Shown here: positions 1 through 64,000 of the stretch, one piece after another
Numbering within the stretch: the stretch's first letter is position 1
How the letters are laid out: each line of letters begins with the position of its first letter
Assembly: GCA_965208125.1 (NCBI GenBank)
Contig: OZ242320.1
Coordinates: 2,976,001-3,040,000 of the forward strand
Source: Candidatus Latescibacterota bacterium
GTDB lineage: Bacteria > Latescibacterota > UBA2968
DNA length: 64,000 nt
Direction of reading: 5' to 3'
Made by a program: the position numbers and the translations under genes
The notes under the pieces: model-generated
What the model was told of the DNA's origin: nothing
What the model saw: only the letters and a program-made list of their open reading frames with translations
Databases searched by the model: none

Positions 1-1000
1 AGCACAACAGGACATAACAGACGAGCGCGGAAAAGATCCAGGGGTTGCGCTCCGTCATCAAGATGCCGAAGACAATCATCTGGCTGGCGAGTAAGATTCT
101 GAAGACGCCAACGCGACCTATGCGATCCGATAGCAATCCCCAGAAGAGCCGCCCTACGCCATTGCACAGAGAGCTGACGGCGATAAGCGTTGCCCCATAC
201 TCGGCGAGTGTTACCGGTTCCAGGGATGGATCCGCGAATCCCCAAACTTCTTGCAGGAGTTCCGACTGAAAGCTGATGACGGAGATGCCCGCGGCGATGT
301 TGAAGAAAAATACGATCCACATGAGGGCAAATTCAGAAGACCGCAGATAGGGCGCGACAGTGTCTTCGTATTCCATCGGATCATCGTCAGCAGCGGCGGG
401 TACAACTGCGGCTTTGGGATCGCTTAACACAAAGCTGGAGGGCAAGAGGATACAGGCAAATACTATGCCGAGCCACAAGAAAACAAGGGTCAGATCCGAC
501 TCTGTTCGCAGTACGAGAAAGGGTGCCAATACTTTGCTCAAGAGAAATGCACCCACGCCAAATCCCATCACGACGATGCCTGTCACGAGACCCTTGCGAT
601 CTGGAAACCACTTTGCCGCGGTTGCAACCGGCGTTACATAGCCAAGTCCAATTCCCGCACCGCCGATAACGCCGTATCCCAGGTAAAAGAGTGGGATAAA
701 GTCCAGATGAAGGGCAAGGCTCGCGATCATATATCCGCCGGAAAACATGATGCTGCCCGCGACTGCGAGTTTTCGGGGTCCGAATCGCGGCAGCGTCGCG
801 CCTGCCCAGGCTGCAGATGTGCCGAGGGAAAAGATCGCGATGCTAAAAGCCCACGCAGTTTCTGTGAATGTCCAGCCGAGTTGTCTGACGAGGAGCGTTT
901 GAAAGAAGCTCCACGCGTACACGGTGCCGAAACAGAGTTGCAGGAGCGTGCATAAGAGCGCGATGACGGAACGCGGAATCTGTATTTCCCGTTTTGCCAT
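1..1000 (-). CDS. OFA (oxalate:formate antiporter) family MFS transporter, runs off the window edge
   Basis: Not in the ORF track. Manual translation from ATG at 1000: MAKREIQIPRSVIALLCTLLQLCFGTVYAWSFF...GYGVIGGAGIGLGYVTPVATAAKWFPDRKGLVTG, the typical OFA/YhjX motifs. Confidence 0.9.
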   Translation of the reverse strand, partial: MAKREIQIPRSVIALLCTLLQLCFGTVYAWSFFQTLLVRQLGWTFTETAWAFSIAIFSLGTSAAWAGATLPRFGPRKLAVAGSIMFSGGYMIASLALHLDFIPLFYLGYGVIGGAGIGLGYVTPVATAAKWFPDRKGLVTGIVVMGFGVGAFLLSKVLAPFLVLRTESDLTLVFLWLGIVFACILLPSSFVLSDPKAAVVPAAADDDPMEYEDTVAPYLRSSEFALMWIVFFFNIAAGISVISFQSELLQEVWGFADPSLEPVTLAEYGATLIAVSSLCNGVGRLFWGLLSDRIGRVGVFRILLASQMIVFGILMTERNPWIFSALVCYVLLC

Positions 1001-1002
1001 TT

Positions 1003-1719
1003 TTATGTGTCCGATTGATCGCTTTTTTTACCTTCAGAAACATAGAAGAAGAGATTGGCCAGGTGCCCAACCTCGTCGTCGCGCGATAGCAGTTTGTCGT
1101 CCGAGTCTCCATCTTCACCGCGCGCGCGACCCACTGCATAAGCGAGGAGGTCGCCGAGGGGATTCGCCGCGAGGTTGACGAGCCATATCGCGGCAAAGAA
1201 GCCTACCACGAGTATGATGCAGATGAGATAGACCTGCCTTCCGATTGCTCTTTGAATTTTTAGCGCAATCAACCCCGTGTCCATGCCCACGTGAACCGTG
1301 CCGGCAATGCCTGCCAGAATCGGACTGCCAACTTCCACGAAATCGCCCATTCCGGGCAGATTGCGTTCTATAGCTTCTGTCTTGAATGGGTCGTCTGCTC
1401 GAATGACTTCGGGAATGCCGGGCACAAAGGTGTGGGCGAGAAATTCACCTGATTCATCCGTGATATAGATGTATTTGATGCTCTGGATTTCGACAAACTG
1501 ATCGATGAGCGACTGCAAAGCCGCGAGGTCCCGATTTAAGAGAATATCGACACTGGAGTCGGCGATGGTCTTCGCGATGTTCTTGCTGTTGTTCTCGTAT
1601 TCCTCCGATAAGTGTGTATCGACCGTATAAATACACAAAGCGGATGTTGACAGGCTGATCGCACCAAAGAGCGCGAAGATGCCGAACCGCGTTTTTTGAA
1701 AGAGTTTTTTGATTTTCAT
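1003..1719 (-). CDS. Membrane protein with extracytoplasmic sensor domain and C-terminal HAMP, no output domain
   Basis: Two TM segments flank a Cache-like region; C-terminal HAMP motif NPL...SRDDEVGHLANLF, then stop. Confidence 0.75.
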   Translation of the reverse strand: MKIKKLFQKTRFGIFALFGAISLSTSALCIYTVDTHLSEEYENNSKNIAKTIADSSVDILLNRDLAALQSLIDQFVEIQSIKYIYITDESGEFLAHTFVPGIPEVIRADDPFKTEAIERNLPGMGDFVEVGSPILAGIAGTVHVGMDTGLIALKIQRAIGRQVYLICIILVVGFFAAIWLVNLAANPLGDLLAYAVGRARGEDGDSDDKLLSRDDEVGHLANLFFYVSEGKKSDQSDT

Positions 1720-3038
1720 TTTATGCCAAACCTGTCTTCCCAGTTATCCAGCGTGACAAAACGGTCGTTTTCGACAACTGTGTAATAGACTCGCTGTAGC
1801 CCCTGTCGGCGGTCTGGACCAAAAGAGACCTGTTCGCCGATGCCCAGATCGAAATCTCGAATGCTGAAGACCGCGTCTTCGAGCTGGCTTCGTTGCGGGT
1901 TGTCGTCGAGGCGGCGCAGAATTTCAACCATCAATTTGGCGTTGAGAAATCCCTCGAGACTGACAAAGCTCTGCGCAAAGGGTGTGTAGTCTTCTTTCAC
2001 CAGTTCTTCGGGTGGTTGAGGGGCGTATTGTTGCATCATTTCGCGGTATTCCTGGACGGCTGGTGTGGATGTTTCTTCGTAGCTGGGCACGACCTGGGAA
2101 TTTACGAGCAGTTGCGTGTATGAGTCGCTGTTTTCTTGTCCTTCGGTGAGGAGTTTTAAGAGGTTTTCGCTTCCAACAAAGGACAGGTTGGCAATGGGAA
2201 CCCGCAGGCCGAGGTTAACGGCGTCGCGCGCAAAGGCCGCACAAGCCGCATAGGCTCCAATGCAGATCACCGCTTCTGGGTCTGATGCTTTTAGTATTTC
2301 GACCTGTTTTCGCATGCTGCCGGTGAATTTTTCTCCGCGGCGGTACGTCGCTTCGCCCACGATTTGCTCTCCGTGCCGCTTCAGGGCACTTCTTACGCCC
2401 GCCCATCCACTGCGACCATAAGCATCGGCTTGATAGAATACGGCAATGCGTTTTCGGTTGATACGAACAAAATTATCCACGAGACCGGCGGTTTCCTGGC
2501 GGTAAGAAGCGCGTAGATTAAAGGCAAAGTCGCCATAAGGCGGTTCTCGCTGCGGTTGCGCGCCGGTGAATGGAAAGAATAAGAAGATGTTTCTGTCCTG
2601 GAATTTTTTGAGCATGGGGAGCACGCGGGTTACGGTGGGGGTTCCGACATAACCGAAGAGCAAAAATACTTCGTCTTCCAACATCAATTTCAGGGTGTTT
2701 TTGACGGAGGGGTCGGGTTGATAGCCGTCGTCATAGGTTTTGAGAACTACTTTGCGTCCCGATATGCCTCCCTGCTGATTGATGTGTGTGAAATACGCAC
2801 TGGCACCGCGATACAGTTCGATGCCCAAACCCCGGGACGGGCCGGAGAATGCTGCGGACACGCCGAGTACGATCTCGGTGTCGGTCACGCCAGATGATAT
2901 CTGTGTCATGGTGTGCCTCCTTGTTTGTGGTTCATGCTGGTCGGTGTTGGCGACCGCTATCAGAGTTTTCAACCATGGGGCGATCGCGCAACAGGCAAGA
3001 CCGGAACGGATGAGTGCTCTTCTCGTTATTGGTTTCAT
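1716..3038 (-). CDS. Branched-chain-amino-acid-type (Peripla_BP_6) solute-binding protein with probable Tat signal
   Basis: GVTDTEIVLGVSAAFSGP, DDGYQP and GYVGTPT motifs. Start reset to MKPITRRALIRSG (twin-Arg) to avoid overlap with phyH. Confidence 0.88.
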   Translation of the reverse strand: MKPITRRALIRSGLACCAIAPWLKTLIAVANTDQHEPQTRRHTMTQISSGVTDTEIVLGVSAAFSGPSRGLGIELYRGASAYFTHINQQGGISGRKVVLKTYDDGYQPDPSVKNTLKLMLEDEVFLLFGYVGTPTVTRVLPMLKKFQDRNIFLFFPFTGAQPQREPPYGDFAFNLRASYRQETAGLVDNFVRINRKRIAVFYQADAYGRSGWAGVRSALKRHGEQIVGEATYRRGEKFTGSMRKQVEILKASDPEAVICIGAYAACAAFARDAVNLGLRVPIANLSFVGSENLLKLLTEGQENSDSYTQLLVNSQVVPSYEETSTPAVQEYREMMQQYAPQPPEELVKEDYTPFAQSFVSLEGFLNAKLMVEILRRLDDNPQRSQLEDAVFSIRDFDLGIGEQVSFGPDRRQGLQRVYYTVVENDRFVTLDNWEDRFGIK

Positions 3039-3073
3039 ACGGGATGTGCTCTTTCGCTGACGCCCGGACTTGA

Positions 3074-3874
3074 TCATTCTTCGAGTGTTGGGCGATTTAA
3101 CCGCGTGTGATAAGGCGGTTCCATGACCGCGCGTTGTCGTTCGTTTGCCCATTCGGGTATGTCATAGGCGCGAACGTACGCCATGTTGCCGGCGGTGTAA
3201 CGGGTGAGCGTTGACCGCCGCGGATGATCCGCTTTCCAGGGCAGGGTGCCGTGTGTGACGGCTTCGGTGAAGATGATTGCGTCGCCTGCCTTACAGGTGA
3301 TCTGGCGGATGTGTTCCTGGTGTTTTTGATACAGGCGCATTTCTTGAGGACAGGGATAATTGCTTTTGTGTGATCCCGGGATGAGGGAGAGACCACCGTC
3401 ACCCGGATTGACATCGGTGAGTTGGATGGAGACGACGGTGAGTCCGTTGTGCATTTTGCCATCTTTGAATATATAATACTGGTTGGGGTCAAATCCGGGT
3501 CCAGAGGAGCCGTGGAAGCGGTGGCCTTCGGCGCCTTTGTCCATCCACAACAGAAACATCTGGTGATCGATGCGAAAACCCTTGCCGAGGATTTCGTTGA
3601 GATAGGGCACAATGAGGGGATGCGCCAGCATGTCGCGGAAGGGGTTGCACCAGGGTTCGTCCCAGTGGATGAGGCTGCCCAACTCGCCGCGACCATGCGT
3701 GCCTTCAAGGGCTGGTGAGTCGCCGTCAAGACGCTGTTCTCTCGGGCGAACACGCCCTTTGTCGAGGTGGCGGTCAACCGCTTCGTTCGCCAGGGCGAGT
3801 TCGTCTTCGGTCAAGACGTTTTCTACGACGAGATAGCCGTTGAGGTCAAAGAGATATTTTTCGTTTTCGGTCAT
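3074..3874 (-). CDS. Phytanoyl-CoA dioxygenase (PhyH) family protein
   Basis: YLFDLNGYLVVENVL, GDGGLSLIPGSHKSN, KAGDAIIFTEAVTHG. Confidence 0.9.
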   Translation of the reverse strand: MTENEKYLFDLNGYLVVENVLTEDELALANEAVDRHLDKGRVRPREQRLDGDSPALEGTHGRGELGSLIHWDEPWCNPFRDMLAHPLIVPYLNEILGKGFRIDHQMFLLWMDKGAEGHRFHGSSGPGFDPNQYYIFKDGKMHNGLTVVSIQLTDVNPGDGGLSLIPGSHKSNYPCPQEMRLYQKHQEHIRQITCKAGDAIIFTEAVTHGTLPWKADHPRRSTLTRYTAGNMAYVRAYDIPEWANERQRAVMEPPYHTRLNRPTLEE

Positions 3875-4536
3875 TGTAAATCTTCCGATTCGGGGTCTTC
3901 TATATTTGTGCGGATGACGAGCGTGCCTGCAATAAAGTCGTGCAGTGCCCGGCGTTTCTCATTTGTGAGCATGGTAATTAATTCGGCTACATACCAGATT
4001 AAAAGAATGGAGCCGAATAAGAGAAATCCTGTTGCGAATTCTCTGTTAATTTTTTCTGTGGATTCTATGTCAATGAGATGATCAATGCTTATCGTTCCAG
4101 TTGCGAAGAGATAAACATGATACACTGTTAAAGCGATGACAGCTAAAATTGGGATGCTATCCCGCAATATGGCATGCCTGAAAGATATGGGATTATGGGT
4201 TTTGGCATCAACGACTTTAACTCGGGTAACCATTTTGCCAATGGTTTGCCCATACTTGCCGTGCATGGATACGCTATAAATCCAGTGTGGAAAAAATTGT
4301 AGAAACCAAACTGTCACCAGTTGCCAAACAGGGATGTCGAGTTGCAAAATTAGAGTGAAGATAGCGTGCAATGGCCATAGTACAAGACCATCGACACAAC
4401 CTGCCCAGAGCCTGGGCCAAAAGGTCAAATACTGTTTTTCTGAAGAGACCTTGAGGTTCTTATAATACAACCACGCGATCACTGAAGGTACGAAAGTAAA
4501 AAACAAATTAAACCAAATTTCTGTATTTTTTGTCAT
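3871..4536 (-). CDS. RDD family membrane protein
   Basis: FWPRLWAGCVDG, GQTIGKMVTRVKVV, RRALHDFIAGT; visibly AT-richer than its neighbours. Confidence 0.88.
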   Translation of the reverse strand: MTKNTEIWFNLFFTFVPSVIAWLYYKNLKVSSEKQYLTFWPRLWAGCVDGLVLWPLHAIFTLILQLDIPVWQLVTVWFLQFFPHWIYSVSMHGKYGQTIGKMVTRVKVVDAKTHNPISFRHAILRDSIPILAVIALTVYHVYLFATGTISIDHLIDIESTEKINREFATGFLLFGSILLIWYVAELITMLTNEKRRALHDFIAGTLVIRTNIEDPESEDLQ

Positions 4537-4618
4537 GGGGATGTTCCATTGTTTTGGTACATAATTTTTGTTACCTTATTTACAATATAGTAGATTTCGA
4601 TATAAGGAGGTAATAGTA

Positions 4619-4996
4619 ATGATTAGGATTAAACTTCAAGATATGATGTGGCGGAGACAGATCCAAAGCATTGCGGAATTATCCCGTAGTGCGGGTGTTT
4701 CCAAACAAACGGTAGATGAACTGTATAACCGACCAGACCAAGTTAGCGGGATTCAGATCGAAACACTGGATCGACTGTGCCGGGCGTTGTCCTGTAATGT
4801 AGAAGATCTGATTCAATATGTGTCGAATGATGAGCCTGTTGAGCCGTTCCAAATCGAAATGGTTCGAAGAGATGACCCAGATTATGCCATTTTTGAAAAA
4901 TATGCAGAGGAACCTGCTACGGCATTAGAAGACTGCGATGAGTTGTTTGAAAAGCTCGATTTGATTCGTCGGGGGCAGCGTGACCGTCAGGATTAA
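4619..4996 (+). CDS. XRE/Cro-type HTH protein, probable antitoxin
   Basis: RBS AAGGAGG before ATG 4619; HTH_26-like ELSRSAGVSKQTV...TLDRLCRALSCNVEDLIQY; acidic C-terminal tail; overlaps the toxin gene. Confidence 0.8.
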   Translation: MIRIKLQDMMWRRQIQSIAELSRSAGVSKQTVDELYNRPDQVSGIQIETLDRLCRALSCNVEDLIQYVSNDEPVEPFQIEMVRRDDPDYAIFEKYAEEPATALEDCDELFEKLDLIRRGQRDRQD

Positions 4997-5240
4997 GTCT
5001 TCAGTTCGACGAGCCATGTTAAAACTGCCCGATGCAATTTTGATCAAAGCGTTTCGAACCATTTTGCAGATTAAAGATGCGCCCTATCCGCGCGGTTTCA
5101 AAAAGGTACGTGGTCAGAAAGACCGTTTACGTGTTTGGATTGATCGCAATTATCGGATGATTTACGAAGTGGATTCTGATGCTGAAGTCCTCGACATTGT
5201 ATATGTCGGTCCCAAAAATGAAGCCACTTATAGATCGTGA
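4980..5240 (+). CDS. RelE/ParE family toxin
   Basis: 86 aa, basic; PYPRGFKKVRG..RLRVWIDRNYRMIYEVD..LDIVYVGPKNEATY. Confidence 0.88.
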   Translation: MTVRIKSSVRRAMLKLPDAILIKAFRTILQIKDAPYPRGFKKVRGQKDRLRVWIDRNYRMIYEVDSDAEVLDIVYVGPKNEATYRS

Positions 5241-5242
5241 TA

Positions 5243-6688
5243 TTATTTCACTAGACTCGCATATGCCTCTCGCCCTTGTCGGAAGAGGTCTTTGACTTCT
5301 TCGCGTTGCTGATCGGTGTTGTAGCGGCCATAGGTGTCGATCCATTTGAGCGCGTCTTCGATGCCGTTGAGAAAATACTGCGCGGATTCGTTGCGCTCGG
5401 CAGGCGGACGGCCGCAGGCAAAATAAACCGGGCTGCTGTGCGCGTAGATCGATTGGTCAAAGCTGTCGCGCTGATTGCCCCAGAGCCGGGCGGCGACCCA
5501 GCCGTCGCGGTCGATGTTGACCCGGTGGCGAATGGCGCCCTCGCGTTTGCCTTCGGGATAGTTTTCCCTGTGGATGATGTGTCCGTTCATCGCGATTTCG
5601 GCGCAGTGAATGGGGTAATAGGATGTGAATGTGGATTCTATGTCGAGCGAGCCGCCAGAGGGCAATTCAACTGTGGTGCCCATGGGGTGATCGTTTACGT
5701 TTAGATCAATGGCGGGACCATTGGTGATAAAGGTGTTGCCCGATTTCATACCGGTAATCCAGTTTTCGTAGGAGAACGCGCCTTTGGTATTGACATAGAC
5801 GCGGTTGTTGGAGCAGACGAACCAGTCGGTGCCGGTGGAGGCGGGTAAGGCGATACCGCAGTTGAGCAGTTTGTACCACAGGTCGTATTCGGGGTCCATC
5901 CAGAAGGGGTCGAAGAGGTTGAAGGCGTCCAGTTTGCCCAGTGCCGCGGCAATGGGGGCTTCCATGCCGCGACCGTTGTGACACCATATCACAATGCCGC
6001 CCTGATCGCGGGCTTCGTCGCAGCAAAAGCACAGGGGGGGATAGTCGGGGTCGAATTGCGCGGTGAGGATGTGGCCGCGGCTGACGGGTTGGATGAGGTT
6101 GCGGATGTTGAGGAACATGACGTGCCCATATCCGAACCCCCAGGGCGAGTTTTCGCCGTAGTGGCGGTTTTCTTCGCCGATGTCGAGGATGTGATGTGCG
6201 GTGGTAAATTCGTTCATCACGCCGATGGGATATTTGTTGCTGGCGTAGGGGAGTTGTCTTCTGTCGAGGACGCTTACGACGGTGACGTTATAGCCTTCCA
6301 CGCTGCAGTCAATGGCCAGTCGGTCGTCGGGACGGGTTTCTTTTTCGTCGTAGTGGATGTGTGTGTTGCCCGGGTACCAGTTGTTTTCCTGTGGGATATA
6401 CCAGCGGTTGAGGGTGATTTCGACGTCTTTGACGCCGTTTTCCGGCATTTCGACCACGGTGCGGACGGGTTCGTATTCCGTGCCGCGTTCGACCAATATG
6501 TCGGTGCGCCCGCGCGAGGCTTGAACTTCAAATTCGCCATCGCAGAAGAAGAAGGGGGTGCCGGGTCCGCGTTTGAGCATGGCGTCGCGCGGGTGACAAA
6601 AACGACCGTTGGCGGTCAGGACGTGTACTTTGGCGTTGATGTGTTCGCCTGTCGCACTGTCAATAATATGTCCGTGCAGGGTGCCCAT
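5243..6688 (-). CDS. CehA/McbA family PHP-like metallohydrolase
   Basis: VERGTEY, WYPGNTHIHY, GHV, WCHN, STGTDW, FITNGP and AHSSPVY motifs. Confidence 0.85.
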   Translation of the reverse strand: MGTLHGHIIDSATGEHINAKVHVLTANGRFCHPRDAMLKRGPGTPFFFCDGEFEVQASRGRTDILVERGTEYEPVRTVVEMPENGVKDVEITLNRWYIPQENNWYPGNTHIHYDEKETRPDDRLAIDCSVEGYNVTVVSVLDRRQLPYASNKYPIGVMNEFTTAHHILDIGEENRHYGENSPWGFGYGHVMFLNIRNLIQPVSRGHILTAQFDPDYPPLCFCCDEARDQGGIVIWCHNGRGMEAPIAAALGKLDAFNLFDPFWMDPEYDLWYKLLNCGIALPASTGTDWFVCSNNRVYVNTKGAFSYENWITGMKSGNTFITNGPAIDLNVNDHPMGTTVELPSGGSLDIESTFTSYYPIHCAEIAMNGHIIHRENYPEGKREGAIRHRVNIDRDGWVAARLWGNQRDSFDQSIYAHSSPVYFACGRPPAERNESAQYFLNGIEDALKWIDTYGRYNTDQQREEVKDLFRQGREAYASLVK

Positions 6689-6781
6689 CTTACGCTCCGG
6701 TTATTCGAGATGTGCAATAGCGTTTCGAGAATTCGATCAAATATTCCTTGCAGCCCTCTCAGAGCCGCAAGAAACGCCTGA

Positions 6782-7201
6782 TTATAGATCGAGCTTGTCT
6801 GCAAATGCCAGCATTTTTGCTTCAACCTCCTGGGCAATCGGTTGTAGTGTTTTCTGGTCGATCTCGATTTGCTGTATCCTTTCATCCACATTTGTCGTGA
6901 GACAAAAACGCAGGTTGTGTGTCAGGTCGTGCATCGCGTGCTCAATATGGTCTCGAACCGTTCCGGGAGGGTACATCCATTGCCTTGCCCGAGTCTGTTT
7001 CAGGTTGATGTGGCAATGGCCTTTCCCTCCGTGTTTTTTTGCCTCGCCAAAGCAGTCCAGACGCAAAACCTCCTGGTTGTAAGCATACACAGATGCCGCG
7101 GGACCGTAACCCGCGCGGTCGTTCCGCCAATAGACTTCCAGTCGCACATCGTCTTGTATCGGATATGTAGTCCGATCTTGTCTGCCTGGTTGTGTATCCA
7201 T
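6782..7201 (-). CDS. Hypothetical protein
   Basis: 139-aa ORF with RBS AAAGGA; LRLDCFG...GHCH motif; colinear with neighbours. Confidence 0.7.
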   Translation of the reverse strand: MDTQPGRQDRTTYPIQDDVRLEVYWRNDRAGYGPAASVYAYNQEVLRLDCFGEAKKHGGKGHCHINLKQTRARQWMYPPGTVRDHIEHAMHDLTHNLRFCLTTNVDERIQQIEIDQKTLQPIAQEVEAKMLAFADKLDL

Positions 7202-7353
7202 GACTTTTCCTTTCTGTTGTGGCGCAGATGGCTACATGATCTATGGGTCTTTCTTCAGGATATTATTAAAATTTCTTGAAGTCAAGATACATCTCTTGTG
7301 GAAAAAAAGAAACACTTCTACCAGGGCGTTTTGCGTTTTGTATTGGTCACAGG

Positions 7354-8934
7354 CTATTGGTCGCCCGTCTGGGAATGGGATTGTATCCCGCATTCTATGT
7401 GATCGACGATGATATCCTCTTCGATATTCTCTGCGGATTTTGCGATGGTCAGGCCCAAATGGTTGTCGCCATAAATAAATGGCGGGTTTGATAGCGGGAT
7501 TGTACACGATGGGAATTGGTCGCCGTCGGCCCAGGTCCAGGTCAAATTTTGAGATGGGATTTCTGTGCCGTTGATGTCAACTGTGAGTGCGTCGTCTTTT
7601 GACAAGCCCTGTGCAAAGAAAGTGAGGGTGTTTTCTGAGGGAGTGGATTCTGAGGGGAGATGTTCACACAGGCGAAATCTGAAGGTGTCTCGTTGCCCCG
7701 TTTTTTTGCGGGAGAGGACGAGTTCTTCTTTTTCATAGACTTCGCCCAGGCTTTTGCTATTTGCCCAGAGTGAACGGAACGTGTAGTGTCGATCTGGGCC
7801 GATACGTTGCGGGTCTTTTAATTCTACGAGGTCGTTCATCGCCGCTGGATACATTGTGGGGTTTTTTGCGCCATTAGTTCCCGGGGGTTCAAACTGAGGT
7901 CCCCAGTGAAAGAAGTAATTTTGGGTCGAGAATCCGTCGGCACCTGCGGCATAGAAGTTTTGCAATGCGGCGCGGTATTGGGGCATATCCATGAGAAATT
8001 CTGTGTCGATACTGAGTCTGGGTTGCACTTGAGGATAGACATAACAGTTGTGCTGCCGGGCTATTGATACAAAGTCTTCGTATTTTTCATTGAAGTCAGT
8101 GAATCCAAAATCTCCAGGTGCGACATAGTCGATCAGGCTCTCTTTAATCCAGGTGGGAACGTCTAAGCTCAGATTTTTACAGCCCGCCATTTGCTGGGGT
8201 ACGCGAACGCCGAGGATGAGGTTCCGCTCTCTGCCCGTTGGGGAATGGACATTGTCCAGCATGTTGCGGACTTCTCTGATAAAGCCGGTCATGGTGCTGT
8301 GGCTGTGTGATAGTTCAGCTCGGGGAAAACATTCTGCCAGGCGGGTGAAGTTAAATTCCATGCCGTCGATGTCGAAGCGATTGGCGACTTCTTCCATGAT
8401 GTTGAGGAGAAAGGCGCGCACTTCTGGTATGGCGTAGTTTAAGGAGCACCCGTATTTGCGGCTTTCGGGCGGTGCGCGTCTGGTGGAGGGTTTGTATTCT
8501 CTGAGTACCCATTCGGGTTTTTCGTCGCAGAGTTTTTTGAAGAATTCCGTGTGGTGGCCGTGGCGGTCGTTCATTCGAAAGCCAGCGATAAATTCCATGC
8601 CCTGTTTATGGCATTCGTCGATGTAAATTTCGACGGGCATGATTCCGCTGTCCATTATGGGTATCAGGCGCTGGTGCTGGTGCCGGATGTCGTAAGGGCA
8701 TTTGTCGGTTCGCCAGAACATGGTCATTGCTTCGGCGAAGATTTCCTGCACGAGGGTGTCAATACTTCCCGCAGAGGCGTAATTGCGAACGATCTGACGC
8801 AGTTCTTCGGGTTTGGCCGCCGGTACGCTGAGGTGGCTGGTGGTGTTTGAAGGGTCGCTGACGTAGATGAGACGGCGCGTGCCACGGGGTTGCAAGTGAC
8901 CCAGATGCGAAGATGATGTTTGTGAAGTTGGCAT
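7354..8934 (-). CDS. Glycoside hydrolase-like family 10 (GHL10/DUF187-type) TIM-barrel protein
   Basis: GFRMNDRH, LNYAIPEVR, FDIDGMEFNFTR, LDVPTWIKESLIDY, GADG motifs. Confidence 0.75.
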   Translation of the reverse strand: MPTSQTSSSHLGHLQPRGTRRLIYVSDPSNTTSHLSVPAAKPEELRQIVRNYASAGSIDTLVQEIFAEAMTMFWRTDKCPYDIRHQHQRLIPIMDSGIMPVEIYIDECHKQGMEFIAGFRMNDRHGHHTEFFKKLCDEKPEWVLREYKPSTRRAPPESRKYGCSLNYAIPEVRAFLLNIMEEVANRFDIDGMEFNFTRLAECFPRAELSHSHSTMTGFIREVRNMLDNVHSPTGRERNLILGVRVPQQMAGCKNLSLDVPTWIKESLIDYVAPGDFGFTDFNEKYEDFVSIARQHNCYVYPQVQPRLSIDTEFLMDMPQYRAALQNFYAAGADGFSTQNYFFHWGPQFEPPGTNGAKNPTMYPAAMNDLVELKDPQRIGPDRHYTFRSLWANSKSLGEVYEKEELVLSRKKTGQRDTFRFRLCEHLPSESTPSENTLTFFAQGLSKDDALTVDINGTEIPSQNLTWTWADGDQFPSCTIPLSNPPFIYGDNHLGLTIAKSAENIEEDIIVDHIECGIQSHSQTGDQ

Positions 8935-8955
8935 TTGGTCCGTCCTTGTTCTCGT

Positions 8956-9396
8956 TTATGGTGGGGCTGTGTGTTGCGGTTGCGCGCCATTGGGCAGGGG
9001 AGGAACGTCGATGCCTGCCTTCGGCAGAGTGCCGGTCATTTCCTGCTGCGGGTGTGCAACAAAGCCCGCGGCACAGCAGTAGATCATCTTCAGGGGGATA
9101 TCGCCCGTGTTGGTGAGTTGATGATATTCTCCCGGGGGGATGTACACGGCCTGACCGGCTTTCAGGGTTTGTTTTTCAGTGCCGAGGCACATTTCGCCTT
9201 CGCCTTCGATGACGAAGTAGATTTCTTCCTGTGCCTGATTGTGCCAGGGCACCTGTCCTCCGTTGGGTTCGAAGGTGACGTATCCAACAGAGAATTCCTC
9301 TGTGGGGATGGGGGTGCCAGCACCTGCAACAGGCTGTGTTCTTCTGCGTGCGGGAAATTGTCGGCCTTCAATCTCGCGCAGGTCTGAGATGATCAT
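8956..9396 (-). CDS. Cupin domain protein
   Basis: VPWHNQAQEEIYFVIEGEG...YIPPGEYHQLTN; start reset to MIISDL. Confidence 0.88.
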   Translation of the reverse strand: MIISDLREIEGRQFPARRRTQPVAGAGTPIPTEEFSVGYVTFEPNGGQVPWHNQAQEEIYFVIEGEGEMCLGTEKQTLKAGQAVYIPPGEYHQLTNTGDIPLKMIYCCAAGFVAHPQQEMTGTLPKAGIDVPPLPNGAQPQHTAPP

Positions 9397-9407
9397 GTCG
9401 GGGTCCT

Positions 9408-9998
9408 TTAATCGGCAGCGACTGTTTCGCGGGCTTTCATTCTTTCGCGTTCTTCGATGAGCAAGTTCATCCAGTGTTTCATGTATTGTCCGTGATCGTT
9501 CCACACGCGGCCGCTAACCAAATTGCCATCGATGACGCACGGTTCATCGACGAAGATGCCGCCGCAGACTTCGAGGTCAAATTGGCATTTCCAAACGCAG
9601 GCCATGCGCCGCCCTTTGACCACGCCTGCGCGACACGGGATTTCAACGCCGTGGCAGACGCTGGCAACGGGTTTGTTGTGTTCAAAGAAGTAGCGCGTGA
9701 TGCGAATGAGGTCGGGGTTGTCGCGGATGTATTCGGGGGCGCGGCCACCAGAGAAGAAGATGCCGACGTATTCGGAGGGGTCAACGTCTCGAAAGGCGAT
9801 GTCTGCGTTGATCGAGTATCCTTTCCATTCTTCGGTGATGTCCCAGCCAGGGGAAATTTCGTGGAGTACCATTTGATAGCGTCGTTTGTCTGGACCGGCG
9901 ACAACGGGGGTAAATCCGTCTTCTTGTATCCTGAGAAATGGGTATAGCGTATCGACGGTTTCTGTGGCGTCTCCAACGATGATGAGAACTTTGTCCAT
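9408..9998 (-). CDS. DJ-1/PfpI family protein
   Basis: SGGRAPEYIR and SVCHG nucleophile elbow; RBS AAGGAG before MDKVLII. Confidence 0.9.
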   Translation of the reverse strand: MDKVLIIVGDATETVDTLYPFLRIQEDGFTPVVAGPDKRRYQMVLHEISPGWDITEEWKGYSINADIAFRDVDPSEYVGIFFSGGRAPEYIRDNPDLIRITRYFFEHNKPVASVCHGVEIPCRAGVVKGRRMACVWKCQFDLEVCGGIFVDEPCVIDGNLVSGRVWNDHGQYMKHWMNLLIEERERMKARETVAAD

Positions 9999-10091
9999 GA
10001 TGGTCTCCTTTAATGTAAGGGTGTGTCCCATAGCTTACCTCCAACAATTGTTTTAGAACGGGAGAAATAATACGGGAATTCCCATTGTGTA

Positions 10092-10119
10092 AATCTACTA
10101 TGAGGTAATCAGGAGTCAA
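10092..10119 (-). promoter_or_regulatory. Putative sigma-70 promoter for the DJ-1/cupin cluster
   Basis: TTGACT-N16-TAGATT on the minus strand. Confidence 0.45.
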
Positions 10120-10147
10120 GAAATTATCATATTGCATTGCTTATGAT

Positions 10148-10189
10148 AAAAAAATAAGCGACCAGGGGCATAAAGCCCAGGGTCGCTTA
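10148..10189 (-). terminator. Intrinsic terminator of ino1
   Basis: TAAGCGACC...GGTCGCTTA stem followed by a T-run on the minus strand. Confidence 0.75.
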
Positions 10190-10213
10190 ATACTACGTTG
10201 ATGGAGGAGAAGT

Positions 10214-11299
10214 TTACTCTTTCAAGCCGTATTGGCGAATAAAATCACTCGTCATTTCGCGCGCTTGATCGTCGCTAAATTGTCTGGGTGGCGATTTCAT
10301 GAGGTAAGATGATGGCCCCATCAAAGGACCTTTGAGACCGTGGTTGAGGGCGAGTTTGCAGAGTCTGACTGCGTCGATGACCACGCCCGCTGAGTTCGGT
10401 GAGTCCCAGACTTCGAGTTTGAGTTCCAGGTTGAGTGGCACGCCGCCAAAGGTTTCGCCTTCCATGCGGATATGACACCATTTGCGGTCTTCCAGCCAGG
10501 GGATGTGGTCGCTGGGACCAACGTGAATATTGTCTTCGCCCAGGTCGTAGTCGAGTTGAGAGGTGACGGCCTGTGTTTTGGAGATTTTTTTGGATTCTAA
10601 GCGTTCGCGCTCGAGCATGTTGTAAAAGTCGGTGTTGCCGCCAAAATTGAGTTGATATGTTTTGGTGAGTTTGACGCCGCGTTCGCGGAACAGGCGGGTG
10701 AGCACGCGGTGGGTGATGGTGGCGCCGACCTGTGATTTGATGTCGTCTCCGATGAGGGGCAGGCCGCGTTTTTCAAAGCGTTCGGGCCAGTGTCCGGCAC
10801 TGGCGATAAAGACGGGCATGCAGTTGACAAAAGCACATCCGGCTTGCAGGACTTGTTCCACATACCACTTGGTGGCCTGTTCGCTGCCCACGGGCAGGTA
10901 ATTGACGACGACATCTGTGCGCGTGGCTTTGAGGATTTCGGCAATGTCAACGGTATCGCCTTCGGCTTTTGTGATGACTTGATCGAGGTATTTGCCCAGG
11001 CCATCGTGGGTCATGCCGCGGTAAACGGGAACGTCGAGGTGGGGGACATCGGCAAATTTGATGGTGTTGTTGGGGTGTGCAAAAATGGCTTCGCTCAAGT
11101 CTTTGCCCACTTTTTCAGCATTGACGTCAAAGGCTGCGGAAAATTCAATGTCGCGGATGTGATAGCCGCCCAGGTTGGGGTGCATCAATCCGGGGATGAA
11201 ATCATCTTCAGAAGCGTTTTTGTAGTATTCGATGCCCTGTATGAGGGAGGATGCACAGTTGCCTGCACCGATGATGGCGACTCGGACTTTGGAGGACAT
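10214..11299 (-). CDS. ino1: myo-inositol-1-phosphate synthase
   Basis: [51 protein letters not shown]. Confidence 0.96.
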
Positions 11300-11395
11300 G
11301 GTGCGTCTCCTTAAAGAGAAGGTGTTTAAGGTATTGTCGGGCAAAATGTCTGTGATTTTTTCTTATTAGACAAATCAATAATTACTATATTATAT

Positions 11396-11410
11396 ATAGA
11401 TAAAATCTAT
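11396..11410. promoter_or_regulatory. LysR-type operator (T-N11-A)
   Basis: Perfect palindrome ATAGAT-AAA-ATCTAT between divergent ino1 and lysR. Confidence 0.65.
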
Positions 11411-11437
11411 GGGTTGCATTTCGAATAGGAGCGAGAG

Positions 11438-12361
11438 ATGAATCTTTATCATTTGCGCTATTTTTTGTCTGTTGCACAGACCGGGAGTTTTAGTCAGGCA
11501 GCACGGGAGATGCATGTGACTCAGCCAACGGTGAGCAGTGGTATTGCGGAATTGGAAAAGACAATGGGGGTACGGCTTTTTAACCGGGGAGGCAAGCGCG
11601 TGGCGCTGACAATGGAAGGGCGCACGCTGGTGAATTATGCGATGCAGATTCAGGATCTGGTCGAAGAAGTAGAAGACCACTTGCAGCGGCGCGATGTGTT
11701 GCCTGGGGAGGGGTTTCAGTTTGGCGCGATTGATGCGGCTGTGACGTATTTATTACCGGATATTTTGAAGGATTACAGGCGTGCTTATCCCGATGTTTCT
11801 CTGTCGGCACAGGTGGCGCCATCGCGCTATCTGGTGGATGATTTGCTGATGAATCGCTCTGAGTTTGCGGTTATTTCACTGCCTTATGATCATCCGCGTG
11901 TGGAGACGGTGTCGATTTATCGAGATTCTATGCCGCTGGTGGTGGGGGCATCTCATCCTTTTGCCGCGCGAGAAAGCGCGACTTTGCAAGAGGTGGTGCA
12001 AGAGCCTTTGATCCTGTTTCACACGGATTCAATATCGCGCAAAATTGTGGATGAGCGATTTGGGGAAGCAGGTGTGTCTCCCGGCGGGGTGATGGAGATG
12101 CGAAGCCCGGAGGCGATGCGAAAGCTGGTGGAGGTCGGTGTTGGGATTTCGTTTTTGCCTATGCTAACTGTGCAGGAGTCCCTAAGTGCCGGGGCGTTAA
12201 AGGTGGTGGATGTGGAGGGGGTGGCATTTAGCCGCGAGGTCGGCGTGGCGTGGAGGCGAGGACGCTATTTTAGTGCGGCGATTCGGTATTTGATTGAGGC
12301 GATTTTTGAAGCATACCAGGGGCTGGATATCTGGCACGAGAAGGTGGGAAGTGCTAAATGA
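11438..12361 (+). CDS. LysR family transcriptional regulator
   Basis: GSFSQAAREMHVTQPTVSSGIAELE..GVRLFNR plus a substrate-binding domain. Confidence 0.96.
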   Translation: MNLYHLRYFLSVAQTGSFSQAAREMHVTQPTVSSGIAELEKTMGVRLFNRGGKRVALTMEGRTLVNYAMQIQDLVEEVEDHLQRRDVLPGEGFQFGAIDAAVTYLLPDILKDYRRAYPDVSLSAQVAPSRYLVDDLLMNRSEFAVISLPYDHPRVETVSIYRDSMPLVVGASHPFAARESATLQEVVQEPLILFHTDSISRKIVDERFGEAGVSPGGVMEMRSPEAMRKLVEVGVGISFLPMLTVQESLSAGALKVVDVEGVAFSREVGVAWRRGRYFSAAIRYLIEAIFEAYQGLDIWHEKVGSAK

Positions 12362-12365
12362 GTAT

Positions 12366-13535
12366 CTACAACTTAAACGTTTTGCGTTCGGTTTGTTCAA
12401 GGGTTTGTTCGATGAGGGGGACGAGGTTGAGTGTGGATTCGATTTCGCGGACTTTTTCCAAATTGGCACGCGTTTCGGGGTGTTTGGGTACAAAGACAGA
12501 GCAACAATCTTCGTAGGGTTCAATGGAGATTTGATATGTGCCAATGCGTCGTGCTTCGTTGATAATTTCTTCTTTGTTGTCACCGGCCAATGGACGCAAG
12601 ATGGGTAGCGGAGTCACTTCTTCGATGACGCGCAGGTTCGACAGGGTTTGCGAGGCGACCTGCCCGACGTTTTCGCCTGTTACGAGTGCCAGGGCATCGA
12701 CTTTTTGGGCAATGGCTTCTGCAATGCGGAGCATGGCGCGGCGGTAGAGAATGACGCGGTAGCTCGCGGGTGCTCGCATCATTATATGGCGTTGAATTTC
12801 GACAAATGGCACCAGGTACAGGTCCGACACGTATTGATGCCGGGTGAGGAGTTGCACGAGGTCTTCGGTGTTGCGCTGGGAGTTGCGATTGGTATAAGGT
12901 TGACTGTGAAAATGCACATAAGTCAGTTTGACGCCGCGTTTCATAATTTTGTAAGAAGCCACGGGTGAGTCAATTCCCGAAGAGATGAGGCTTACAGCGC
13001 GTTCATTGGATCCGACGGGCAAGCCCCCTGGTGCCGGGATTTTTTCGGCGTAGATAAATATGCGTTGTGGGGCAATTTCAATAAAACAGGTGAGATCCGG
13101 ATTGTCCATCAGGACTCGGGTACCGGATAGGGTTTGAATATGCTTGCCCACATCCCGATTGATTTGATCCGAATTGAGCGGAAAGGTTTTGTCGCCGCGT
13201 TTGGTGACAATTTTGAAGGATTGGAAGTCGGTTTTTTGTGCGAGTGTCCAGGCTGTTTCTCGAATGGCTTCGATATTGCGTTTGGCGACGACTGCTTCGG
13301 AAAAGTTGGCGATGCCAAAGACTGTTGAGAGTCGTTCTCGGATTACATCTATCGGTGATTCTGAGGTGAGTGCAAGCATCATGCGGCCCGATAGGCGTTC
13401 GAGCTTTCCACAGGGTACGCCTTTGAGTGCACGGGTGATGTTGGTCATCAGGTGCCGTTCAAATTTGCCCCGATTTTTGCCTTTGAGGCCAATTTCGTGA
13501 TAGTGTATGAGTATGAAGCGGTCGTTGGTCATCAT
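12366..13535 (-). CDS. thiI: tRNA 4-thiouridine synthase ThiI (no rhodanese domain)
   Basis: HYHEIGLKGKNR, THUMP domain, SSGIDSPVA PP-loop, GQVASQTLSN, EDCC. Confidence 0.95.
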   Translation of the reverse strand: MMTNDRFILIHYHEIGLKGKNRGKFERHLMTNITRALKGVPCGKLERLSGRMMLALTSESPIDVIRERLSTVFGIANFSEAVVAKRNIEAIRETAWTLAQKTDFQSFKIVTKRGDKTFPLNSDQINRDVGKHIQTLSGTRVLMDNPDLTCFIEIAPQRIFIYAEKIPAPGGLPVGSNERAVSLISSGIDSPVASYKIMKRGVKLTYVHFHSQPYTNRNSQRNTEDLVQLLTRHQYVSDLYLVPFVEIQRHIMMRAPASYRVILYRRAMLRIAEAIAQKVDALALVTGENVGQVASQTLSNLRVIEEVTPLPILRPLAGDNKEEIINEARRIGTYQISIEPYEDCCSVFVPKHPETRANLEKVREIESTLNLVPLIEQTLEQTERKTFKL

Positions 13536-15121
13536 GAGATGGGTCGGGGATTAAGGGATAAATCGCGCTGGAGAATAACGAGGGTTATGTCGTCGGTGCG
13601 CCGCGCTTTGCCAATAAAGGATTTGACATTGGCGACGAGGTCGGCAATCAGGTCTGTGGGTGTCTGATCTATGGATGCGCGTTCGAGGCAACGGACAAAT
13701 CGGTCGTCGTCAAAGAAGTTGCGTTTGGCATTTTGGGCTTCGACAACACCATCGGAGTAGAGCACGAGGCGATCACCGGGCGCGAGTGTTAAATGCTCAA
13801 CGCGATAAGGCGTTTGGGGGCGTACGAGTGCCGGGATTCCAAGAGGATAGCCCGTGATGTCGATAAATTGAGATTGATTGGATAGGTGGATAGGTGGACA
13901 GTGTCCTGCACTTGCAAGCGTGACTTCGCCTGTGGGTACGTCGAGTACGGCGATGCAGCAGGTAATAAATGTCGTGTGGTCAATTTGGCCTTCCAGGGAG
14001 TCATTAAGACCGTCGAGAATATCGGCTGGTGCAACGCGATTTTGACATTCATAGCGGAGTATTTCATTGAAACGCACGGCGGTCACGGCTGCTTCCATGG
14101 CTTTGCCAGAGACATCGGCAACGACGATGCCGAGTTTTGTTTTGTCTTTATCCAACCAGCGGTACGTATAGTAATCCCCGCCGACGCTGTTGGCGGGAAT
14201 ACACGTTCCGTCGAGTGTAAAACCCGGCAGGTCGGGACTGGATTGTGGCAATAGACCCATTTGCATGTCGTGTGCTGTTTGCAATTCATCGCGCATTTCC
14301 GAAAATTGTTGTTTGTAGCTTTCCCACTGTCGCGCTTCTTCGCAAAGGGTCTGGTTGTAGGCCGATGCAAAAATTCCGAGGGCGAGGGGTTGAAAGAGGG
14401 CGAAGACACAGAGTTGGGCTAAGGCATTGTCGATGATGCTATCGGTGAGAGCGACCGAGCCTGCAAGAATTCCGAGCGCGGTGAGTATAAGCGCACAGTG
14501 GCGAAAGAAGCCGTAGCGTTCTACGGCTTTGCGACTTTCGACATAGGCTTCGTCGATGTGTACCCCCCGGTCTGCTGCCAGAAGATAGATGTAGAAGCAT
14601 TTGACAACAAAAATGAGGCCGGGTAAAAATAAGAGGCAAGCTGCCGGAATGACGGCATAATAAATAATATTTTTGTCTTCTAAGAATCTTCCAATGTTTT
14701 CTGGTGCAGCGGGGATATCCCAGGTCGTTTCCCGGGCGACGACCTGTTTGAATGCATTGAGCAGGAATGCAAAGAAATCACTGTTCACAAAAACCAGTGC
14801 TACAATGAGGGCGAAGCCGAGAATAAAAAACAGGAAGATAAAAATGTTCATCGAGAAAAAACGGATGAAACGAATGATCTGTCCAAATAGATCTCGCATA
14901 GCGGGTTTTTCCCCTTGTTGCGCACGCAAGATCATGATGGCAAAGCCAGCATATAAGCTGCCCAGGAGCAAAGTGCCCGATAGCACACTCAGGATTATTG
15001 CCAAAAATGAAGCGAGAAACAAAATGGGCAGGTGACTTGCCCAGGAGGATATGCTGTCGTTGAGACAGCGAAGGTATTGGAGATTTGCCCGAACGGGGAT
15101 ATCGAGAGCCATAATAATCAA
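13532..15121 (-). CDS. Membrane-bound PP2C/SpoIIE (RsbU-like) phosphatase
   Basis: Multi-TM N-terminus; ELQTAHDMQMGLLP, VGGDYY, VADVSG, LYSDGVVE, DDIT. Confidence 0.92.
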   Translation of the reverse strand: MIIMALDIPVRANLQYLRCLNDSISSWASHLPILFLASFLAIILSVLSGTLLLGSLYAGFAIMILRAQQGEKPAMRDLFGQIIRFIRFFSMNIFIFLFFILGFALIVALVFVNSDFFAFLLNAFKQVVARETTWDIPAAPENIGRFLEDKNIIYYAVIPAACLLFLPGLIFVVKCFYIYLLAADRGVHIDEAYVESRKAVERYGFFRHCALILTALGILAGSVALTDSIIDNALAQLCVFALFQPLALGIFASAYNQTLCEEARQWESYKQQFSEMRDELQTAHDMQMGLLPQSSPDLPGFTLDGTCIPANSVGGDYYTYRWLDKDKTKLGIVVADVSGKAMEAAVTAVRFNEILRYECQNRVAPADILDGLNDSLEGQIDHTTFITCCIAVLDVPTGEVTLASAGHCPPIHLSNQSQFIDITGYPLGIPALVRPQTPYRVEHLTLAPGDRLVLYSDGVVEAQNAKRNFFDDDRFVRCLERASIDQTPTDLIADLVANVKSFIGKARRTDDITLVILQRDLSLNPRPIS

Positions 15122-16527
15122 GGTTTTTCTTTGTTGAGTTTGTATTTGCGGTACAGGTGGCGAAATTGGTCGTAGCTGAGTTTGAGTTGTTTGGCGGCTT
15201 CGCGCTGGTTCCAGGAGACTTTATTGAGAATGCGTCGCAATAGACTCAGTTCAAAGGATTGCACTTGTGATTCAAAGCCGTCGTTCAATTCGGGCGATTG
15301 GGGCGCTTGTTGAGAAACTTCGGGGGGCAGATCGTCGGATTCAATCTCAGTTCCACGGGCGACACAGGCTGCGCGTTCGGCCGCAAATTTGAGTTCGCGC
15401 ACATTGCCAGGCCAGCTATATGTCGTCAGGCGTTCTATTGCCGCATCGGAAAAATTGCGTTTTTGAAGGCCCGGTACTTCCTCGACGATTTGCGCGACAA
15501 AATAATCGGCTAATGCGGGAATGTCTTCGCGGCGTTCGCGCAACGGGGGCATGTGCAAGACTTCAAAGCGCAATCTGTCGTAGAGGTCCTGGCGGAATCG
15601 GCCTTCGGCAATTTCCGTTTCGAGATCGGTATTTGTGGCGGCTATAACGCGAACATCGACAAAGATGGGGGTCGCACTGCCCACGCGCTGAATTTCGCTG
15701 TATTCAATGGCACGCAATACGTTTTGCTGAAATTCGGGGGTGGTGTTGCCGATTTCATCGAGGAATAGGGTGCCGCCACTCGCGGCTTCAAATTTGCCCG
15801 TGCGGGCTTCTGTTGCGCCCGTATAAGCCCCTTTTTCGTGTCCAAAGAGTTCGCTTTCGAGCAATTGGTCGGCAATGGCGGCGCAATTGACTTTGACAAA
15901 GGGACGGTCTTTGCGGTCACTGCCATAGTGGATGGCAGCGGCGACGAGTTCTTTGCCCGTTCCGGGTTCGCCTGTGATGAGCGCGGGCCGGGGGATGGGG
16001 GCTACGGTTTGCGCTCGCTGGAGAATTTGCTGGAGTTTGGGGCTGGAGCCGATGATTTGATAGCGCTTGCCAAATTCGTCCCGGTAGAATTGGTTTTCGC
16101 GTCCCAGGTCCTGAACTTCTGCCCGCAGTTGGGCATTTTCCCTGAGTGCTTGATAAACGCGGTCGAGTTTTTCAAGGCTGAGTTCGATTTTGTCTTCGAT
16201 ATAAAAGTCTTTTTCAATAAAGTCTGTTGCGCCCAATCGCAATGCAGCTACGGCAGTATCTATTGTGCCCTGTCCGGTGAGCATAATGACGGGCAGATCG
16301 GGAACCGATTCGAGCATTTGTGGCAAAATTTCGAGACCATCGGGTTCCTCGGGTCCGTAATCGAGGTCGAGAATGGCCAGGCCAATCTGATTGGGATGCT
16401 GTTGCAGATATGTTAGCGCTTCGCGCCCGGTCGAGAAGGCATGGACTTTGCGCGTGTCGTCTCGCAGGCTTCGAATCAGCATGTCGAGGACTTCTATCTG
16501 GTCGTCAGCAACGATAATTTCGGTCAT
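15118..16527 (-). CDS. Sigma-54 enhancer-binding response regulator (REC + AAA+ + HTH), PspF-like
   Basis: REC domain (ADD, ILDL, T, K); GEPGTGKE, ESELFGHEKGAYTGA; PspF-like DRLRFEV and C-terminal LSYDQFRHLYRKY. Confidence 0.92.
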   Translation of the reverse strand: MTEIIVADDQIEVLDMLIRSLRDDTRKVHAFSTGREALTYLQQHPNQIGLAILDLDYGPEEPDGLEILPQMLESVPDLPVIMLTGQGTIDTAVAALRLGATDFIEKDFYIEDKIELSLEKLDRVYQALRENAQLRAEVQDLGRENQFYRDEFGKRYQIIGSSPKLQQILQRAQTVAPIPRPALITGEPGTGKELVAAAIHYGSDRKDRPFVKVNCAAIADQLLESELFGHEKGAYTGATEARTGKFEAASGGTLFLDEIGNTTPEFQQNVLRAIEYSEIQRVGSATPIFVDVRVIAATNTDLETEIAEGRFRQDLYDRLRFEVLHMPPLRERREDIPALADYFVAQIVEEVPGLQKRNFSDAAIERLTTYSWPGNVRELKFAAERAACVARGTEIESDDLPPEVSQQAPQSPELNDGFESQVQSFELSLLRRILNKVSWNQREAAKQLKLSYDQFRHLYRKYKLNKEKP

Positions 16528-16549
16528 GGGAGAAATATTGAAAAGGGTC

Positions 16550-17809
16550 TTATTGAATAAATTCTTCTGCTATAGGATCGCGTGAGGTATCGGGTACGCT
16601 GTGCTGCAGTCCAATGCTGTCTTGTTGTGTTGAGACTTCAAAATCGACGGGCAGGTCAATGCGAAAAACCGCACCTGCGCCCGGGCGGCTGATCACGCGC
16701 AGCGTGCCGCGGTGTGCCGCTGCAATGCGAGAGCAGATACTCAGCCCATATCCATTGCCCCTTTCCCGCGTTGAAAATCCGGGGTCAAATATGCGGGTTT
16801 GCAAATTTTCGGGAATGCCGGGACCATTGTCTTCCACTTCAATATATACCGAACTGCGCTCTGTATCGGCGCCGACCTGTACTGTTACCACGCCATTATT
16901 TTCAACGGCTTCGATGGCGTTGAGAGTCAGGTTTGTGACGGCTTCAGATAACATGCCAGCGTCTGCTTTTACCTGAGGTACATGAGGTTCGGCGGCAAAG
17001 ATGAGTTCTTTGTCCCCTGCTCGTGCAGAGAGTCTGTGGGTCATTTTTTCAATGAGTTGGGACACATCGACCAGCGCGGGATTCATAGTGTCTTGTTTCA
17101 TAGACCGCAAATAGGCAACCCATTGGTTGTAGATGTGTTCTTGTTCGTACGCGATGTCTTTTAGATCATCCAGGCCGTGTGTATCTGGCGGTAAATTGCG
17201 TATGGCGCGGCGCATTCGGCTGCCGGAGAGACCCATCAGATTTTTGATGCGGTGGCCGTGCGTGTAGAGGCTTTCATAGACTTGGGCACGTCCCAGGTCT
17301 ATGAGCTCGAGAGAGAGTCGTGCGAGAATGCCCGGTGCTCTAACACCAAATTCTTCGGTGATGCTTTCGTATTCGCGTTCCATTTGTGCTGGGCTCATGT
17401 GGTGAAAGAGCAATCGAGCGAGATTTCCATAGGGCAACATGTAATCGGGTTCGAGGTGTATGGCGATTTTAAACTCGCCAAGTGCCGATAAAATTTGCCC
17501 ATTTTGCATGAGCAAAACGCCCAGGTTGTTATGCCCGGGCGCGAAGAGGGGATCGGCTTCTAAACCCCGGCGGTAAACGGCAATCGCTCGAGATGCGTTT
17601 TCAGGAAAGTCATCGAGCAGGCTGCCCAACAAAAAACAGACGCGGTCAATGAGGGCTTGTTCACCACCCCGGTTATCAGACAAAATGTATTCGAGGTGTT
17701 CAACCGCTTTTTTGTAGTCGTCTGAACCCGGTGTTGCCCCGCGAGCGTGTTGCAGCGCCATTTGGAAACGGGCTTCCAGATCGGGGATTATGTTCAGGGT
17801 GTTGGACAT
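16550..17809 (-). CDS. Soluble TPR-containing histidine kinase
   Basis: TPR motifs (HNNLGVLL, YGNLARL); H-box HRIKNLMG; N, G1, F and G2 boxes (NLTLNAIEA, DNGPGI, IFDPGFST, GNGYGL); no TM segment. Confidence 0.88.
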   Translation of the reverse strand: MSNTLNIIPDLEARFQMALQHARGATPGSDDYKKAVEHLEYILSDNRGGEQALIDRVCFLLGSLLDDFPENASRAIAVYRRGLEADPLFAPGHNNLGVLLMQNGQILSALGEFKIAIHLEPDYMLPYGNLARLLFHHMSPAQMEREYESITEEFGVRAPGILARLSLELIDLGRAQVYESLYTHGHRIKNLMGLSGSRMRRAIRNLPPDTHGLDDLKDIAYEQEHIYNQWVAYLRSMKQDTMNPALVDVSQLIEKMTHRLSARAGDKELIFAAEPHVPQVKADAGMLSEAVTNLTLNAIEAVENNGVVTVQVGADTERSSVYIEVEDNGPGIPENLQTRIFDPGFSTRERGNGYGLSICSRIAAAHRGTLRVISRPGAGAVFRIDLPVDFEVSTQQDSIGLQHSVPDTSRDPIAEEFIQ

Positions 17810-17831
17810 GGTTGTACTTATGCGTTGTAGC

Positions 17832-19418
17832 CTACGCCTCTGCGTCTTCTGTGGTATCGGGTTTACCGTTTTCCCCGGATGTTTGTTCGCCGTTCATTTT
17901 GCCCAAAAATTCGGGTAATTCAAGCCCTGCCAGACGCGCCAGATCGTGCATGGGCGGTATGGCACCCATGAGGCGTTGTCCCAGGTTGGACATGCCACTG
18001 TCGCCATTGCCGCTGTCCCAGACCATTACTTTGTCGATGGGTAAGTTGCTAATGGCTTCTGCCTGGATGTTGGCGACATCGGTGAGGCGTTCGATGATCA
18101 GAAAGGCCGCTGCTGCCTGGTCGTTGCTGCCACAGGCTTCGACGAGTTGTCTGTATCCTTCGGCTTTGGCGTTGAGAATGGCCTGAGTCCCCTGAGCTTC
18201 GGCCTGTTTTTGCGCGAGAATGGCTGCGGCTTCACCTTCGGCAATAAGTCGTCGCTGTTCTTTTTCGGCTTCTGCCTGAACGACCTGGCGTTGTTTTTCG
18301 GCTTCTGCCTGAACGACGATTTCTGCACGCAGGCGCGCTTCCTCGCGCAGTGCTCGGGCTTCTTCGGCTGCTTTTTCCGCGGTTTCCTGGGCGACGCGAA
18401 TAGCGCCGTCCGTGGCTTTGGTCGCTTCTTCTGATTTTCGGCGCGCGTCTTCTTCAGCAACGCGTTGTCCCGCGCGATAGCCCGCTGTTTTTGCTTCTGC
18501 TTCTGTTTCTGACTGTACGGCTTCTGCTTCGAGAGCCGCGACATTCTGGCGTTTGTCTCGCCCGGCCTCTGCTTCGCCGATTTCAGCTTCTGATTCGAGT
18601 GCGGCAACTTGTCGTCGTCTGTCTCGCGCAGCTTCTGATTCGCCGATTTCAGCTTCTGATTCGAGTGCTGCGACCTGTCGTCGTCTGTTTCGCGCAGCTT
18701 CGGCTTCGCCAACTTCGGCTTCTGATTCGGCTGCGGCGACGTCCCGACGCCGGTCGCGTGCGCGTTCGGCCACGCCAACCTGCCCGTGTCGTTCTTGTTC
18801 GGCCACGTCGATAGATGCCTGGTTTACGGCTTCGGCTGCTGCTTTTTGGCCGATGGCTTTGATGTAGCCGCTTTCGTCGTCGAGGTCTTTGATGTTGACG
18901 TTGATAACGGCCAGACCAATTTTTTCCATTTCAGTGGAGACGGCATCATTTACTTTGGTCATGAATGCCTGTCGGTCCTGATTGATTTCTTCAATTTGCA
19001 TGGTTGCAATGACTGCGCGCATCTGGCCGAGGATGATGTCCTGTGCCTGGCTCTGAATTTGATCGCGGGACAGGCCCAGGAGGCGGATGGCCGCGTTTTG
19101 CATGACGCCGGGCTGATTGGAGACAGCCGCTGTGACTGTGGTGGGCACGGATACGCGGATGTTTTCCTGTGAAAGCGCGTTGTCCAGGTCGATGGGTACG
19201 ACAAAGGGTTCGAGGTCGAGGTATTCGTAGTCCTGCAATAGGGGCAGGACAAAAGCTGCGCCACCGTGTACACATTTTGCGGCTGTGCCTCCTCCTGTTT
19301 TGCCGTATATGACGAGAATTTTGTTGGATGGGCAGCGCTTGTAACGCGATATGAATGTGAGGAATAGCAATAATACAACGGCTGCCAGGATGACGATGAG
19401 AATGAATTCGTTGGGCAT
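17832..19418 (-). CDS. Flotillin (SPFH + flotillin coiled coil)
   Basis: N-terminal TM, RYKRCPSNKILVIYGK, SPFH core, AEA-rich coil; RBS AAGGAGG before MPNEF. Confidence 0.95.
   Translation of the reverse strand: MPNEFILIVILAAVVLLLFLTFISRYKRCPSNKILVIYGKTGGGTAAKCVHGGAAFVLPLLQDYEYLDLEPFVVPIDLDNALSQENIRVSVPTTVTAAVSNQPGVMQNAAIRLLGLSRDQIQSQAQDIILGQMRAVIATMQIEEINQDRQAFMTKVNDAVSTEMEKIGLAVINVNIKDLDDESGYIKAIGQKAAAEAVNQASIDVAEQERHGQVGVAERARDRRRDVAAAESEAEVGEAEAARNRRRQVAALESEAEIGESEAARDRRRQVAALESEAEIGEAEAGRDKRQNVAALEAEAVQSETEAEAKTAGYRAGQRVAEEDARRKSEEATKATDGAIRVAQETAEKAAEEARALREEARLRAEIVVQAEAEKQRQVVQAEAEKEQRRLIAEGEAAAILAQKQAEAQGTQAILNAKAEGYRQLVEACGSNDQAAAAFLIIERLTDVANIQAEAISNLPIDKVMVWDSGNGDSGMSNLGQRLMGAIPPMHDLARLAGLELPEFLGKMNGEQTSGENGKPDTTEDAEA
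18507..18770 (-). repeat. Four tandem 66-bp (22-aa) repeats within flotillin
   Basis: AERARDRRRDVAAAESEAEVGE / AEAARNRRRQVAALESEAEIGE / SEAARDRRRQVAALESEAEIGE / AEAGRDKRQNVAALEAEAVQSE. Confidence 0.9.
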
Positions 19419-19434
19419 TGTACCTCCTTTAAGT

Positions 19435-20040
19435 TCAGAATTGAATAGGTTCGACTTCAACAGTGGTTATGTCGAGTGTTCGCAGTACGCGAATCGGCGT
19501 CTTGTTCTGGATGGGTTGCCCGTCTTTGCTGCGCGCAGAGATGTAGTTGACAGCCCCGCTTTCCATCACGCGAATTTGACCGGCGCCATTTTCGGGAATG
19601 TCGATATAGACTTCGCCTTCATTGCCGATGCAGGACGATAGGTTTCGGTTATGCGATTCGGAGAGTTGTTGCACTTTGTAGAAGAAGTACGCAACAAGGA
19701 CCATCCCCGCGCCGCCCCATACGAGGCCGCGAAGGACCGAATCTTCGGTTGAATGTCCCGAGTCGAGATAGAGCGCGCCCGCCCATCCAAAGAGCATGCC
19801 AAAGGCTATTACAGAGCGCAGTGAGAGCAGTTGAAAAGTGGCAGTGCCGTGATCATAAAGACTGTTATCGACATCTGGCCCCGCATCATTGGCATTGAAG
19901 TCGTCGGCAAGGCCATCTGAGGAATCGCCCAGGCCGATGAGTGTTGTGATAAATTGCCAGAGAAACAAAAGGGTGAAGAAGACAGCACAGCCATAGAATG
20001 CCTGATTGAGAGGCGCGAGTTCTGACCACCATGCCTGCAT
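19435..20040 (-). CDS. NfeD-like (YuaF/YqiJ-type) membrane protein, flotillin partner
   Basis: Three TM segments plus C-terminal OB fold (IGNEGEVYIDIP..GQIRV); directly upstream of flotillin. Confidence 0.88.
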   Translation of the reverse strand: MQAWWSELAPLNQAFYGCAVFFTLLFLWQFITTLIGLGDSSDGLADDFNANDAGPDVDNSLYDHGTATFQLLSLRSVIAFGMLFGWAGALYLDSGHSTEDSVLRGLVWGGAGMVLVAYFFYKVQQLSESHNRNLSSCIGNEGEVYIDIPENGAGQIRVMESGAVNYISARSKDGQPIQNKTPIRVLRTLDITTVEVEPIQF

Positions 20041-20140
20041 ATTAACCTCCAGAAATCGATTGCGCGTTCCATCAACTGATCTTTATGTTCCTAAATTTGT
20101 CCATGCAAGGGGCGAAAAGCAAGAGTTATTTCTTATCCGG

Positions 20141-20731
20141 TCATCCGGGTTGTAAACCGAGTTTGCGAAATTCGCTTTTGAGTTGGCGACGGGCGCGGCA
20201 CAGCCAGGTTTTCACGGTTCCAAGCGGAACGCGAAGCGCCTGTGTGATTTCTTCGTAGGACCAGTCCATGACATAGCGCAGCCACATGGCTTTGCGATAG
20301 CGTTCGGGCAAGTTTTGAATGCTTTTGTGGACCAATTGTATGCGTTCGCGTTTTTCGACTATTTGATCAGGTAGCGCGCCGGGTATGAGGTCGCGAAGGA
20401 CGTTGCGAACCATTTCGGGGTCTTCGGTTTGATAGACCCAGTTTTGCCGAACTTGTTGTGAGCGCAGGTGCGAGCGATAGACGTTGAGGGCAATTTGTGT
20501 GAGCCAGGTCGAAAATGCTGCCCGGCCTTTGAATGTGTGAAGCGAGCGATAGGCGCGAAAAAATGTGTCTTGCATCAGGTCGTCAATGGTGTCGCGATCC
20601 GAGATGCGCTGTGCGAGGGTGCCGTAGATCTGACTTTGATATTTGTGGTAGAGCGTTTCAAATGCCCGGCAGTCGCCCGAGAGGGATGCGCGAATCAGGT
20701 TTTGATCCTGTGTTTTCACTTTTTTCTCCAT
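20141..20731 (-). CDS. ECF sigma factor (SigW/SigE-like)
   Basis: DDLMQDTFFRAYRSLHTF..FSTWLTQIALN; LPERYR..SYEEI..VPLGTVKTWLCRAR. Confidence 0.93.
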   Translation of the reverse strand: MEKKVKTQDQNLIRASLSGDCRAFETLYHKYQSQIYGTLAQRISDRDTIDDLMQDTFFRAYRSLHTFKGRAAFSTWLTQIALNVYRSHLRSQQVRQNWVYQTEDPEMVRNVLRDLIPGALPDQIVEKRERIQLVHKSIQNLPERYRKAMWLRYVMDWSYEEITQALRVPLGTVKTWLCRARRQLKSEFRKLGLQPG

Positions 20732-20789
20732 TCGTTAAGATAATTCGCTTATTGCTATTCTTTTGTTTGTGACAAGACGGATTTTTCCG

Positions 20790-20963
20790 TCAGTCTTCCC
20801 TACTGACCAACCGCCAACCGATCGCAATAAATCCAAGGGCGATGACAAGTCCGATCAGGTGAAAGATAGACTCCAATAGAGAGCCAAGAAATGGGAAGAG
20901 AACCTTGATGGTGATAATGCCGCCGATGATAATGAGTGCGATGCCGATGAGTTTTGCCAACAT
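20790..20963 (-). CDS. Small two-TM membrane protein (57 aa), missing from the ORF track
   Basis: Manual translation MLAKLIGIALIIIGGIITIKVLFPFLGSLLESIFHLIGLVIALGFIAIGWRLVSRED*; RBS AAAGGA; fills the operon gap. Confidence 0.8.
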   Translation of the reverse strand: MLAKLIGIALIIIGGIITIKVLFPFLGSLLESIFHLIGLVIALGFIAIGWRLVSRED

Positions 20964-20994
20964 GGGATGTCCTTTTTATTTTTGAGGTTGTCCG

Positions 20995-21348
20995 TCAATC
21001 CGAGATGGTTTGCGGAGGTGGAGATGGTGTAGCGACTGAGAGACGCTCGAGTTTGTCGTCGTTGGTGATGACGATGTCTTGAAGGTCGATGAGGCGTTTT
21101 TCAAGTTCTTTTACGCGTTTTGACAGTTCTTCAGATTGGTTGTCGTTTTTTGTCGATCTTTTTCCCTTGTTATTAAAATCTGGGATGAATGTGAATGAGA
21201 GAGTAAAAAAGGCAATGATGGCTATAGCGGCCCAGGCCGCCACCAGGCCGAGACCACCTCCAAATGTTGGGTTTTCGATATAGACAATTGTGCCGGCTGC
21301 AAGAATAATCAGACTGATGCCAACCGTGATTGTAAGAAAGATGCGCAT
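20995..21348 (-). CDS. PspB-like protein (2 TM + C-terminal coiled coil), paralog 3
   Basis: C-terminus ELEKRLIDLQDIVITNDDK shared with the two upstream paralogs; RBS GGAGGA. Confidence 0.75.
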   Translation of the reverse strand: MRIFLTITVGISLIILAAGTIVYIENPTFGGGLGLVAAWAAIAIIAFFTLSFTFIPDFNNKGKRSTKNDNQSEELSKRVKELEKRLIDLQDIVITNDDKLERLSVATPSPPPQTISD

Positions 21349-21371
21349 GGTGTCCTCCCTGTTAGTTTCAG

Positions 21372-21593
21372 TTAGCGAGAAATAGGCGATCGGTCGAATT
21401 TTTCGTCAATGGTGATGAGGATGTCCTGAATGTCCGTAAGCCTGCGGTCGAGTTCGTCCATTCGTTCATTCAAGCGTTTTTCTGCATCGCTGGGGATAGA
21501 CCCTTTTGTGCGGCGATCAATGTATTTGTGTACTGCTGATACAATGGCTGATACGAGGATGATCATCGATATGCCAATAAAAAAATTAGTCAT
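21372..21593 (-). CDS. PspB-like protein (1 TM + coiled coil), paralog 2
   Basis: GSIPSDAEKRLNERMDELDRRLTDIQDILITIDEK; RBS GGAGG. Confidence 0.78.
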   Translation of the reverse strand: MTNFFIGISMIILVSAIVSAVHKYIDRRTKGSIPSDAEKRLNERMDELDRRLTDIQDILITIDEKFDRSPISR

Positions 21594-21604
21594 GGTACCC
21601 CTCC

Positions 21605-21805
21605 CTATTTTCTGCTGAGTTTTTCGTCAATAGTGATCATGACGTCCTGAATGTCGGTGAGTCTGCGGTCGAGTTCGTCCATTCGTTCATTCAAGCGTTC
21701 TTCCGCATCGCTGGGGATGGAGCCTCTGGTGCGTTGTTCAACGTATTTGTATGCCGCTGATGCGAGAATGATTATCGCTACCATGATTCCAATTTCAAAC
21801 ATCAT
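21605..21805 (-). CDS. PspB-like protein (1 TM + coiled coil), paralog 1
   Basis: GSIPSDAEERLNERMDELDRRLTDIQDVMITIDEK; RBS GGAGG. Confidence 0.78.
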   Translation of the reverse strand: MMFEIGIMVAIIILASAAYKYVEQRTRGSIPSDAEERLNERMDELDRRLTDIQDVMITIDEKLSRK

Positions 21806-21821
21806 TTAGCCCTCCCACACA

Positions 21822-22493
21822 TTAGAGTTCATCCACGGGTCTCGCGCGGTATTTTTCATCCCAGCGTTCGATTTCCGGAAAATGATAAACGACCAGTCCC
21901 GAATCTGAGATTCGCATTTCCGCATGACCACTTATGGTTAATTCTCGCAGGATTTCTTCAGTTTTTTCAACTGTTATTCTGGTGTCCATAGCGGCTTCTG
22001 TTACGGTGAGGCTGCCCCCTTTTTCCCGGGCGAGACGGAGTATGCGATGCTGATTTTTGGCATGTGCTTTTTTGTCTCCCGATCTTTTGACCCGGCGACC
22101 TGCCCACCATATAAGTTGAGAGAAAACGATTATACAGAGGCCAGCACTGAGTTCTTCGTGCCTGAATGGATTTGTGCCATCGATCCAGGGAGGATGTTCT
22201 ACCAGTGTAATGAGTACGAGCATGAGGCCGCTAAATCCCATAAGTACAGCCATTCCTATTAAACCATAAGCAAAGAGATAACGCATGGCACAGCTCCCAT
22301 CGGTGGCGAGGTCAGAGAGGCGGTCGGGCACGCGCTTGAATGAATTGGTTGCGGTTTGGAAATCACTGCTCGCGCTGTGAACGCGCGCCTCCCAGTTTCC
22401 CTTCCATTTCTTTTTTATTTTTCGCTCTGCGTTGTTGACCGCGCGGTCAATTTTGCTGGCGATTTCATCGGCGAGTTTTTCCAGGTCACGCAT
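21822..22493 (-). CDS. PspA-coupled membrane protein (N-terminal coil, 2 TM, C-terminal winged-helix-like domain)
   Basis: Overlaps the pspA stop; C-terminus ILRLAREKGGSLTVTEAAM..EEILREL..GLVVYHFPE. Confidence 0.75.
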   Translation of the reverse strand: MRDLEKLADEIASKIDRAVNNAERKIKKKWKGNWEARVHSASSDFQTATNSFKRVPDRLSDLATDGSCAMRYLFAYGLIGMAVLMGFSGLMLVLITLVEHPPWIDGTNPFRHEELSAGLCIIVFSQLIWWAGRRVKRSGDKKAHAKNQHRILRLAREKGGSLTVTEAAMDTRITVEKTEEILRELTISGHAEMRISDSGLVVYHFPEIERWDEKYRARPVDEL

Positions 22494-23163
22494 CTTTTTG
22501 TCCCATTTTCTTTTTTAGGGCACTGAGTTCGTCTTCTACTGTGCTTTTGCGCTCGAGTTTGGAAAATTCTTCTTCCAGAGAGGGGTCAGCACTCGCCATC
22601 TCTTGATGGGCTTCAGCTTCGGCTTCTTCTGTTTCGATACGCTGGCGGAATCGTTCAAAGCTCGAAAAAGCGTCTTCACCTACTCCTGAGAGGCCTCTGG
22701 CGATTTGCTTGCGGGCTTCGGCTGCACGCCGGCGGGCAATCAGGGTGCCCTGGCGGGTGCGGGCTTCGTCGAGTTTGGCTTTGAGTTGGGTGAGTTGTTG
22801 TTTGAGTTGGGACGAAGTTTTACGGCTTTCTTCGAGGGCTATTTCAAGGTCGTGCGTGGCTTCCTGATTTGCAGCTTTGCGCTCGAGCGCGCGGCGAGCA
22901 AGGTCGTCTTCGCCAGCTTCAACAGCCATTTCGGCTTTTTTCTGCCAGGCTTCGATTTGATCCTGTTTTTCGAGATATTGTCTTTCCAGGCGTTTTTCAT
23001 TGGCAACAGCCGTGCCGACCGAGGCAGTGGCTTTGTTGACGGCTTCTTCCATTTCCAGAATCATCTGACGGATCATTTTTTCCGGGTCTTCTGCGCGGGT
23101 AATCAGGTCGTTGACGTTGGCTTTGACGATGTCGGCCATTCTATAAAAAATTCCGCGTGCCAT
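22486..23163 (-). CDS. pspA: PspA/IM30 (ESCRT-III superfamily) protein
   Basis: GIFYRMADIVKANVNDLITRAEDPEKMIRQMILEME, GEDDLARRAL, VEDELSALKKKM. Confidence 0.96.
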   Translation of the reverse strand: MARGIFYRMADIVKANVNDLITRAEDPEKMIRQMILEMEEAVNKATASVGTAVANEKRLERQYLEKQDQIEAWQKKAEMAVEAGEDDLARRALERKAANQEATHDLEIALEESRKTSSQLKQQLTQLKAKLDEARTRQGTLIARRRAAEARKQIARGLSGVGEDAFSSFERFRQRIETEEAEAEAHQEMASADPSLEEEFSKLERKSTVEDELSALKKKMGQKDA

Positions 23164-23231
23164 GATCTTCTCCTTTCACAAGGTGCTGCATTTATGAGGA
23201 TTCTGATGTTTTTTGTTGTCGCACTCTTTTT

Positions 23232-23248
23232 ATGCAAAATCTATGCCA
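23232..23248 (-). promoter_or_regulatory. Sigma-54 (-24/-12) promoter of the pspA operon
   Basis: Minus strand TGGCAT-AGATT-TTGCAT, about 70 nt upstream of the pspA start. Confidence 0.88.
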
Positions 23249-23304
23249 GGAGCGAGATATGATATTAAATGTTGTTTTTCATATACATAGATATTTTTGT
23301 GAAG

Positions 23305-23360
23305 TGGGGGAAATCGATAAAGTTGGTGAAAATTCCCATGTGTTCTGGCGAAAGAGACCA
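23305..23360. promoter_or_regulatory. Putative PspF-type upstream activator sequences
   Basis: TGGTGAAAATTCCCA (23324-38), TGGCGAAAGAGACCA (23346-60) and a degenerate TGGGGGAAATCGATA (23305-19), at enhancer distance from the sigma-54 site. Confidence 0.6.
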
Positions 23361-23496
23361 AATTTACCATTTTTTAATCCGGGTATTTTTAGAGGGTCAT
23401 ATCTTGTCTTTTTTTTCTAAAAGGTCTATTATCTATCGGTTTGTCGCAAATAGGTCTCCAATATTATCACTTTTCACTTTATATACTGAATTTTTT

Positions 23497-24984
23497 ATGC
23501 TTCGATATATCCGAGTGTCTTTATTGGCCTGCTTCCTTTTGTCGTGTGCGGCACATGCGCCTGCTTTAACAGAGACTTATGTGGTGCAAAGAGGGGATTC
23601 TCTATGGGAAATTGCCGATCAGTTTTCCATGAGTGTGGCCGAACTGAAGCGGAGCAATGGATTAAAGTCGCATCACATTTACCCGGGACAAAGACTGCTC
23701 ATTCGCTCACAAAGGCTTCACACGCGCTCCTCCAGTGGAGTAGAATACGTGGTGAGAAGGGGAGATTCGCTTTCTAAAATCGCCGCGCGGTTTTCTATGA
23801 GTGTGACCGAACTGAAGCGGATCAATGGGTTGAGGTCGAATAATATTTATCCCGGACAAAGGCTTCGCACGCGTTCTTATACGCAATCGTCTCGCTCCCG
23901 TTCTTATACTGTGCAGCCGTCTCGCTCCCGTCCGTCTCCCGGCTACATAGAAATGGACTATGTGGTGAGAAGGGGAGATTCGCTTTCTAAAATCGCCGCG
24001 CAATATTCCATGGGCCTGACCGAACTGAAGCGGAGCAATGGCATCAGATCGGATCGCATTTATGTAGGCCAGAGATTAAAGATACGGACTCGGTTAAAAA
24101 CGATCGCGATGGATAATGGACCGTATTATTTTTATCGTCCCAAAGCCGCTGTGCAACGCAGTCGCGGATATCGGGAAGTGCCCCCCAAAAAGCCGATTGA
24201 AGATTATAGAAATGCCCAAAATTTGATGGGTGTGTTCAATGCAAGTATTAATTCTGATGTGCGTCGAGATAGCAGATCACAGCCGTTGAAAGGCTGGCGC
24301 ATTGTGCTCGACCCGGGGCATGGTGGACGCGACCCGGGTGCTATTGTTTCCAATTTAGATGGCAATAATCGTTCGGTTTATGTGGTTGAAGATGAATTTG
24401 TTTACGATATCGCGTTGCGTTTGTACCAAAAACTGAGGTTTGCAGGTGCCGAGGTGGAGATGACGGTGATTAGTCCAAATCATCTCATTCGGGAAAATAA
24501 TCCGCCTGCGAGGACGTTTGTACACGAACAAAACGAAGTCTATAACGATGTAAGTGCCAACAGAAGAAATAGTTTTTCAGTGCGTCCGGGGCTTGACAAT
24601 ATTGTACAAAGAGTAAAAATAGCCAACCGTTTCTTTGCAAGGCGCGGGAAGACTCTGTTTATATCACTGCATGCAGACAACACTCCCCATCGCCCAAGGG
24701 GTCCGCTGGTTATTTATTGGAGCAGGCGCGGGAAGATCGATTCTCGGTCCCGGGCATTTGCGCGGATTATGGAAAGGGCACTCGATCTGCCAGATGTGCC
24801 CGCTCAAATTGGGGGGCGCAATCTGGCGGTGTTGCGAGGCAATCTGGCGCAGGCAGAAATTCTGGTGGAGATACGCAATGTACACGATAAGGGCGAAGCC
24901 TGGGCGTTGCGTTCTCACAAGATACGCGATTCCGATGCCGATCGAATTTTGCGCGGGATATTAAATTACGCGAAGAGGTATTAG
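23497..24984 (+). CDS. N-acetylmuramoyl-L-alanine amidase (Amidase_3) with three LysM domains
   Basis: Signal peptide; 3x YVV(Q/R)RGDSL; LDPGHGG, ISLHAD, LVEI; start reset to MLRYIR. Confidence 0.92.
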   Translation: MLRYIRVSLLACFLLSCAAHAPALTETYVVQRGDSLWEIADQFSMSVAELKRSNGLKSHHIYPGQRLLIRSQRLHTRSSSGVEYVVRRGDSLSKIAARFSMSVTELKRINGLRSNNIYPGQRLRTRSYTQSSRSRSYTVQPSRSRPSPGYIEMDYVVRRGDSLSKIAAQYSMGLTELKRSNGIRSDRIYVGQRLKIRTRLKTIAMDNGPYYFYRPKAAVQRSRGYREVPPKKPIEDYRNAQNLMGVFNASINSDVRRDSRSQPLKGWRIVLDPGHGGRDPGAIVSNLDGNNRSVYVVEDEFVYDIALRLYQKLRFAGAEVEMTVISPNHLIRENNPPARTFVHEQNEVYNDVSANRRNSFSVRPGLDNIVQRVKIANRFFARRGKTLFISLHADNTPHRPRGPLVIYWSRRGKIDSRSRAFARIMERALDLPDVPAQIGGRNLAVLRGNLAQAEILVEIRNVHDKGEAWALRSHKIRDSDADRILRGILNYAKRY

Positions 24985-24994
24985 GATATAGATA

Positions 24995-27181
24995 TTACGG
25001 AGAAAATCGCTTTAAGCGCAGGGCATTGGTGACAACGGAGACAGAAGAGAGGGCCATAGCGGCGGCAGCGAGCATGGGACCGCCCAGGGGATTGAGCAGG
25101 CCCAGGGCAGCAATGGGAATGAGAAGGGTGTTGTAGGCAAATGCCCAGAAGAGATTTTGGCGAATGATGCGCATGGTTTGCCGCGATAGCCGAATAGATG
25201 TGGCTATGGCCGACAGGTTGCCCGACATGAGGATCATGCCCGCGCTTTCTATGGCAATGTCTGTACCCGAACTCAGGGCGATGCCGACATTGGCCTGGGC
25301 GAGTGCGGGTGCGTCGTTGATGCCATCGCCAACCATGCCCACGTTTATATTTTTGTTCTGGAGTTGCGCGATTTTGTGTGCTTTATCCTGAGGTAGAACT
25401 TCGGCAAAGATCTGATTGATGTTGAGCTGTTGCCCAATGGCTTTGGCCGTGCGCGCATTGTCACCTGTCATGAGCGAGACTTCAAGGCTCAGGTGCTGGA
25501 GGTCTTGAACGGCTTGCGCGGCGTCGGCTTTCAGGTTGTCTGAAATGGCGATGAGGCCCGCGGGCTGATCATTGACGGTGACGAATACGGCGGTTTTGCC
25601 CTCGGCTTCGAGTTTTTCGGCTGGATATTTTGCGCGGTCAGATATGGCGCGTGGATTGCCGAGTACGACGCGCTGTCCGTCAATTGTAGCGGCAATACCA
25701 ACGCCGGGTCTGGCTTCAAAATCTGTGGTTGGATGCAGGGAGAGGTTGGCTTCTTGCGCGGCGCGAACAATGGCTTCGCCGAGGGGGTGTTCCGATCCTT
25801 TTTCTGCGGAAGCTGCGAATTTGAGTATGTAATCGCGGTGGTAATTTTCTGTGGGGATAATATCGGTGACAGTGGGTTTGCCCTCTGTTAGCGTGCCTGT
25901 TTTGTCCAGGACAATGGCATTGAGGCGGTGTGCATTTTCGAGCACATCGCCTCCTTTTATGAGGATACCGAGTTGCGCGCCCCGTCCTGTGCCGACTGCG
26001 ATGGCGGTGGGCGTGGCCAGGCCCATTGCACAAGGGCAGGCGATGATGAGGACGACTACGGCATTGATGAGAGCGGTTTCGATCCCAGAGCCAGAAATCC
26101 ACCACAGGGCGAAGATCAGCAGGGCGATAGCGAAGATTATGGGGACAAAGACGCGGGCGACTCGATCGGCGAGGTGTTGTATGGGTGCTTTAGATCCCTG
26201 TGCTTGGCGTACGAGGTCGATGATTTGAGACAAGACTGTATCGGCACCGATCTGTGTTGCCTGGAAGATAAAACTACCGGTCGTGTTGCGCGTACCGCCT
26301 GTGACTTTGTCGCCTTGTTGTTTGTCAACGGGTAGGGATTCGCCCGTGAGCATGGATTCGTCAATTGCGGATTGTCCGTTTTTTATGAGGCCATCGACAG
26401 GGATGTTTTCACCGGGCCGAACGCGAATATGGTCGCCGACCTGGATGTGTTCAACGGGTGTTTCAACATCCCGACCGTTGCGAACGATGTGGGCAGTTTT
26501 GGGGCGCAGGTCGAGGAGTTTTCGGATGGCGGACGATGTTTGGCCCCTGGCGCGCGTTTCGAGCAGACGACCGAGCAGGACGAGTGTAATGATCATGGCA
26601 GAGGTGTCGAAGTAGGTCTGGATATTCTGCGTACCGAGTGGGGCAAAGGTTACCGCGGCGCTGTAAAAATAAGCGGCGAGGGTTCCCGCAGCTATCAGGC
26701 TGTTCATGTCGGCTGTGCGATGGCGCAGCGCAGTCCATGCCCCTTTGAGAAAACGCCAGCCGCATAAGAATTGAACCGGTGTGGCCAATGCAAAGAGCAA
26801 TATGTGAATGTGATATGGGGGGATGTTCGCGCCCCACAGGGTTCGGGTCATGCCGGTTGCCATGATGAGTGCGGAGAGGATTGCGGCGATAGTGAATAGA
26901 GAACGCAGCTTGCGATATTCGGTTATGCGTCCGATTTGTTCGGCGTCTTCCGAAGTGTGAGAAGAGGCTTTGTAACCCGCATTGGAGACGGCATTTACAA
27001 GTGTGTCTATCAGAACGGCTTTGTGATGAACCGTGGCCTGGTGAGTGGCAAAGTTGACCTGGGCATCTGCGACGCCGGGAACGGTTTGGAGGGCATCTTC
27101 AACCCGCGCCACACAGGCGGCACAACTCATGCCTTCGATGGATAGGGTCAGGGTTTGCATGGGGTGTTCGGTTTTTGTCAT
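24995..27181 (-). CDS. copA: Cu(I)-translocating P1B-type ATPase
   Basis: [30 protein letters not shown] and MALSS motifs. Confidence 0.94.
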
Positions 27182-27196
27182 GGGCTGTTGTGAAAG

Positions 27197-28315
27197 CTAT
27201 TTGAGGTTTTCGGGGTTTAGTCCTTTGAGGTCCTCTACGACAAAATGCCCGTCTTTGCGAATGCATTCGTCATCGAAGTAGATTTCTCCACCGCCGTATT
27301 CGGGTGTTTGGATAAATACCATGTCCCAGTGTACGGCAGAGCGGTTGCCGTTGTCGGCGTCATCTTGATAGGCATTGCCAGGTGTAAAGTGGAATGATCC
27401 CGATATTTTTTCGTCGAAGAGAATATCGAGCATAGGCGATGTGATATAGGGGTTGAATGCGATGGCAAATTCGCCAATATAACGCGCGCCTTCATCTGTG
27501 TCGAGAATATCATTGAGTTTGGCGGTATTGTTCGAGGTCGCGTTGATGATTTTGCCCGCTTGAAAGGTCAGTTCGATATCTGAAAATGTCGTACCGCGAT
27601 AGATGGTGGGAACGTTGAAATGGATGTGGCCGTTTACGGAGTCTTTAACCGGCGCGGTGAAACACTCGCCATCGGGGATGTTGCGAAGCCCCGTACACGG
27701 TCTGACCGGTATGTCTTTGATGCTAAAGGACAGATCCGTATCGACGCCTGTGATACGCACGCGGTCGGTTTGTTCCATGCGTTTTTTAAGGGGTGCGACC
27801 GCTTCGGCCATTTTGCCATAGTCGAGCGTGCAGACGTCAAAATAAAAATCTTCAAATGCTTCGGTACTTTGTTGCGCCTGTTGCGCCATCGAAGGCGTGG
27901 GCCATCGCAAGACCACCCATTTGGTGTGCGGTACGCGGATGGCAAAATGCACGGGTTTGAGCCATTGTTTTTCGTAGATATCCATCGCGGTACTGGGTAT
28001 ATCTGATAATTCTGAGATGTTGCGGCTGCCGCGCAGACCAATGTAGGCCTGTACGCGTTTCATTCGGTAGGCTTCATAATCGCCTGCTTGTTGCATGGTG
28101 GCGATATCGCCTGCATGGATGAGTTCGCGTTGGATGCGGTTATTTTTTATAGATATTAGGGGAATACCGCCAACTTCGCGCACTTTGCGAATGAGTGCAA
28201 TGATCATGTCTTCGGGCATGTCGTAGCCCTGGATGAGGACGGTTTCACCCGCTTGTAACTTTGTGGAATGGCGAATTAAGACATCGGCGAGTTTTTCAAG
28301 GCGAGGGTCTTGCAT
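27197..28315 (-). CDS. M29 aminopeptidase (AmpS/AmpT-like)
   Basis: NIPDGECFTAP, GEFAI, LFDEKI, SAVHWD; start reset to MQDPRL. Confidence 0.92.
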   Translation of the reverse strand: MQDPRLEKLADVLIRHSTKLQAGETVLIQGYDMPEDMIIALIRKVREVGGIPLISIKNNRIQRELIHAGDIATMQQAGDYEAYRMKRVQAYIGLRGSRNISELSDIPSTAMDIYEKQWLKPVHFAIRVPHTKWVVLRWPTPSMAQQAQQSTEAFEDFYFDVCTLDYGKMAEAVAPLKKRMEQTDRVRITGVDTDLSFSIKDIPVRPCTGLRNIPDGECFTAPVKDSVNGHIHFNVPTIYRGTTFSDIELTFQAGKIINATSNNTAKLNDILDTDEGARYIGEFAIAFNPYITSPMLDILFDEKISGSFHFTPGNAYQDDADNGNRSAVHWDMVFIQTPEYGGGEIYFDDECIRKDGHFVVEDLKGLNPENLK

Positions 28316-28408
28316 AAAGTTTCCTCGAGATAATTGCGGTTGATGTTGATATAAAAATAATATATGATGTGTTTGTAAGCCATCATAAAAATAAAACAGG
28401 TAGATCAC

Positions 28409-29182
28409 ATGAAATTTAGACCGTGTATTGATTTGAAAGATGGCCGGGTTGTACAAATCGTGGGGGGCACGTTGCGCGATGGGAATACCCAGCGCGCGGT
28501 GACGAATTTTGAGACCGAGCGTTCTCCTGCGGATTATGCCCGGCTGTATCGCGAGGACGGATTTTTAGGAGGCCATGTGATTGCGCTTGGGCCGGGCAAT
28601 GATGCGGCGGCGTTGGAGGCTTTGACGGCATTTCCCGGGGGTCTGCACATGGGTGGGGGTATCACGCCGCGCAATGCGGAAAAATTTTTGCGTGCGGGTG
28701 CAAGCCATGTGATTGTGACGTCTTATGTTTTTCGCGATGGGCAAATTGATATGACGCGATTGGATGAGATGATACGGGCTGTGGGTAGAGAGCATTTGGT
28801 TCTGGATTTGAGTTGTCGAAAGCGCGGTGATGATTATGTTGTTGTAACGGATCGCTGGCAAAGATTTACGGATGTGACTGTCGGCGAGGAGATATTGAGT
28901 ATGTTGGCCGGTTATTGTGCTGAGTTTTTGGTGCATGGGGTTGATGTAGAGGGCAAACGTGCAGGTATAGAAGAACCTCTGGTGAAAATGCTGGGCAGAT
29001 GGTCACCCGTGCCGGTAACTTATGCAGGTGGCGTGCGCGAGCTATCGGATTTGCACCGCGTCAATGTGCTGGGCCAGGGGCGGGTAGATCTGACTATTGG
29101 CAGTGCGCTGGATATTTTTGGGGGCGATGTGGCATATCGAGATGTTGTGGCATGGATGAGAAGTTTGAAGGAAGAAGTGTGA
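28409..29182 (+). CDS. hisA: ProFAR isomerase, His6 (eukaryote-like) type
   Basis: FRPCIDL..VVQIVGGTL, LVLDLSCR, EFLVHGVDVEG, DLTIGSALDIFGG. Confidence 0.93.
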   Translation: MKFRPCIDLKDGRVVQIVGGTLRDGNTQRAVTNFETERSPADYARLYREDGFLGGHVIALGPGNDAAALEALTAFPGGLHMGGGITPRNAEKFLRAGASHVIVTSYVFRDGQIDMTRLDEMIRAVGREHLVLDLSCRKRGDDYVVVTDRWQRFTDVTVGEEILSMLAGYCAEFLVHGVDVEGKRAGIEEPLVKMLGRWSPVPVTYAGGVRELSDLHRVNVLGQGRVDLTIGSALDIFGGDVAYRDVVAWMRSLKEEV

Positions 29183-29270
29183 AGTGTGATCCGCAGAAAA
29201 AAACGCGAATGAGCGGTGTACAACTGGCCGCCTATCAGGCCAGTTCATTTGAGCGTTTTTCGCAGATGAT

Positions 29271-29296
29271 GTAGGGGCAATCCCTCGTGGTTGCCC
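29271..29296 (+). repeat. GTAG-type REP-like palindrome
   Basis: GTAG-GGGCAA-TCCCTCGTGG-TTGCCC; single copy in the window. Confidence 0.55.
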
Positions 29297-29328
29297 GCTT
29301 TTGTAAGATACAAGAAGGAAGAAGAGAG

Positions 29329-30324
29329 ATGGATCGGTTTAAGGACATTGGAGAGTTCGGTTTTATTGATCGCATTGCCGCGCACGCACAGCGCAATCGG
29401 GTTCTGTGTGGGATTGGGGATGATTGCGCTGTTATGGCAGCCGGGCAGGCGCGCGTGCGATTGGTGACGGTTGATGCAATGGTTGAGGGCGTGCACTTTG
29501 TGCCACAGGCATCGCCAGAAGGCGTGGGGTACAAATTACTGGCCGCGAGTTTGTCCGATGTGGCCGCTATGGGCGGGAAACCGACTGATGCTGTTGTGGC
29601 GGTTAGCGCGTCAGGTGATTGTGATGCGGGTTATGTGGAGCGGATTTACAACGGGCTTTTTGCCTATGCAGATCGGTTTGGTGTGGCTGTTGTAGGTGGT
29701 GATACAACGCGCACGTCTGGTGCGCTGGTTTTGAGTTTGACGCTTACGGGTGAGATGGCGCGAGATCAGGTGTGTTATCGGTCTGGGGCACAAGTGGGTG
29801 ATGCGGTCTATGTATCGGGGACGTTGGGCGATGCTGTGGGTGGTTTGGGAGTGGTATTGGGTGACGTGGATCTGTCGGACGAGGTGCGAACCGCGTTGTT
29901 ACAAAGGCATTATCGACCCGAGCCGCGGTTGGATTTGGGACAGGCATTGGCGGAGACAGGTGCAGTGACAGCGATGATCGATGTGTCGGATGGGTTGGCT
30001 TCGGATTTGAGCCATATTTGCCGGCAAAGTGGTGTGTCGGCTGTGATTCGAGCAGCGGCGATTCCCTTGTCGCGGGCGTTTATAAAATTTTGTGAAGTGA
30101 GCGGTGAAGAAAAATTGAATCTCGCACTCACTGGAGGAGAGGATTTTGAGTTGCTATTTTCTGTGTCACACACACAGGTCGATAAGGTCGAAGCATTGGT
30201 AGAGAAGTATTCGATTTGTCGCATTGGCGAGATTGTGACTGGCGATGGCCGTGTGATGATAGAAGATGGAGATGGAAAGCGCGTACTACTGGAACAGTTG
30301 GGTTATGATCATTTTGGGAGCTAA
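29329..30324 (+). CDS. thiL: Thiamine-phosphate kinase
   Basis: GIGDDCAV, LSDVAAMGG, MIDVSDGL, ALTGGEDFELLF, GYDHF. Confidence 0.95.
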   Translation: MDRFKDIGEFGFIDRIAAHAQRNRVLCGIGDDCAVMAAGQARVRLVTVDAMVEGVHFVPQASPEGVGYKLLAASLSDVAAMGGKPTDAVVAVSASGDCDAGYVERIYNGLFAYADRFGVAVVGGDTTRTSGALVLSLTLTGEMARDQVCYRSGAQVGDAVYVSGTLGDAVGGLGVVLGDVDLSDEVRTALLQRHYRPEPRLDLGQALAETGAVTAMIDVSDGLASDLSHICRQSGVSAVIRAAAIPLSRAFIKFCEVSGEEKLNLALTGGEDFELLFSVSHTQVDKVEALVEKYSICRIGEIVTGDGRVMIEDGDGKRVLLEQLGYDHFGS

Positions 30325-30662
30325 CTGTTGACCACGCGTTGCCGCTGACGTTTTTTTTCTGAGCGCTGGCGTTTTTTGTCGAGGCGTTTTTCAATTGAAG
30401 ATCGGTTGGGGCGGGTTTTGATGCGCGGTTTGCGCTTTTTGTCGCGCTCGTTCAGGCGATTTTGCAAACGCTCGAGGGCGAGCTGTTTGTTGCGGTATTG
30501 TGAGCGGTGTTCTGTGGCGATGACTGTTATACCCGTGGGTATGTGGATTGCGCGCACGGCGGTTTCAACTTTGTTGCGGTGTTGACCGCCGGGTCCAGAC
30601 CCGCGCATGGTTTGAAATCGAACATCCTTCAGGAGCGCGTTGTTGTCGGTGTTTTTAGACAT
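30321..30662 (-). CDS. Short GGQ release-factor-like protein (ArfB-like ribosome rescue factor)
   Basis: GSGPGGQHRNK, RSQYRNKQLAL and a basic C-terminal tail. Confidence 0.88.
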   Translation of the reverse strand: MSKNTDNNALLKDVRFQTMRGSGPGGQHRNKVETAVRAIHIPTGITVIATEHRSQYRNKQLALERLQNRLNERDKKRKPRIKTRPNRSSIEKRLDKKRQRSEKKRQRQRVVNS

Positions 30663-30671
30663 TTTGAATTA

Positions 30672-30736
30672 TAAAAAAATAGCGGTCAGTTTTTAACGAT
30701 CACCCCACGAGACGTGATGGCACAAAACTGACCGCT
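30672..30736 (-). terminator. Long hairpin terminator after the S1-domain gene
   Basis: AGCGGTCAGTTTT / AAAACTGACCGCT 13-bp arms, then a T-run on the minus strand. Confidence 0.65.
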
Positions 30737-30749
30737 GAATTTTAATAGC

Positions 30750-32027
30750 TCAGGCCAGTCCTGCACGACGAAGGGCGTCGGCCATGGCATTGTCGCTTTG
30801 AGACTCTTGCGTTTGCTTGGATTTGAATGCGGCCATGTCCTCAATTTCGGCAGTTTGCCTATCTTGTTCTTCGATGGCGCGCATCGAAAGTGAGATGCGT
30901 TTTTTATCCGAATCGATTTCGCGGATCAGGGCTTTGACTTCTTGACCGGCTGAAACGACCTCGCTGGGGTTTGAGATGCGTTTTCCCGAAACGAACTGCG
31001 AGATGTGGATCAGTCCCTCAATACCGGGTTCAATTTCGACAAAGGCACCGAAATTCTGGATTGAAACAACTTTGCCGGTGATGATGCTGCCCGATTGGTA
31101 GCGCTCTGCTACCGTATCCCAGGGATCTTTTTCCAGTGCTTTGATGGAGAGCGATATGCGCTCATTTTTTTTCCCCAGATTCTTGAGGCCGATTATTTTG
31201 ACACGCACTTCTTCGCCTTTTTTTAAGACACTGCGCGGATTTTCTACGCGGGTGTGGCTGATTTCCGAGACGTGTACCAGACCTTCAACGCCTCCGAGGT
31301 CAACAAAAGAGCCGAAGCGTTCTATGCGTGTAATGGTTCCCGTTCTTTCTTCACCTTCTGAGAGTTGCTGGCGCATCTCGTCGGCTTTTTTGCGGTTTTC
31401 TTCTTCCAGATAAGCGCGGCGTGACACGACGACATTGTTGCGTCCTCGCAGTTCAACTATTTTGAAGTTGTGGGTTTGGCCCGCATACGAAGCCGGGTCG
31501 TCGCAATATCCCGTGTCGATTTGCGACATGGGGCAGAATGCGCGAAGTCCGCCGATATTCACCACGAGGCCTCCGGTGTTGAAGCCGGTGACTTTGCCGG
31601 CGATGGGCATGTCGTTTTGATGTGCTTGACGCAGGAGTTGACGGCTGGAAACGCGCAACGAAAATGCCAGGCGTATTTCGCCATCGGTGCTGGCGACGAA
31701 GGCTTCGATGGTATCGCCAGTTTTGTATTTCAATTCGCCCGATTCGTCGCGCAGTTCTTGAATGTCTATTGATGCTTCACTGCGTCCGCCAAAGTCGATA
31801 AATGCTGTGGAGTCACCGATTTCGCGGACGGTTCCGGTGACTTTATCACCAGTAGCGACCTCGCGATAATTCTGCTTATCGCTTTCTTCGAGCAGTGTAG
31901 CAAATTCGGTATCAGGTGTGTCTTCAGCGTATTTTTTGTCGAGTTCTTCGACAGTGGGCGCGTCGTCTGAAGGGGCTTGAGATGGTGTATCGGCAGTGGT
32001 TTCGCGTGTTGTTTCGGGGGTGCTCAT
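30750..32027 (-). CDS. Ribosomal protein S1-like protein (four S1 domains)
   Basis: RAFCPMSQID, FGSFVDLGGVEGLVHVSEIS, FGAFVEIEPGIEGLIHISQ. Confidence 0.9.
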   Translation of the reverse strand: MSTPETTRETTADTPSQAPSDDAPTVEELDKKYAEDTPDTEFATLLEESDKQNYREVATGDKVTGTVREIGDSTAFIDFGGRSEASIDIQELRDESGELKYKTGDTIEAFVASTDGEIRLAFSLRVSSRQLLRQAHQNDMPIAGKVTGFNTGGLVVNIGGLRAFCPMSQIDTGYCDDPASYAGQTHNFKIVELRGRNNVVVSRRAYLEEENRKKADEMRQQLSEGEERTGTITRIERFGSFVDLGGVEGLVHVSEISHTRVENPRSVLKKGEEVRVKIIGLKNLGKKNERISLSIKALEKDPWDTVAERYQSGSIITGKVVSIQNFGAFVEIEPGIEGLIHISQFVSGKRISNPSEVVSAGQEVKALIREIDSDKKRISLSMRAIEEQDRQTAEIEDMAAFKSKQTQESQSDNAMADALRRAGLA

Positions 32028-32225
32028 AGTTTATAACCTGTGGAATCGTTTTTGAGGGACGGGGGTTGTTAGACAGAACAAATAATCTATAAAGGATAGA
32101 GAAAATAAGCAACCAAATTTTCCTCCGCAGGCGGGCGTTTAAATTCATCCCGATCTTGTGCCTGCCAAAAAAAAGTAACAGTTTGATCTGTGTGATGTGT
32201 TAAAAAATAAAGCGATGGGTTGTTT

Positions 32226-32693
32226 ATGAATGTCGAATTGTTATATCAAAAATACGGTCCTATGGTGTTGCGACGCTGTCGGCGATTGTTGCGTGATGAA
32301 GATCGCGCCATGGATGCCATGCAAGATGTTTTTGTGCGGGTATTGCAACACCGGGATCGTCTGAAGGCGACCTATCCGTCGAGTTTGTTGTATCGCATTG
32401 CGACCAATGTGTGTTTAAATCGCATTCGAGGTCAGCGGCTCGACCTGCCGGGCGATGAGGTGTTGATGCAGATTGCGGGGATGGAAGATCTGGAATCGCG
32501 GTTGGATGCCCGGGCGATGCTGGACCGGCTTTTTGCCCGGCACAGAGATTCGACGCGAACAATTGCGGTTTTGCATTTTGTGGATGGTTTCACATTGGCG
32601 GAAGTCGCTCAAGAGGTGGGGATGTCGGTTTCTGGGGTGCGAAAGCGGTTGCGGGGGTTGCGGGAATCGCTGAAGAATCTGGAGGAGCTATGA
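32226..32693 (+). CDS. ECF sigma factor
   Basis: YGPMVLRRCRRLL..AMDAMQDVF, LYRIATNVCLN, TLAEVAQEVGMSVSGVRKRL. Confidence 0.92.
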   Translation: MNVELLYQKYGPMVLRRCRRLLRDEDRAMDAMQDVFVRVLQHRDRLKATYPSSLLYRIATNVCLNRIRGQRLDLPGDEVLMQIAGMEDLESRLDARAMLDRLFARHRDSTRTIAVLHFVDGFTLAEVAQEVGMSVSGVRKRLRGLRESLKNLEEL

Positions 32694-33454
32694 CTATGGA
32701 ATGCGGTATTCCCGATTGGAAATTGGAGCGTTTTCGGCTGAATGAATTGCCGGAAGAAGGGATGAGAGCTATTCAAAGGGCGCTGGATGAGGACCCGAAT
32801 TTGAGCGCACACTTGGAGGCACTGGAAGGGTCAGATCGAGAAATTTTCGAGTCCTATCCGACCGAGTGGGTGGCGCGGCAGGTTGCGCGTCGATCGGAGA
32901 GGCGAGGGGTGCCGAGTATATCGCGGTTCGGTCCGCGTTTGGCATTGGCGGCCGTGATGGTGCTCGCCGTTGTTTTTGCAATCTATTTGCCGGGGCCTGA
33001 AGCGCCACCAACCTGGGATCGGAAAGGGATGGATGGCATTCGGTTAAAAGGCGTAAAGCCAGATTTGTTGCTGTACCGAAAAAGAGCGTCTGGGGTTGAA
33101 CAATTGGCGGATAGCAGTGTGGCTTATGCAGGCGATTTGATTCAGATTTTTTATCGCGCGGCAGGCAAACCTTTTGGGGTGGTTGTGTCTGTGGATGGGC
33201 GCGGTACTGTGACGCGGCATTTGCCCGCATCGGGAACAAGAGCCGTGCGCTTGATACAGGGCGATCCCGTGCCGCTGGATTATTCTTATGAATTGGATGA
33301 TGCCCCAAAGTGGGAGCGGTTTTATTTTTTAACAGCAGATACGTCTTTTGATGTGCGCGATGTGACACAAGCGGCGAAGGATGGTCCCGATTCATTGCGG
33401 GTGGGAAGAGAGTTTGAGCAGTTTGCCATTACGCTTTACAAGGGAGTCGAGTGA
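32690..33454 (+). CDS. Anti-sigma-like single-TM protein with DUF4384-like periplasmic domain
   Basis: Short cytoplasmic helix (WKLERFRLNELP), TM, then IRLKG..GDLIQIFY..VVVSVDGRG..SYELDDAP; ATGA-coupled to the sigma gene. Confidence 0.72.
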   Translation: MTMECGIPDWKLERFRLNELPEEGMRAIQRALDEDPNLSAHLEALEGSDREIFESYPTEWVARQVARRSERRGVPSISRFGPRLALAAVMVLAVVFAIYLPGPEAPPTWDRKGMDGIRLKGVKPDLLLYRKRASGVEQLADSSVAYAGDLIQIFYRAAGKPFGVVVSVDGRGTVTRHLPASGTRAVRLIQGDPVPLDYSYELDDAPKWERFYFLTADTSFDVRDVTQAAKDGPDSLRVGREFEQFAITLYKGVE

Positions 33455-35250
33455 TGTTGTGCCGATGGATAGTGCTGTTGGGAATCGGTTTGCTGTTATG
33501 TGCCCAGGGAATCGAGGCAACACAAGTTGTGCGGCGGTGGGTACTGGCAGTGGGTGCCAATGCTGGCGGTGCAAAGCGCGAGACTTTGCAATATGCTGTC
33601 TCTGATGCTCAAAATTTTGTGCAGGTTATGGAAACAATGGGCGGTGTTGATGCTGGTGTTTTGTTACCCGATCCGCGCATTGACGATCTTGAGGAAGCTT
33701 TGCACGCATTGCACAATCGGGTCGCATCTGCGGAAGCAGCGAGGAGAGAGGTGATTATCTATTATTCGGGACACGCCGATGAAAATGGCCTTCGGTTGGG
33801 GGAATCGCTTTTTTCTTACGCACGCCTTCGCAATGCGATGGATCGGATGGAAGCCGATGTGCAAATTGCTATTCTGGATGCCTGTGCTTCTGGTGCGATT
33901 ACGCGATTGAAGGGCGGGCGACGGCAAGAAGCGTTTATGGTGGATGCGTCATCGGATATGCGAGGATATGCGTTTTTGACGTCGAGTTCAGAAGATGAAG
34001 CGGCGCAGGAGTCGGATGCGATTGGGGCGTCATTTTTTTCGCATTATCTGGTGTCGGGATTGCGCGGCGCAGCTGATGTGACCGGGGATGGGCGAGTTAC
34101 GTTGAATGAGGCCTATCACTTCGCGTTTCAAAATACATTGGAGGGTACGGAACGCACACAAGGCGGGGCGCAGCATCCGGCTTATGATATCAAGATGACG
34201 GGTACGGGTGATGTGGTGATGACGGATGTGCGACAAACGTCGGCGGGACTGATTTTGGCGGAGGCACTTCAGGGACGATTTTTTATTCGAAATGCCAATC
34301 GACAGTTGATTGCAGAGTTGTTTAAGCCCGCTGGACGGCGCGTTGAGTTGGGGCTGGAACCCGGTACGTATCGCGTTCACATGGCCCGTGAGATCGAATC
34401 GGCTACAACTTCGGTCGAATTGGCGATGGGACAACGCGAGATACTCGACGAAGATCATTTTGAAATTATTGCGCGAGAACGCACCACAATTCGGGGTGGG
34501 ATTAAATATAGCGTAAAACGCTCTCGGGTCGAATTTCGCGGGGGATATTGGAATCCAATCGGAAGATCGACGACAAGTACAGATGGGTTGGCGCGGCAAA
34601 GTGTAGGGAGCGGATTGGTGCAGCAGAGTGCAGAGAATGTGATGGGGTCTGTCGCTTATACCTATCAGCTAAAAGAAAATCTGGCTTTGACGGTTCGATG
34701 GGCTGGGTTGATTGTAGAGGCGAAAAATAATGTGGGTATTCTGGGTATATCCCAGGACGCTGTTATTGTTATGCCTCTGCTTTTTGGTGTACGCTACTAC
34801 TGGCCTTTGGCACCGTCCCCTTTTCGGCCTTATGTTGTCGCAAGCGCGGGATCCTATTTTTTGTCAGATACCTATCAAAAAGTTGGTACAGGACAAAATG
34901 TGCCAAACGTCGATATTGAGGCGGAAGGTGTTAGCGTTAATGTGCAAGAGGACGATGAGGGGCGAACCGTCAACGTTCAGGCTGACCTTGAAAAGCTAAA
35001 TCTCGACTTGACCACATCGGGGATTGTTCAAGAAGCTCGTATTCAAGCCAGTTTGGGAGCTTATATCGGTGGCGGTGTTGATTTTGCCATCGGAAGGTAT
35101 TTGATGCTCGGCGCAAGCGCGGGCTATCATCTGATTGCAAATTTTGCAGAGCCAATAAGAGGTCGTAGAAATTTCAGTGGTCCGGAATTGAGCTTTAGTT
35201 TGAGTTTGTTGTGGGGGAAAGATGTGGGAGCGGTCAAGAGTATTCGCTGA
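33451..35250 (+). CDS. Exported caspase-family (C14) peptidase with C-terminal outer-membrane beta-barrel
   Basis: Signal peptide; YYSGHAD and ILDACASG catalytic dyad; GAADVTGDGRVTLNEAY; barrel strands (FGVRYY, FRPYVVASAG, GGGVDF, GASAGYH). Confidence 0.88.
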   Translation: MMLCRWIVLLGIGLLLCAQGIEATQVVRRWVLAVGANAGGAKRETLQYAVSDAQNFVQVMETMGGVDAGVLLPDPRIDDLEEALHALHNRVASAEAARREVIIYYSGHADENGLRLGESLFSYARLRNAMDRMEADVQIAILDACASGAITRLKGGRRQEAFMVDASSDMRGYAFLTSSSEDEAAQESDAIGASFFSHYLVSGLRGAADVTGDGRVTLNEAYHFAFQNTLEGTERTQGGAQHPAYDIKMTGTGDVVMTDVRQTSAGLILAEALQGRFFIRNANRQLIAELFKPAGRRVELGLEPGTYRVHMAREIESATTSVELAMGQREILDEDHFEIIARERTTIRGGIKYSVKRSRVEFRGGYWNPIGRSTTSTDGLARQSVGSGLVQQSAENVMGSVAYTYQLKENLALTVRWAGLIVEAKNNVGILGISQDAVIVMPLLFGVRYYWPLAPSPFRPYVVASAGSYFLSDTYQKVGTGQNVPNVDIEAEGVSVNVQEDDEGRTVNVQADLEKLNLDLTTSGIVQEARIQASLGAYIGGGVDFAIGRYLMLGASAGYHLIANFAEPIRGRRNFSGPELSFSLSLLWGKDVGAVKSIR

Positions 35251-35362
35251 TGAAGGCGTTGGTCTTGCACCCGATGTTTGGGTTTCGACGCCGGACGCGC
35301 TTTTGGAAAGTGGAACGGATCGCATTTTTGAGACAGCAATTGAGATTCTGCGAGAGAAATGA
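35222..35362 (+). pseudogene. Remnant of an S41-family peptidase gene
   Basis: Manual translation MWERSRVFADEGVGLAPDVWVSTPDALLESGTDRIFETAIEILREK*; EGVGxxPDxxV...D..E.AIE.L resembles an S41 C-terminus. Confidence 0.65.
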
Positions 35363-35488
35363 GCGTATCTTTTCATCTGAAATTCTCCTTCATTCTCGTT
35401 GCATTCGCAGTTAAATGTTATTAAAATTTGTTGAATTTTCAGATCGTCAAAATATTTTACTGCACTGCGACAAGAGGGGAAGGAAAAC

Positions 35489-35908
35489 ATGGCACAAAAA
35501 AATTCTGCTATTGCACCAGAACTCGTCAACCAATTTGTCCAAGATGCCCACGGCGACTTCGACAGTGTAAAAAAGCTGCTTGAGAAAGAACCGGCACTCG
35601 TCAATTCTTCTTGGGATTGGGGAGGTGGCGACTGGGAAACGGGACTGGGCGCAGCAGCACACATGGGTCGCAAGGATATTGCCGAGTTTCTGCTGAACAA
35701 GGGCGCGCGCATCGATTTGTTTGCGGCGGCCATGCTGGGCAAGCTCGAAATCGTACAGGCGGTGGTGAACGACAATCCAGCGGTTGTAAATGAAAAGGGA
35801 CCACACGGGATTGCACTGATGACCCATGCCAAAAAGGGAGGCAAGGAGTCGGCAGAAGTGGTGAAATTTCTGCAGTCTGTTGGCAATTCGGTCAAGAAGA
35901 AGGCGTAA
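35489..35908 (+). CDS. Ankyrin repeat protein
   Basis: WETGLGAAAHMGRKDIAEFLLNKGA, DLFAAAMLG, GPHGIALMTHA. Confidence 0.88.
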   Translation: MAQKNSAIAPELVNQFVQDAHGDFDSVKKLLEKEPALVNSSWDWGGGDWETGLGAAAHMGRKDIAEFLLNKGARIDLFAAAMLGKLEIVQAVVNDNPAVVNEKGPHGIALMTHAKKGGKESAEVVKFLQSVGNSVKKKA

Positions 35909-36240
35909 CAGAGACGCGGGACCACACGGATGGATGTACATCTGTCTAAAGATGATGCTTTTCTTATTCGCCTATTCTTGTTGTGTTATTAGCGAATACC
36001 GGTATAAACGCTAATAAGCATTATTCTTCTTTTCGCATTTGAAAACAAGGAGGGGAGCGGGCCGAGGCGCAGAGATCACTCTACGGGTTTCCGGCACTCG
36101 TCTTTGCGTTTTTATATGGTCTAATTCAGATTTTATGCATAAGTCTTAATAAGTGTGCGGCTTATTAAGTTATGCTTAACAAGGATGCTTCTCTATGAAA
36201 CGCGGCGAGACCGAACACGAAACAGGGATTACGGGGGATT

Positions 36241-37368
36241 TTAATGTGAGGAATCGTTAATCAGACGGCGAACGACTTCGGCGGGGTCTCCAGTTAGGGC
36301 GAGGAGGTCCATTTGTCGTTGTGCCCAGGTGGGTTGGTAAGCCATGTCGAGGACGTGTTTGAGATAGGGTACGCAATTGAGTTGTTCGGCCATGGGGAGC
36401 AGTTTTTCGACGAGTTCCTCGGTTATTTGGGGGACGGATTTGAGGTTGTGAGAAGTGGAATCGACCAGTTGTGCTTCGATGCCGTACCGCGAGGCGTGCC
36501 ATTTGTTTTGGCGGATGAGCATGGGGTGGCTGTCGTGTTGATAGATTCCCCGGTCGATTTCGTCGGACAGGTTGCAAATTAAACACTGAACGAGTGCGAC
36601 CAATCCCAATGTGTCTTCGAGAGTGCCGGGAATGTCGCAAATGCGGACTTCAACGGTGCCAAATGCGTGATGGGGACGCACGTCCCACCAGATTTCGCGG
36701 ATGGATTCGATATAGCCGGTGTCGATGAGGTGGTTGATTAGCCAGACGTATTCGCTCCAGTTGCGCATTAAGGGGGGCAGCCCAGCGGTGGGGAGGCCCT
36801 CCATTACTTTTGATCTCCAGGAGTGTAAGCCCGTGACTCGACCCTCCCAGAATGGGCTGTTGCAAGAAAGCGCCAGCAAGACGGGCAAATAGCGCAGTAT
36901 TCGGTCGCAGATCATTATGGCTTTGTCGCCGCTGTTGACGCCTACGTGTACGTGGAGGCCAAATGTGACCAGTTGCCGGGCGGTGTCCTGGAGGAGGTTG
37001 ACGAGGCCCATGTATCGGTCATTGGGTGTGATTTTTTGTTCGCGCCAGGTGGAAAATGGGTGTGTGCCCGACCAGTAGAGCTGGACATTCTCGGCGGCTG
37101 CTACGCTGGATAGTGTATGGAGTTTGGGCTTGAGGTCGGCTTCTACATGGCTGACACTTTCACATATATCGGTGTTGATTTCAACATAACACTGCATCAA
37201 TTCGGGCTTGATTTTGTCGGCATATTCGCCGGGAATGCGGTTGAGTATCGCGGCATTTTTGCTGCACAAAGCCATGGTGTCGGCATCGACCAGAGCCAGT
37301 TCTATTTCCACGCCGAGGGTGGGTTTTTTGCTGGGATTAAATTCAAGTCGGGTCATGGCAATCTCCAT
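36241..37368 (-). CDS. YbdK family carboxylate-amine ligase (GCS2)
   Basis: TLGVEIEL, FGLHVHVG, SCNSPFW, WWDVRP, GTVEVRICD. Confidence 0.93.
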   Translation of the reverse strand: MEIAMTRLEFNPSKKPTLGVEIELALVDADTMALCSKNAAILNRIPGEYADKIKPELMQCYVEINTDICESVSHVEADLKPKLHTLSSVAAAENVQLYWSGTHPFSTWREQKITPNDRYMGLVNLLQDTARQLVTFGLHVHVGVNSGDKAIMICDRILRYLPVLLALSCNSPFWEGRVTGLHSWRSKVMEGLPTAGLPPLMRNWSEYVWLINHLIDTGYIESIREIWWDVRPHHAFGTVEVRICDIPGTLEDTLGLVALVQCLICNLSDEIDRGIYQHDSHPMLIRQNKWHASRYGIEAQLVDSTSHNLKSVPQITEELVEKLLPMAEQLNCVPYLKHVLDMAYQPTWAQRQMDLLALTGDPAEVVRRLINDSSH

Positions 37369-38563
37369 TCTTTTTTCGCGATGGATCAAAATAGTTGACG
37401 ACGCTGCGCGCGAGTATTTTGGCACCTATGATCAGGGCGCGTTCATCAATGTCGAAGTCGGGTGCATGCAAAGGCGGGGCACTTCCGCGGGCGGGCATGC
37501 ATCCCAGGCGAAACAAGCTGCCGGGCACATGGTCGAGATAATTGGCAAAGTCTTCGCCCCCCATGCTCGGTCTGGCGATGGTTTGAACGTGTGTTTGGCC
37601 CAATAGATCGATGGCATTTTGGCGGATCAGTTCGGTGAGTGCGGGGTCGTTATTGACCGATGAGGGGCCGGTGAGAAAGCGAACATCGATTTCCGTGTCG
37701 GTGAGATTGGCTATGCCATTGGCTATCTTGAGGATGTGATCCATGGCATGGGCTTGAGAACTGCCACTGAGGGTGCGAAGGGTGCCTTGAAGCAGAGCCT
37801 GGCCGGGTATGACGTTGGGATTTTCGCCCGCAGAGATATGCCCAATTGATATGACAATCGGGTCGTAGGTATCTACATTGCGAGGCAATGATTGATAAAG
37901 CGCAGTGATGACCTGTGCGGCAGCGACGATGGGGTCTCGCGTTTCCCGGGGGCGCGCGGCATGTCCGCCCCGGCCCTGGATGCAAATTTCTATTTCCGCG
38001 CAATTGGCTGTGAGCACGCCTTTGCGTGTGCCCACAGTGCCTGCTGGACGCGAGGGATCGAGATGAAGACTGAGCAGGCCACAGACGTTTTTGAGGGCGC
38101 CAAAGGCGATCATGTCTTTGGCGCCGCGATTGGTTTCTTCAGCAGGTTGAAAGATGGCGCGCCAGTGTACAGGCCACGGCAATACCTGGTCGCATTCCAG
38201 AAGACCCAAAATAGCACCGAGCACTGTGGCTGTATGACCATCGTGTCCGCAGGCATGCATCACACCTGGTACGCGACTGCGATAGGGCACATTTTTGTCA
38301 TCTTGTATGCGAAGTGCATCGATATCGGCTCGCAGGCCTATACGCGTGTTTTCCAATGTATTGTCGGCTATAACGCCACAACTTCTGGGACCTATCTGTA
38401 CATGGCATCTGGTCTGTTGTAACAATTTGACGAGATAGCGCGTGGTTTCCACTTCGCGACCGCTGGGTTCGGGATACATGTGCAGATCGCGGCGGACGCG
38501 TATAATTTTTTTGCGTTGTGCGTCAATGGCACGGTCGAGTTTTTGTGTCCAGGTATTGGGCAT
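37343..38563 (-). CDS. M20 family amidohydrolase
   Basis: LRADIDAL, MHACGHDGH, FQPAEE, GEDF, LHAPDFDIDE. Confidence 0.94.
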   Translation of the reverse strand: MPNTWTQKLDRAIDAQRKKIIRVRRDLHMYPEPSGREVETTRYLVKLLQQTRCHVQIGPRSCGVIADNTLENTRIGLRADIDALRIQDDKNVPYRSRVPGVMHACGHDGHTATVLGAILGLLECDQVLPWPVHWRAIFQPAEETNRGAKDMIAFGALKNVCGLLSLHLDPSRPAGTVGTRKGVLTANCAEIEICIQGRGGHAARPRETRDPIVAAAQVITALYQSLPRNVDTYDPIVISIGHISAGENPNVIPGQALLQGTLRTLSGSSQAHAMDHILKIANGIANLTDTEIDVRFLTGPSSVNNDPALTELIRQNAIDLLGQTHVQTIARPSMGGEDFANYLDHVPGSLFRLGCMPARGSAPPLHAPDFDIDERALIIGAKILARSVVNYFDPSRKKNGDCHDPT

Positions 38564-38730
38564 GCTTCTAAAAATACTGATAATTTTTTTTTTGCGCTAT
38601 AATATTGTTTTAAGTGGTTCGCAGGCTCCTGCAATACCTGTTTTCTCTTGACTTCCTGTCGTGTATGGTTGAAATTAGGTCGTCATTTTGTAGCAATAGA
38701 TAACCGAAGATTATTTCTAAGGAGCGTGTT

Positions 38731-38964
38731 ATGTGGCGACGACAAGAAGCAAATCGCGATTTTTTTTGGATTGGAGTCGTAGTTGGCCTTGCTGCCGTTA
38801 GCCTCGCCGTTGTGGGATTTTTGTTGGGAACGGAAATGGGGCGAAATACGCGCACGAGATTGGGACAGACCGTTCAACGCGTGCGTAGCCGCATTGATGG
38901 TTCGGCGGAATCCAATGGTTCAACAGAATCCAAGGAGTCACCCGCTGAAGAATATATAGATTAA
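38731..38964 (+). CDS. Small YtxH-like membrane-anchored protein
   Basis: RBS AAGGAG; FFWIGVVVGLAAV..LLGTEMGRNTRTRL. Confidence 0.65.
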   Translation: MWRRQEANRDFFWIGVVVGLAAVSLAVVGFLLGTEMGRNTRTRLGQTVQRVRSRIDGSAESNGSTESKESPAEEYID

Positions 38965-39025
38965 AAAGAGCCCCGGGTGTGTTTCTGGATTGAACTACCC
39001 GAGTGGTTAACCGATAAGAGGTGAG

Positions 39026-39069
39026 ACGCAAGAAGTAAAACGCGAGGGCGTTTTATTTCTTGCGTTTTT
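39026..39069 (+). terminator. Intrinsic terminator
   Basis: ACGCAAGAAGTAAAACGC-GAGG-GCGTTTTATTTCTTGCGT followed by TTTT. Confidence 0.7.
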
Positions 39070-39073
39070 ATAT

Positions 39074-39577
39074 GTGATGAATTTGCTTTATAAACCCGAT
39101 GGATATCCCATTTATGCCGTTGTGGAAAATGTTCGTTCACTGTTTAATGTGGGCGCGATTTTTCGCTCGGCAGATGGGATCAACGCATCGGGGGTTTATT
39201 TAACGGGATTTACGGGATGTCCCCCGCGCAAGGAGATCAGTCGCGTGGCGTTGGGCGCAGAAGAGACCGTGCCCTGGTATTATGAACGGGATACGGCAAA
39301 GTTGATCGGCGATTTGCGCTCGCAAGGTGTACAGGTGGTTGCGTTAGAGCAAACACCAGATAGTGTCGATTTCCGAACTTTTTACTATCGCTGGCCGGTG
39401 GCTGTGATTTTGGGCCATGAAGTGACGGGTGTGCGTCCTGAGACCCTGTGTTTGTGCGATAGCGTTGTTCACATTCCGATGTTGGGAACAAAAGTGTCTC
39501 TAAATGTGTCTGTAGCTGCAGGGGTTATGCTTTATGAATTGTTGTCCGTTTTTGAGAGACAACGAGATAGGTTGTGA
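39074..39577 (+). CDS. SpoU/TrmH family RNA methyltransferase
   Basis: NVRSLFNVGAIFRSAD, LGHEVTGV, IPMLG.K.SLNVSVA. Confidence 0.93.
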   Translation: MMNLLYKPDGYPIYAVVENVRSLFNVGAIFRSADGINASGVYLTGFTGCPPRKEISRVALGAEETVPWYYERDTAKLIGDLRSQGVQVVALEQTPDSVDFRTFYYRWPVAVILGHEVTGVRPETLCLCDSVVHIPMLGTKVSLNVSVAAGVMLYELLSVFERQRDRL

Positions 39578-39660
39578 TATACCTGGTTTGAAATCCGGGG
39601 CTGGGCGGGCTGACAATGTGGTATAACTGGCTGCTGACTACTGAGAAAGGACGTATCCCA

Positions 39661-40863
39661 ATGAGTTTACGCTTTTGCGCTGTGCTGTGTATGCTTATGG
39701 CCCTGAACGGGGAGGAACTGCGGGCTGAAACGAGCGTGTTTTGGGTGGCTAATGGTCCGATGGCATCGGATTTTGATGGCGATGGCGAGGTGACGTTTTC
39801 CGATTTTTTGCACTTTATCAATAATTTTAATGTGGATTCAGAAGATGAGAGCTATGATCCTCGCACGGATTTGAATGAGGACGGGGTCACGAATTTTAAC
39901 GATTTTTTGGCATTTAGTTCTTCTTATGGTCAAACAAAGACCTCTGATGAACCGAGCGGAGATCGATATATTATTTATGTCGCGGATTCGGATGATAGTT
40001 CGATTATGGCACTGGATTTTGATTCACACTTGCTGCTTGATTATATACCCTATCGGGGTACGGGTGGCGTGATGGTGTCTGCGGATCAGCAGTCGATTTA
40101 CGTGACGGATATATTTGGGTTTTACAAGATGAACACGCGCCATGAGGTGCAGTTTAGCGTGCCTGTTGAATCGCGGGGCAAAGCGGTGTTGAGTCTGGAT
40201 CAGACGCGGGCTTATGTGGCTGATCAGGTACAGGATCTGGTTCGGGTGGTGGATGTGGTGAATGGCGTTACCACAGATTCTATCCTGGTGGGCAATCGAC
40301 CGTTTGATGTCGCGCTCTCTCCCGATGGCACAAAGTTGTATGTGGCAAATTTTACCGATCAAAATGTGGCGGTCGTCGATTTGGAAACGATGACGGTTAC
40401 GGCGAGGATAATTATCGGTGATATTCCGGGGGAGATATCAGTTACGCAGGATGGGACGCAGGCTTATGTGACAAATTTGAGGCGCGGTGTGATTTCTGTT
40501 TTGGATCTCAATACCAATCAGGTGGTGGGCGCGCTTCAGATTGATCAAGAGGCTTCGTTTGGCGCAGAGTTTTCGCCCGATAGAAAGTTATTGTACGTGA
40601 GCGCAGAGGGCGTGTTGTTGGAAATTGATGTAGAGCGCAATTTGATTGTTCGCACATTGCGGTTGGGAGATGATTCGACGGTGCTCGGGGTTTCACCCGA
40701 TGGCTCTCGGGCTTATGTTACAACGCTTTTGAGGCAGACCAGCGGGCCGGGACTTACGGTGGTGGATTTGAATGAGTGGAAGATTCTCGGGCGATTACGG
40801 GGGTTCATTTTTCCGAGGGAGATCGCGTTTCTGGCTGTGCCGAGGAGCACGGGGTCTCAGTGA
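39661..40863 (+). CDS. Secreted protein: dockerin-like/EF-hand domain plus YVTN beta-propeller
   Basis: DFDGDGEVTFSDF..DLNEDGVTNFNDF; VGNRPFDVALSPDG..LYVAN; AYVTN. Confidence 0.85.
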   Translation: MSLRFCAVLCMLMALNGEELRAETSVFWVANGPMASDFDGDGEVTFSDFLHFINNFNVDSEDESYDPRTDLNEDGVTNFNDFLAFSSSYGQTKTSDEPSGDRYIIYVADSDDSSIMALDFDSHLLLDYIPYRGTGGVMVSADQQSIYVTDIFGFYKMNTRHEVQFSVPVESRGKAVLSLDQTRAYVADQVQDLVRVVDVVNGVTTDSILVGNRPFDVALSPDGTKLYVANFTDQNVAVVDLETMTVTARIIIGDIPGEISVTQDGTQAYVTNLRRGVISVLDLNTNQVVGALQIDQEASFGAEFSPDRKLLYVSAEGVLLEIDVERNLIVRTLRLGDDSTVLGVSPDGSRAYVTTLLRQTSGPGLTVVDLNEWKILGRLRGFIFPREIAFLAVPRSTGSQ

Positions 40864-40897
40864 GGTGAGGGTCTGATTTGATGTATAAAAGGATAAG

Positions 40898-40923
40898 AAG
40901 CGGCCTTAATGGTCGCTTTTTTT
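40898..40923. terminator. Terminator between convergent genes
   Basis: AAGCGGCC-TTAAT-GGTCGCTT followed by a T-run. Confidence 0.6.
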
Positions 40924-41620
40924 ATTTGGTTGGTAGCAACAGGTCGAGACATTCTGCCATGAGGATGTTGATGCGTTCAAATTTGTGTTGATCTGTCAGT
41001 ATTTCGTGAGGGGATTGAATATAGGGCGCATCGACGATTTCGTGGCCACAGTGATCGATTAATGCCCGGGCTGCGTTGGGCGTTGTTTCCAGATGGAATT
41101 GCAATGCGAGGATTTGATGATCGCCTACCGAGAATGCCTGATTTTTGCAGGCACGGCTTTTGGCGAGGTGAGTCGCGCCAGTGGGGAGGTCATAAGTGTC
41201 GCCATGCCAGTGAAAAACTTCGCCGGCATTGGAGAGTAGCTTTTCTATGGAACCGCTGGGCACCGTTCGCACGCCCTCAATGGGAAACCAGCCGATTTCT
41301 TTGTGGTCATTGGGATAGATCCTGGCACCGAGTACTTCGGCTATGAGTTGGGCACCCAGACAAACGCCCAGTACACGTGTACCGGTGTCCATAGCCTGTT
41401 TCAAAAACTTTTTTTCGCGCCCGAGCCAGGGGTAGTCGTGTTCGTCATAGACGCCCATAGGTCCCCCCATGACGACCAATAGGTCAATTTCATCGGCTGA
41501 TGGCAATGCCTCGCCGGCAAAGAGGCGCGTGCGTGAGATTTGAGCGCGACGCGCTTTTGCCCAGGAAGCAATGCTGCCGAGGCCCTCGAATGGCACATGC
41601 TGGAGATAATGCAGGTTCAT
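40922..41620 (-). CDS. Type 1 glutamine amidotransferase
   Basis: QHVPFEG, MGGPM, GVCLGAQ, WHGD, QFHLE. Confidence 0.92.
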   Translation of the reverse strand: MNLHYLQHVPFEGLGSIASWAKARRAQISRTRLFAGEALPSADEIDLLVVMGGPMGVYDEHDYPWLGREKKFLKQAMDTGTRVLGVCLGAQLIAEVLGARIYPNDHKEIGWFPIEGVRTVPSGSIEKLLSNAGEVFHWHGDTYDLPTGATHLAKSRACKNQAFSVGDHQILALQFHLETTPNAARALIDHCGHEIVDAPYIQSPHEILTDQHKFERINILMAECLDLLLPTK

Positions 41621-41624
41621 GATT

Positions 41625-42623
41625 TCAAGAAATGTCAACGGGTTGTTGTGTTCTCATGGACTCGTAGATGGCGTCCATTGTTTTCATATTGCCGATGCTG
41701 TTTTCGGGCGGGATGCGGTGCGGTTGCCCGGTGTCGAGGCAATCGCACAGATGGTGGAGTTGGTTCAGGAATTGAAAGACAGGTTCAAATTCATGGGTTT
41801 CAATGCCATCGCGGGTGCGGACCTCAAGGGTCGTGGGCCGGTTTTCGTTATTCCAGGCGAGTTCTGTTCGCAACATGCCATCGGTGCCTGAGATTTCAAA
41901 ATATTGTGAGGAGGACATTTTGAAGCTAAAGGTGAGTTGAGCTGTGACATGATTGGGAAATTCATAGATGGCTATAATTGTTTCATCTACTTCTCGACCA
42001 AATTCTCCCGTGGCATAGACGCGGATGGGGTCGGCGTTGGCTATGAAGCGGGCATGATGGGTGTTGTAACACCCCAGGTCATAGACTGCGCCACCGCCTT
42101 TTTCTTTGTTGAATCGCCAGTTGAGTTCGGGTTTTCGGCGGTCGTCTGAAACACCGGTGCAAAAGGTGCTGCGAATGTTGCCCAGCGTTCCGATTTTTCC
42201 ACTGTCGAGAATTTCTTTGGTTTTGAGATGTAAGGGGTGATGGCGAAATTTGAAGGCTTCGGCGAGGAGGATATTGTTGGCTTTGGCACAGGCGACCATT
42301 TCTCGGCATTCTGCAGCGGTTTGTGTGATGGGTTTTTCGCAGAGGATGGCGCGGACTTTTTGCGATTTTGCAATTTGATTGCTCAGGCTGGCGTGAAAGC
42401 GCCCCCATGTGCAGATGATGGCGATGTCGAGGTTTTCATTGTCGAGCATCAGGTCGAGATCGGTATAACCTTTTCGGACGTCAAATTCACCGCGGTATCT
42501 CTCAACTGCTTCGGGTAAGACATCGCAGACTGCAACGATTTCTGCGCGGTCAGATTGTGCTGCAGCCCGACCATGAGCACGCGAGATACCGCCAGCACCA
42601 ACAATTCCAATGCGATAAGACAT
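41625..42623 (-). CDS. Gfo/Idh/MocA oxidoreductase
   Basis: GIVGAGGIS, LCEKP, GGGAVYDLGCY. Confidence 0.93.
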   Translation of the reverse strand: MSYRIGIVGAGGISRAHGRAAAQSDRAEIVAVCDVLPEAVERYRGEFDVRKGYTDLDLMLDNENLDIAIICTWGRFHASLSNQIAKSQKVRAILCEKPITQTAAECREMVACAKANNILLAEAFKFRHHPLHLKTKEILDSGKIGTLGNIRSTFCTGVSDDRRKPELNWRFNKEKGGGAVYDLGCYNTHHARFIANADPIRVYATGEFGREVDETIIAIYEFPNHVTAQLTFSFKMSSSQYFEISGTDGMLRTELAWNNENRPTTLEVRTRDGIETHEFEPVFQFLNQLHHLCDCLDTGQPHRIPPENSIGNMKTMDAIYESMRTQQPVDIS

Positions 42624-42649
42624 GTAAAACTCCTGAAAAATAAAAACCC

Positions 42650-43264
42650 TCAGGCCAGTGCATCCAAGATATGTCGCGCAACAGATTCAGCCAGTATGAC
42701 AGAGCCTTCTTTTGAAAAATGTACGTTGGCGGGGAGTTGTATATCGTCAAGGCGTTCTATAGCATATCCATAGAGGTCATGTGTGGGAATGCCTTGTGCT
42801 TCCATGACTTTTTGTGCGATGGCGTTGTATTCAATTTCGTCGCCGGGTTTGCGGATGGACGCGCCTTCGGGAACTGGTGTGGTGGCACACCAGATCAATT
42901 TGGCACCGGTTTGTTTGAGGCGTTTGACCAGGGTGTCGAGGTTTTGTTCGTATTGGTCGGCAGGCACCTGATGTTGGCCCTGCGGTGGATCGACGCGCTC
43001 ACCCTGTTCTGTCATATAGACGATGTCGTGTAAGCCCCAGTTGAAGTGGATGACATCCCAGGAACCGTCACCGAGCCAGTTTTCGATTTCCTCTACGCCG
43101 CGTTTTGTCGGTCCGCAGTTGGTGAGCGGGCGGTGGAGATTGGCTTTGCCTTTGAGCAGTTCGCGCACGGGCACGGTATAGCCAATGGAGATGGAGTCCC
43201 CAATGATCAGTACGCGGGGAAGGCCGGGGTCGTCCTGGATGGGTTCAAATGCTGGATTATTCAC
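42650..43264 (-). CDS. SGNH/GDSL hydrolase
   Basis: [18 protein letters not shown]. Confidence 0.9.
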
Positions 43265-43286
43265 ATGGTTCTCCTTTTTATGGGGC

Positions 43287-44945
43287 TTATGCGTTGTGCC
43301 ATGCGTCTTCCCAGGGCGTGCCTTCGAGCGATTCTGCGGCGATATCCTGAGGGCTGCGTTTGAGCACTTGTTCTTTATATTTTTTGATGCTCAATTTGTC
43401 GGGTGATAAGGAGGTTTCTTTGCTGATGGCGCGGGTAAAGGCTTCGGCAAAGGTTTCGATGCTGTCTTTTTCATCTTCGGGCAAGCGTTTGGGCCAGGGG
43501 CCGTCGTTGAGGTTGACCGTGCGGCATTCTTCTTCTGTGGGAATGCGGACCGGGCCGGGATATGAGCGTAGTCTATCGCCGTCAAGCGAATCACTCAGGC
43601 CGTGCTGTAGTTCCCAGGCGATGATTTGATCGCGAAATTTTGCCGCCAGTGCGGGGTGTTCGGCGATGAGGTTGTGCTGTTCGTGTGGATCATTTTCAAG
43701 GTCGTAGAGTTCTTCGATTCCGCCGTGGGCAAAGAAGGCGTATTTGTGTTTCTGGTTGCGTGCTGAAATCCAGCGTCCTTTGCCCTTGCCGTAGTCTATA
43801 ATCGCGGCTTCTCGAGGCTGGGATAGACCTCCACCTGTTGCGCCCAGGAGGTTTGACCCTGACAATGGGCCGTGTTTTTCCGGGTACTGAAGGTCGAGTT
43901 CTTCTATGAGGGTGGGAAAGAAGTCGAGCAGGCTGACGAGGGCATCACATTGTTGCCCCGCCTGTGTTTTGCCGGGCCAGCGGAGGAGATATGGAATGCG
44001 CACGGAGGATTCATAAGGGCAGTTTTTTTGCGAAAGGCCGTGTTCGCCCATCATTTCACCGTGGTCTGAGACAAAGAGGACAACAGTGTTATCGGATAGG
44101 CCGAGGGTTTCGAGTTCATTCAAAATGCGACCGATGCCGTCGTCAACATGAGAGATGAGGCCATAGTAAAGGGCACGCAGGCGGCGCAGGCGGTCGGGAT
44201 CGCGATGGGCACCATCCAGACGTCCGCGGCTGCCGTAAAAATTGGGTGGCAGGGTTTCGATAGGGCGGTCGGCAAAGGGCGGAAGTTCCATGTCGGCGGG
44301 GTCGTACATGTCGTCGTACGGTTCACAGGGCGCAAAGGGCGGGTGCGGCGATATCCAGGAACTCCATAAAAAAAAGGGTTGATTGGTGCGGTAGCGCATA
44401 TGTTCTCGGAGAAAGTCAATGGACCGGTCGGCGACCCAGGTATTTTTGTGGTGTTCAACAGATATGCCACAGGTTTGGGGCTGGAAGAAGAGCAGATCGC
44501 GGATGCCTTTGGGAAAACGGGTGCGAACGCCGTTTTCTCGCAGATAGCGGAGGTAGTCGTCATTGACCCGGTGATCGATACATTCTTCCATGGTGAGGAG
44601 GTTTCGGAAGCCGTAGTGCCGACCGTGAAAGTGCATTTTTCCAATGCCCTGCGTCCAGTACCTGGCGCGCAAAAGAAGCGTCATGATGGTGGGAAGTTCG
44701 GGTAAGGGACCAGGTAGCGCACTGTTGTCTGTCCAGTGGTGTCGGGACATTCTGTGTCCCGTGATGAAACTCATGCGCGCGGCAACGCAGACGGGGGTGG
44801 GCGTGACGGCCTGTGTAAAGCGTACACCGGAATTGGCGAGCGCGTCGAGGTTGGGCGTGCGGATCGTTGTATTTCCAGCGCAGCCCAGGGCATCTGCGCG
44901 CTGCTGGTCGGTCATAAGGACGAGAATATTGGGGCGATCAGACAT
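43287..44945 (-). CDS. Formylglycine-dependent sulfatase-like hydrolase
   Basis: [18 protein letters not shown] (CxAxR variant), GKMH, SDHG; start reset to MSDRPN. Confidence 0.9.
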
Positions 44946-44956
44946 GGTGTTTGATA

Positions 44957-46453
<1,497 letters not shown>

Positions 46454-46511
46454 CTATAGTAAAGTCGAGAAAGTCGATGAGGATTATTTTCCCCTTTAGA
46501 TTATAGAATAC

Positions 46512-46546
46512 AAAAATCCCCTTGACGCAGACACATCAAGGGGATT
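46512..46546 (-). terminator. Intrinsic terminator (attenuator) in the guaB leader
   Basis: AATCCCCTTGA-N10-TCAAGGGGATT 11-bp stem plus U-run, about 70 nt before guaB. Confidence 0.8.
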
Positions 46547-46644
46547 CAAGCGGCAGGCACAGTTACACACGCCGCTCCGAGGCCTGGCGGAGGTGTAAAC
46601 CGCCGTTTTTTTCGGCAACAATAAGTGTAAAGCCTCTGGTACAT
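46546..46644 (-). CDS. Putative guaB leader peptide (32 aa)
   Basis: GGAGAAGATC-ATG; MYQRLYTYCCRKKRRFTPPPGLGAACVTVPAA*; the stop abuts the terminator stem. Confidence 0.55.
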   Translation of the reverse strand: MYQRLYTYCCRKKRRFTPPPGLGAACVTVPAA

Positions 46645-46675
46645 GATCTTCTCCAAATCGCAATTAGATTTGCCA

Positions 46676-46704
46676 AATATACCGCTTCTCTTTTGTTCTG
46701 TCAA
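46676..46704 (-). promoter_or_regulatory. Sigma-70 promoter of the guaB leader
   Basis: TTGACA-N17-TATATT on the minus strand. Confidence 0.8.
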
Positions 46705-46943
46705 TATGTGTGAAATAGATTTTGTTCACAGGGGTCTCTGGAAAAGGGGTTGACACCGATCTTAACTGCTTATATTTTTTATTTTTATTCACACGAACTT
46801 CCAATGTTGTTGTCGGTTGATTAGCTGTTTTAAATTTTTAAGACCGGGATAATTAACATTCCTCATAACGCATTGTTGTAGAGTTGGATATACCGGGAAC
46901 TCTACTGATTTGTATTTCGTTATAATCTAAAGCAGATTTTGGC

Positions 46944-46972
46944 TTGACAGGGTTTTTTTCATTCATTAGATT
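46944..46972 (+). promoter_or_regulatory. Sigma-70 promoter for the TPR-exbBD-tonB cluster
   Basis: TTGACA-N17-TAGATT. Confidence 0.6.
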
Positions 46973-47107
46973 CTTCAGCCCTGCTACCTGTAATTGCATT
47001 ATTTTTTAGGAGTGAGTTATATATTGTTATTAGCAGGGAAGCGGCTTGTCTAAACTATGTGTCGTTTCCTCCAAATTTTTATTCACAATATTATGGAGAC
47101 TGGAGCC

Positions 47108-48430
47108 ATGATTTTGGATTTGAAATTCCGATCTGGTTTTTTGGTTTTGCTGTGTGGGTTTTTTGTTTTGAGTACAGCGTCATTTTGTTTTGCCGAAGAA
47201 GGCGAGACCGAGATGACACAGGCGGATTCTATCAAGAGGGCCAGCCAACATTTGGGTTGGGGTGCTCGGTATCTTAATAGTGGGCAATATGAAGACGCCG
47301 AAACACAGTTGCTCAAATCATGGGGGTTTAATCCCAAAAGAGCAGCAACGGCTCGACGCCTGGGCAAATTGTATAATGAAACAGAAAAATATGGGGACGC
47401 TATTCGATGGTATCAAAAAGCCATTGAGATTGACCCTATGACCAAGTACACCAGAGGAGTACACAAGATATTGAGCAGTATCTATGAAATACAGGAGCAG
47501 CCTGAAAAAGCCATTGGAAGTTATGAAGCATTGCTGGCATTAGACCTCGAGTTAGAAAAAATAATTAAAGAAGCGTTGTTGGCCCCCGAGTCAGAGAAAA
47601 AAATTAAAGAAGCGTTGTTGGCATTTGATCTCAAGTCAAAGGACATGAATAAACTCGAAGAGGAAAAGAATAAACTCGCGGAGGAAAGAATTCCAACTTA
47701 CCATAAGCTGGTCAGTTTGAATGTTGAAACTGAAGACTATGAGATGGCATTGGATTATGCCAAAAAGTGGGGTGAATTGGCTCCTGATGATCCCGAAGTG
47801 CGGGATATGATTGGTAAATTACATCTACAAACGGGCGGCGAGGACGAAGCTCTGGCCGAAATGGAGAAAGTGCTGGAGTTAAACCCCGATGATTATGCTA
47901 CGCTGGAAAAATTGGCGGGTATGTATGATCGAAGAGGCGATGATGATAAAGCCTTTAATGCCTTTGAAAAATTATATCAAAATGATGATTCGAGTGTTTT
48001 CTTTTTGGAAGAGACCATTAAATTGGGCAAGAGGATAGGAAAATCCAAAAGCTGGATCGTTAGTCGGCTTGAAAAATTACATGCCCTGCGGCCCGACAAT
48101 TTAGGCGTGATCGAAGAATTGGCCGAGTTGACCGGAAGCCTCAAGTGGGTCAATAAAGGACTTAAACAAGATTCACAAAATGGTAGGTATCCCTATATGA
48201 TGGGGGATCATTATTTTAGCAGGTGGGAAAATTCAAGTGGAAAACAGGATTCGATCAATGCCTTGAGATGGTACAAAAGGGCGTTGATAGATCCGATGTG
48301 GAAAGGCAATGCCACTGCAATGATCCTGACACTTGATCCTCCCCTGACCGAAGAAGAAAAGAAGCGTCGAGAATTTTTTGAAGGTAGTAAAAAGAAAAAG
48401 GAGGAGGTGGAAACAGAAGGTAAGAAGTAA
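47108..48430 (+). CDS. Exported TPR protein
   Basis: Signal peptide and multiple TPRs (AIRWYQKAIEIDP, EKVLELNPDD); exact start uncertain. Confidence 0.85.
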   Translation: MILDLKFRSGFLVLLCGFFVLSTASFCFAEEGETEMTQADSIKRASQHLGWGARYLNSGQYEDAETQLLKSWGFNPKRAATARRLGKLYNETEKYGDAIRWYQKAIEIDPMTKYTRGVHKILSSIYEIQEQPEKAIGSYEALLALDLELEKIIKEALLAPESEKKIKEALLAFDLKSKDMNKLEEEKNKLAEERIPTYHKLVSLNVETEDYEMALDYAKKWGELAPDDPEVRDMIGKLHLQTGGEDEALAEMEKVLELNPDDYATLEKLAGMYDRRGDDDKAFNAFEKLYQNDDSSVFFLEETIKLGKRIGKSKSWIVSRLEKLHALRPDNLGVIEELAELTGSLKWVNKGLKQDSQNGRYPYMMGDHYFSRWENSSGKQDSINALRWYKRALIDPMWKGNATAMILTLDPPLTEEEKKRREFFEGSKKKKEEVETEGKK

Positions 48431-48491
48431 AAGGCTTTTGTGTTGTTAATCCATTTTTCGCAATTCATAACCTAACTTCGGGAGATGTGGC

Positions 48492-49112
48492 ATGGTTGAT
48501 CTTTTTATTAAAGGCGGAAACTTTATGTATCCGTTGCTGGTGATGTTGTTCTTTGGTGTTGTGGTGATGATTGAGCGCTTTTACACGCTTTTTAAGGCAC
48601 ATATCAATGCCAAAGAGTTTATGGTAGAGCTTCAGGATGCCCTCAAGCAAAATGGGCCAGAAGGTGCTGCCGAGTTGTGTTCCAATACGCGCGGCCCAGT
48701 CGCCACGGTGCTGCATGCAGGGCTGTTGCGTTTAGACCGCGGTATTGAGCATGTGGAGAAATCGATTGAGGAATCCGGTGCTATCGAAATGGCTTTTCTC
48801 GAGCGTGGTCTCGTGTGGCTTTCCACTGTTGCAAACCTGGCACCTCTTGTCGGTTTCCTGGGCACTGTGTCGGGTATGATCCGAGCTTTTAACGATATTG
48901 CCGCTGCTGGCGATGTTGATCCCAGTGTTGTGGCTGGCGGTATTTCTGAAGCTTTGATTACAACGGCTTCGGGCCTGGTGGTTGCTATTCCAGTGCAGGC
49001 TGCATACAATTTCTTCCTGTCAAAAATTGACAAGATCATCATCGATCTTCAGGAAAGTTCCAATCAATTTGTCGATGACCTGATTCAATTGGGCTACGGC
49101 AAGGAGGAATAA
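48492..49112 (+). CDS. exbB: MotA/TolQ/ExbB proton channel
   Basis: APLVGFLGTVSGMIRAF, GISEALITTASGLVVAIP. Confidence 0.92.
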   Translation: MVDLFIKGGNFMYPLLVMLFFGVVVMIERFYTLFKAHINAKEFMVELQDALKQNGPEGAAELCSNTRGPVATVLHAGLLRLDRGIEHVEKSIEESGAIEMAFLERGLVWLSTVANLAPLVGFLGTVSGMIRAFNDIAAAGDVDPSVVAGGISEALITTASGLVVAIPVQAAYNFFLSKIDKIIIDLQESSNQFVDDLIQLGYGKEE

Positions 49113-49115
49113 AAC

Positions 49116-49520
49116 ATGGCCCTTCAGCGACGCGAAAAATCTTCACCTGAAATCCCCACCGGATCTATGGCAGATATCGTGTTTTTGTTGCTGGTGTTTT
49201 TCCTCGTGACAACCACGATGAACCAGGATAAGGGTATTGGTATGCACTTACCGCCGGCAGGCGAGTCCAAGAAAATCCAGAAGAAAAATATTTGCAACGT
49301 CTGGGTCAATGTCAATGGGGATATTCTCATCAATTTGGAACAAAGTGTACCGTTGAATATGCTTCGAGCAGATATTGAGCAGCGATTGGCGCAAAATGAG
49401 AAGCTGATCGTTTCATTAAAGGCCGACGAAGAAACGCCCTATGAGAAATTTATCGATGTGCTCGACGAGATTAAATTATCAGGGGCAGACAAAATTTCGC
49501 TCGCCTCGCCCAGTGAGTGA
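49116..49520 (+). CDS. exbD: ExbD/TolR family protein
   Basis: SMADIVFLLLVFFLVTT. Confidence 0.9.
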   Translation: MALQRREKSSPEIPTGSMADIVFLLLVFFLVTTTMNQDKGIGMHLPPAGESKKIQKKNICNVWVNVNGDILINLEQSVPLNMLRADIEQRLAQNEKLIVSLKADEETPYEKFIDVLDEIKLSGADKISLASPSE

Positions 49521-49535
49521 GTTGAGGAGGTTTTC

Positions 49536-49943
49536 ATGAATTTTAAGAAAAAAGGTGGTGTCTCACACAGCATCCCAACCGGGTCTATGGCCGACATTAC
49601 TTTTTTGCTGCTCATTTTCTTTATGGTCTCTACGGTTTTTGTGCGCTACCGCGTGACGGGTATTATTATGCCCAAAGCCGAAAAAATTGAAGAGCTCAAG
49701 AAACGTCGTCACATCAACTATTTATGGGTTTCTGCTGATCGCAAGATATATATTGACGACAAGTTGGCGAATCTCGACCAGGTAGCCGGGATTTTTTATG
49801 ATCGCCGCGTCAAAGATCCCCGTATGGTTGTGTCACTCAAATGTGACTATCGCGCGCCTTATGGGTTGATCAGCAGAGTGATGGAAGAATTGCGCGAGGC
49901 CGATGCGTTGCGCATCAACTTTGCGACTAACCGAGAGGGGTAA
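49536..49943 (+). CDS. exbD: ExbD/TolR family protein (second copy)
   Basis: SMADITFLLLIFFMVST. Confidence 0.9.
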   Translation: MNFKKKGGVSHSIPTGSMADITFLLLIFFMVSTVFVRYRVTGIIMPKAEKIEELKKRRHINYLWVSADRKIYIDDKLANLDQVAGIFYDRRVKDPRMVVSLKCDYRAPYGLISRVMEELREADALRINFATNREG

Positions 49944-49946
49944 GCT

Positions 49947-50594
49947 ATGGCAATGATTCGGGGAAAAGCACCAGAAGCCGATTTGCGACGCACGTATAAT
50001 AAGGTCTTTGGATATTGTACGTTGATCACGTTTGTCCTGCATACCGCCGTGGCCGTGATTTTTCCAACTTTTGAAGCCTCTGCGAGTGATCGCAAGAAGA
50101 AACAGATCATTATTGAAAATGTAGATATTCCAGAAACCCAACAGATCAAGCGTCCGCCACCGCCGCCTCGACCGGCTGTGCCAATTGAGACAGAGAGCGA
50201 CGATGTGCCCGACGATGTGACTATTGAGAGTACAGATCTCGATTTTGACGATGCAATGGTCGATATGCCGCCGCCACCGCCGCCGGGTTCACAAGAGGAA
50301 GAAGAAGAGATCTTCGAGTTTTTCATGGTTGAACAAAAACCAAAAGTTATAAAGCAGGTAAATCCTAAATATCCGGAAATCGCCCGCAAAGCCGGGTTGA
50401 CTGGCAAAGTGTTTTTGAAGTTTTTGGTTGATAAGAGTGGTCGGGTAAGCAATGTGACCGTTCTCAGAGGTCAAGAAATTTTCCGGCAAGCAGCAATTGA
50501 TGCCGTTTTGCAATTCAGGTTTGAACCAGCCCAACAAAATGACAAGCCGGTTTCTGTTTGGATGACACAGCCGATGTCTTTCCGTCTGAATTGA
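49947..50594 (+). CDS. tonB: Energy transducer TonB
   Basis: N-terminal TM with His, poly-Pro linker, PKYPEIARKAGLTGKV..FEPAQQNDKPV. Confidence 0.92.
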   Translation: MAMIRGKAPEADLRRTYNKVFGYCTLITFVLHTAVAVIFPTFEASASDRKKKQIIIENVDIPETQQIKRPPPPPRPAVPIETESDDVPDDVTIESTDLDFDDAMVDMPPPPPPGSQEEEEEIFEFFMVEQKPKVIKQVNPKYPEIARKAGLTGKVFLKFLVDKSGRVSNVTVLRGQEIFRQAAIDAVLQFRFEPAQQNDKPVSVWMTQPMSFRLN

Positions 50595-50612
50595 GGTGGT
50601 AGTTTTATTATT

Positions 50613-50649
50613 AAAAGGCCATTGTGCAGGGCGTACAATGGCCTTTTTT
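50613..50649 (+). terminator. Intrinsic terminator after tonB
   Basis: AAAAGGCCATTGT...ACAATGGCCTTTTTT. Confidence 0.8.
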
Positions 50650-50757
50650 GTGTAAATATGTAAACAATACTTGACATATACGCCGAAATTTTACAATATA
50701 TATTGCCTAATCCGAATTTTAAGTCTATGTAAAGGTTCAAAATAGAGGAGATTTTCC

Positions 50758-51954
50758 ATGCATATGCGTTCCTTCTTTGCGATGCTTTCGTTGTCTGTGT
50801 TAGTGGTTGGTTCTGCCCTTGCACAGGGAGTAAGCCCCGAATCGGCTGAAAAGTATAATGCTGGACAGGAATTATTCAAGAAACGACAGTTTCAAAGAGC
50901 ACTCGTATCCTTTGAAGAGGCTGTAAAGCTCGATGCCAAAAACGCGCCGGCATATCGCGCGATGGGCACGACATATAAAAAGTTGCGCAATTACAAAAAG
51001 GCGATTGAAGCTTATCAAATGGCGACTTCAATTAAGTCTGATTACGCAGCCGCTTATTTTGAGATGGGCGAATTGCAATTTCAGACCAGAGACTATAAAG
51101 GTGCCCAGGCCAGCATACAAAAGGTGCTGGCGACGGATCCCAGCTTTGAAGCAGACAAAACGCGGGAGATATTGAAGAAAGCCTATCTTCAAGAGGGTAC
51201 CACGTTGTTCAAACGGCGCGATTTCAAGGGTGCAGCGGCTCAGTATGAAAGTGCTACGCAAGTCGATCCTTCGGATGCGACCGTATTTTTCAATTTGGGA
51301 TTGGCACATAGATATGCACGCAGTGTGAATGCCGCGCGCGAAGCATTTGAAACCGCCATTGAGTTGGATCCGAACTATGGCAAAGCTCATCGCAGTTTGG
51401 GCGATCTCTTCAGGGCGACGGGAAAAAATAGCAGTGCAGCAAGGGCGTACTTAAATGCGATTAAGGCTGACGCAAAAGATACGAGGTCTCGTCTGAATTT
51501 AGCAATAGTCTATCAGGCGATGAAGCAAAATAGCAAAGCAATTGCCGTGCTTACAAAAGCGGCACAGGTTGATCCCAAAGATGCAGATGTTCACACAGCA
51601 CTTGGCAAAGCCTACTCAGATGGCAGACAGTACACAAATGCTGTTGCTTCCTACAAAAGGGCACTGGGCATTAAGAATACAGCCGAGGCAAATTATCGGA
51701 TATCGGAGCCTTATTTTGGACTCAAGCAATATCAAAATGCCATCAGGCACGCCAATAGAGCTTTGTCTTCGTCTAAATGGAGAGTGCCCGCCAATGTCAT
51801 TCTGGGCGATTGTTATCGAGAGCTTGGTCAAAAAGAAAGAGCGATATCGCACTACAAAAAAGCGGTTGGGAATCGCCAATATAAGAAATACGCCGAAGAC
51901 CAGATTGATCGCATTCTCAATCCAATGGGCGGTGGAGAAGAAGAAGCACAGTAA
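50758..51954 (+). CDS. Exported multi-TPR protein
   Basis: Signal peptide ending ALA-Q; about ten TPR units. Confidence 0.9.
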   Translation: MHMRSFFAMLSLSVLVVGSALAQGVSPESAEKYNAGQELFKKRQFQRALVSFEEAVKLDAKNAPAYRAMGTTYKKLRNYKKAIEAYQMATSIKSDYAAAYFEMGELQFQTRDYKGAQASIQKVLATDPSFEADKTREILKKAYLQEGTTLFKRRDFKGAAAQYESATQVDPSDATVFFNLGLAHRYARSVNAAREAFETAIELDPNYGKAHRSLGDLFRATGKNSSAARAYLNAIKADAKDTRSRLNLAIVYQAMKQNSKAIAVLTKAAQVDPKDADVHTALGKAYSDGRQYTNAVASYKRALGIKNTAEANYRISEPYFGLKQYQNAIRHANRALSSSKWRVPANVILGDCYRELGQKERAISHYKKAVGNRQYKKYAEDQIDRILNPMGGGEEEAQ

Positions 51955-51981
51955 GCAGTGCAGTGCTTTGTGTTAAAAATG

Positions 51982-52010
51982 AAAAGGGACTCTTTTGAGT
52001 CCCTTTTTTT
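51982..52010 (+). terminator. Intrinsic terminator
   Basis: AAAAGGGACTC-TTTT-GAGTCCCTTTTTTT. Confidence 0.85.
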
Positions 52011-52029
52011 GTAGGAGAATCCTCTTTTT

Positions 52030-53181
52030 GTGAAAAAAGACACCTTTTTGTATATCAATGCCTTTTTAATGGATTGTTGTTTTGCCATTGTGGGCGTTTG
52101 CGTGCCATTGCACGCTCTGCAATTCGGTGCGACTTATGACGATCTGGGGCACATCAATGCCTGGGGGGCATTGGCTTATACGCTGACCAGTCTCGTGTCG
52201 GGCCGTCTTGCAGATCGGATGGGTTATCGCCCGGTTATGACTATTGGGTGTGTTTTTCTCGCGCTGGCATTTGTGGGATATATCGGTGTCAATCGCATCT
52301 GGCACTTTGTTGTACTTTCTGTGCTTACGGCGATTGCCATTGCACATTATTGGCCCCCGATGCAAGCCTATCTTGGGCGTGGGAAATCGCGAGATATGCT
52401 GTTACCCGCGTTGGGGCGATTCAATGTGGCGTGGACATTGGGCGTGTGTATTGGTCCGGCCGCAGGTGGTGAGTTGTTTGAATTTCACCCTTTTAGCGGA
52501 TTTATTCTGGGTGGTTTTTTGGTCGTTTTGCTATTTGTCGGTTTGCTCGTTGTTCCGATTTTGGAATCGGAGCCTGATGCTGTAAATAGACGGCCGGTTG
52601 CCGCAACGTCGGGACATTTTTTACCGCTTGCTTTGCTGGCCAATTTTGCAACGTTTTTTGCTATTGGTCTTGTGCGTGCATTGTTTCCAAAGTTGGCGAC
52701 AGACCTCGACATTTCACCGAGTTTGCTGGGGTATTTGCTGGCGCTGATCGCTTTGACCCAACTTGCGGTTTTTTATTTCATGTCGCGGACGGATCGATGG
52801 CAATTTCGCCTGTCACCCATTGTTTTTGCTCAGCTTCTGGCCGCTTTGGGGCTCGGTTTGATCGGGATAGGTACAAAGCCGATTGTTTTTGCATGTGGTT
52901 TTTTGCTGTTGGGCGGGCTTATTGGCGTGACGTTTACGGCGAGTATTTTTTACAGTTTATACACCGAAGGTCCAGGAGGCCGTCGCACGGGGATTCACGA
53001 AGCGATTGTGGGGAGTGGATTTTTGTTTGGTCCCCTTCTCGGCGGTCTTGTCGCCGAGCATTTCAATGCGCGATTGCCCTATTTGATGGGTAGTATGGTT
53101 ATTCTGATGACGATTGGTATTCAGTTGTTTATCCATAAAATGAAAGCTCCCAGAGGGTTTGTGCCACAGGCGGGTGACTAA
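52030..53181 (+). CDS. MFS transporter
   Basis: About 12 TM segments; motif A GRLADRMGYR. Confidence 0.9.
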   Translation: MKKDTFLYINAFLMDCCFAIVGVCVPLHALQFGATYDDLGHINAWGALAYTLTSLVSGRLADRMGYRPVMTIGCVFLALAFVGYIGVNRIWHFVVLSVLTAIAIAHYWPPMQAYLGRGKSRDMLLPALGRFNVAWTLGVCIGPAAGGELFEFHPFSGFILGGFLVVLLFVGLLVVPILESEPDAVNRRPVAATSGHFLPLALLANFATFFAIGLVRALFPKLATDLDISPSLLGYLLALIALTQLAVFYFMSRTDRWQFRLSPIVFAQLLAALGLGLIGIGTKPIVFACGFLLLGGLIGVTFTASIFYSLYTEGPGGRRTGIHEAIVGSGFLFGPLLGGLVAEHFNARLPYLMGSMVILMTIGIQLFIHKMKAPRGFVPQAGD

Positions 53182-53201
53182 TTTCCAATCTTGTGTGGAG
53201 G

Positions 53202-53852
53202 ATGAATTTGAAAAAGCGTTTTAGTAAAGCCGAGAAAGCCGAAAGGATTGCCGAGATTTTGGACGAATTGTATCCCGATCCCGAAGGATCGCTGAGACAC
53301 GGGAGTGCTTATACTCTGCTGGTTGCGGTGTTGTTGTCGGCGCAGTGTACCGATGTGCGGGTCAATCAGGTGACGCCCGTTCTGTTTGCCCGGGCGGATA
53401 CGCCAGAGAAAATGATTGCGCTGTCGGTTGAGGAAATCGAAGGCATTATCCGTCCGTGCGGATTGGCGCCTCGCAAAGCGCAGGCGATTTTCGATTTGTC
53501 TCGTATTTTGCTGGATAAACACGATGGCGAGGTGCCCCAATCTTATGAAGATTTGGAAGCATTGCCCGGCGTGGGACACAAGACAGCGTCGGTGGTGATG
53601 GCTCAGGCTTTTGGCGTGCCAGCATTTCCCGTGGATACGCATATTCACCGTCTCGCCTATCGATGGGGATTGTCCAGTGGCAAAAATGTGGTGCAGACCG
53701 AGCGCGATTTGAAACGCATTTTTCCCGCAGAAATTTGGAATAAGCTGCATTTGCAGATTATCTTTTTTGGACGAGAATATTGCCCGGCGAGAGGCCATGA
53801 TCTCCATCAATGCCGCATTTGCAATGTGTATGGACGCAGGAGTTTGTTTTGA
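53202..53852 (+). CDS. nth: Endonuclease III
   Basis: LLSAQCTD, LPGVGHKTA, VDTHIHR; C-terminal Cys cluster. Confidence 0.95.
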   Translation: MNLKKRFSKAEKAERIAEILDELYPDPEGSLRHGSAYTLLVAVLLSAQCTDVRVNQVTPVLFARADTPEKMIALSVEEIEGIIRPCGLAPRKAQAIFDLSRILLDKHDGEVPQSYEDLEALPGVGHKTASVVMAQAFGVPAFPVDTHIHRLAYRWGLSSGKNVVQTERDLKRIFPAEIWNKLHLQIIFFGREYCPARGHDLHQCRICNVYGRRSLF

Positions 53853-53868
53853 GAGATTGGAGGTGGGA

Positions 53869-55008
53869 GTGAAGATTCGAGCGATTGATATTTCGGTGTT
53901 TGAGTTGCCCGCCAATACGGGTCGGTTTCGGATGGAACAAACTGGTCAGGGTGCCCGCAAGCGATGGGCAAAGCGGGGTACGGGTAAGTCGGCAGAGCAT
54001 ATACACGTTTTGCATGTGAAAACTGATGAAGGGATAGAAGGGGTATGTACGGTGGGGGATGCGCGGTACACGACGATGCGTCCTGAAGATCTGGAGCAAT
54101 TGCGGTTGCTAACGGTTGGCGAAGATCCATTTGATCGCGAACGGCTCGCTCAAAAATTACACAAAGCAACGCGTGGCATGTTCACGCGACCTGGATGGTT
54201 TGGTGCTTTTGACAATTGTTTGTGGGATATTGCAGGCAAGGTTGCAGAGCTGCCCGTTCACAGTCTAATTGGTCGTGCGCGGTCTCGTTGCGCGGCTTAT
54301 TACAATTTTAGAAGTGGTTCACAAGAGGAGGCCGCAGCCGATGCAAAAAGGGCAGTGGAAATGGGATTTCTGGCTGTAAAAGATCACTTTGGAGGTACGG
54401 CAGATGAAAATATCGCGTGTTTTCACGCGGTGCGCGATGCGGTGGGGGATGATGTCGATATTTTGCACGATGCCGCAGGGTGTGATTATACGTTGCACGA
54501 TGCGATTCGGGTGGGTAAGACTCTGGAGGCGTTGCGGTTTGGGTGGTTTGAAGAGCCTTTGGCAGATCGAGATCAAAAGAATTTGCAGCGTTTGTGCGCT
54601 GCGCTGGATATTCCCATTTTGGCGCCTGAGACTTTGATGCACGATGTGGATTTGAGCGCGCAATGGATTATTTCCGGGGCAACCGATGCCCTGCGCGCCA
54701 ATGCGCGGCTGGGTACGACAGCGACGTTGAAATTGGCACATTTGACTGAGATGCACGGCGCAAATATTGAATTTAATGGACCGGGTGGGTTGTTTGGGCT
54801 GGTGCATGCACATCTGGTTTGTGCCATATCGAATACGAGTTATTACGAGTTTTTCCCAGGCGGCTCCCGGGATGTGCGCGGTCGCGAGATTGGATTGCTC
54901 AATCCTCCCCTGCCCGAGAATGGTCATATTACGCCGCCCAATGATCCCGGATGGGGCGCCGAATGGGATTGGGAATTTTTTGAGAAGAAGCGGATTGGAG
55001 AGTTGTGA
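53869..55008 (+). CDS. Mandelate racemase/enolase superfamily protein
   Basis: VKTDEGIEG, DNCLWDIAGK, ILHD, WFEEP, P..PGWG; GTG start after GGAGG. Confidence 0.88.
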   Translation: MKIRAIDISVFELPANTGRFRMEQTGQGARKRWAKRGTGKSAEHIHVLHVKTDEGIEGVCTVGDARYTTMRPEDLEQLRLLTVGEDPFDRERLAQKLHKATRGMFTRPGWFGAFDNCLWDIAGKVAELPVHSLIGRARSRCAAYYNFRSGSQEEAAADAKRAVEMGFLAVKDHFGGTADENIACFHAVRDAVGDDVDILHDAAGCDYTLHDAIRVGKTLEALRFGWFEEPLADRDQKNLQRLCAALDIPILAPETLMHDVDLSAQWIISGATDALRANARLGTTATLKLAHLTEMHGANIEFNGPGGLFGLVHAHLVCAISNTSYYEFFPGGSRDVRGREIGLLNPPLPENGHITPPNDPGWGAEWDWEFFEKKRIGEL

Positions 55009-55032
55009 TACTGACAACTGAAAGGAGATTTT

Positions 55033-56277
55033 ATGGCTTCTGATAAACCAAATATTATTCTGATTCTGTCCGATGATTTGGGATATGAATGCCTGGGGTG
55101 TTATGGGGGTGAATCGTATCAAACGCCCGTGCTGGATGGTTTGAGTAAAGAGGGAATGCGTTTTGACCATGCGTATGTTCTGCCGTTGTGTACGCCTACG
55201 CGGTTACAGTTGATGACTGGTAAATACAATTTTCGCAACTGGCGAGCTTTTGGGGTGATGGATCCCCAGGAGCGCACCTTTGGGCATTTGATGAAAGCGG
55301 CTGGGTACAAAACGTGTATTTCGGGGAAATGGCAAATGTATAGCTATAATCCGCCGGATTTTGAACCCGAGTGGCGCGGTAAGGGGCAATTGGCGGAAGA
55401 TTCGGGTTTTGACGAGTATTGTTTGTGGCATACGGAACATACCGAGGATAAGGGGTCGCGGTATGCCGATCCGGTGATTCAACAAAATGGGGAGTATTTG
55501 GAGGAGACAGAGGGCAAGTACGGTCCAGATATTTATACGGCTTATATTTGCGATTATATCGAGCGGCACAGGGATGAGCCGTTTTTTGTTTATTATCCAA
55601 TGGCACTGACACACGGTCCGTTTGAACCCACGCCCCATAGTGAAATATGGTCTGAAAACCGACACGATAGCGGTGTGGAATATTTTAAAGATATGGTTGA
55701 GTATATGGATGTGGTGATTGGACGGATTGTAGATAAATTGGATGAACTCGATCTGAGAGAGAATACTTTGCTTTTGTTTATTGGCGATAATGGGTCGCCT
55801 CGTCAGGTGACTTCTATTATCAATGGTCGCGAGTTTCAGGGTGGAAAGGGCCTTTCGACTGATGCGGGTACGCGGGTGCCATTTGTTGCGAGTTGGCCGG
55901 GTACGATTCCCCCCGGGTCTGTGTGTGATGATTTGATCGATTGTAGCGATTTTGTACCGTTGATGATGGATATGGCTGGGGCTTCCTTGCCCGAGGACGA
56001 TGTGTTTGATGGGGTGTCATTTTTGCCGCAGTTAAAGGGCGAGGCGGGAACGCCACGCGAGTGGATTTTTGCCCATCACGATCCCCTGCCCGGATGGGGT
56101 AAGGAGGGTTATTACTTAAAGCGATGGGCACAGGATAAACGCTGGAAGCTCTACGATACGGGCGATTTGTACGATGTTGTAGCAGATGAGTTGGAAGAGC
56201 ATCCCATCGTCGATGGAGGTGCAGAAGCAGAGGCAGCGCGACAAAAATTACAGCCCGTGCTGGATCGGATGAAGTAG
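55033..56277 (+). CDS. Sulfatase
   Basis: PNIILILSDDLGY, CTPTR, GKWQ. Confidence 0.92.
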   Translation: MASDKPNIILILSDDLGYECLGCYGGESYQTPVLDGLSKEGMRFDHAYVLPLCTPTRLQLMTGKYNFRNWRAFGVMDPQERTFGHLMKAAGYKTCISGKWQMYSYNPPDFEPEWRGKGQLAEDSGFDEYCLWHTEHTEDKGSRYADPVIQQNGEYLEETEGKYGPDIYTAYICDYIERHRDEPFFVYYPMALTHGPFEPTPHSEIWSENRHDSGVEYFKDMVEYMDVVIGRIVDKLDELDLRENTLLLFIGDNGSPRQVTSIINGREFQGGKGLSTDAGTRVPFVASWPGTIPPGSVCDDLIDCSDFVPLMMDMAGASLPEDDVFDGVSFLPQLKGEAGTPREWIFAHHDPLPGWGKEGYYLKRWAQDKRWKLYDTGDLYDVVADELEEHPIVDGGAEAEAARQKLQPVLDRMK

Positions 56278-56398
56278 AAGATTTATTGCATGTTTTGTTC
56301 TGTGGAGGATGGCTATTTTGAACAGATCTTTCAACACCTGTCCGCTTTGATATGATGTATTTCATTTTATAACAATAGGTTATATCTCTAAGGGGTTC

Positions 56399-56413
56399 TG
56401 GCACGCTCCTTGC
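56399..56413 (+). promoter_or_regulatory. Sigma-54 promoter upstream of comM
   Basis: TGGCAC-GCTCC-TTGC, exact -24/-12 consensus, 50 nt before the ATG. Confidence 0.75.
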
Positions 56414-56463
56414 CTGATTCTATTGCTTCTTTCAGTTGGTTCCTTTCAGGCAAGGAGGTTTTG

Positions 56464-58002
56464 ATGACTTCGCGTGTGTTGAGTTGTGCAACGCTGGGTA
56501 TTGATGCGTATATCGTGCATATTGAGGCGGATATTTCGCGTCGGCTTCCCTCATTTTCAGTGGTGGGTTTGCCCGATAGTACGGTGAAGGAGAGCCGGGA
56601 TCGGGTGATGGCTGCGATTAAAAATTCCGGGCGAACATTCCCGAATAATCGGATTACGGTGAATTTGGCACCGGCAGATATCCGAAAGGAAGGCTCGGCA
56701 TTTGATTTGCCGATTGCGATAGGTATTATTGCCGCGATGGGCGATTCAATTTCACCCGAGAAGCTGTCGCAATATCTCATTTTGGGTGAGTTGGCTTTAG
56801 ATGGCACGGTGCGGCCCGTGCGCGGGGCGCTGTCAATGGCTGTGGAAGCCAAAAAGGCGGGTTTAAAAGGGTTGCTCGTTCCTGTGGAGAATGCGCGAGA
56901 GGCGGCGATTACAGGAGGATTAGATGTTTTGCCGGTGCGCGATTTGAGTGAGGCACTGGATTTTTTTGAGGGGTACTGCGATATTATGCCCTTTGAAATC
57001 AATAGCAAGGCGATTTTTCGGCAGGCGCAGATGCATCGGGTGGATTTTAAGGATGTGCGCGGGCAAGAGCATGCAAAGCGCGCGCTGGAGGTGGCGGCGG
57101 CAGGCGCGCATAACGCGATTCTCATGGGACCTCCCGGATCGGGCAAGACGATGCTCGCGAGAAGATTGCCGACCATTTTGCCCGATCTGACGCTGGATGA
57201 GGCCCTGCAGACGACAAAAATTCACTCGGTGGCGGGGTTGTTGCCGCCCGATACGGCACTGGTGGCGATAAGGCCGTTTCGCTCGCCGCATCACACGATT
57301 TCAGATGCGGGGTTGATCGGTGGCGGTCCCTATCCCCGGCCAGGAGAGGTGTCGCTGGCACATCACGGGGTGCTGTTTTTGGATGAGCTTCCCGAGTTTA
57401 AGAAACAGGTCCTGGAATCTCTTCGACAACCCATTGAGGACAGTTTTGTGACGATTGCACGCGCGGCGATATCGCTTTCGTATCCCGCGCAGTTTATGCT
57501 CGTTTGCGCTATGAATCCGTGTCCCTGCGGGTATTTGGGCGATCCACACCACGAGTGTATTTGCTCGCCTCCTGTGGTGCAGCGCTATGTCAATCGGATC
57601 TCGGGACCGTTGATGGATCGCATTGATATTCACGTAGAAGCCCCGGCTGTGCAGTATGAAGAACTGGTCAATGAACCCGCTGGCGAGTCTTCCGCAGAGG
57701 TTCGCAAGCGCGTGCAAGGCGCGCGGCAAATACAGTTGGAACGATTTGCGGATTATAGCGATTTGTTTAGCAACGCGCACATGGGGTCGCGAGAGATTCG
57801 GATGTTTTGCAAAATTGATGATAGGAGCGAGGAGTTGTTGCGGATGGCGATTACGCGATTGGGGCTGTCGGCACGGGCTTATGATCGCATTCTGAAGGCG
57901 AGCCGCACAATAGCAGACCTGGAGGGCGAAGAGGATATCCAATCGCGCCATGTTGCCGAGGCGATTCAATACCGTAGTCTGGATAGAAGGTTGTGGGAGT
58001 GA
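56464..58002 (+). CDS. comM: YifB/ComM Mg-chelatase-like AAA+ ATPase
   Basis: VNLAPADIRKEGSAFDLP, GPPGSGKTMLA, LFLDELPEF, AMNPCPCG; RBS AAGGAGG. Confidence 0.94.
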   Translation: MTSRVLSCATLGIDAYIVHIEADISRRLPSFSVVGLPDSTVKESRDRVMAAIKNSGRTFPNNRITVNLAPADIRKEGSAFDLPIAIGIIAAMGDSISPEKLSQYLILGELALDGTVRPVRGALSMAVEAKKAGLKGLLVPVENAREAAITGGLDVLPVRDLSEALDFFEGYCDIMPFEINSKAIFRQAQMHRVDFKDVRGQEHAKRALEVAAAGAHNAILMGPPGSGKTMLARRLPTILPDLTLDEALQTTKIHSVAGLLPPDTALVAIRPFRSPHHTISDAGLIGGGPYPRPGEVSLAHHGVLFLDELPEFKKQVLESLRQPIEDSFVTIARAAISLSYPAQFMLVCAMNPCPCGYLGDPHHECICSPPVVQRYVNRISGPLMDRIDIHVEAPAVQYEELVNEPAGESSAEVRKRVQGARQIQLERFADYSDLFSNAHMGSREIRMFCKIDDRSEELLRMAITRLGLSARAYDRILKASRTIADLEGEEDIQSRHVAEAIQYRSLDRRLWE

Positions 58003-58039
58003 TATCACAATTGTAAAACGATGTCCAGGACGGTATATT

Positions 58040-58081
58040 ATGACATTCCTCGAAACAGTTGAGCAGGAGTATCCAAAATGA
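58040..58081 (+). pseudogene. Internally deleted RelE/HigB toxin remnant
   Basis: MTFLETVEQEYPK*, which reads as a toxin-like start joined to a toxin-like end; ATGA overlap with the antitoxin. Confidence 0.6.
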
Positions 58082-58419
58082 AAAAAGAACTGTTTGATGA
58101 TTTACTCCAAAGTGTGCGTGAGGGGGGTGCTATTATGCGTGGTGAGATGGCACCGAGTCGCGTATTTGATTTTACGCCTTTGGATGTCAAAGCCATTCGC
58201 GAAAAGCTCAACAAGTCTCAACATGAATTTGCACTTATGATCGGTGTGAGTACGTCAACGCTACAAGATTGGGAAAAAGAACGTTGCATTCCTCAGGGGG
58301 CTGCCCGTGCAGTATTAAAAATTGCAGAAAAAAATCCTCAAGAGTTTGCCGAGATATTAGAGGCGTACAAAAAATCTCTGGCAGGGGATCTTCAGGTCTC
58401 GTCCAGTCAACAGGATTAA
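58078..58419 (+). CDS. HTH antitoxin (HigA/NadS-like)
   Basis: MKKELFDDLLQSVREGG..DVKAIREKL..SQHEFA..TLQDWE..PQGAARAVLKI. Confidence 0.88.
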   Translation: MKKELFDDLLQSVREGGAIMRGEMAPSRVFDFTPLDVKAIREKLNKSQHEFALMIGVSTSTLQDWEKERCIPQGAARAVLKIAEKNPQEFAEILEAYKKSLAGDLQVSSSQQD

Positions 58420-58448
58420 ATTCATCCTGAATTGGCGGATTTCAAAAC

Positions 58449-58484
58449 AAAAAGCGGAGCTTTGAAAGATGCTCCGCTTTTTTT
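58449..58484 (+). terminator. Intrinsic terminator
   Basis: AAAAAGCGGAGC...GCTCCGCTTTTTTT. Confidence 0.8.
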
Positions 58485-58494
58485 GGGTTACAAT

Positions 58495-60663
58495 ATGAAA
58501 CGCGATGCGAATAAAATTATAATACCAGGTGTAAAGGGCGAGGTGTGCATTCAGCGGATGGCGCATGGGTTTCCGCATATTTCGGCGCGGGATGAAGGGG
58601 ACCGGTATTACGGTCTGGGGTATGCACATGGCCGGGATAGGCAGATGCATATGTGGTTGCTGAAGCTCATCGGGCGCGGGAATGCGTCGGCATATCTGAA
58701 AGCGGATGACGAGTTGATTGAGGTAGATCGGTTTATGCGCTGGCTCGATATAGCGGGCGATGCGGATCGGGAAGCGCGACATTTGTCACCTGATGTGCAA
58801 GCGGTTCTGGATGCGTATTGCAAGGGGGTGAATCAGGCGGTTCGCGCAATGGGAACGCCTTTTGAGTTTAAGCTGATGGGATATCGACCAGATGATTGGA
58901 CGCCGGCAGATGCCTTGCTGATGGTTAAGTTGATCGGTTTTGTGGGGCTTTCGCAAATGCAGGGCGATATGGAGAAGTTGATTGTTCAGTTGATTCAAAA
59001 GGGTCTGGATACGGAGCGACTAAAGACGCTTTTTCCGGCGATTCGGGACGATATATCAGAAGAGTACATCGATCTGATAAAGAAGGTGCGTCTGGTGCGT
59101 CCGATGATTCCGACATCTGTGGTGTGGCGCGATTTGTTGCCCGATTTTTCCGCGAGCAATAATTGGGCTGTGCGTCCGTCAAAGACGGCATCTGGATGGG
59201 CGATGATGTGCGGGGATCCACATCTGCAATTGCAATTGCCTTCGGTGTGGTATCTGGCGGTGCTGTCTGGGGACGATGATTATTTGATGGGTGCGACGCT
59301 GCCGGGGTTGCCGGTTGTGGCTATGGGACGATCACCCCATCTGTCGTGGGCAGCGACCTATGGTACGGCCGATGTGTGTGATTATTTTTTGGAGGAGGTG
59401 AAGGATGGGAAGTATAGATGTGGGGATAAATGGGTGCCTCTGCGCGTGCGAGAAGAGGTTATTCGGCCTAAGAAGCGGGATCCGATAGGGTTGCGCGTTT
59501 GCGAGACAGAGCGCGGTTTGTTGGAGGGCGAGGTTGAGGAGGATGGGTTTTACCTGTGTTATGCGTGGACGGGTAAGCAGCAAGAAGGGACGGGTGCGAA
59601 TGCGTTGGATTGTGTTTTGCGGATTACAAAATCGAAGGGTGTTGAAGAGGCACGAGATTATTTTGCGGGGTTGACGTTTGCGCCGTTTAATTGGGTGTTT
59701 GCAGATCGGGCGGGGAATATTGGCTATCAACTCGGGGGGCTGGTGCCCAAACAACCCGAAGGTTCATCGGGTTTGCTTCCGTATTTGGGGTGGGATGAGA
59801 AACAGAATTGGGATGGGATGGTTGATCCGATATTGTATCCGCGTGCGATGAATCCCGAATGTGATTTTATTGTGACGGCAAATCAGGATCTCAATTTTAT
59901 GGGGCAGTTCGCGCCAATGAAATTGTCGATTTCGTCTTATCGCGCGGATCGAATTTGCGAGATGTTGCGGGAGAAGGATGATTTAACAGTAGAGGATATG
60001 AAGCAGATTCACTGCGATCTTTACGCGCTTCAGGCCAGGGAGTTTATGGCAATTATACGTCCGTTGTTACCAGAATCGGAAAACGGGAATATATTGCGGG
60101 ATTGGGATTTGTGTTATGATGCGGATTCTCTGGGTGCGACGCTTTTTGAACGCGTTTATCGCGAACTCGTTTTGCTCGTTTTTGGGGATCATGGTTTGGG
60201 GCGCGAGATGGTGACGTTTTTGCTGGATGGTACGACGTTGTTCAGTGTTCTGCACGGGTATTTTGATCGCATTCTTTTGAGCGAGGCGTCGGTCTGGTTT
60301 GGAGATCAGCCGCGTGAGGTTCTTTATCAAATGGCGATTGAACGCGGGTTAAGGGAGAAAGCCGTGCCGCATGGCGAAGTGAGCAGGGTTTATATTGAGC
60401 ATATTTTTTTCAGGGGGAAGTTGCCGAGGTTTTTGGGTTTTGATTATTCGCTTGCGAATACTGGGAGTCGGTCAACGGTTTCGCAGGCTGGTGTGTTCAA
60501 AGGTGGCGCGCTTGCACCCACTTTTCGAATGATTTGCGATTTTGGGGAGGATGTTCTACACGCGAATGTCGCGGGCGGTGCTTCAGATCGCCGTTTTTCC
60601 AAATTCTATACGTCGGGGTTGGATGCGTGGGCGCAAGGTGAGTACGAGGTTTTAGGACTATAA
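58495..60663 (+). CDS. Penicillin acylase family (S45) Ntn hydrolase
   Basis: GFPHISA, GLGYAHGRDR, SNNWAV, GDPHL; no obvious signal peptide. Confidence 0.92.
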   Translation: MKRDANKIIIPGVKGEVCIQRMAHGFPHISARDEGDRYYGLGYAHGRDRQMHMWLLKLIGRGNASAYLKADDELIEVDRFMRWLDIAGDADREARHLSPDVQAVLDAYCKGVNQAVRAMGTPFEFKLMGYRPDDWTPADALLMVKLIGFVGLSQMQGDMEKLIVQLIQKGLDTERLKTLFPAIRDDISEEYIDLIKKVRLVRPMIPTSVVWRDLLPDFSASNNWAVRPSKTASGWAMMCGDPHLQLQLPSVWYLAVLSGDDDYLMGATLPGLPVVAMGRSPHLSWAATYGTADVCDYFLEEVKDGKYRCGDKWVPLRVREEVIRPKKRDPIGLRVCETERGLLEGEVEEDGFYLCYAWTGKQQEGTGANALDCVLRITKSKGVEEARDYFAGLTFAPFNWVFADRAGNIGYQLGGLVPKQPEGSSGLLPYLGWDEKQNWDGMVDPILYPRAMNPECDFIVTANQDLNFMGQFAPMKLSISSYRADRICEMLREKDDLTVEDMKQIHCDLYALQAREFMAIIRPLLPESENGNILRDWDLCYDADSLGATLFERVYRELVLLVFGDHGLGREMVTFLLDGTTLFSVLHGYFDRILLSEASVWFGDQPREVLYQMAIERGLREKAVPHGEVSRVYIEHIFFRGKLPRFLGFDYSLANTGSRSTVSQAGVFKGGALAPTFRMICDFGEDVLHANVAGGASDRRFSKFYTSGLDAWAQGEYEVLGL

Positions 60664-60674
60664 AGGGCTGACCG

Positions 60675-62048
60675 CTAACGGGTTGCTCTGTTAATGCCTT
60701 TGATTTTTTGATTTGCTTTGGCGCGCTGGTCGATTTCTTCGGGTGTGACGATGTTGTGGAGGTCGGCGCGGAGGTCGGAGAGGATGTCGGCACAGGTGGG
60801 GTCGTCGGCGCGATTCTCGGTTTCGTCGGGGTCGTTGGCGATGTTGAATAACTGGTCTGGCAGGCCGACGTAGTGGATGTATTTCCAGTCGCCTTTTTTG
60901 ATCATGAAGCCGCCGTTTAGAGCGCCCTGGGCGTGATATTCGCTGAAGATGGGGCGGTCGGAAAAGGCGTGACCGTGGATGGCGGGGAGGAGGCTGCTGC
61001 CGGGTAAAGGCGCGGGATCCTGTTCGGCGAGGTCGAGAAGGGTGGGGAGGATGTCGATGAGGTTGGCTCCTGCGGCGATGCGCTGGTTGCCCTCGGCGTT
61101 TGGATGGCGAATGATCATGGGGACGCGTACGGCGTGTTCGTAAAAGCATTGTTTTTGCCATATACCGTGATGTCCACCCATTTCGCCGTGGTCGCTGACG
61201 TAGATGACGACGGTGTTGTCGCGCAGGGATGAGTTATCGACAATGTGGAGCAAGCGACCGACGAGGTCGTCGGTGAAAGAGATGAGGCCGTAGTAAGCAG
61301 CGGTTGCGGTGGTGGAGATGGCGTCGGGCAAGGGTTCTTCGTTGCGTAGCCAGTGGCGGAGTTGCTGGATGGAAGGGTGCTGGGTATCGCAGGGTTCGGT
61401 TCTCGTGTGTGGCAAGATGACGCGGTCGGGATAGTAGCGGTCGAAGTATTCTTGCGGGCACAGGAGGGGGAAGTGGGGGTTCATGAAGCCGGTGTAGAGG
61501 AAGAAGGGACGGTCGGCGTATTGTGCGCGGGATTTGAGGAAGCGTTCGGAGAGGTCAGTAGCTGTGCTGTCGTAGTCGTTTTGCCAGTTTTCCCCGGGAC
61601 CGCATTCGGTGACGTGGCTGTTGCTGCCGCGCCGGTTGTCGGGTGTGCGCGAGGGAGCACCCATATTCCAGTGTTTCCATTTTTCTGCGTCGTCCATGAG
61701 CCGTTTGCCAAAGCCGTGCAGGCGTTCGGGACCTATGAAGTGGGTGCGGCCACAGACTGCGGTTTCGTAGCCCGCGGCTTCGAGGTAGCTGCCCATTGTG
61801 GGGATTGTTCCCGCGAGGGGCGAGCCGTTGTCCCAGGTGCCGATCTGGTGGACGTATTGTCCGGTCATAAAGGACATGCGTGCCGGTACGCATATCGGGC
61901 AGGCGGTATAGGCATTGTCAAAGGTGGTGCCTTCGGATGCGAGGCGGTCCATGTGTGGCGTTTCGATATGGGGGTGGCCGTAACAACCGGTGACTGAGGG
62001 GTCGTGTTCGTCGCTCATGATGAGCAAGATGTTGGGACGCTGGTTCAT
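60675..62048 (-). CDS. Choline-sulfatase-like sulfatase
   Basis: PNILLIMSDEH, CVPARMSFMTG, SDHGEMGG. Confidence 0.9.
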   Translation of the reverse strand: MNQRPNILLIMSDEHDPSVTGCYGHPHIETPHMDRLASEGTTFDNAYTACPICVPARMSFMTGQYVHQIGTWDNGSPLAGTIPTMGSYLEAAGYETAVCGRTHFIGPERLHGFGKRLMDDAEKWKHWNMGAPSRTPDNRRGSNSHVTECGPGENWQNDYDSTATDLSERFLKSRAQYADRPFFLYTGFMNPHFPLLCPQEYFDRYYPDRVILPHTRTEPCDTQHPSIQQLRHWLRNEEPLPDAISTTATAAYYGLISFTDDLVGRLLHIVDNSSLRDNTVVIYVSDHGEMGGHHGIWQKQCFYEHAVRVPMIIRHPNAEGNQRIAAGANLIDILPTLLDLAEQDPAPLPGSSLLPAIHGHAFSDRPIFSEYHAQGALNGGFMIKKGDWKYIHYVGLPDQLFNIANDPDETENRADDPTCADILSDLRADLHNIVTPEEIDQRAKANQKIKGINRATR

Positions 62049-62049
62049 G

Positions 62050-63480
62050 CTAATATCTTCCTATGCGTTCGGGACCGGGGTCGGTGCATATAACGGTGTG
62101 GTCGAAGTTTTGTTTTATGAGCTGGTATTTCAGATCTGTGTGGGATGGATCTTCCCAGAGGTTGTGAAATTCATCGGGGTCTTCTTGCAGGTCGTAGAGT
62201 TCGCCATAGTTTTCGCCGTGATAGGCGACGAGTTTGTAGCGGTTGTTGCGCAACATGGTGGCCCAACATGGCGTGTGTTTTTCAGAGGCGTGTGGGGCGA
62301 ATTTATCGACGACATCGTAGTATTCACAGCGCACAAATTCGTGGTGCGCGTGACCGGGATTTTCGCCTGTGAGAATGGGGATGAGGGATTTGCCGTGTGT
62401 CCATTCGAGAGGAATACCGGCGAGGTCGGCGAGGGTGGGCGCAATGTCTAAGAGCGCAGTGAGGCCGTCTGCGCGGTGGCCCTGGAGAAAGGTGCCGGGC
62501 CACGAGATGATGAGGGGGACTCGCACGAGGGCTTCGTAGAAGCGGCAACCTTTGCCGGTGAGGCCGTGATCGCCGAGCATTTCGCCGTGGTCGCTCGTGA
62601 AGATGACGACGGTGTTTTCGCGTTGACCCGTGCGCTCAAGTGCATTGAGCATGCGACCGACGTTTTCGTCGATGAGGGCGATCATGCCGTAGTAAGACGC
62701 TTTGTTGTGCTGTTCGCGGTCACCTGGCGGGTTGCCTTCCTTGTCAGCAAAAAAGCGTTTGAGCCGCGTTTGTGTTTGCAGGTCACTTTCGCAAAATAGC
62801 GGCGGTGGCAGGTCGGTGGGATTGTATTTGTGCGTGTCGGGGGCGTCAAAAGGTCCGTGTGGGTCAAAGGGATTGACGCTCATGAGATAGGGGCCGTCGT
62901 GGGGAGATTCGATAAATTCAATGGCGCGGTCCGCACACCAGGTGGTCTGGTGGTGTTGGGGATTCATGTCGGGACGATAGTTGCCATACGTGCCGTCTTT
63001 TTTTGTTTGAAAGACGTCGCCGAGGTCTATGCCCTGTTCGGTGAGCCAGTCGGTGTACTGGTTGCCAATTCCGATACCTTGATTGTGCGAGTGGCTGTAC
63101 CAGAATTTGCGATATCCATCGTCAACGCGTTGTTCTTCGCCGTTCCAGGCCGAGGCGAGGTGGAGTTTTCCCGATAAGCCGCAATCGTATCCGACATCTG
63201 CGAGGCGTTTGGTGATGAGTTGTACGCGTTCATTTGCCGGGAAATAAGCATTGCCATTGCGATTGCCGTGTACAGTGCTGGGATATAGCCCGGTGAGAAA
63301 GCTGGAGCGGCTGGGCGTGCATATCGCGCTCTGGCAGTGGGCCTGTGTGAATGCTACGCCTTCGGCGCAGAGGCGGTCGAGGTTGGGCGTCTGGATGTGT
63401 TCATTGCCGAGGGCGTGGATGGTGTCGTAGCGTTGTTGATCGGTGCAGATCCAGAGGATGTTGGGGCGTTTTGATGTCAA
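62050..63480 (-). CDS. Sulfatase
   Basis: PNILWICTDQQR, CTPSR, GKLH; TTG start after GAGGAG. Confidence 0.92.
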   Translation of the reverse strand: MTSKRPNILWICTDQQRYDTIHALGNEHIQTPNLDRLCAEGVAFTQAHCQSAICTPSRSSFLTGLYPSTVHGNRNGNAYFPANERVQLITKRLADVGYDCGLSGKLHLASAWNGEEQRVDDGYRKFWYSHSHNQGIGIGNQYTDWLTEQGIDLGDVFQTKKDGTYGNYRPDMNPQHHQTTWCADRAIEFIESPHDGPYLMSVNPFDPHGPFDAPDTHKYNPTDLPPPLFCESDLQTQTRLKRFFADKEGNPPGDREQHNKASYYGMIALIDENVGRMLNALERTGQRENTVVIFTSDHGEMLGDHGLTGKGCRFYEALVRVPLIISWPGTFLQGHRADGLTALLDIAPTLADLAGIPLEWTHGKSLIPILTGENPGHAHHEFVRCEYYDVVDKFAPHASEKHTPCWATMLRNNRYKLVAYHGENYGELYDLQEDPDEFHNLWEDPSHTDLKYQLIKQNFDHTVICTDPGPERIGRY

Positions 63481-63491
63481 TGGTGGTCTCC

Positions 63492-64000
63492 TCAATCGCG
63501 CGCGCCTCTGATAACGCGGCCGTTTTCGATCCAGTGATCGCGGTAAAAGGTAGTGGGTTCAAAGGTGTCGTTTAGTGCGTCCATGCGCGTCCGAATCTGG
63601 TCGCGGTAATGCTGGATTGTTCTGGCATGGTCAGGGCTGCTGGCGAGATTGTGCAATTGCAGGGGGTCTTCGCGGTGATTGTAGAGGGATTCTCCATGTT
63701 TTTCAATGGCATAGGTATATTGTTTGTCGCGCAAGGCACGCCATTCAAAGCCATCGTCCCAATCGACACTGGGGCCCATGCCCTGCAAGAATGCAGCTTC
63801 GGGTTCTTTTCCAGGCTGACCAAATGCGCAATGCGAAAGGTCAAATCCATCGATACCATCTGGGATATCGATGTTCAGGAGTGAGAGCAGCGTGGGCATG
63901 ATATCGGGTGTGTTGAGGCAGGCATCGCTTTCAGAGTTGGGTGCGATGCGATTGGGCCAGCGCATGAGAAAGGGGACGCGAGCGGCTTCTTCATAGTAGA
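63492..64000 (-). CDS. Sulfatase, C-terminal part (start outside the window)
   Basis: YEEAARVPFLMRWP, DIMPTLL, LYN..EDP.QLHNLA. Confidence 0.85.
   Translation of the reverse strand, partial: YYEEAARVPFLMRWPNRIAPNSESDACLNTPDIMPTLLSLLNIDIPDGIDGFDLSHCAFGQPGKEPEAAFLQGMGPSVDWDDGFEWRALRDKQYTYAIEKHGESLYNHREDPLQLHNLASSPDHARTIQHYRDQIRTRMDALNDTFEPTTFYRDHWIENGRVIRGARD

Follow-up and report, generated by a model that had tools for sequence, protein, structure and literature searches.

Which genes of a long cluster headed by pspA form one membrane-stress system, and how is that system switched on? The question is raised by a run of 13 co-directional open reading frames (ORFs; positions 12,366 to 23,360, all on the minus strand) in the 64,000-nt stretch of DNA analysed here, called the window, which belongs to the metagenome-assembled genome of an uncultured Candidatus Latescibacterota bacterium. 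The preliminary description had located and counted these genes correctly. Spacers between them range from -26 to +100 nt, with overlaps at activator/PP2C and PP2C/thiI (4 nt each) and at pspA/p223. The locus appears to be a conserved membrane-stress (phage-shock protein, Psp) cluster, apparently switched on by a two-component sensor through sigma-54. From pspA downstream, its genes and one intergenic hairpin are:

22486..23163, minus strand: pspA (PspA/IM30, ESCRT-III superfamily), 225 aa; PF04012 E 4.9e-46
21822..22493, minus strand: p223, N-terminal helix, two transmembrane (TM) segments and a cytoplasmic acidic winged helix in the AlphaFold2 model; overlaps pspA by 8 nt
21605..21805, minus strand: s66, one TM segment and a cytoplasmic helix (PspB-like architecture); weak PspB signals
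21372..21593, minus strand: s73, paralogue of s66 (66% identical); TIGR02976 (PspB) E 0.046, below cut-off
20995..21348, minus strand: s117, two-TM paralogue of s66 and s73 with the same C-terminal motif
20790..20963, minus strand: s57, 57-aa two-TM protein; its gene immediately precedes the ECF sigma gene in every case
20771..20795, minus strand: hairpin directly after the s57 stop codon, possibly a weak terminator or a stabiliser, from the fold of the 68-nt spacer
20141..20731, minus strand: ECF sigma factor (RpoE/AlgU/SigW-like), 196 aa; Sigma70_r2 and r4_2; TIGR02937 100.5 bits against a cut-off of 42.9
19435..20040, minus strand: NfeD-like protein (YuaF/YqiJ-type), three TM segments and a C-terminal domain; PF01957 E 0.014, sub-threshold
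17832..19460, minus strand: flotillin (SPFH/Band 7 and a long Ala/Glu-rich coiled coil); Band_7 PF01145 E 8.5e-28
16550..17809, minus strand: soluble TPR histidine kinase, 419 aa; HATPase_c 1e-23 and TPR families
15118..16527, minus strand: NtrC-type sigma-54 activator, REC, AAA+ (GAYTGA) and Fis-type HTH; REC 3.8e-17, Sigma54_activat 4.6e-65
13532..15121, minus strand: membrane SpoIIE/PP2C phosphatase, about five TM segments, a variable accessory gene; SpoIIE PF07228 3.2e-45
12366..13535, minus strand: thiI (tRNA 4-thiouridine synthase); TIGR00342 382 bits against a cut-off of 264.5

Families were assigned with Pfam and NCBIfam models, with the curated cut-offs as threshold. PspA, the ECF sigma factor, flotillin, the kinase, the activator, the phosphatase and ThiI score above them. 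Most of the labels first given to these genes are thus upheld, but "PspB-like" and "NfeD" reflect sub-threshold similarity only. The pspA product reaches 178.5 bits with TIGR02977, under the equivalog cut-off of 242.95; it scores best with the PspA model and less well with LiaH, and the genome encodes two further PspA paralogues. Its neighbour p223 matches no family in Pfam or NCBIfam. The p223 model (mean pLDDT 84.9) starts with a long helix, continues with a TM hairpin and ends in an H-beta-H-H-beta-beta winged helix, for which Foldseek returned generic winged-helix folds only, all at E > 1e-3. The gene adjoins pspA in 44/44 loci of the window's order and 29/30 loci of a sister order, and the 8-nt overlap suggests translational coupling. 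The wider family of ~150-aa 2TM/wHTH proteins is not a general PspA partner, because one of its subclusters lacks a PspA neighbour in all 80 soil-metagenome loci.

The small TM/coiled-coil proteins s66, s73 and s117 are true paralogues with the common motif RLTDIQD..I.IDEK. In some strains (loci L038 and L040) s117 is absent or recombined, and an RNA-library contig of a related strain skips 21028-21372, the s117 region. TIGR02976 gives sub-threshold signals (best E 0.046) in 7 of 18 members of the small-protein family, Pfam PspB has no match on the three ORFs, and hhalign against E. coli PspB yields a probability of 4%. Genome-wide, neither a PspB domain nor a PspC domain above cut-off was found, which bears out the earlier remark that no recognisable PspC domain is present. 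The label "PspB-like" denotes architecture and sub-threshold similarity, and kinship to PspB is unproven.

The cluster is headed by a sigma-54 promoter, as had been proposed, with two further elements upstream of it:

23233..23248, minus strand: sigma-54 (-24/-12) promoter TGGCAT-N5-TTGCA, TGGCATAGATTTTGCA; 69 nt upstream of the pspA ATG
23264..23279, minus strand: AT-rich AAAAACAA-N4-TAAT element between enhancer and promoter; a conserved block in the promoter-anchored listing
23324..23360, minus strand: putative enhancer (UAS), a pair of TGG-N9-CCA dyads separated by 22 nt; distance to the -24 element downstream of it ~75-125 nt

The promoter is the only strict sigma-54 match in the window. 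Since 22 of 100 shuffled windows contain at least one, the match alone is within chance; its position and conservation are beyond chance. A GG-N10-GC site lies 56-94 nt upstream of pspA in all 43 related loci with upstream DNA, agreeing with 8-11 of 11 consensus positions, and the promoter also precedes pspA in the sister order (7/7 loci). No other good GG-N10-GC site was found in any of the cluster's spacers. The tandem dyads recur at equal distance in relatives of both families of the window's order, the sister-order version being TGGC-N7-GCCA, and the 5.75-Mb genome holds only six such tandem TGG-N9-CCA sites; the activator may well bind them. The AT-rich element resembles an IHF site, and we take it to be a candidate bending site.

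The kinase has an N-terminal TPR domain and no predicted TM segment. Pfam HisKA does not match its DHp region, and an alignment to the NtrB model PRK11073 starts at residue 184 and runs over an H-box-like H186-RIKN. Across its AAA+ and HTH regions the activator shares 43% identity with E. coli PspF, and Trp56 of PspF aligns with a Lys. Its first designation, REC-PspF, does not hold: a PspF with an added REC domain was rejected because the NtrC and PspF models score the protein equally and Trp56 is missing, and it is a generic NtrC-type response regulator. The sigma-54 psp activators of E. coli and Desulfovibrio (DVU2989) are described without an N-terminal domain in the accessible part of one study (PMC4641369). 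The genome encodes rpoN and about 25 strong activators, the present one among them, and has 53 strict sigma-54 promoter matches. Conserved co-location is the one feature that ties this activator, putatively, to the pspA promoter.

Gene order was compared in 12 fetched relatives' loci and 44 public-genome loci, two sets that overlap. The arrangement first described is conserved in relatives: it is kept in 12/12 fetched loci and across the 44 public ones, which span two families (f1 and f2; eight genera) of the window's order. Among the 44, pspA and p223 occur in all, a PspB-like gene in 42, the kinase in 41 and the activator in 40; wherever kinase or activator is missing, the gene would fall at a contig end. 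The sister order retains only the promoter, pspA, the 2TM/wHTH gene, the small protein(s), the kinase and the activator, with pspA in 29/30 loci, PspB-like genes in 30/30, the kinase in 29/30 and the activator after the kinase in 7/7 long loci. ECF, s57, NfeD and flotillin genes were not found in those seven. The reduced set is therefore the core, and s57 with ECF and NfeD with flotillin are inserted modules; the latter pair is also absent from six loci within the window's own order. Gene content, domain make-up, the promoter with its conservation, and the division into core and inserts are established here by direct observation.

The first insert behaves as a unit. A pattern search detected s57 in 38 of 43 loci, and tblastn or ORF listing located it in the remaining five; it occurs in none of the seven sister-order loci, all likewise without the ECF gene, so the two are present together and absent together. 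The 68-nt spacer after s57 folds at -13.4 kcal/mol (z -3.09; 1 of 200 shuffles as good), and the hairpin is kept within the genus, with only UU after the stem. The ECF factor, which may alternatively start at GTG 20719, is closest to the solved chains 6in7_B, 1or7_A (RpoE) and 5wuq_A (SigW). None of the neighbouring genes has a recognisable anti-sigma domain, and no ECF-type target promoter was identified. In the second insert, the NfeD-like gene always accompanies flotillin in the 44 loci. Its product scores 16 bits with PF01957 (cut-off 29.1), with sub-threshold similarity in 7 of 11 orthologues, and its model has three confident TM helices and a C-terminal domain of pLDDT < 50. Flotillin, with one N-terminal TM segment, matches the FloT model NF058507 at E 9.4e-45, below that model's cut-off. 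Its 26-nt overlap with nfeD requires a TTG start; the ATG at 19418 is likelier, because the alignment with relatives begins at about residue 11-15. As neighbours, PP2C and thiI vary between loci. PP2C occurs in 19/44 loci and is missing from the same-genus locus L038 and from one RNA-library contig variant; in f2 other genes stand between activator and thiI, and thiI has no match in the seven long sister-order loci. It is probably a syntenic housekeeping neighbour outside the system.

On balance, the locus is probably a Latescibacterota-specific, Psp-type envelope-stress system built as a mosaic, with a core under kinase-activator and sigma-54 control and two inserted modules. Membrane damage would be sensed by p223 and the small proteins, through the oligomeric state of PspA, or by both. 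Through contacts between proteins the signal would reach the kinase's TPR domain in the cytoplasm, and the kinase would phosphorylate the activator's REC domain. The activator would then bind the TGG-N9-CCA dyads and open the sigma-54 promoter; PspA and its membrane partners would rise, and the membrane would be coated and repaired. Phosphorylation control would thereby take the place of the enterobacterial PspA-PspF sequestration switch. If transcription from the pspA promoter runs on into the first insert, it would create a sigma-54-to-ECF cascade; the second insert would add a membrane-scaffold pair, and PP2C (f1) or a STAS protein (f2) could act as optional partner-switch accessories. Partner binding, phosphotransfer, ECF targets and transcript extent are inferred.

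Other readings divide the roles differently. It is very improbable that p223 acts like ToxR or CadC, as a DNA-binding regulator tethered to the membrane, and sets pspA expression instead of the kinase and activator, for example through the upstream dyads. Constant adjacency to pspA and a cytoplasmic winged helix for which Foldseek ranks MarR, ArsR and IclR regulators highest would suit such a role, but the matches are generic and include non-DNA-binding ESCRT-II and PCI domains, and the putative recognition helix (VEKTEEILRELT) is acidic. Sigma-54 promoters moreover need an AAA+ activator. Winged helices homologous to that of p223 occur as fusions with TMEM43, RDD and cyclase membrane domains, which fits a protein-interaction module.

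The extent of the unit is the other point of dispute. The preliminary description saw 13 genes behind one promoter; gene order and head promoter are indeed conserved, but the unit is not indivisible, ECF, s57, NfeD and flotillin being absent from the sister order. A single super-operon, an integrated membrane-repair and signalling machine in which every module including PP2C and ThiI is obligatory, seems quite unlikely. Co-directional genes, spacers of at most 100 nt, three clear overlaps and the lack of a second sigma-54 site in the spacers agree with it; terminator-like sites number 0 in the spacers and 12 in total, fewer than the 16.4 in shuffles. RNA libraries of related strains contain contigs across every junction (pspA-p223-s66, s73-s57-ECF-nfeD, ECF-nfeD-flotillin, flotillin-kinase, kinase-activator, activator-PP2C), but these contigs also cover opposite-strand flanks, DNA carry-over is possible, and contigs cannot prove one transcript. 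Both inserts can be missing, PP2C is missing even from a strain of the same genus, and ThiI modifies tRNA. In f2, nfeD is preceded by a conserved promoter-like element, and in loci L056 and L076 by a canonical TTGACA-N18-TATCAT; because of these and the hairpin 3' of s57, transcription of all 13 genes from one promoter is unproven. The opposite reading, in which the core alone is the system and ECF/s57 and NfeD-flotillin are independently regulated units there by chance, we regard as unlikely too. The modules do come and go independently of the core, relatives carry the promoter-like elements upstream of nfeD, and in many prokaryotes an NfeD-SPFH pair makes up an operon of its own, as far as the accessible text of PMC9239133 goes. 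Yet the inserts stay exactly between small proteins and kinase across two families and eight genera, and their insertion splits an existing unit and adds no recognisable terminators. In B. subtilis, the ECF factor SigW is reported to control both pspA and yuaF-floT. PspA-flotillin-NfeD linkage also recurs independently in other phyla, according to the available portions of PMC9239133 and PMC11237479.

The favoured mosaic system shares features with several known ones. As in the enterobacterial PspF/pspABCDE system (E. coli, Yersinia), a sigma-54 promoter and an upstream enhancer precede pspA, small membrane proteins are encoded after it, and the activator resembles PspF in AAA+ and HTH. Unlike PspF, the activator carries REC, is paired with a cognate soluble TPR kinase and lacks Trp56; its gene is co-directional and ~6.5 kb downstream, whereas enterobacterial pspF is divergent. 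The genome lacks the PspB and PspC Pfam domains, and p223 has no enterobacterial counterpart. As in the B. subtilis Lia system (LiaRS-liaIH), a PspA homologue would be under two-component control, and the RpoE/SigW-like ECF factor beside an NfeD-flotillin pair parallels SigW control of pspA and yuaF-floT. Unlike LiaR, however, the regulator is a sigma-54 activator; in place of a membrane-bound kinase with LiaF there is a soluble one with TPR repeats; and all parts lie in one locus, at which no anti-sigma factor such as RsiW was recognised. The proposed merger of Psp, SigW and Lia logics is partly supported: the sigma-54 psp core is conserved and no PspB or PspC domain was found, but the ECF and NfeD-flotillin parts are later inserts.

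Pseudomonas syringae has an HrpR/S-sigma-54-HrpL cascade. Borrelia has another, Rrp2-RpoN-RpoS (PMC2940757, accessible part). As in both, an NtrC-type activator with sigma-54 could drive a second sigma factor without a recognisable anti-sigma; unlike in both, the ECF gene lies inside the psp operon, ~2.5 kb from the promoter, with read-through putative.

The exact wiring was not found in passages from the main text of two Psp surveys or in literature searches, which agrees with the earlier remark that the architecture was not recognised as a characterised one, but the association of PspA with Band7/FloT and NfeD is already published in the portion of PMC9239133 available. There, PspA neighbourhoods with Band 7/FloT and NfeD are described for Acidobacteriota (Popp et al. 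2022); band-7/flotillin and YqiJ/YuaF with CesT-PspA appear in the accessible text of Ravi et al. 2024 (PMC11237479); and an SPFH protein is linked to PspA in B. subtilis pspA-ydjGHI, as at this locus, in the parts seen of PMC8581546 and PMC13713150. The neighbourhoods of the first two papers resemble the present one in that PspA, flotillin and NfeD-like genes co-occur with regulators. As described in those portions, they have HTH regulators or CesT/AAA+ partners and not the sigma-54 promoter, REC activator and TPR kinase, nor the ECF factor or the 2TM winged-helix partner. Mycobacterial clgR-pspA-pspM-pspN likewise encodes, directly after pspA, a lineage-specific integral membrane protein, a presumed anchor unrelated to PspB/PspC (PMC11237479, same portion); unlike that system, which has ClgR with a Cro-like HTH and no sigma-54, the present locus uses sigma-54, and its p223 carries a winged helix.

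The Psp system occurs here in a conserved and uncharacterised variant, in which a clear core can be told apart from add-on modules. The preliminary description had listed 13 co-directional genes, and the count holds: 13 consecutive minus-strand ORFs occupy window positions 12366-23163, in the order pspA, p223, three small PspB-like genes (s66, s73, s117), s57 (encoding a 57-aa protein with two transmembrane (TM) segments), an ECF sigma factor gene, nfeD, flotillin, kinase, activator, PP2C and thiI, with spacers of -8, 16, 11, 23, 31, 58, 100, -26, 22, 22, -4 and -4 nt. PspA matches PF04012 over residues 4-220 (E 4.9e-46, 157.5 bits against a gathering score of 33.9) and reaches 178.5 bits against the equivalog model TIGR02977, under its cut-off of 242.95, which makes it a member of the family without proving it a PspA equivalog. 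Phosphatase activity of the SpoIIE/PP2C protein is predicted from its domain match (PF07228, E 3.2e-45, 154.9 bits against 25); ThiI scores 382 bits against a cut-off of 264.5 in the family scan. A hydropathy scan finds no TM segment in the kinase, activator, sigma factor or PspA, about five in the phosphatase and one or two in the small proteins. The window's genome (G000) also carries two further PspA paralogues (G000:C1:3228496-3229206 and 2809911-2810579); one lies between ORFs of 131 and 206 aa, with an opposite-strand gene for a 511-aa membrane protein adjoining, and the other is solitary, after large outer-membrane-like ORFs.

The promoter-proximal features are as follows.

21822-22493, minus strand: p223, a 2TM winged-helix protein gene overlapping pspA by 8 nt
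23233-23248, minus strand: predicted sigma-54 promoter TGGCATAGATTTTGCA, the sole strict match in the window
23324-23360, minus strand: two TGG-N9-CCA dyads, 22 nt apart, a putative enhancer

The pspA ATG follows the predicted promoter after 69 nt. Since 22 of 100 shuffled controls contain at least one strict match, the sole strict match is not in itself beyond chance; the genome as a whole has 53 strict matches, one rpoN gene and about 25 strong activator genes. Conservation bears out the claim that one sigma-54 promoter heads the cluster: a GG-N10-GC site with 8-11 of 11 consensus positions stands 56-94 nt upstream of pspA in 43/43 related loci with upstream DNA (L056, with only 46 nt, was left out). 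No other good sigma-54 site occurs in any cluster spacer, and the four other candidates all fall within genes. The dyads, about 75-125 nt further upstream of the promoter, are followed by an AT-rich block; dyads and block are conserved in relatives, and only six tandem-dyad sites exist genome-wide. A gene for a LysM-repeat N-acetylmuramoyl-L-alanine amidase (window 23269-24984, plus strand) diverges from pspA and shares with it the intergenic region holding the putative enhancer dyads.

Whether these genes form one transcription unit is a separate matter. The genes are closely spaced, and none of the spacers contains a terminator-like site. Counting against a single unit are a hairpin 3' of the s57 stop codon (z -3.09), the ECF-nfeD spacer, 100 nt long and unstructured, and promoter-like elements upstream of nfeD that are conserved in relatives (TTGACG... 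in f2, the second family of the window's order; TTGACA-N18-TATCAT in L056 and L076). Contigs from four metatranscriptome libraries (four studies), derived from relatives 90-99% alike, bridge every junction; these data are contigs only, their shares of sampled words are small (0.12-0.15) and they also cover opposite-strand flanks, so single transcripts cannot be proved from them nor DNA excluded, and they were rejected as evidence of expression, transcript ends or habitat. The initial observation is confirmed and its interpretation holds in part: the locus is a conserved Psp variant, but the single 13-gene super-operon is not demonstrated, given the s57 hairpin and the nfeD promoter-like elements of relatives.

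Relatives are Candidatus Latescibacterota MAGs, a few of them labelled Gemmatimonadota. p223 occurs in 40/41 genomes of the window's order (the window's own included) and in 8/8 genera. Neighbourhood comparison shows a cluster conserved in 44 public loci, with variable modules; these loci come partly from the same genomes as the loci of the 12 fetched relatives.

Occurrence of cluster components in the 44 public loci.
pspA: 44/44
p223: 44/44
PspB-like protein: 42/44 (not found in L057, L066)
ECF sigma: 43/44 (L049 ends before it)
Kinase: 41/44 (every miss at a contig end)
Activator: 40/44 (every miss at a contig end)
NfeD and flotillin: 35/44
PP2C: 19/44
thiI: 21/44 (many loci end short of it)
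Divergent LysM amidase: 41/44

NfeD and flotillin are present together in 35 loci and missing from the same nine, three of which are contig-end cuts; in L051, L053, L054, L055, L057 and L066 the kinase gene comes directly after the ECF gene. Wherever the ECF gene is present, s57 precedes it (38/43 by pattern search, the other five by tblastn or ORF listing). An insert of about 2.7 kb separates p223 from the first small-protein gene in L018 (about 3234-5834, cluster orientation) and holds a 425-aa transposase-like ORF; that genome, the same as that of L053, also lacks NfeD-flotillin.

Beyond the window's order, a six-frame profile search finds the 2TM winged-helix protein in 101/168 genomes of the phylum: 29/30 in the window's own family (f1), 21/22 in f2, 50/76 in f4, a family of another order of the same class, and 0/39 in eleven other families together. 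The best 30 f4 loci contain pspA (29/30, one cut) and encode a 2TM winged-helix protein (about 170 aa), a PspB-like protein (30/30) and the TPR kinase (29/30). All seven longer f4 loci have, in order, the sigma-54 promoter, at 10-11 of 11 matches, the TGGC-N7-GCCA dyads, pspA, the 2TM winged-helix gene, one or two small-protein genes, kinase and activator, and none of the seven gives a match to ECF, NfeD, flotillin or s57. Because f4 loci keep the core without these four, the five-part core is, as judged from gene content, ancestral to both orders, and s57+ECF and NfeD+flotillin are later inserts that in the window's order separate the small-protein genes from the kinase gene. In one sister-order genome the activator gene is immediately followed by a second, divergent pspA (36% identity) and then by a further small PspB-like ORF (L117:6957-8053).

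Accessory genes differ between the two families of the window's order. f1 adds PP2C, which is missing from L038 and from one RNA-library contig variant; f2 has instead, among the small-protein genes, one gene for a protein with a STAS domain (PF01740, 5.8e-13) and one for a membrane protein of 191 aa. PP2C in f1 against STAS in f2 points to partner-switch parts as recurrent but interchangeable accessories. The f2 pair is seen in L062 at 10969-11340 and 11409-11981, between the first and second PspB-like genes, and STAS homologues of up to 46% identity occur elsewhere in the window's genome.

The two-component part of the core departs from the classical activator. The kinase combines TPR repeats with a HATPase_c domain (PF02518, E 1e-23); its residues 154-270 give no HisKA match in Pfam. 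The NtrB model PRK11073 (positions 137-347) aligns to kinase residues 184-388, spanning H186-RIKN. The phospho-accepting site of NtrB is His139. Kinase length is 419 aa in the window's genus (16550-17809) against about 530-540 aa in other genera, where an N-terminal extension holds more TPR-like sequence. The activator has REC (PF00072, residues 4-111), Sigma54_activat (PF00158, 4.6e-65) and AAA lid (PF25601) domains, all above cut-off, a GAYTGA sigma-54 loop and a Fis-type HTH, for which HTH_8 scores 19.3 bits, a little short of the cut-off of 22. Its AAA+ and HTH regions share 43% identity with PspF, with a Lys aligned to PspF Trp56, the residue via which PspA inhibits classical PspF.

The sigma factor consists of regions 2 and 4 only (Sigma70_r2 4.7e-16, r4_2 3.9e-16; TIGR02937 100.5 bits against 42.9). 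Family scans of neighbouring ORFs reveal no anti-sigma domain, and the sole invariant neighbour is the s57 protein. A search for ECF-type promoters ahead of each of nfeD, s57 and the ECF gene yielded a GGAAT-N16-CGTTAA-like candidate upstream of s57 in some f2 loci; not general and absent from the window, it was rejected as evidence. Flotillin matches Band_7 above cut-off (PF01145, E 8.5e-28, 98 bits against 23.6), with a coiled-coil tail, and scores 153.5 against the FloT equivalog NF058507, under 700. The NfeD label, also proposed at the outset, is favoured by three confident TM helices in the AF2 model and by strict pairing with flotillin, but PF01957 stays sub-threshold (E 0.014, 16 bits against 29.1; weak matches in 7/11 orthologues), the C-terminal domain is modelled at pLDDT <50 and no PDB sequence match was found.

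The three small proteins had been described as PspB-like paralogues. Paralogy is supported by a common, strongly conserved C-terminal helix, RL..RMDELDRRLTDIQD..I.IDEKL, following one or two TM segments, and the PspB-type architecture is present (about 70 aa, N-terminal TM, cytoplasmic amphipathic helix; topology from the positive-inside rule). Kinship to PspB itself is hinted at weakly but consistently by sequence: TIGR02976 (PspB) gives sub-threshold matches in 7/18 family members (best E 0.046), and an Atlas lead of 0.77 points to a cluster with PF06667 in 14% of its members. On the other side, Pfam PspB gives no match on these ORFs, and hhalign indicates homology neither to E. coli PspB (E 0.011 but probability 4%) nor to E. 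coli PspC (probability 1.9%). A homologue search with the small-protein alignment returned 458 relatives; the best 120 of these are without exception close relatives, none with a Pfam label, and no bridge to PspB appears among the matches listed. In a whole-genome six-frame search neither PspB (PF06667) nor PspC (PF04024) rises above cut-off, the best hits (E 0.8 and 0.02, respectively) lying elsewhere than the locus; the stated lack of a recognisable PspC domain therefore stands.

In the AlphaFold2 model of p223, from a 54-row alignment (mean pLDDT 84.9), residues 2-53 form a helix and residues 68-99 and 111 to about 135 a TM hairpin; the C-terminal winged helix, at 143-204, has H-beta-H-H-beta-beta topology (pLDDT 93-97 over residues 140-210). 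Foldseek against the PDB returns generic winged helices (MarR, ArsR, IclR, TFE and PCI domains, with an ESCRT-II subunit at rank 4), none at E <=1e-3. The presumed recognition helix reads as acidic, which argues for protein binding over DNA binding. A complex prediction for PspA and p223 (12-row alignments each) scored 0.00 and counts neither way on binding. Among 1.84 billion representatives, a profile search found 1033 relatives at E <=1e-3; full-length relatives form only about 10 clusters, and the others, at about 150 aa, comprise two TM segments and a winged helix and belong to no Pfam family. The winged helix is fused in some proteins to TMEM43, RDD or cyclase domains.

A link of this wider family to PspA was considered and rejected, with a PspA match (E <=1e-3) in 0/80 soil-metagenome loci, which represent one subcluster. 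In 5/5 tested loci of the 150-aa relatives, all from soil metagenomes, the next gene encodes a protein bearing a pair of TFIIB-type zinc ribbons (PF13453, E 1e-15 to 1e-22; L145:4450-5154, L152:4395-5120, L156:4365-5129, L173:4419-5102, L169:4266-5084); zinc-ribbon proteins are among the PspA partners listed in PMC11237479. In the soil-metagenome loci L143, L144, L151, L165, L172 and L180, the opposite strand carries, 1-2 kb downstream, a sigma-54 activator gene whose product is 41-42% identical to the window's.

Compared with known systems, the locus shares with classical PspF-PspABC a sigma-54 promoter and putative upstream enhancer before pspA, and so keeps sigma-54 as enterobacteria do; like Lia, it would be under two-component control, here through a cytoplasmic TPR kinase. 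Classical PspF has no N-terminal regulatory domain, whereas this activator has REC and a Lys for Trp56; the PspB/PspC membrane partners are without an above-threshold counterpart; and RpoE/SigW-type ECF factors are co-encoded with an anti-sigma factor, none being recognised here. Known sigma-54 psp activators (E. coli; DVU2989 of Desulfovibrio) lack an N-terminal domain and are sequestered by PspA (PMC4641369, PMC9239133), Acidobacteriota combine PspA with Band 7/FloT and NfeD (PMC9239133), and CesT-PspA with band-7/flotillin and YqiJ/YuaF, PspB duplications and PspF variants with ACT or PAS domains are described (PMC11237479). The text passages of PMC9239133 and PMC11237479 on these neighbourhoods mention neither Latescibacteria, nor a REC activator with a TPR kinase, nor an in-operon ECF sigma factor; their supplements or web tables may hold an instance. 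A literature search gave no paper joining Latescibacteria and phage shock.

As the activator has REC, a Lys at the Trp56 position and an adjoining soluble TPR kinase, we propose that its phosphorylation would replace PspA sequestration. The kinase has no membrane or periplasmic part, so its TPR domain would receive the signal by contact with membrane proteins or PspA. The ECF factor has no recognisable anti-sigma factor; transcription running on from the sigma-54 promoter could govern it, producing a sigma cascade. Every binding step in this scheme is one that we infer. A bolder version, which we consider improbable, casts p223 as a membrane-anchored, non-DNA-binding ESCRT-II analogue that would nucleate an ESCRT-III-like PspA polymer at damaged membrane; p223 and the PspB-like helices would dock the kinase TPR domain, and PspA assembly would be read out via activator phosphorylation, with an embedded sigma-54-to-ECF cascade amplifying the output and raising NfeD-flotillin as well. 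Were it true, the locus would encode a complete sensor-effector circuit to which the characterised Psp, Lia and SigW systems offer no parallel.

PspA/ESCRT-III membrane repair is, to our knowledge, universal, but how it is controlled has been worked out for only a handful of model bacteria. The proposed phosphorylation control would make the locus a third way of wiring PspA control, and the locus defines two unannotated partner families, the 2TM winged-helix proteins (about 1000 relatives) and the PspB-like small proteins. The comparison between orders is a natural dissection of the core from the ECF/s57 and NfeD-flotillin add-ons and can guide reconstitution; because these bacteria have not been cultured, testing calls for a heterologous host.

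The PspB-like genes also vary in number, from 1 to 4 copies between strains (window 20995-21593; L038, L040, L065). In L038 the second and third paralogues are joined in a chimera, and one RNA-library contig omits 21028-21372; together, these differences suggest recombination among the PspB-like repeats.

Follow-up and report, generated by a model that had tools for sequence, protein, structure and literature searches.

A receiver-bearing PspF-type activator and a soluble TPR kinase beside pspA in a Candidatus Latescibacterota genome: a probable two-component version of the phage-shock circuit

PspF is the textbook enhancer-binding protein without a regulatory domain. It is controlled in trans by PspA, and in the E. 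coli psp system the activator is restrained directly by this protein. A gene cluster of an uncultured Candidatus Latescibacterota bacterium (GCA_965208125.1, contig OZ242320.1, positions 2,976,001-3,040,000 of the forward strand) raises the question of how such a circuit is run when its PspF-like activator carries an N-terminal receiver (REC) and lies next to a histidine kinase gene. The 64,000 nt analysed are referred to here as the window, and window coordinates are used throughout (Table 1). Our analysis points to a phage-shock (Psp) circuit that is probably run as a two-component system, leading from the kinase (P0002, 419 aa) through a REC-bearing PspF (P0001, 469 aa) to the pspA promoter.

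Table 1. Features of the psp-type cluster, in window coordinates
Feature	Position	Strand	Basis or remark
Membrane PP2C/SpoIIE phosphatase, 529 aa, 5 predicted TM	13532..15121	-	overlaps activator stop by 4 nt; near relatives only
REC-AAA+-HTH sigma54 activator, PspF superclade (P0001, 469 aa)	15118..16527	-	Pfam, motifs, trees
HTH motif LSYDQFR of P0001	15160-15180	-	
AAA+ plus lid of P0001	15289-16056	-	
DRLRFEV of P0001	15559-15579	-	
GAYTGA of P0001	15814-15831	-	
W56-equivalent loop IHYGSDRKDRPF of P0001	15898-15933; K206 at 15910-15912	-	
REC of P0001	16195-16518; D54 codon 16366-16368	-	
Soluble TPR histidine kinase (P0002, 419 aa)	16550..17809	-	Pfam, model, conserved residues
CA domain of P0002	16646-17077	-	
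DHp hairpin of P0002	17099-17392; H186 codon 17252-17254	-	
TPR-like helices of P0002	17399-17800	-	
Lineage-specific insertion within module	17832..20963	-	2-TM peptide, ECF sigma factor, NfeD-like, flotillin/SPFH
Flotillin/SPFH protein	17832-19460	-	
NfeD-like protein	19435-20040	-	
ECF sigma factor	20141-20731	-	
2-TM peptide	20790-20963	-	
Three PspB-like small membrane proteins (span 20995..21805)	21605-21805, 21372-21593, 20995-21348	-	N-terminal TM + tail RLTDIQD..I..DEK each
Conserved membrane protein, 223 aa: N-terminal helix, two TM helices, C-terminal small winged-helix-like domain	21822..22493	-	part of conserved core
pspA (PspA/IM30, 225 aa), first gene after sigma54 promoter	22486..23163	-	Pfam, NCBIfam
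Sigma54 -24/-12 promoter TGGCATAGATTTTGCA upstream of pspA	23233..23248	-	motif match, kept in relatives
Two tandem TGG-N9-CCA dyads, 22 bp apart, predicted enhancer (UAS)	23346-23360 + 23324-23338	-	motif

Domain make-up and clade of the activator

The original prediction described an N-terminal REC on a PspF-like AAA+ protein, and all of the motifs that it quoted were found in P0001 (IHYGS at residues 199-203, RKDRP at 205-209, GAYTGA at 233-238, DRLRFEV at 317-323 and LSYDQFR at 450-456). Pfam places Response_reg at residues 4-111 (E 3.8e-17), Sigma54_activat (PF00158) at 158-321 (E 4.6e-65, 218.8 bits) and AAA_lid_14 at 330-413. Walker A (GEPGTGKE) and Walker B (LFLDEI) complete the features of a sigma54 activator. 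GAYTGA is no family trait, as 75 of 116 relatives have GAFTGA and 39 GAYTGA.

The predicted grouping with PspF was borne out by phylogeny. In a careful 51-row tree of the AAA+ core, comprising 13 E. coli K-12 bEBPs, 24 of the genome's own paralogs and 14 family members, PspF of E. coli (a translation of the K-12 record) joined the family at 100/100. A 170-row FastTree contained a 40-row PspF clade with an SH-like support of 99, and in a careful 78-row tree the classic clade (A) and the REC clade (B) were joined at 100/99. The columns EY, DRLxF and L[ST]Y[DH]QFR are common to the two clades, and the other E. coli bEBPs displayed lack them. By its placement with E. coli PspF and by these columns, P0001 falls within the PspF superclade. 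An NtrC/AtoC-type identity is contradicted by the trees and by an AU test, which rejected a grouping of the family with NtrC, AtoC, ZraR and GlrR (delta lnL 70.1, p-AU 1.5e-5).

Raw similarity scores do not single out PspF. The NCBIfam ntrC and pspF models score P0001 almost equally, at 347.4 and 343.9 bits, both below their equivalog cut-offs (558.6 for TIGR01818, whose NtrC clade the AU test also rejects, and 443.55 for TIGR02974). The AAA+ core gives 247.3 bits with ZraR vs 241.3 with PspF, and Aquifex NtrC-type proteins and ZraR rank above PspF in the PDB. Automatic annotation of these proteins as "PspF" (JGI names) or as "NtrC family" in each case misses half of the picture.

P0001 is also not a classic PspF, which has no N-terminal regulatory domain; by Pfam, REC occurs in 0/8 of clade A. 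Monophyly of the REC clade has only moderate support (85, 89 and 83/77 in three trees). Six of 17 clade-B representatives have no Pfam REC match at E<=1e-8 despite REC-length N-termini, and three representatives are short. Sequence comparison assigns P0001 to a sister clade of classic PspF that is broad and for the most part carries REC. The proposed direction, an activator "rewired from PspA inhibition to phosphorylation", is not supported. Because the REC form makes up a large sister clade and the outgroups carry N-terminal domains, it is more likely that the REC form is ancestral and that classic PspF was derived by loss of REC and gain of the W56 patch.

The PspA-docking patch

In E. coli PspF, PspA is reported to dock on a YLW patch of Y51, L52 and W56 (PMC3791423). 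RKDRP of P0001 had been predicted to lie at the position of RWQGP, and the alignment agrees, with K206 under W56. The three patch positions read Y201, G202 and K206, so P0001 has the YLW patch of classic PspF only in part. W56 is present in 9/9 classic short REC-less PspFs, in 0/31 REC-clade representatives in the alignment and in 0/116 family members. Its confinement to the REC-less clade, taken with the REC-bearing sister clade and its ties to pspA, suggests how an AAA+ activator came under control in trans during evolution. As P0001 has neither W56 nor L52, PspA control, if it exists, would have to come in at another point, for which the TPR domain of the kinase is the most plausible candidate.

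The best-surviving alternative, which we nevertheless regard as unlikely, is dual control, in which PspA still binds the phosphorylation-dependent activator and restrains it directly, using a surface other than W56, so that the kinase adds no more than a second input. It would fit the retention of the Y51-equivalent (Y in 109/116 family members), described as the main docking residue (PMC3791423), the report of a second PspA-binding site on PspF (PMC6003685) and the constant presence of PspA in one unit with the activator. However, the L52-equivalent is G in 103/116, W56 is invariant in the REC-less clade only, and in E. coli Y51C, L52C or W56C is each reported to escape inhibition on its own (PMC3791423).

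The kinase and the route of the signal

That the neighbouring kinase lacks TM segments and carries TPRs had been foreseen; P0002 has no hydrophobic segment over threshold, and Pfam finds TPR matches and HATPase_c (residues 283-388). HisKA gave no Pfam match in P0002. An NtrB model aligns from residue 184, and the predicted model (mean pLDDT 81) contains a helical repeat (4-137), a DHp-like hairpin (140-237) and a CA domain. H186, N293/N297, D327-G329-G331 and G351-G353-G355, the H, N, G1 and G2 boxes, are invariant in 32/32. An H-box histidine on a DHp together with N, G1 and G2 boxes identifies P0002 as a histidine kinase. On the activator side, D8, D9, D54, T84 and K106 are invariant in 116/116 full-length relatives, as in a response regulator, and judged by these residues the receiver is intact.

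In the proposed mechanism, the soluble TPR kinase would autophosphorylate on H186 and pass the phosphate to D54 of the receiver. The phosphorylated activator would assemble on two tandem TGG-N9-CCA dyads, which lie some 90-112 nt ahead of the pspA sigma54 promoter, and open this promoter using ATP. Transcription would then cover pspA and the genes for the membrane winged-helix protein and the PspB-like proteins, and read-through would probably reach those of the kinase and the activator. Such a circuit would imply a new route for the signal, from membrane stress via a soluble TPR kinase to sigma54.

Alternatively, the receiver could be a pseudo-receiver, or the kinase mainly a phosphatase or scaffold, with a constitutively competent activator gated by TPR/PspA protein contacts. 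The clade-B representatives that are short or have no recognised REC, and the lack of a HisKA match, lean this way. The invariance of the receiver's active-site residues in P0001's own family, and that of H186 and the ATP-binding boxes, speak against it and make it improbable.

Gene linkage, promoter and comparison with known systems

PspA of the cluster scores 157.5 bits with PF04012 (gathering score 33.9) and stays below the equivalog cut-off of TIGR02977 (178.5 vs 242.95). The three small membrane proteins have no Pfam match even at E<=5. They share the architecture of PspB, an N-terminal TM followed by a helical tail, and hhalign gives the alignment of these putative homologues with E. coli PspB a probability of 25.9%, over 27 columns at matching positions.

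Linkage of these genes is conserved. pspA, the membrane winged-helix protein, PspB-like proteins, the TPR kinase and REC-PspF occur together in 40/40 related loci, 20/20 retrieved via the kinase and 20/20 via the activator at 52-70% identity. The insertion between the kinase and the PspB-like genes is missing from 14 more distant loci (family f4) among the 20 fetched via the activator. Among 80 metagenome loci, pspA was found in 11/23 with a REC-clade-type activator, 4/8 with a W56-type and 0/49 with other activators. The 12 REC-clade-type loci without pspA mostly have short flanks, but two (L129 and L136) extend for ~8 kb on one side. A second subclade, that of P0265, has the order TPR kinase, REC activator, pspA; in its contigs, no sigma54 promoter was found between these genes or upstream. 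By gene neighbourhood, two or more deep lineages of the REC-bearing sister clade, differing in gene order, are tied to pspA.

TGGCATAGATTTTGCA lies ~70 nt before the pspA ATG, and the window has no other exact sigma54 -24/-12 match. Binding boxes had been expected at 23305-23360, and two TGG-N9-CCA dyads are indeed present there as sequence, 112 and 90 nt upstream of the promoter. A sigma54 promoter precedes pspA in 40/41 loci, L111 being the one in which it was not found, and the strict tandem pair occurs in 28/41, against a shuffle mean of 0.005. Genome-wide there are six strict pairs, and the pair at pspA alone is followed by a sigma54 promoter. The boxes change with the activator lineage, from TGGT..CACCA in near relatives to TGGC..GCCA in family f4. 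The genome encodes rpoN. P0001 thus lies beside a pspA with a sigma54 promoter and upstream sites, as a functional PspF would. Exact sigma54 promoters also precede two further genes of the genome, a second pspA paralog and one that is Hsp20-like.

The kinase/activator pair had been placed inside the operon of pspA, and it does lie downstream on the same strand. In one locus (L098), the intergenic gaps are 48, 35, 3 and 27 nt, with no terminator within them; such packing suggests that there may be positive feedback on the genes of the pair. Within the window, 6.6 kb that include an ECF sigma gene separate the pspA promoter from the activator gene, which makes internal promoters likely. RNA-library contigs of relatives span the cluster; such contigs cannot show a transcript.

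That this is an ordinary NtrC-family pair with another target and a chance psp neighbour, the pspA promoter being served by another of the genome's 25 activators, is the least credible reading: the 25 bEBP ORFs, the two further sigma54 promoters, and NtrC, AtoC and NifA model scores as high as that of PspF would allow it, but the linkage holds in every related locus down to 52% identity and in a second subclade with a different order, no non-PspF-type activator lay near pspA in the metagenome scan, the boxes change together with the activator lineage, and the AU test rejects the NtrC/AtoC grouping.

The two-component reading can be set beside known systems. With E. coli PspF-PspA-PspBC the cluster shares the PspF-type AAA+ core and HTH, a pspA sigma54 promoter with two upstream sites (two UASs are described for E. 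coli pspA, PMC3709507) and small PspB-like membrane proteins behind pspA. Unlike in E. coli, the activator has a predicted phosphorylatable REC and a cognate kinase, lacks two residues of the docking patch, falls under the PspF equivalog cut-off and is encoded co-directionally downstream of pspA rather than divergently; PspC was not detected. LiaRS-LiaIH of Bacillus subtilis likewise places a PspA-family effector under a locus-encoded histidine kinase/response regulator pair, as described in PMC11237479 and the preprint of Popp et al. LiaR, however, combines a REC with a DNA-binding HTH and acts on a promoter of sigma70 type, and the membrane kinase LiaS is kept in check by LiaF, whereas here the regulator is a PspF-type sigma54 AAA+ activator and the kinase is soluble with TPRs. 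Regulators of the NtrC1/ZraR/NtrC type, the best PDB matches, have the same REC-AAA+-HTH architecture, and P0001 has a long helical REC-AAA+ linker like theirs, but it lies outside their clade, and its AAA+ columns and HTH recognition helix are PspF-like rather than Y/HRLNV. DVU2989 of Desulfovibrio vulgaris, a predicted PspF, is another sigma54 activator from outside the enterobacteria that has been assigned to a phage-shock operon; in PMC4641369 it is listed without an N-terminal domain and is thus of the classic form, in contrast to P0001.

Of the Psp surveys considered here, one left PspF outside its detailed analysis (PMC11237479), and another assumed that PspF-like proteins beyond Enterobacteriaceae probably have nothing to do with the Psp response (preprint of Popp et al.); our results run counter to this assumption. 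More tentatively, and with the balance leaning against it, the kinase/REC-PspF/pspA triad may be the ancestral Psp circuit, widespread beyond Proteobacteria, in which PspA, or else the PspB-like or winged-helix membrane partners, report the membrane state to the TPR domain, the enterobacterial clamping of PspF by PspA at W56 being a later short-circuit on loss of REC. The negative-feedback contact would then have shifted from kinase to activator in evolution, and the W56 patch would count as an innovation that can be dated.

Placement of the activator among enhancer-binding proteins

Judged by its sequence, the activator is part of a broad sister clade of PspF, most of whose members bear a receiver (REC) domain and of which we found no published description. 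All the motifs quoted in the original prediction (IHYGS, RKDRP, GAYTGA, DRLRFEV and LSYDQFR) are present in its ORF. Raw scores leave the PspF-likeness undecided: the NtrC model, which includes REC, gave 347.4 bits vs 343.9 bits for the PspF model, which covers the AAA+ and HTH parts alone, each score lying under the model's own cut-off, and on the AAA+ core ZraR scored slightly higher than PspF. The question is settled by the phylogeny.

A careful tree of 51 rows combined 13 sigma54 enhancer-binding proteins (bEBPs) of E. coli K-12, taken from the K-12 record itself, with 24 other bEBPs of the source genome and 14 family members. As the K-12 annotation used names pspF only, the names of the other 12 proteins are our presumption, assigned from map positions. 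E. coli PspF grouped with the family of the activator (support 100/100) on a long branch (1.07), which shrank to about 0.4 under denser sampling, with the grouping unchanged. In a 170-row tree including 119 single-domain representatives from a library of 1.84 billion proteins, a 40-row clade (SH-like 99) divides into two. Clade A (9 rows, support 99) holds E. coli PspF and proteins of about 315-377 aa, all without an N-terminal domain, while clade B (31 rows, support 85) holds the activator and mostly proteins long enough to carry REC. The same division was recovered in a careful 78-row tree with metagenome sequences added (clade A 100/99, clade B 83/77, both together 100/99). Clustering with NtrC and AtoC, the outcome named in advance as speaking against a PspF relationship, was not what we found; the best tree forcing the family together with NtrC, AtoC, ZraR and GlrR was 70.1 log-likelihood units worse (p-AU 1.5e-5).

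Single columns paint a similar picture. Clades A and B have in common EY in the loop-2 region and DRLxF replacing Y/HRLNV, both absent from the other E. coli bEBPs and from two paralogs of the source genome. The HTH recognition helix L[ST]Y[DH]QFR occurs in E. coli PspF and in both clades, and was found neither in the 12 other E. coli proteins nor in the four own paralogs compared. GAYTGA is a minority state (39/116 relatives vs 75/116 with GAFTGA), to which we attach no functional meaning.

In the literature searched, with subscription journals and supplements outside its scope, neither a REC-bearing PspF clade nor a TPR kinase in Psp control was described. PMC11237479 leaves PspF and two-component systems out of detailed analysis; the PspF variants noted there are ACT/PAS NtrC-like factors, and the two-component systems discussed are of the REC-HTH type. 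A REC-less PspF is predicted in Desulfovibrio in PMC4641369. Automatic names at JGI already label some clade B proteins "PspF".

The source genome, a single contig of 5.75 Mb, carries an rpoN gene and 25 bEBP ORFs. Nine of the bEBP paralogues are close to one another and make up a tight clade (L013-L016, L018, L019 and L021-L023 of this genome, G000; 100/100); most of them are encoded by ORFs of about 1060-1090 aa whose N-terminal regions are very long. Another ORF (3866504-3868306, L011/L026) has two sigma54 AAA+ domains within one 587-aa frame.

The PspA-docking patch and the direction of change

In E. coli PspF, PspA docks on Y51, L52 and W56, and changing any single one of these residues escapes inhibition, according to PMC3791423. 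Clade A keeps the pattern [YF]-L/H-S..R-W in 9/9 rows, and the W56 column holds W in 0/31 rows of clade B. Among 116 full-length relatives of the activator, the position equivalent to Y51 is Y in 109 and that equivalent to L52 is G in 103; the W56 equivalent is K in 62, A in 24, R in 14, S in 9, Q in 4, and G, V or E in one each, but never W.

The receiver domain is distributed in the reverse manner. REC was detected in 0/8 representatives of clade A and, at E<=1e-8, in 8/17 of clade B, where six more are of REC length without a match at this threshold and three are short. All listed full-length members of the family carry it, with D8, D9, D54, T84 and K106 invariant (116/116).

Clade A is sister to clade B, and N-termini of REC length or longer are found in nearly all rows of the outgroups. 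On the 78-row tree, presence and absence of the N-terminal domain requires at least four changes, a count from which 11 B-type metagenome rows were left unscored because many are cut by contig ends. By parsimony, the simplest reading is an ancestral REC, with its loss and the gain of W56 in classic PspF. The original prediction had the activator rewired from inhibition by PspA. Its observations and the PspF grouping were borne out, but on this point the parsimony argument points the opposite way.

The gene unit and its promoter

The activator gene is one of 13 ORFs that follow one another on the same strand, overlapping or only a short distance apart; the end of the NfeD-like ORF overlaps the flotillin gene start by 26 nt.

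Features of the gene run and of the region before pspA, in window coordinates
Feature	Position	Strand	Remarks
Distal TGG-N9-CCA dyad	23346-23360		112 nt upstream of the sigma54 element
Proximal TGG-N9-CCA dyad	23324-23338		90 nt upstream of the sigma54 element
Sigma54 -24/-12 element	23233-23248	(-)	TGGCATAGATTTTGCA; about 70 nt ahead of the pspA ATG
pspA	22486-23163	(-)
223-aa membrane protein	21822-22493	(-)
Three small PspB-like membrane proteins	21605-21805, 21372-21593, 20995-21348	(-)	tandem paralogues, 20995-21805
57-aa 2-TM peptide		(-)	between the PspB-like genes and the ECF sigma gene
ECF sigma factor	20141-20731	(-)
NfeD-like protein, 201 aa	19435-20040	(-)	weak Pfam match, E 0.014
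Flotillin/SPFH protein	17832-19460	(-)
TPR histidine kinase	16550-17809	(-)
REC-AAA+-HTH sigma54 activator	15118-16527	(-)
Membrane PP2C phosphatase	13532-15121	(-)	5 TM
thiI		(-)	last ORF of the run, after the PP2C gene

To this run we compared 20 loci fetched through the kinase, after setting aside the other 30 of that scan, which matched the CA domain only, and 20 further loci fetched through the activator (52-70% identity), picked from a scan of the phylum for long contigs. The genes for PspA, the winged-helix membrane protein, a PspB-like protein, the kinase and the activator follow one another in that order in all 40 except L067, a locus cut by the contig end after the kinase; as the fetched loci are kin, these counts show conservation and not independent events. 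Only nearer relatives have the genes for ECF sigma, NfeD, flotillin, PP2C and thiI (of the 20 loci fetched through the activator, 6 have ECF, 4 have flotillin and 1 has PP2C), and we regard these genes as having been inserted into, or added to, a five-gene unit of greater age. At L098, a locus with the five-gene unit, the genes are separated by 48, 35, 3 and 27 nt, and no terminator-like sites were found in these gaps.

Parts of the stretch were contained in 24 RNA runs, none holding half of the sampled words. Four runs from three studies of sponge and coral metagenomes have RNA-library contigs, 90-99% alike, across 15118-23400 of the window (30/30 bins in three runs, 29/30 in the fourth); one contig of 12 kb reaches from the activator to pspA. 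We do not count these contigs as support, because they may contain DNA and show no transcript, start or strand. Their origin suggests that relatives live in sponge or coral hosts.

The window contains no exact sigma54 match other than the element before pspA. The boxes that had been proposed at 23305-23360 are present as two dyads, 22 bp apart. With up to two mismatches, a GG-N10-GC sigma54 promoter lies 48-119 nt upstream of pspA in 40/41 loci, the window included, and was not found in L111. A strict tandem pair of dyads, 19-24 bp apart, precedes the promoter in 28/41 loci, vs a mean of 0.005 loci in shuffled sequence, and a single strict box in 10 more; one contig (L066) ends 43 nt upstream of the promoter, short of the box region. 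The box sequence shifts with lineage, from TGGT..CACCA in near relatives to TGGC..GCCA in the more distant loci of family f4. Of six tandem pairs in the whole genome, only that of pspA is followed by a sigma54 promoter. A scan with single boxes found one at 4/53 exact sigma54 sites vs roughly 1.4 expected by our own arithmetic, which we take as no more than a lead on further regulon members.

Two loci outside the window were seen beside these. The second of three PspA paralogues (2809843-2810579 of the genome contig) has an exact sigma54 promoter preceded at 90 nt by one TGG-N9-CCA box, a spacing shared with the proximal box of pspA in the window; a hairpin with a T run behind it encloses this box, which may therefore be no more than a terminator stem. 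A 145-aa protein at 4850600-4851109, which we take from its sequence to be Hsp20/alpha-crystallin-like, has an exact sigma54 promoter with a box 75 nt upstream. Between pspF and pspA of E. coli K-12 (L030, 5920-5947), ATTCGC[CT]A occurs twice at a distance of 20 bp; the two boxes of the window (23324-23360), at a distance of 22 bp, have TTTCGCCA and TTTCACCA as their ends. The likeness would fit the shared recognition helix.

A clade B alignment headed by P0265, a protein about 48% identical to the activator, retrieved 80 loci from metagenome contigs, which were sorted by their residues in an alignment with E. coli PspF. The 23 clade-B-like loci (EY, no W; one cut before the loop) include pspA in 11, and most of those without it have short flanks; in L129 and L136, pspA is absent despite about 8 kb on one side. 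In four of the eight clade-A-like loci (W56), pspA is present, each time in divergent orientation and 172-646 nt upstream, as in the classic PspF arrangement. No pspA accompanies the 49 other bEBPs (QE or QD).

The order in the P0265 subclade is TPR kinase, REC activator and pspA, and the distance from the activator to pspA is 9-63 nt in seven loci and 1.4-2.0 kb in two. In L124, for example, Pfam recognizes TPR and HATPase_c, then REC, Sigma54_activat and HTH_8, then PspA_IM30 and an ECF sigma factor. The presence of the triad of kinase, REC-bearing PspF and pspA in this subclade as well indicates that it is older than the Latescibacterota family. A sigma54 promoter with one mismatch lies between activator and pspA in L134. 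In the P0265 subclade, none was found near the genes of L124 within one mismatch, and no convincing one on the short contigs within two.

The kinase, the membrane proteins and a probable circuit

No hydrophobic segment was found in the kinase. Its AlphaFold model (mean pLDDT 81.3) has seven TPR-like helices (4-137), a long helix with H186, a return helix and the CA domain; across 32/32 aligned relatives H186 does not vary, nor do the N, G1 and G2 boxes. At 419 aa it is shorter than most relatives (about 530-565 aa), which have more N-terminal TPR repeats, and the flotillin gene upstream takes up the space that a longer start would need.

Most likely, the soluble kinase would phosphorylate D54 of the PspF-type activator, which would act from the two dyad boxes on the sigma54 promoter of pspA. 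Kinase and activator are probably co-transcribed, and this would give positive feedback. The TPR domain may take its input from one of three candidates that the unit conserves: PspA itself, the tails of the PspB-like proteins or the winged-helix membrane protein.

The last of these, the 223-aa protein, is encoded directly behind pspA in 40/40 loci. In its model (pLDDT 71), an N-terminal helix and two TM helices are accompanied by a small winged-helix-like domain at the C-terminus. In an atlas search, the clusters returned were all unnamed (best score 0.89), with MarR as a weak lead; a Foldseek search of the PDB had no hit at E<=0.001, and the weaker ones were mostly MarR, IclR and ArsR winged helices. 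One weak match, to an ESCRT-II winged helix (3cuq_A), had E 8e-3, an rmsd of 1.5 over 60 columns and 28% identity. An ESCRT-II-like winged helix beside the ESCRT-III-like PspA would be intriguing, though it is only a lead.

The three small membrane proteins have in common the tail motif RLTDIQD..I..DEK, and distant relatives have one or two copies. Their architecture is PspB-like; they had no match in Pfam, and hhalign gave a probability of 25.9% against E. coli PspB.

The 201-aa protein encoded after the ECF sigma gene was considered as an anti-sigma factor and rejected, as it looks NfeD-like, and no anti-sigma factor was recognized. An ECF sigma gene also follows pspA in L124, which belongs to an unrelated subclade.

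Follow-up and report, generated by a model that had tools for sequence, protein, structure and literature searches.

The guaB gene in the window (the whole 64,000-nucleotide stretch of DNA that was analysed) is preceded by a predicted promoter, a Shine-Dalgarno (SD) sequence, a short upstream open reading frame (uORF) and a predicted intrinsic terminator, and this predicted uORF-terminator layout is conserved across an entire order of uncultured bacteria. The element may well be a translation-coupled (leader-peptide) transcription attenuator of guaB of the pyrE/pyrBI kind. An initial annotation of this DNA had proposed such an attenuator. Its observation was confirmed and its interpretation was partly supported: the core of the proposal survived the analyses of uORF conservation and spacing, of promoters and of Rfam families, whereas the mutually exclusive RNA stems that it invoked were not supported.

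Organization of the guaB locus

The product of guaB was assigned by Pfam to PF00478 (IMP dehydrogenase; E = 2.4e-164), with two CBS domains. The promoter TTGACA-N17-TATATT, the ribosome-binding site GGAG and the 32-codon uORF reported by the initial annotation were all present on the minus strand as described (Table 1). The reported overlap between the uORF stop codon and the terminator was also borne out. A scan placed the stem at 46547..46514, and the U tract pairs with the last two bases of the stop codon (GA) and with the next two (AU); as the stem base lies at 46547, the G and A of the TGA belong to the helix and form its first two bases. The distance from the terminator to guaB, previously given as about 70 nt, measured 67 nt from the T run to the GTG start or 70 nt to the ATG start. 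Landmarks within the uORF include an A7 run (46612-46606), three consecutive proline codons (46593-46585) and a GTGTGT tract (46570-46565). A sulfatase gene lies next downstream of guaB, and a divergent TPR protein gene lies upstream.

Table 1. Features of the guaB leader region in the window
Feature	Details	Position	Strand	Basis
Sigma-70-type promoter (predicted)	-35 TTGACA 46704-46699, 17-nt spacer, -10 TATATT 46681-46676	46676..46704	minus	11/12 consensus matches
Shine-Dalgarno sequence	GGAG, 6 nt 5' of the uORF ATG	46651..46654	minus	sequence reading
uORF (leader peptide)	MYQRLYTYCCRKKRRFTPPPGLGAACVTVPAA, 32 codons + TGA	46546..46644	minus	ATG 46644, TGA 46548-46546
GC-rich hairpin within the uORF	TTACAC-CTCCGC...GCGGCG-TGTGTAA	46563..46598	minus	predicted in genus consensus
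Intrinsic terminator (predicted)	5' arm CCCCTTGATG 46543-46534, loop, 3' arm CGTCAAGGGG 46527-46518, then A + T5 (46516-46512)	46512..46547	minus	
Terminator-guaB spacer	carries the guaB ribosome-binding site AAAGGA	46445..46511	minus	
guaB, IMP dehydrogenase	start GTG 46444 or ATG 46441	44957..46444	minus	Pfam

The initial annotation had named a guaB promoter downstream of 46512 as a finding that would speak against it. No promoter-like site was found on the guaB strand in the interval between terminator and guaB, and the spacer folded at chance level (z = -0.44). A TATAAT at 46506-46501, considered as a promoter 3' of the terminator, was rejected, as it occurs only in the window, lacks a -35 element and is not retained in the genus. 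Moreover, contigs assembled from four metatranscriptome libraries of two studies ran continuously from inside guaB across the terminator into the leader, as expected if the predicted promoter drives leader and guaB as one transcript; such contigs are blind to RNA ends, strand and levels, and may include DNA carry-over. Their leader-side ends lay at 46652-46658 (X13, X17 and X18) and at 46701 (X16). Most of the RNA-library contigs were 90-99% alike to the window, and half of the X13 pieces were under 90%. The segment 46702-46816 had no contig in the four RNA runs, an observation that is at most consistent with an untranscribed promoter region.

The guaB leader is single-copy in the 5.75-Mb genome, as determined by BLAST and pattern search. 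A possible second copy, a 16-nt identity elsewhere in the genome, was rejected because it sits in an unrelated coding region. A comparable leader was not found before guaA, which directly follows another gene in a different operon. The initial annotation had seen no match to the purine, ZTP or PRPP riboswitch consensus, and this agreed with the Rfam scan: no family reached its gathering score in the 64-kb window, and nothing relevant appeared at E values up to 10 in 44000-49000, where three chance matches were obtained. One of these read the terminator as a CRISPR repeat (E = 5.1).

Distribution of the promoter and hairpin

We searched with the guaB protein in 41 genomes, including that of the window, which yielded 30 loci. 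The promoter and the hairpin were present 5' of guaB in 32/32 loci (these 30 together with L096 and L153), and in each of them a TTGACA-N16-18-TAnnnT promoter lay 100-260 nt 5' of the hairpin. Across 21 leaders of the window's genus, TTGACA and TATATT were invariant, as was the SD motif TTGGAG, while the flanking 5' untranslated region differed in sequence and length.

The hairpin pattern was then scanned over 168 genomes of the phylum. It was detected in 29/30 genomes of family f1 and 22/22 genomes of family f2, which together make up one order, mostly at one site per genome, with one extra match in a few genomes. The single f1 genome lacking the pattern is 91% complete, and guaB itself was not found there. 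Among 16 further loci, guaB lay just 3' of the hairpin in 14. At L165 (genome G080), the leader is intact, and an insertion sequence carrying a DDE transposase has put about 4.3 kb between it and guaB; L185 is a short contig with a palindrome of different sequence. Outside the order, the pattern was matched in 0/3 genomes of f3, 9/76 of f4 and 3/36 elsewhere, and all of these matches were unrelated sequences. The hairpin is absent from families of the phylum beyond f3. In f4, IMP dehydrogenase is only 34-39% identical; at L210, from a distant family, guaB is preceded by a separate promoter, a uORF of 14 codons and a terminator-like hairpin that differs from the one described here. A scan across many phyla returned at least 120 loci, of which two (L096 and L153) were at guaB; the others are generic terminator-like palindromes, and the scan is therefore uninformative on distribution. 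Public sequencing runs containing near-identical DNA were mostly sponge metagenomes.

Conservation of the uORF and its stop codon

The uORF was compared in 49 distinct leaders from 10 genera (labelled g1, g2 and so on). An ATG-initiated uORF was present in 47/49 leaders, with its start codon 81-133 nt upstream of the hairpin and in most cases at about 100 nt. The two g2 leaders have a TTG or GTG start at the equivalent place, with similar N-termini (MRVIF and MRLII). Most uORFs are 27-40 codons long, and three frames that enter or cross the hairpin are longer. Relative to the CCCC of the hairpin, the stop codon lay between -20 and +5 in 46/49 leaders. Close to the hairpin, the offset was -5 or -9 in g1, -4 in g5, g9, g3 and one g1 leader, -3 in g10 and one g2 leader, and -9 in one g11 leader; a TGA within CCCCTTGA gave an offset of +5 in g8, one g11 leader and one g2 leader. 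In g6 the stop lay at -13 to -20 in 13/13 leaders, at a distance of 19 nt in 11 of them. The exceptions were L164 (+30), L163 (beyond +70) and L027, in which the stop is lost and the frame extends to a TAA overlapping the guaB ATG.

A composite test required an SD 4-mer 4-11 nt upstream, an ATG, at least 25 codons and a stop at -25 to +8, with dinucleotide shuffles as controls. The combination was found in 37/49 leaders and 6/10 genus representatives compared to 0.3-2.4% of shuffles, a figure that does not translate into a clean probability because the leaders are related. The 12/49 leaders that failed, among them all of g9, g7 and g2, mostly lacked the 4-mer SD. When the hairpin was held in place, an ATG frame of at least 25 codons ending at -25 to +8 arose in 11-31% of dinucleotide shuffles. 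One open 32-codon frame is thus unremarkable on its own, whereas the combination conserved across genera exceeds chance. An inherited accidental frame is unlikely, since the uORF sequences hardly align between genera. The conservation of the uORF and of its stop-terminator spacing, on which the initial annotation had staked its proposal, was therefore upheld.

Length changes within the uORF of the genus core and of g6 were all multiples of three (-6, +3, +12 and +21 nt), and indels of 1, 2, 4 and 7 nt occurred in the 5' untranslated region and 3' of the stop. Late frameshifts between sister species (g11, g2, g8 versus g10, and part of g1) led to another stop codon beside the hairpin; TGA is available in two of the three frames around it. 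This conservation of the frame implies that the uORF is probably translated.

Terminator hairpin and leader RNA structure

The hairpin of the window folds at -24.7 kcal/mol (z = -7.69), and 0/200 shuffles were equally stable. In an alignment of 28 hairpins, 93.6% of the cells pair. The 8-bp core CCCCUUGA/UCAAGGGG is unchanged across the order save for wobble variants. The pair directly below it covaries (A-U in 8, U-A in 6, C-G in 3, G-C in 3 and G-U in 2), the two pairs above it vary (U-G/C-G/U-A and G-C/G-U/A-U), and the loop is constant in neither sequence nor length. Three positions show wobbles (U-G in 6, G-U in 3 and U-G in 15 hairpins). Because these wobbles would be A-C mismatches on the opposite strand, and because the flanking pairs covary, the hairpin appears to act as sense-strand RNA.

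In family f3, whose guaB is 72-74% identical, the sequence CGCUCCUUGG..UCAAGGRGCG is retained. The f3 hairpin is followed by only two or three U and is preceded by GTGTGTG in two of three genomes; there is no ATG uORF, and possible TTG-initiated frames without an SD cross the hairpin. At such divergence, sequence conservation of this kind would not be expected of an ordinary terminator. The near-invariance of the core and its retention in f3 suggest that it may be read by a sequence-specific factor. We also considered whether the SD-like 3' arm could serve a downstream start; no consistent start codon follows it, and this candidate was rejected.

Upstream of the terminator, structure was less uniform. 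The uORF body of the window folds at chance level (z = -1.29, with 21/200 shuffles equally stable). GC-rich hairpins occur in the second half of the uORF in every leader, and their architecture is not common to all. For the uORF-internal hairpin, the genus consensus showed only one-sided, G-U-compatible changes. The homologous CTCCGCC/GGCGGAG stem of g6 contains one compensatory U-A/G-C pair (three versus three sequences), and CCNCCGCC, which comprises the Pro-Pro nucleotides, forms one strand of this stem. The stems listed by the initial annotation (GGCGG/CCGCC, CTCCG/CGGAG, AGCGGC/GCCGCT and TTACAC/GTGTAA) all exist in the sequence. The mutually exclusive switch proposed from them did not hold up, given the chance-level fold of the uORF, the loss of AGCGGC/GCCGCT elsewhere within the genus and the failure to find, in the consensus or in single folds, a conserved antiterminator or partner for either terminator arm. 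The one candidate antiterminator to CCCCUUGA, a partial GUCAAGG in some g6 leaders, is not conserved. That no conserved alternative partner for these arms turned up agrees with a ribosome that itself does the blocking, and not with a trp-type switch.

Pause-related motifs were also recorded. A GTGTG tract precedes the hairpin in 9/18 representative leaders (17 observed versus 2.4 expected). GGN6TGYG, the strict pause consensus of RNA polymerase, was observed 8 times versus 1.4 expected in relatives and is absent from the window's genus.

Constraint on the leader peptide

We compared the synonymous share of single-nucleotide codon changes in the uORF frame with that in the other two frames. In the g1 core, the uORF frame showed 9 synonymous to 18 non-synonymous changes (0.33, versus 0.46 and 0.27 in the other frames), and in g6 the ratio was 20 to 40 (0.33, versus 0.30 and 0.26). 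An excess of synonymous change in the uORF frame was not found in g8 and g10 combined. The three g9 leaders showed 10 synonymous to 8 non-synonymous changes in the uORF frame versus 2 to 14 in each other frame, and the two g3 leaders showed a weak excess (4 to 7 versus 2 to 10 and 2 to 8). These results suggest that the peptide sequence is only weakly constrained and mostly evolves without detectable codon-level selection in most clades, which fits a frame selected for its translation rather than for its product.

A loose peptide pattern recurs, consisting of a Cys-containing or hydrophobic start, a basic patch, Pro-Pro and G-x-C-V; in the window peptide, RKKRR is followed by PPP. Pro-Pro occurs in 6/10 genera and is absent from g5, g9, g11 and g2. 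It derives from the common CCNCCGCC motif, read in the same frame, in g1, g3, g6, g8, g10 and one g7 leader, and its distance to the hairpin ranges from about 40 to 76 nt. Apart from Pro-Pro, no conserved codon cluster that could mark a regulatory amino acid was found in the 49 leaders. The A6-7 run in the uORF is invariant within the genus; neither this run nor Pro-Pro is order-wide.

Proposed mechanism and alternative explanations

Conservation extends to the predicted promoter, SD, ATG, open frame, stop position and RNA hairpin, and together these point to the following model. A strong constitutive promoter would produce a leader of about 160 nt. Left alone, this leader RNA would form the stable hairpin and U tract, and transcription would end before guaB (default OFF). 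A ribosome translating the uORF close behind RNA polymerase would reach the stop codon at the hairpin base and there cover or melt the 5' arm during synthesis of the 3' arm, allowing readthrough into guaB (ON). The decisive features would be the translation of the frame and the place of its stop, and little would depend on the peptide itself. We infer that the guanine nucleotide pool, with GTP, is the sensed signal. When GTP is low, the polymerase would slow at G additions, namely in the UG-rich stretch GTGTGT and at the four G that complete the 3' arm, so that the ribosome could catch up, in the manner of UTP control at E. coli pyrE/pyrBI, and readthrough and IMP dehydrogenase would increase.

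Several observations stand against this coupling model. The g6 stop lies 13-20 nt before the core, and since the ribosome footprint extends about 12-15 nt beyond the A site, a terminating ribosome would there get no further than the base of the extended stem. Three leaders (L027, L164 and L163) read on through the hairpin, and f3 keeps the core with a weak U tract and no ATG uORF. The failure of 12/49 leaders in the composite test, the ease with which a single frame arises in shuffles and the absence of the strict pause consensus from the window's genus also count against it. The attenuator model also leaves the invariance of the core unexplained. It is conceivable, if on the doubtful side, that both inputs operate, with GTP sensed through the race between polymerase and ribosome and the invariant CU-rich/SD-like core read by a factor, possibly IMP dehydrogenase.

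An explanation that starts from the core makes the hairpin the regulatory element proper, as the target of an RNA-binding protein or small RNA or as a small ligand-binding fold, with the uORF auxiliary or acquired later; the factor, conceivably IMP dehydrogenase itself, would stabilise or melt the terminator. Its appeal lies in a core that stays constant throughout the order while the pairs below and above it covary freely, in the persistence of that core in f3 next to two or three U and no ATG uORF, and in a degree of sequence retention not expected of ordinary terminators; IMP dehydrogenase, in addition, binds nucleic acid, including CT-rich single strands. We nevertheless regard it as unlikely, as no candidate factor emerged, the loop is variable in sequence and length, the genera share little of the leader 5' of the hairpin (in contrast to a riboswitch aptamer), Rfam gave no match, and the retention of SD, ATG, frame and stop position would go unexplained. 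This reading is compatible with the attenuator model and not exclusive of it. The new riboswitch that the initial annotation had offered as an option lost ground for a related reason: the invariant part is the hairpin, and the region 5' of it differs from genus to genus, the reverse of a conserved aptamer with a variable expression platform.

The initial annotation had also suggested a stalling sensor, in which Pro-Pro(-Pro) and the basic stretch would arrest the ribosome via EF-P, prolyl-tRNA or a metabolite in the exit tunnel, and terminator formation would depend on where the ribosome stalls, as in mgtP, TnaC and SpeFL. The PPP that follows RKKRR in the window, the shared origin and frame of Pro-Pro in the genera that have it, the retention of PPPIV across synonymous differences in g3 and the synonymous excess in g9 speak for it, and PMC3641672 offers a precedent in the proline-codon ORF mgtP. 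This suggestion was weakened by a peptide that evolves almost freely: the two best-sampled clades (g1 core and g6) show no frame-specific synonymous excess, the peptides barely align between genera, four genera lack Pro-Pro altogether, its distance to the hairpin is inconstant, and its nucleotides lie in a covarying RNA stem, which alone could explain their conservation. Stalling is accordingly quite unlikely in our assessment. Very unlikely is an element without metabolite regulation, whether it gives a fixed low readthrough or is a stand-alone small RNA or small protein made from a strong promoter. Promoter, leader of about 160 nt and terminator do form a complete transcription unit, and the leader of G080 has stayed intact although its guaB lies far away; yet the element is single-copy, lies 5' of guaB at all 32 loci, occurs mostly once per genome throughout the order and holds its stop codon at the hairpin base, and the RNA-library contigs bridge leader and guaB. 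A small protein would, besides, be expected to show codon-level constraint, which is mostly missing.

Comparison with known systems and significance

Nucleotide-sensing attenuation by transcription-translation coupling is textbook knowledge for pyrimidine genes. At E. coli pyrE and pyrBI it is UTP-sensitive: free leader RNA terminates, and a ribosome keeping up with the polymerase gives readthrough. As in the rph-pyrE and pyrBI leaders, the guaB leader places a predicted intrinsic terminator before a nucleotide-biosynthesis gene, with an upstream frame ending at or beside the hairpin, and the attenuator proposed here would likewise need no antiterminator hairpin, with default termination relieved by a ribosome close behind the polymerase. 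Three features that mark pyr-type control are found here (a predicted leader terminator, a frame ending at the hairpin and guaB in the GTP pathway, with GTP assumed as the signal). According to PMC2784333, pyrE control changes when the rph stop codon is shifted with respect to the pyrE attenuator. The guaB leader differs in that guaB belongs to the purine/GTP branch and is not a pyrimidine gene, in lacking U-rich pause tracts, in place of which it has a UG-rich stretch and, within the 3' arm, a run of four G, and in a core that is invariant over an order, which is no known feature of pyr attenuators. No sequence homology with the pyr systems is implied, and the organisms considered here are uncultured.

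In the Salmonella mgtCBR leader, as is proposed here, translation of short leader ORFs (mgtM and mgtP) decides downstream transcription. According to PMC3641672, mgtM responds to ATP through conserved adenines and mgtP acts through proline codons. The pair is the nearest bacterial precedent found for sensing a purine nucleotide and using proline codons through leader ORFs. The window resembles it in the A6-7 run, invariant in the genus, and in Pro-Pro-Pro. The mgt leaders, however, use alternative stem-loops, and their targets are a virulence factor and a Mg2+ transporter rather than the pathway of the sensed nucleotide. The amino-acid attenuators (trp, his, leu, ilv and the Corynebacterium ilvB-II uORF) share the order of promoter, SD, short ORF and terminator before a biosynthetic gene; they differ from the guaB leader, which has no run of codons for a single amino acid and no conserved 2:3 antiterminator and has its stop at the terminator itself. 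An RNA motif found by comparison can prove to be a uORF attenuator, as PMC10272879 describes. Riboswitches related to purines (guanine/adenine, 2'-dG, ZTP, PRPP, ppGpp, xanthine and 8-oxoguanine) likewise combine a leader and terminator before a purine gene, whereas in the guaB leader no Rfam model matches and the region before the terminator is not conserved between genera. Control of an IMP dehydrogenase gene by GTP-dependent start sites and an upstream terminator is described for yeast IMD2 in PMC3424548. That system is eukaryotic, relies on Nrd1-Nab3-Sen1 termination and alternative start sites, involves no uORF or ribosome, and is analogous to the one proposed here in logic only.

Literature matches on IMP dehydrogenase, transcription attenuation and GTP concerned nearly all yeast or RNA polymerase II, among the matches listed. 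No description of translation-coupled nucleotide attenuation of guaB, or of such attenuation for GTP in bacteria, was found among the matches listed from a full-text literature collection with few subscription journals.

IMP dehydrogenase is the first committed enzyme of GTP synthesis and sets the ATP/GTP balance, and bacteria are known to control guaB through protein repressors, by growth rate and, in some Firmicutes, with riboswitches. To these, a uORF-terminator device conserved in an uncultured lineage would add a third kind of guaB control, and about 49 natural variants are at hand for dissecting how stop-codon position tunes termination. The invariance of the core poses a question of its own, and an RNA-binding factor may lie behind it. 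If GTP is indeed sensed by the race between polymerase and ribosome and the core is read by a factor, the result would be two-input control of the IMP branch point, a purine counterpart of the pyrimidine attenuators.

Apparent coupling and natural uncoupling of the leader and guaB

The guaB leader L027 (genome G010) no longer has a uORF stop at the hairpin, and the reading frame continues through the terminator; the leader of its sister species, L026, has the uORF stop 9 nt before the hairpin. Because the TAA that ends the L027 uORF overlaps the guaB ATG (TAATG), this uORF looks, from its sequence, translationally coupled to guaB. At L165 (genome G080), the leader hairpin is separated from guaB by about 4.3 kb, with an insertion sequence in between that carries a 372-aa ORF matching Pfam DDE_Tnp_1 (7.9e-15). 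The L165 leader is still intact, with a 36-codon uORF and the hairpin, so that here leader and gene have been uncoupled naturally.

Sequence elements of the uORF and the spacer

The uORF of the window's genus contains a run of 6–7 A, read as Lys-Lys, which was invariant in all leaders of the genus (21/21); replacement of AAA by AAG was never seen among them. All three leaders of genus g9 (L153, L186 and L188) have a separate A7 run close to the uORF 3' end. These A runs may have a role in ATP-dependent pausing or slippage.

The spacer between the terminator and guaB contains CTTTCT...AGAAAG, able to pair in the genus core, and this pairing would partly hide the ribosome-binding site of guaB (AGAAAGGA); in the window, the fold of this region was no better than chance. 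The AAAGGGGA of the terminator 3' arm also has a copy in the spacer.

Coordinates of leader elements in the window and of one match elsewhere in the genome
Feature	Coordinates	Strand	Location
A run (Lys-Lys)	46606-46612	-	window, uORF
CTTTCT...AGAAAG region	46445-46500	-	window, spacer
AAAGGGGA copy	about 46487-46494		window, spacer before guaB
16-nt match to terminator loop	around 1500-1560		L002, own genome, about 675 kb

Other matches and guaB upstream regions across the phylum

The 16-nt match at L002 is a chance one, inside a coding region that, judged by its sequence, encodes a putative ankyrin-repeat protein. A palindrome, of which CCCCTTGGCGCGGCTCGGGCTCAGGGGG is one variant, is common to five genomes (G159, G164, G165, G166 and G167), all of a single genus, g31 of family f4, from which orthologous guaB is absent.

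At L207 and L208 (families f5 and f6), visual inspection of the sequence shows a putative tRNA gene with its own terminator directly upstream of guaB. In the distant family f13, the guaB of L210 (genome G071) has its own TTGACA-N17-TATATT promoter and a 14-codon ATG uORF, followed about 90 nt beyond by a different terminator-like hairpin (CAGACGGCCAC..GTGGCCGTCTG). Since L210 thus combines its own promoter, a uORF and a different hairpin, control of guaB by a leader may extend beyond the loci with the conserved hairpin.
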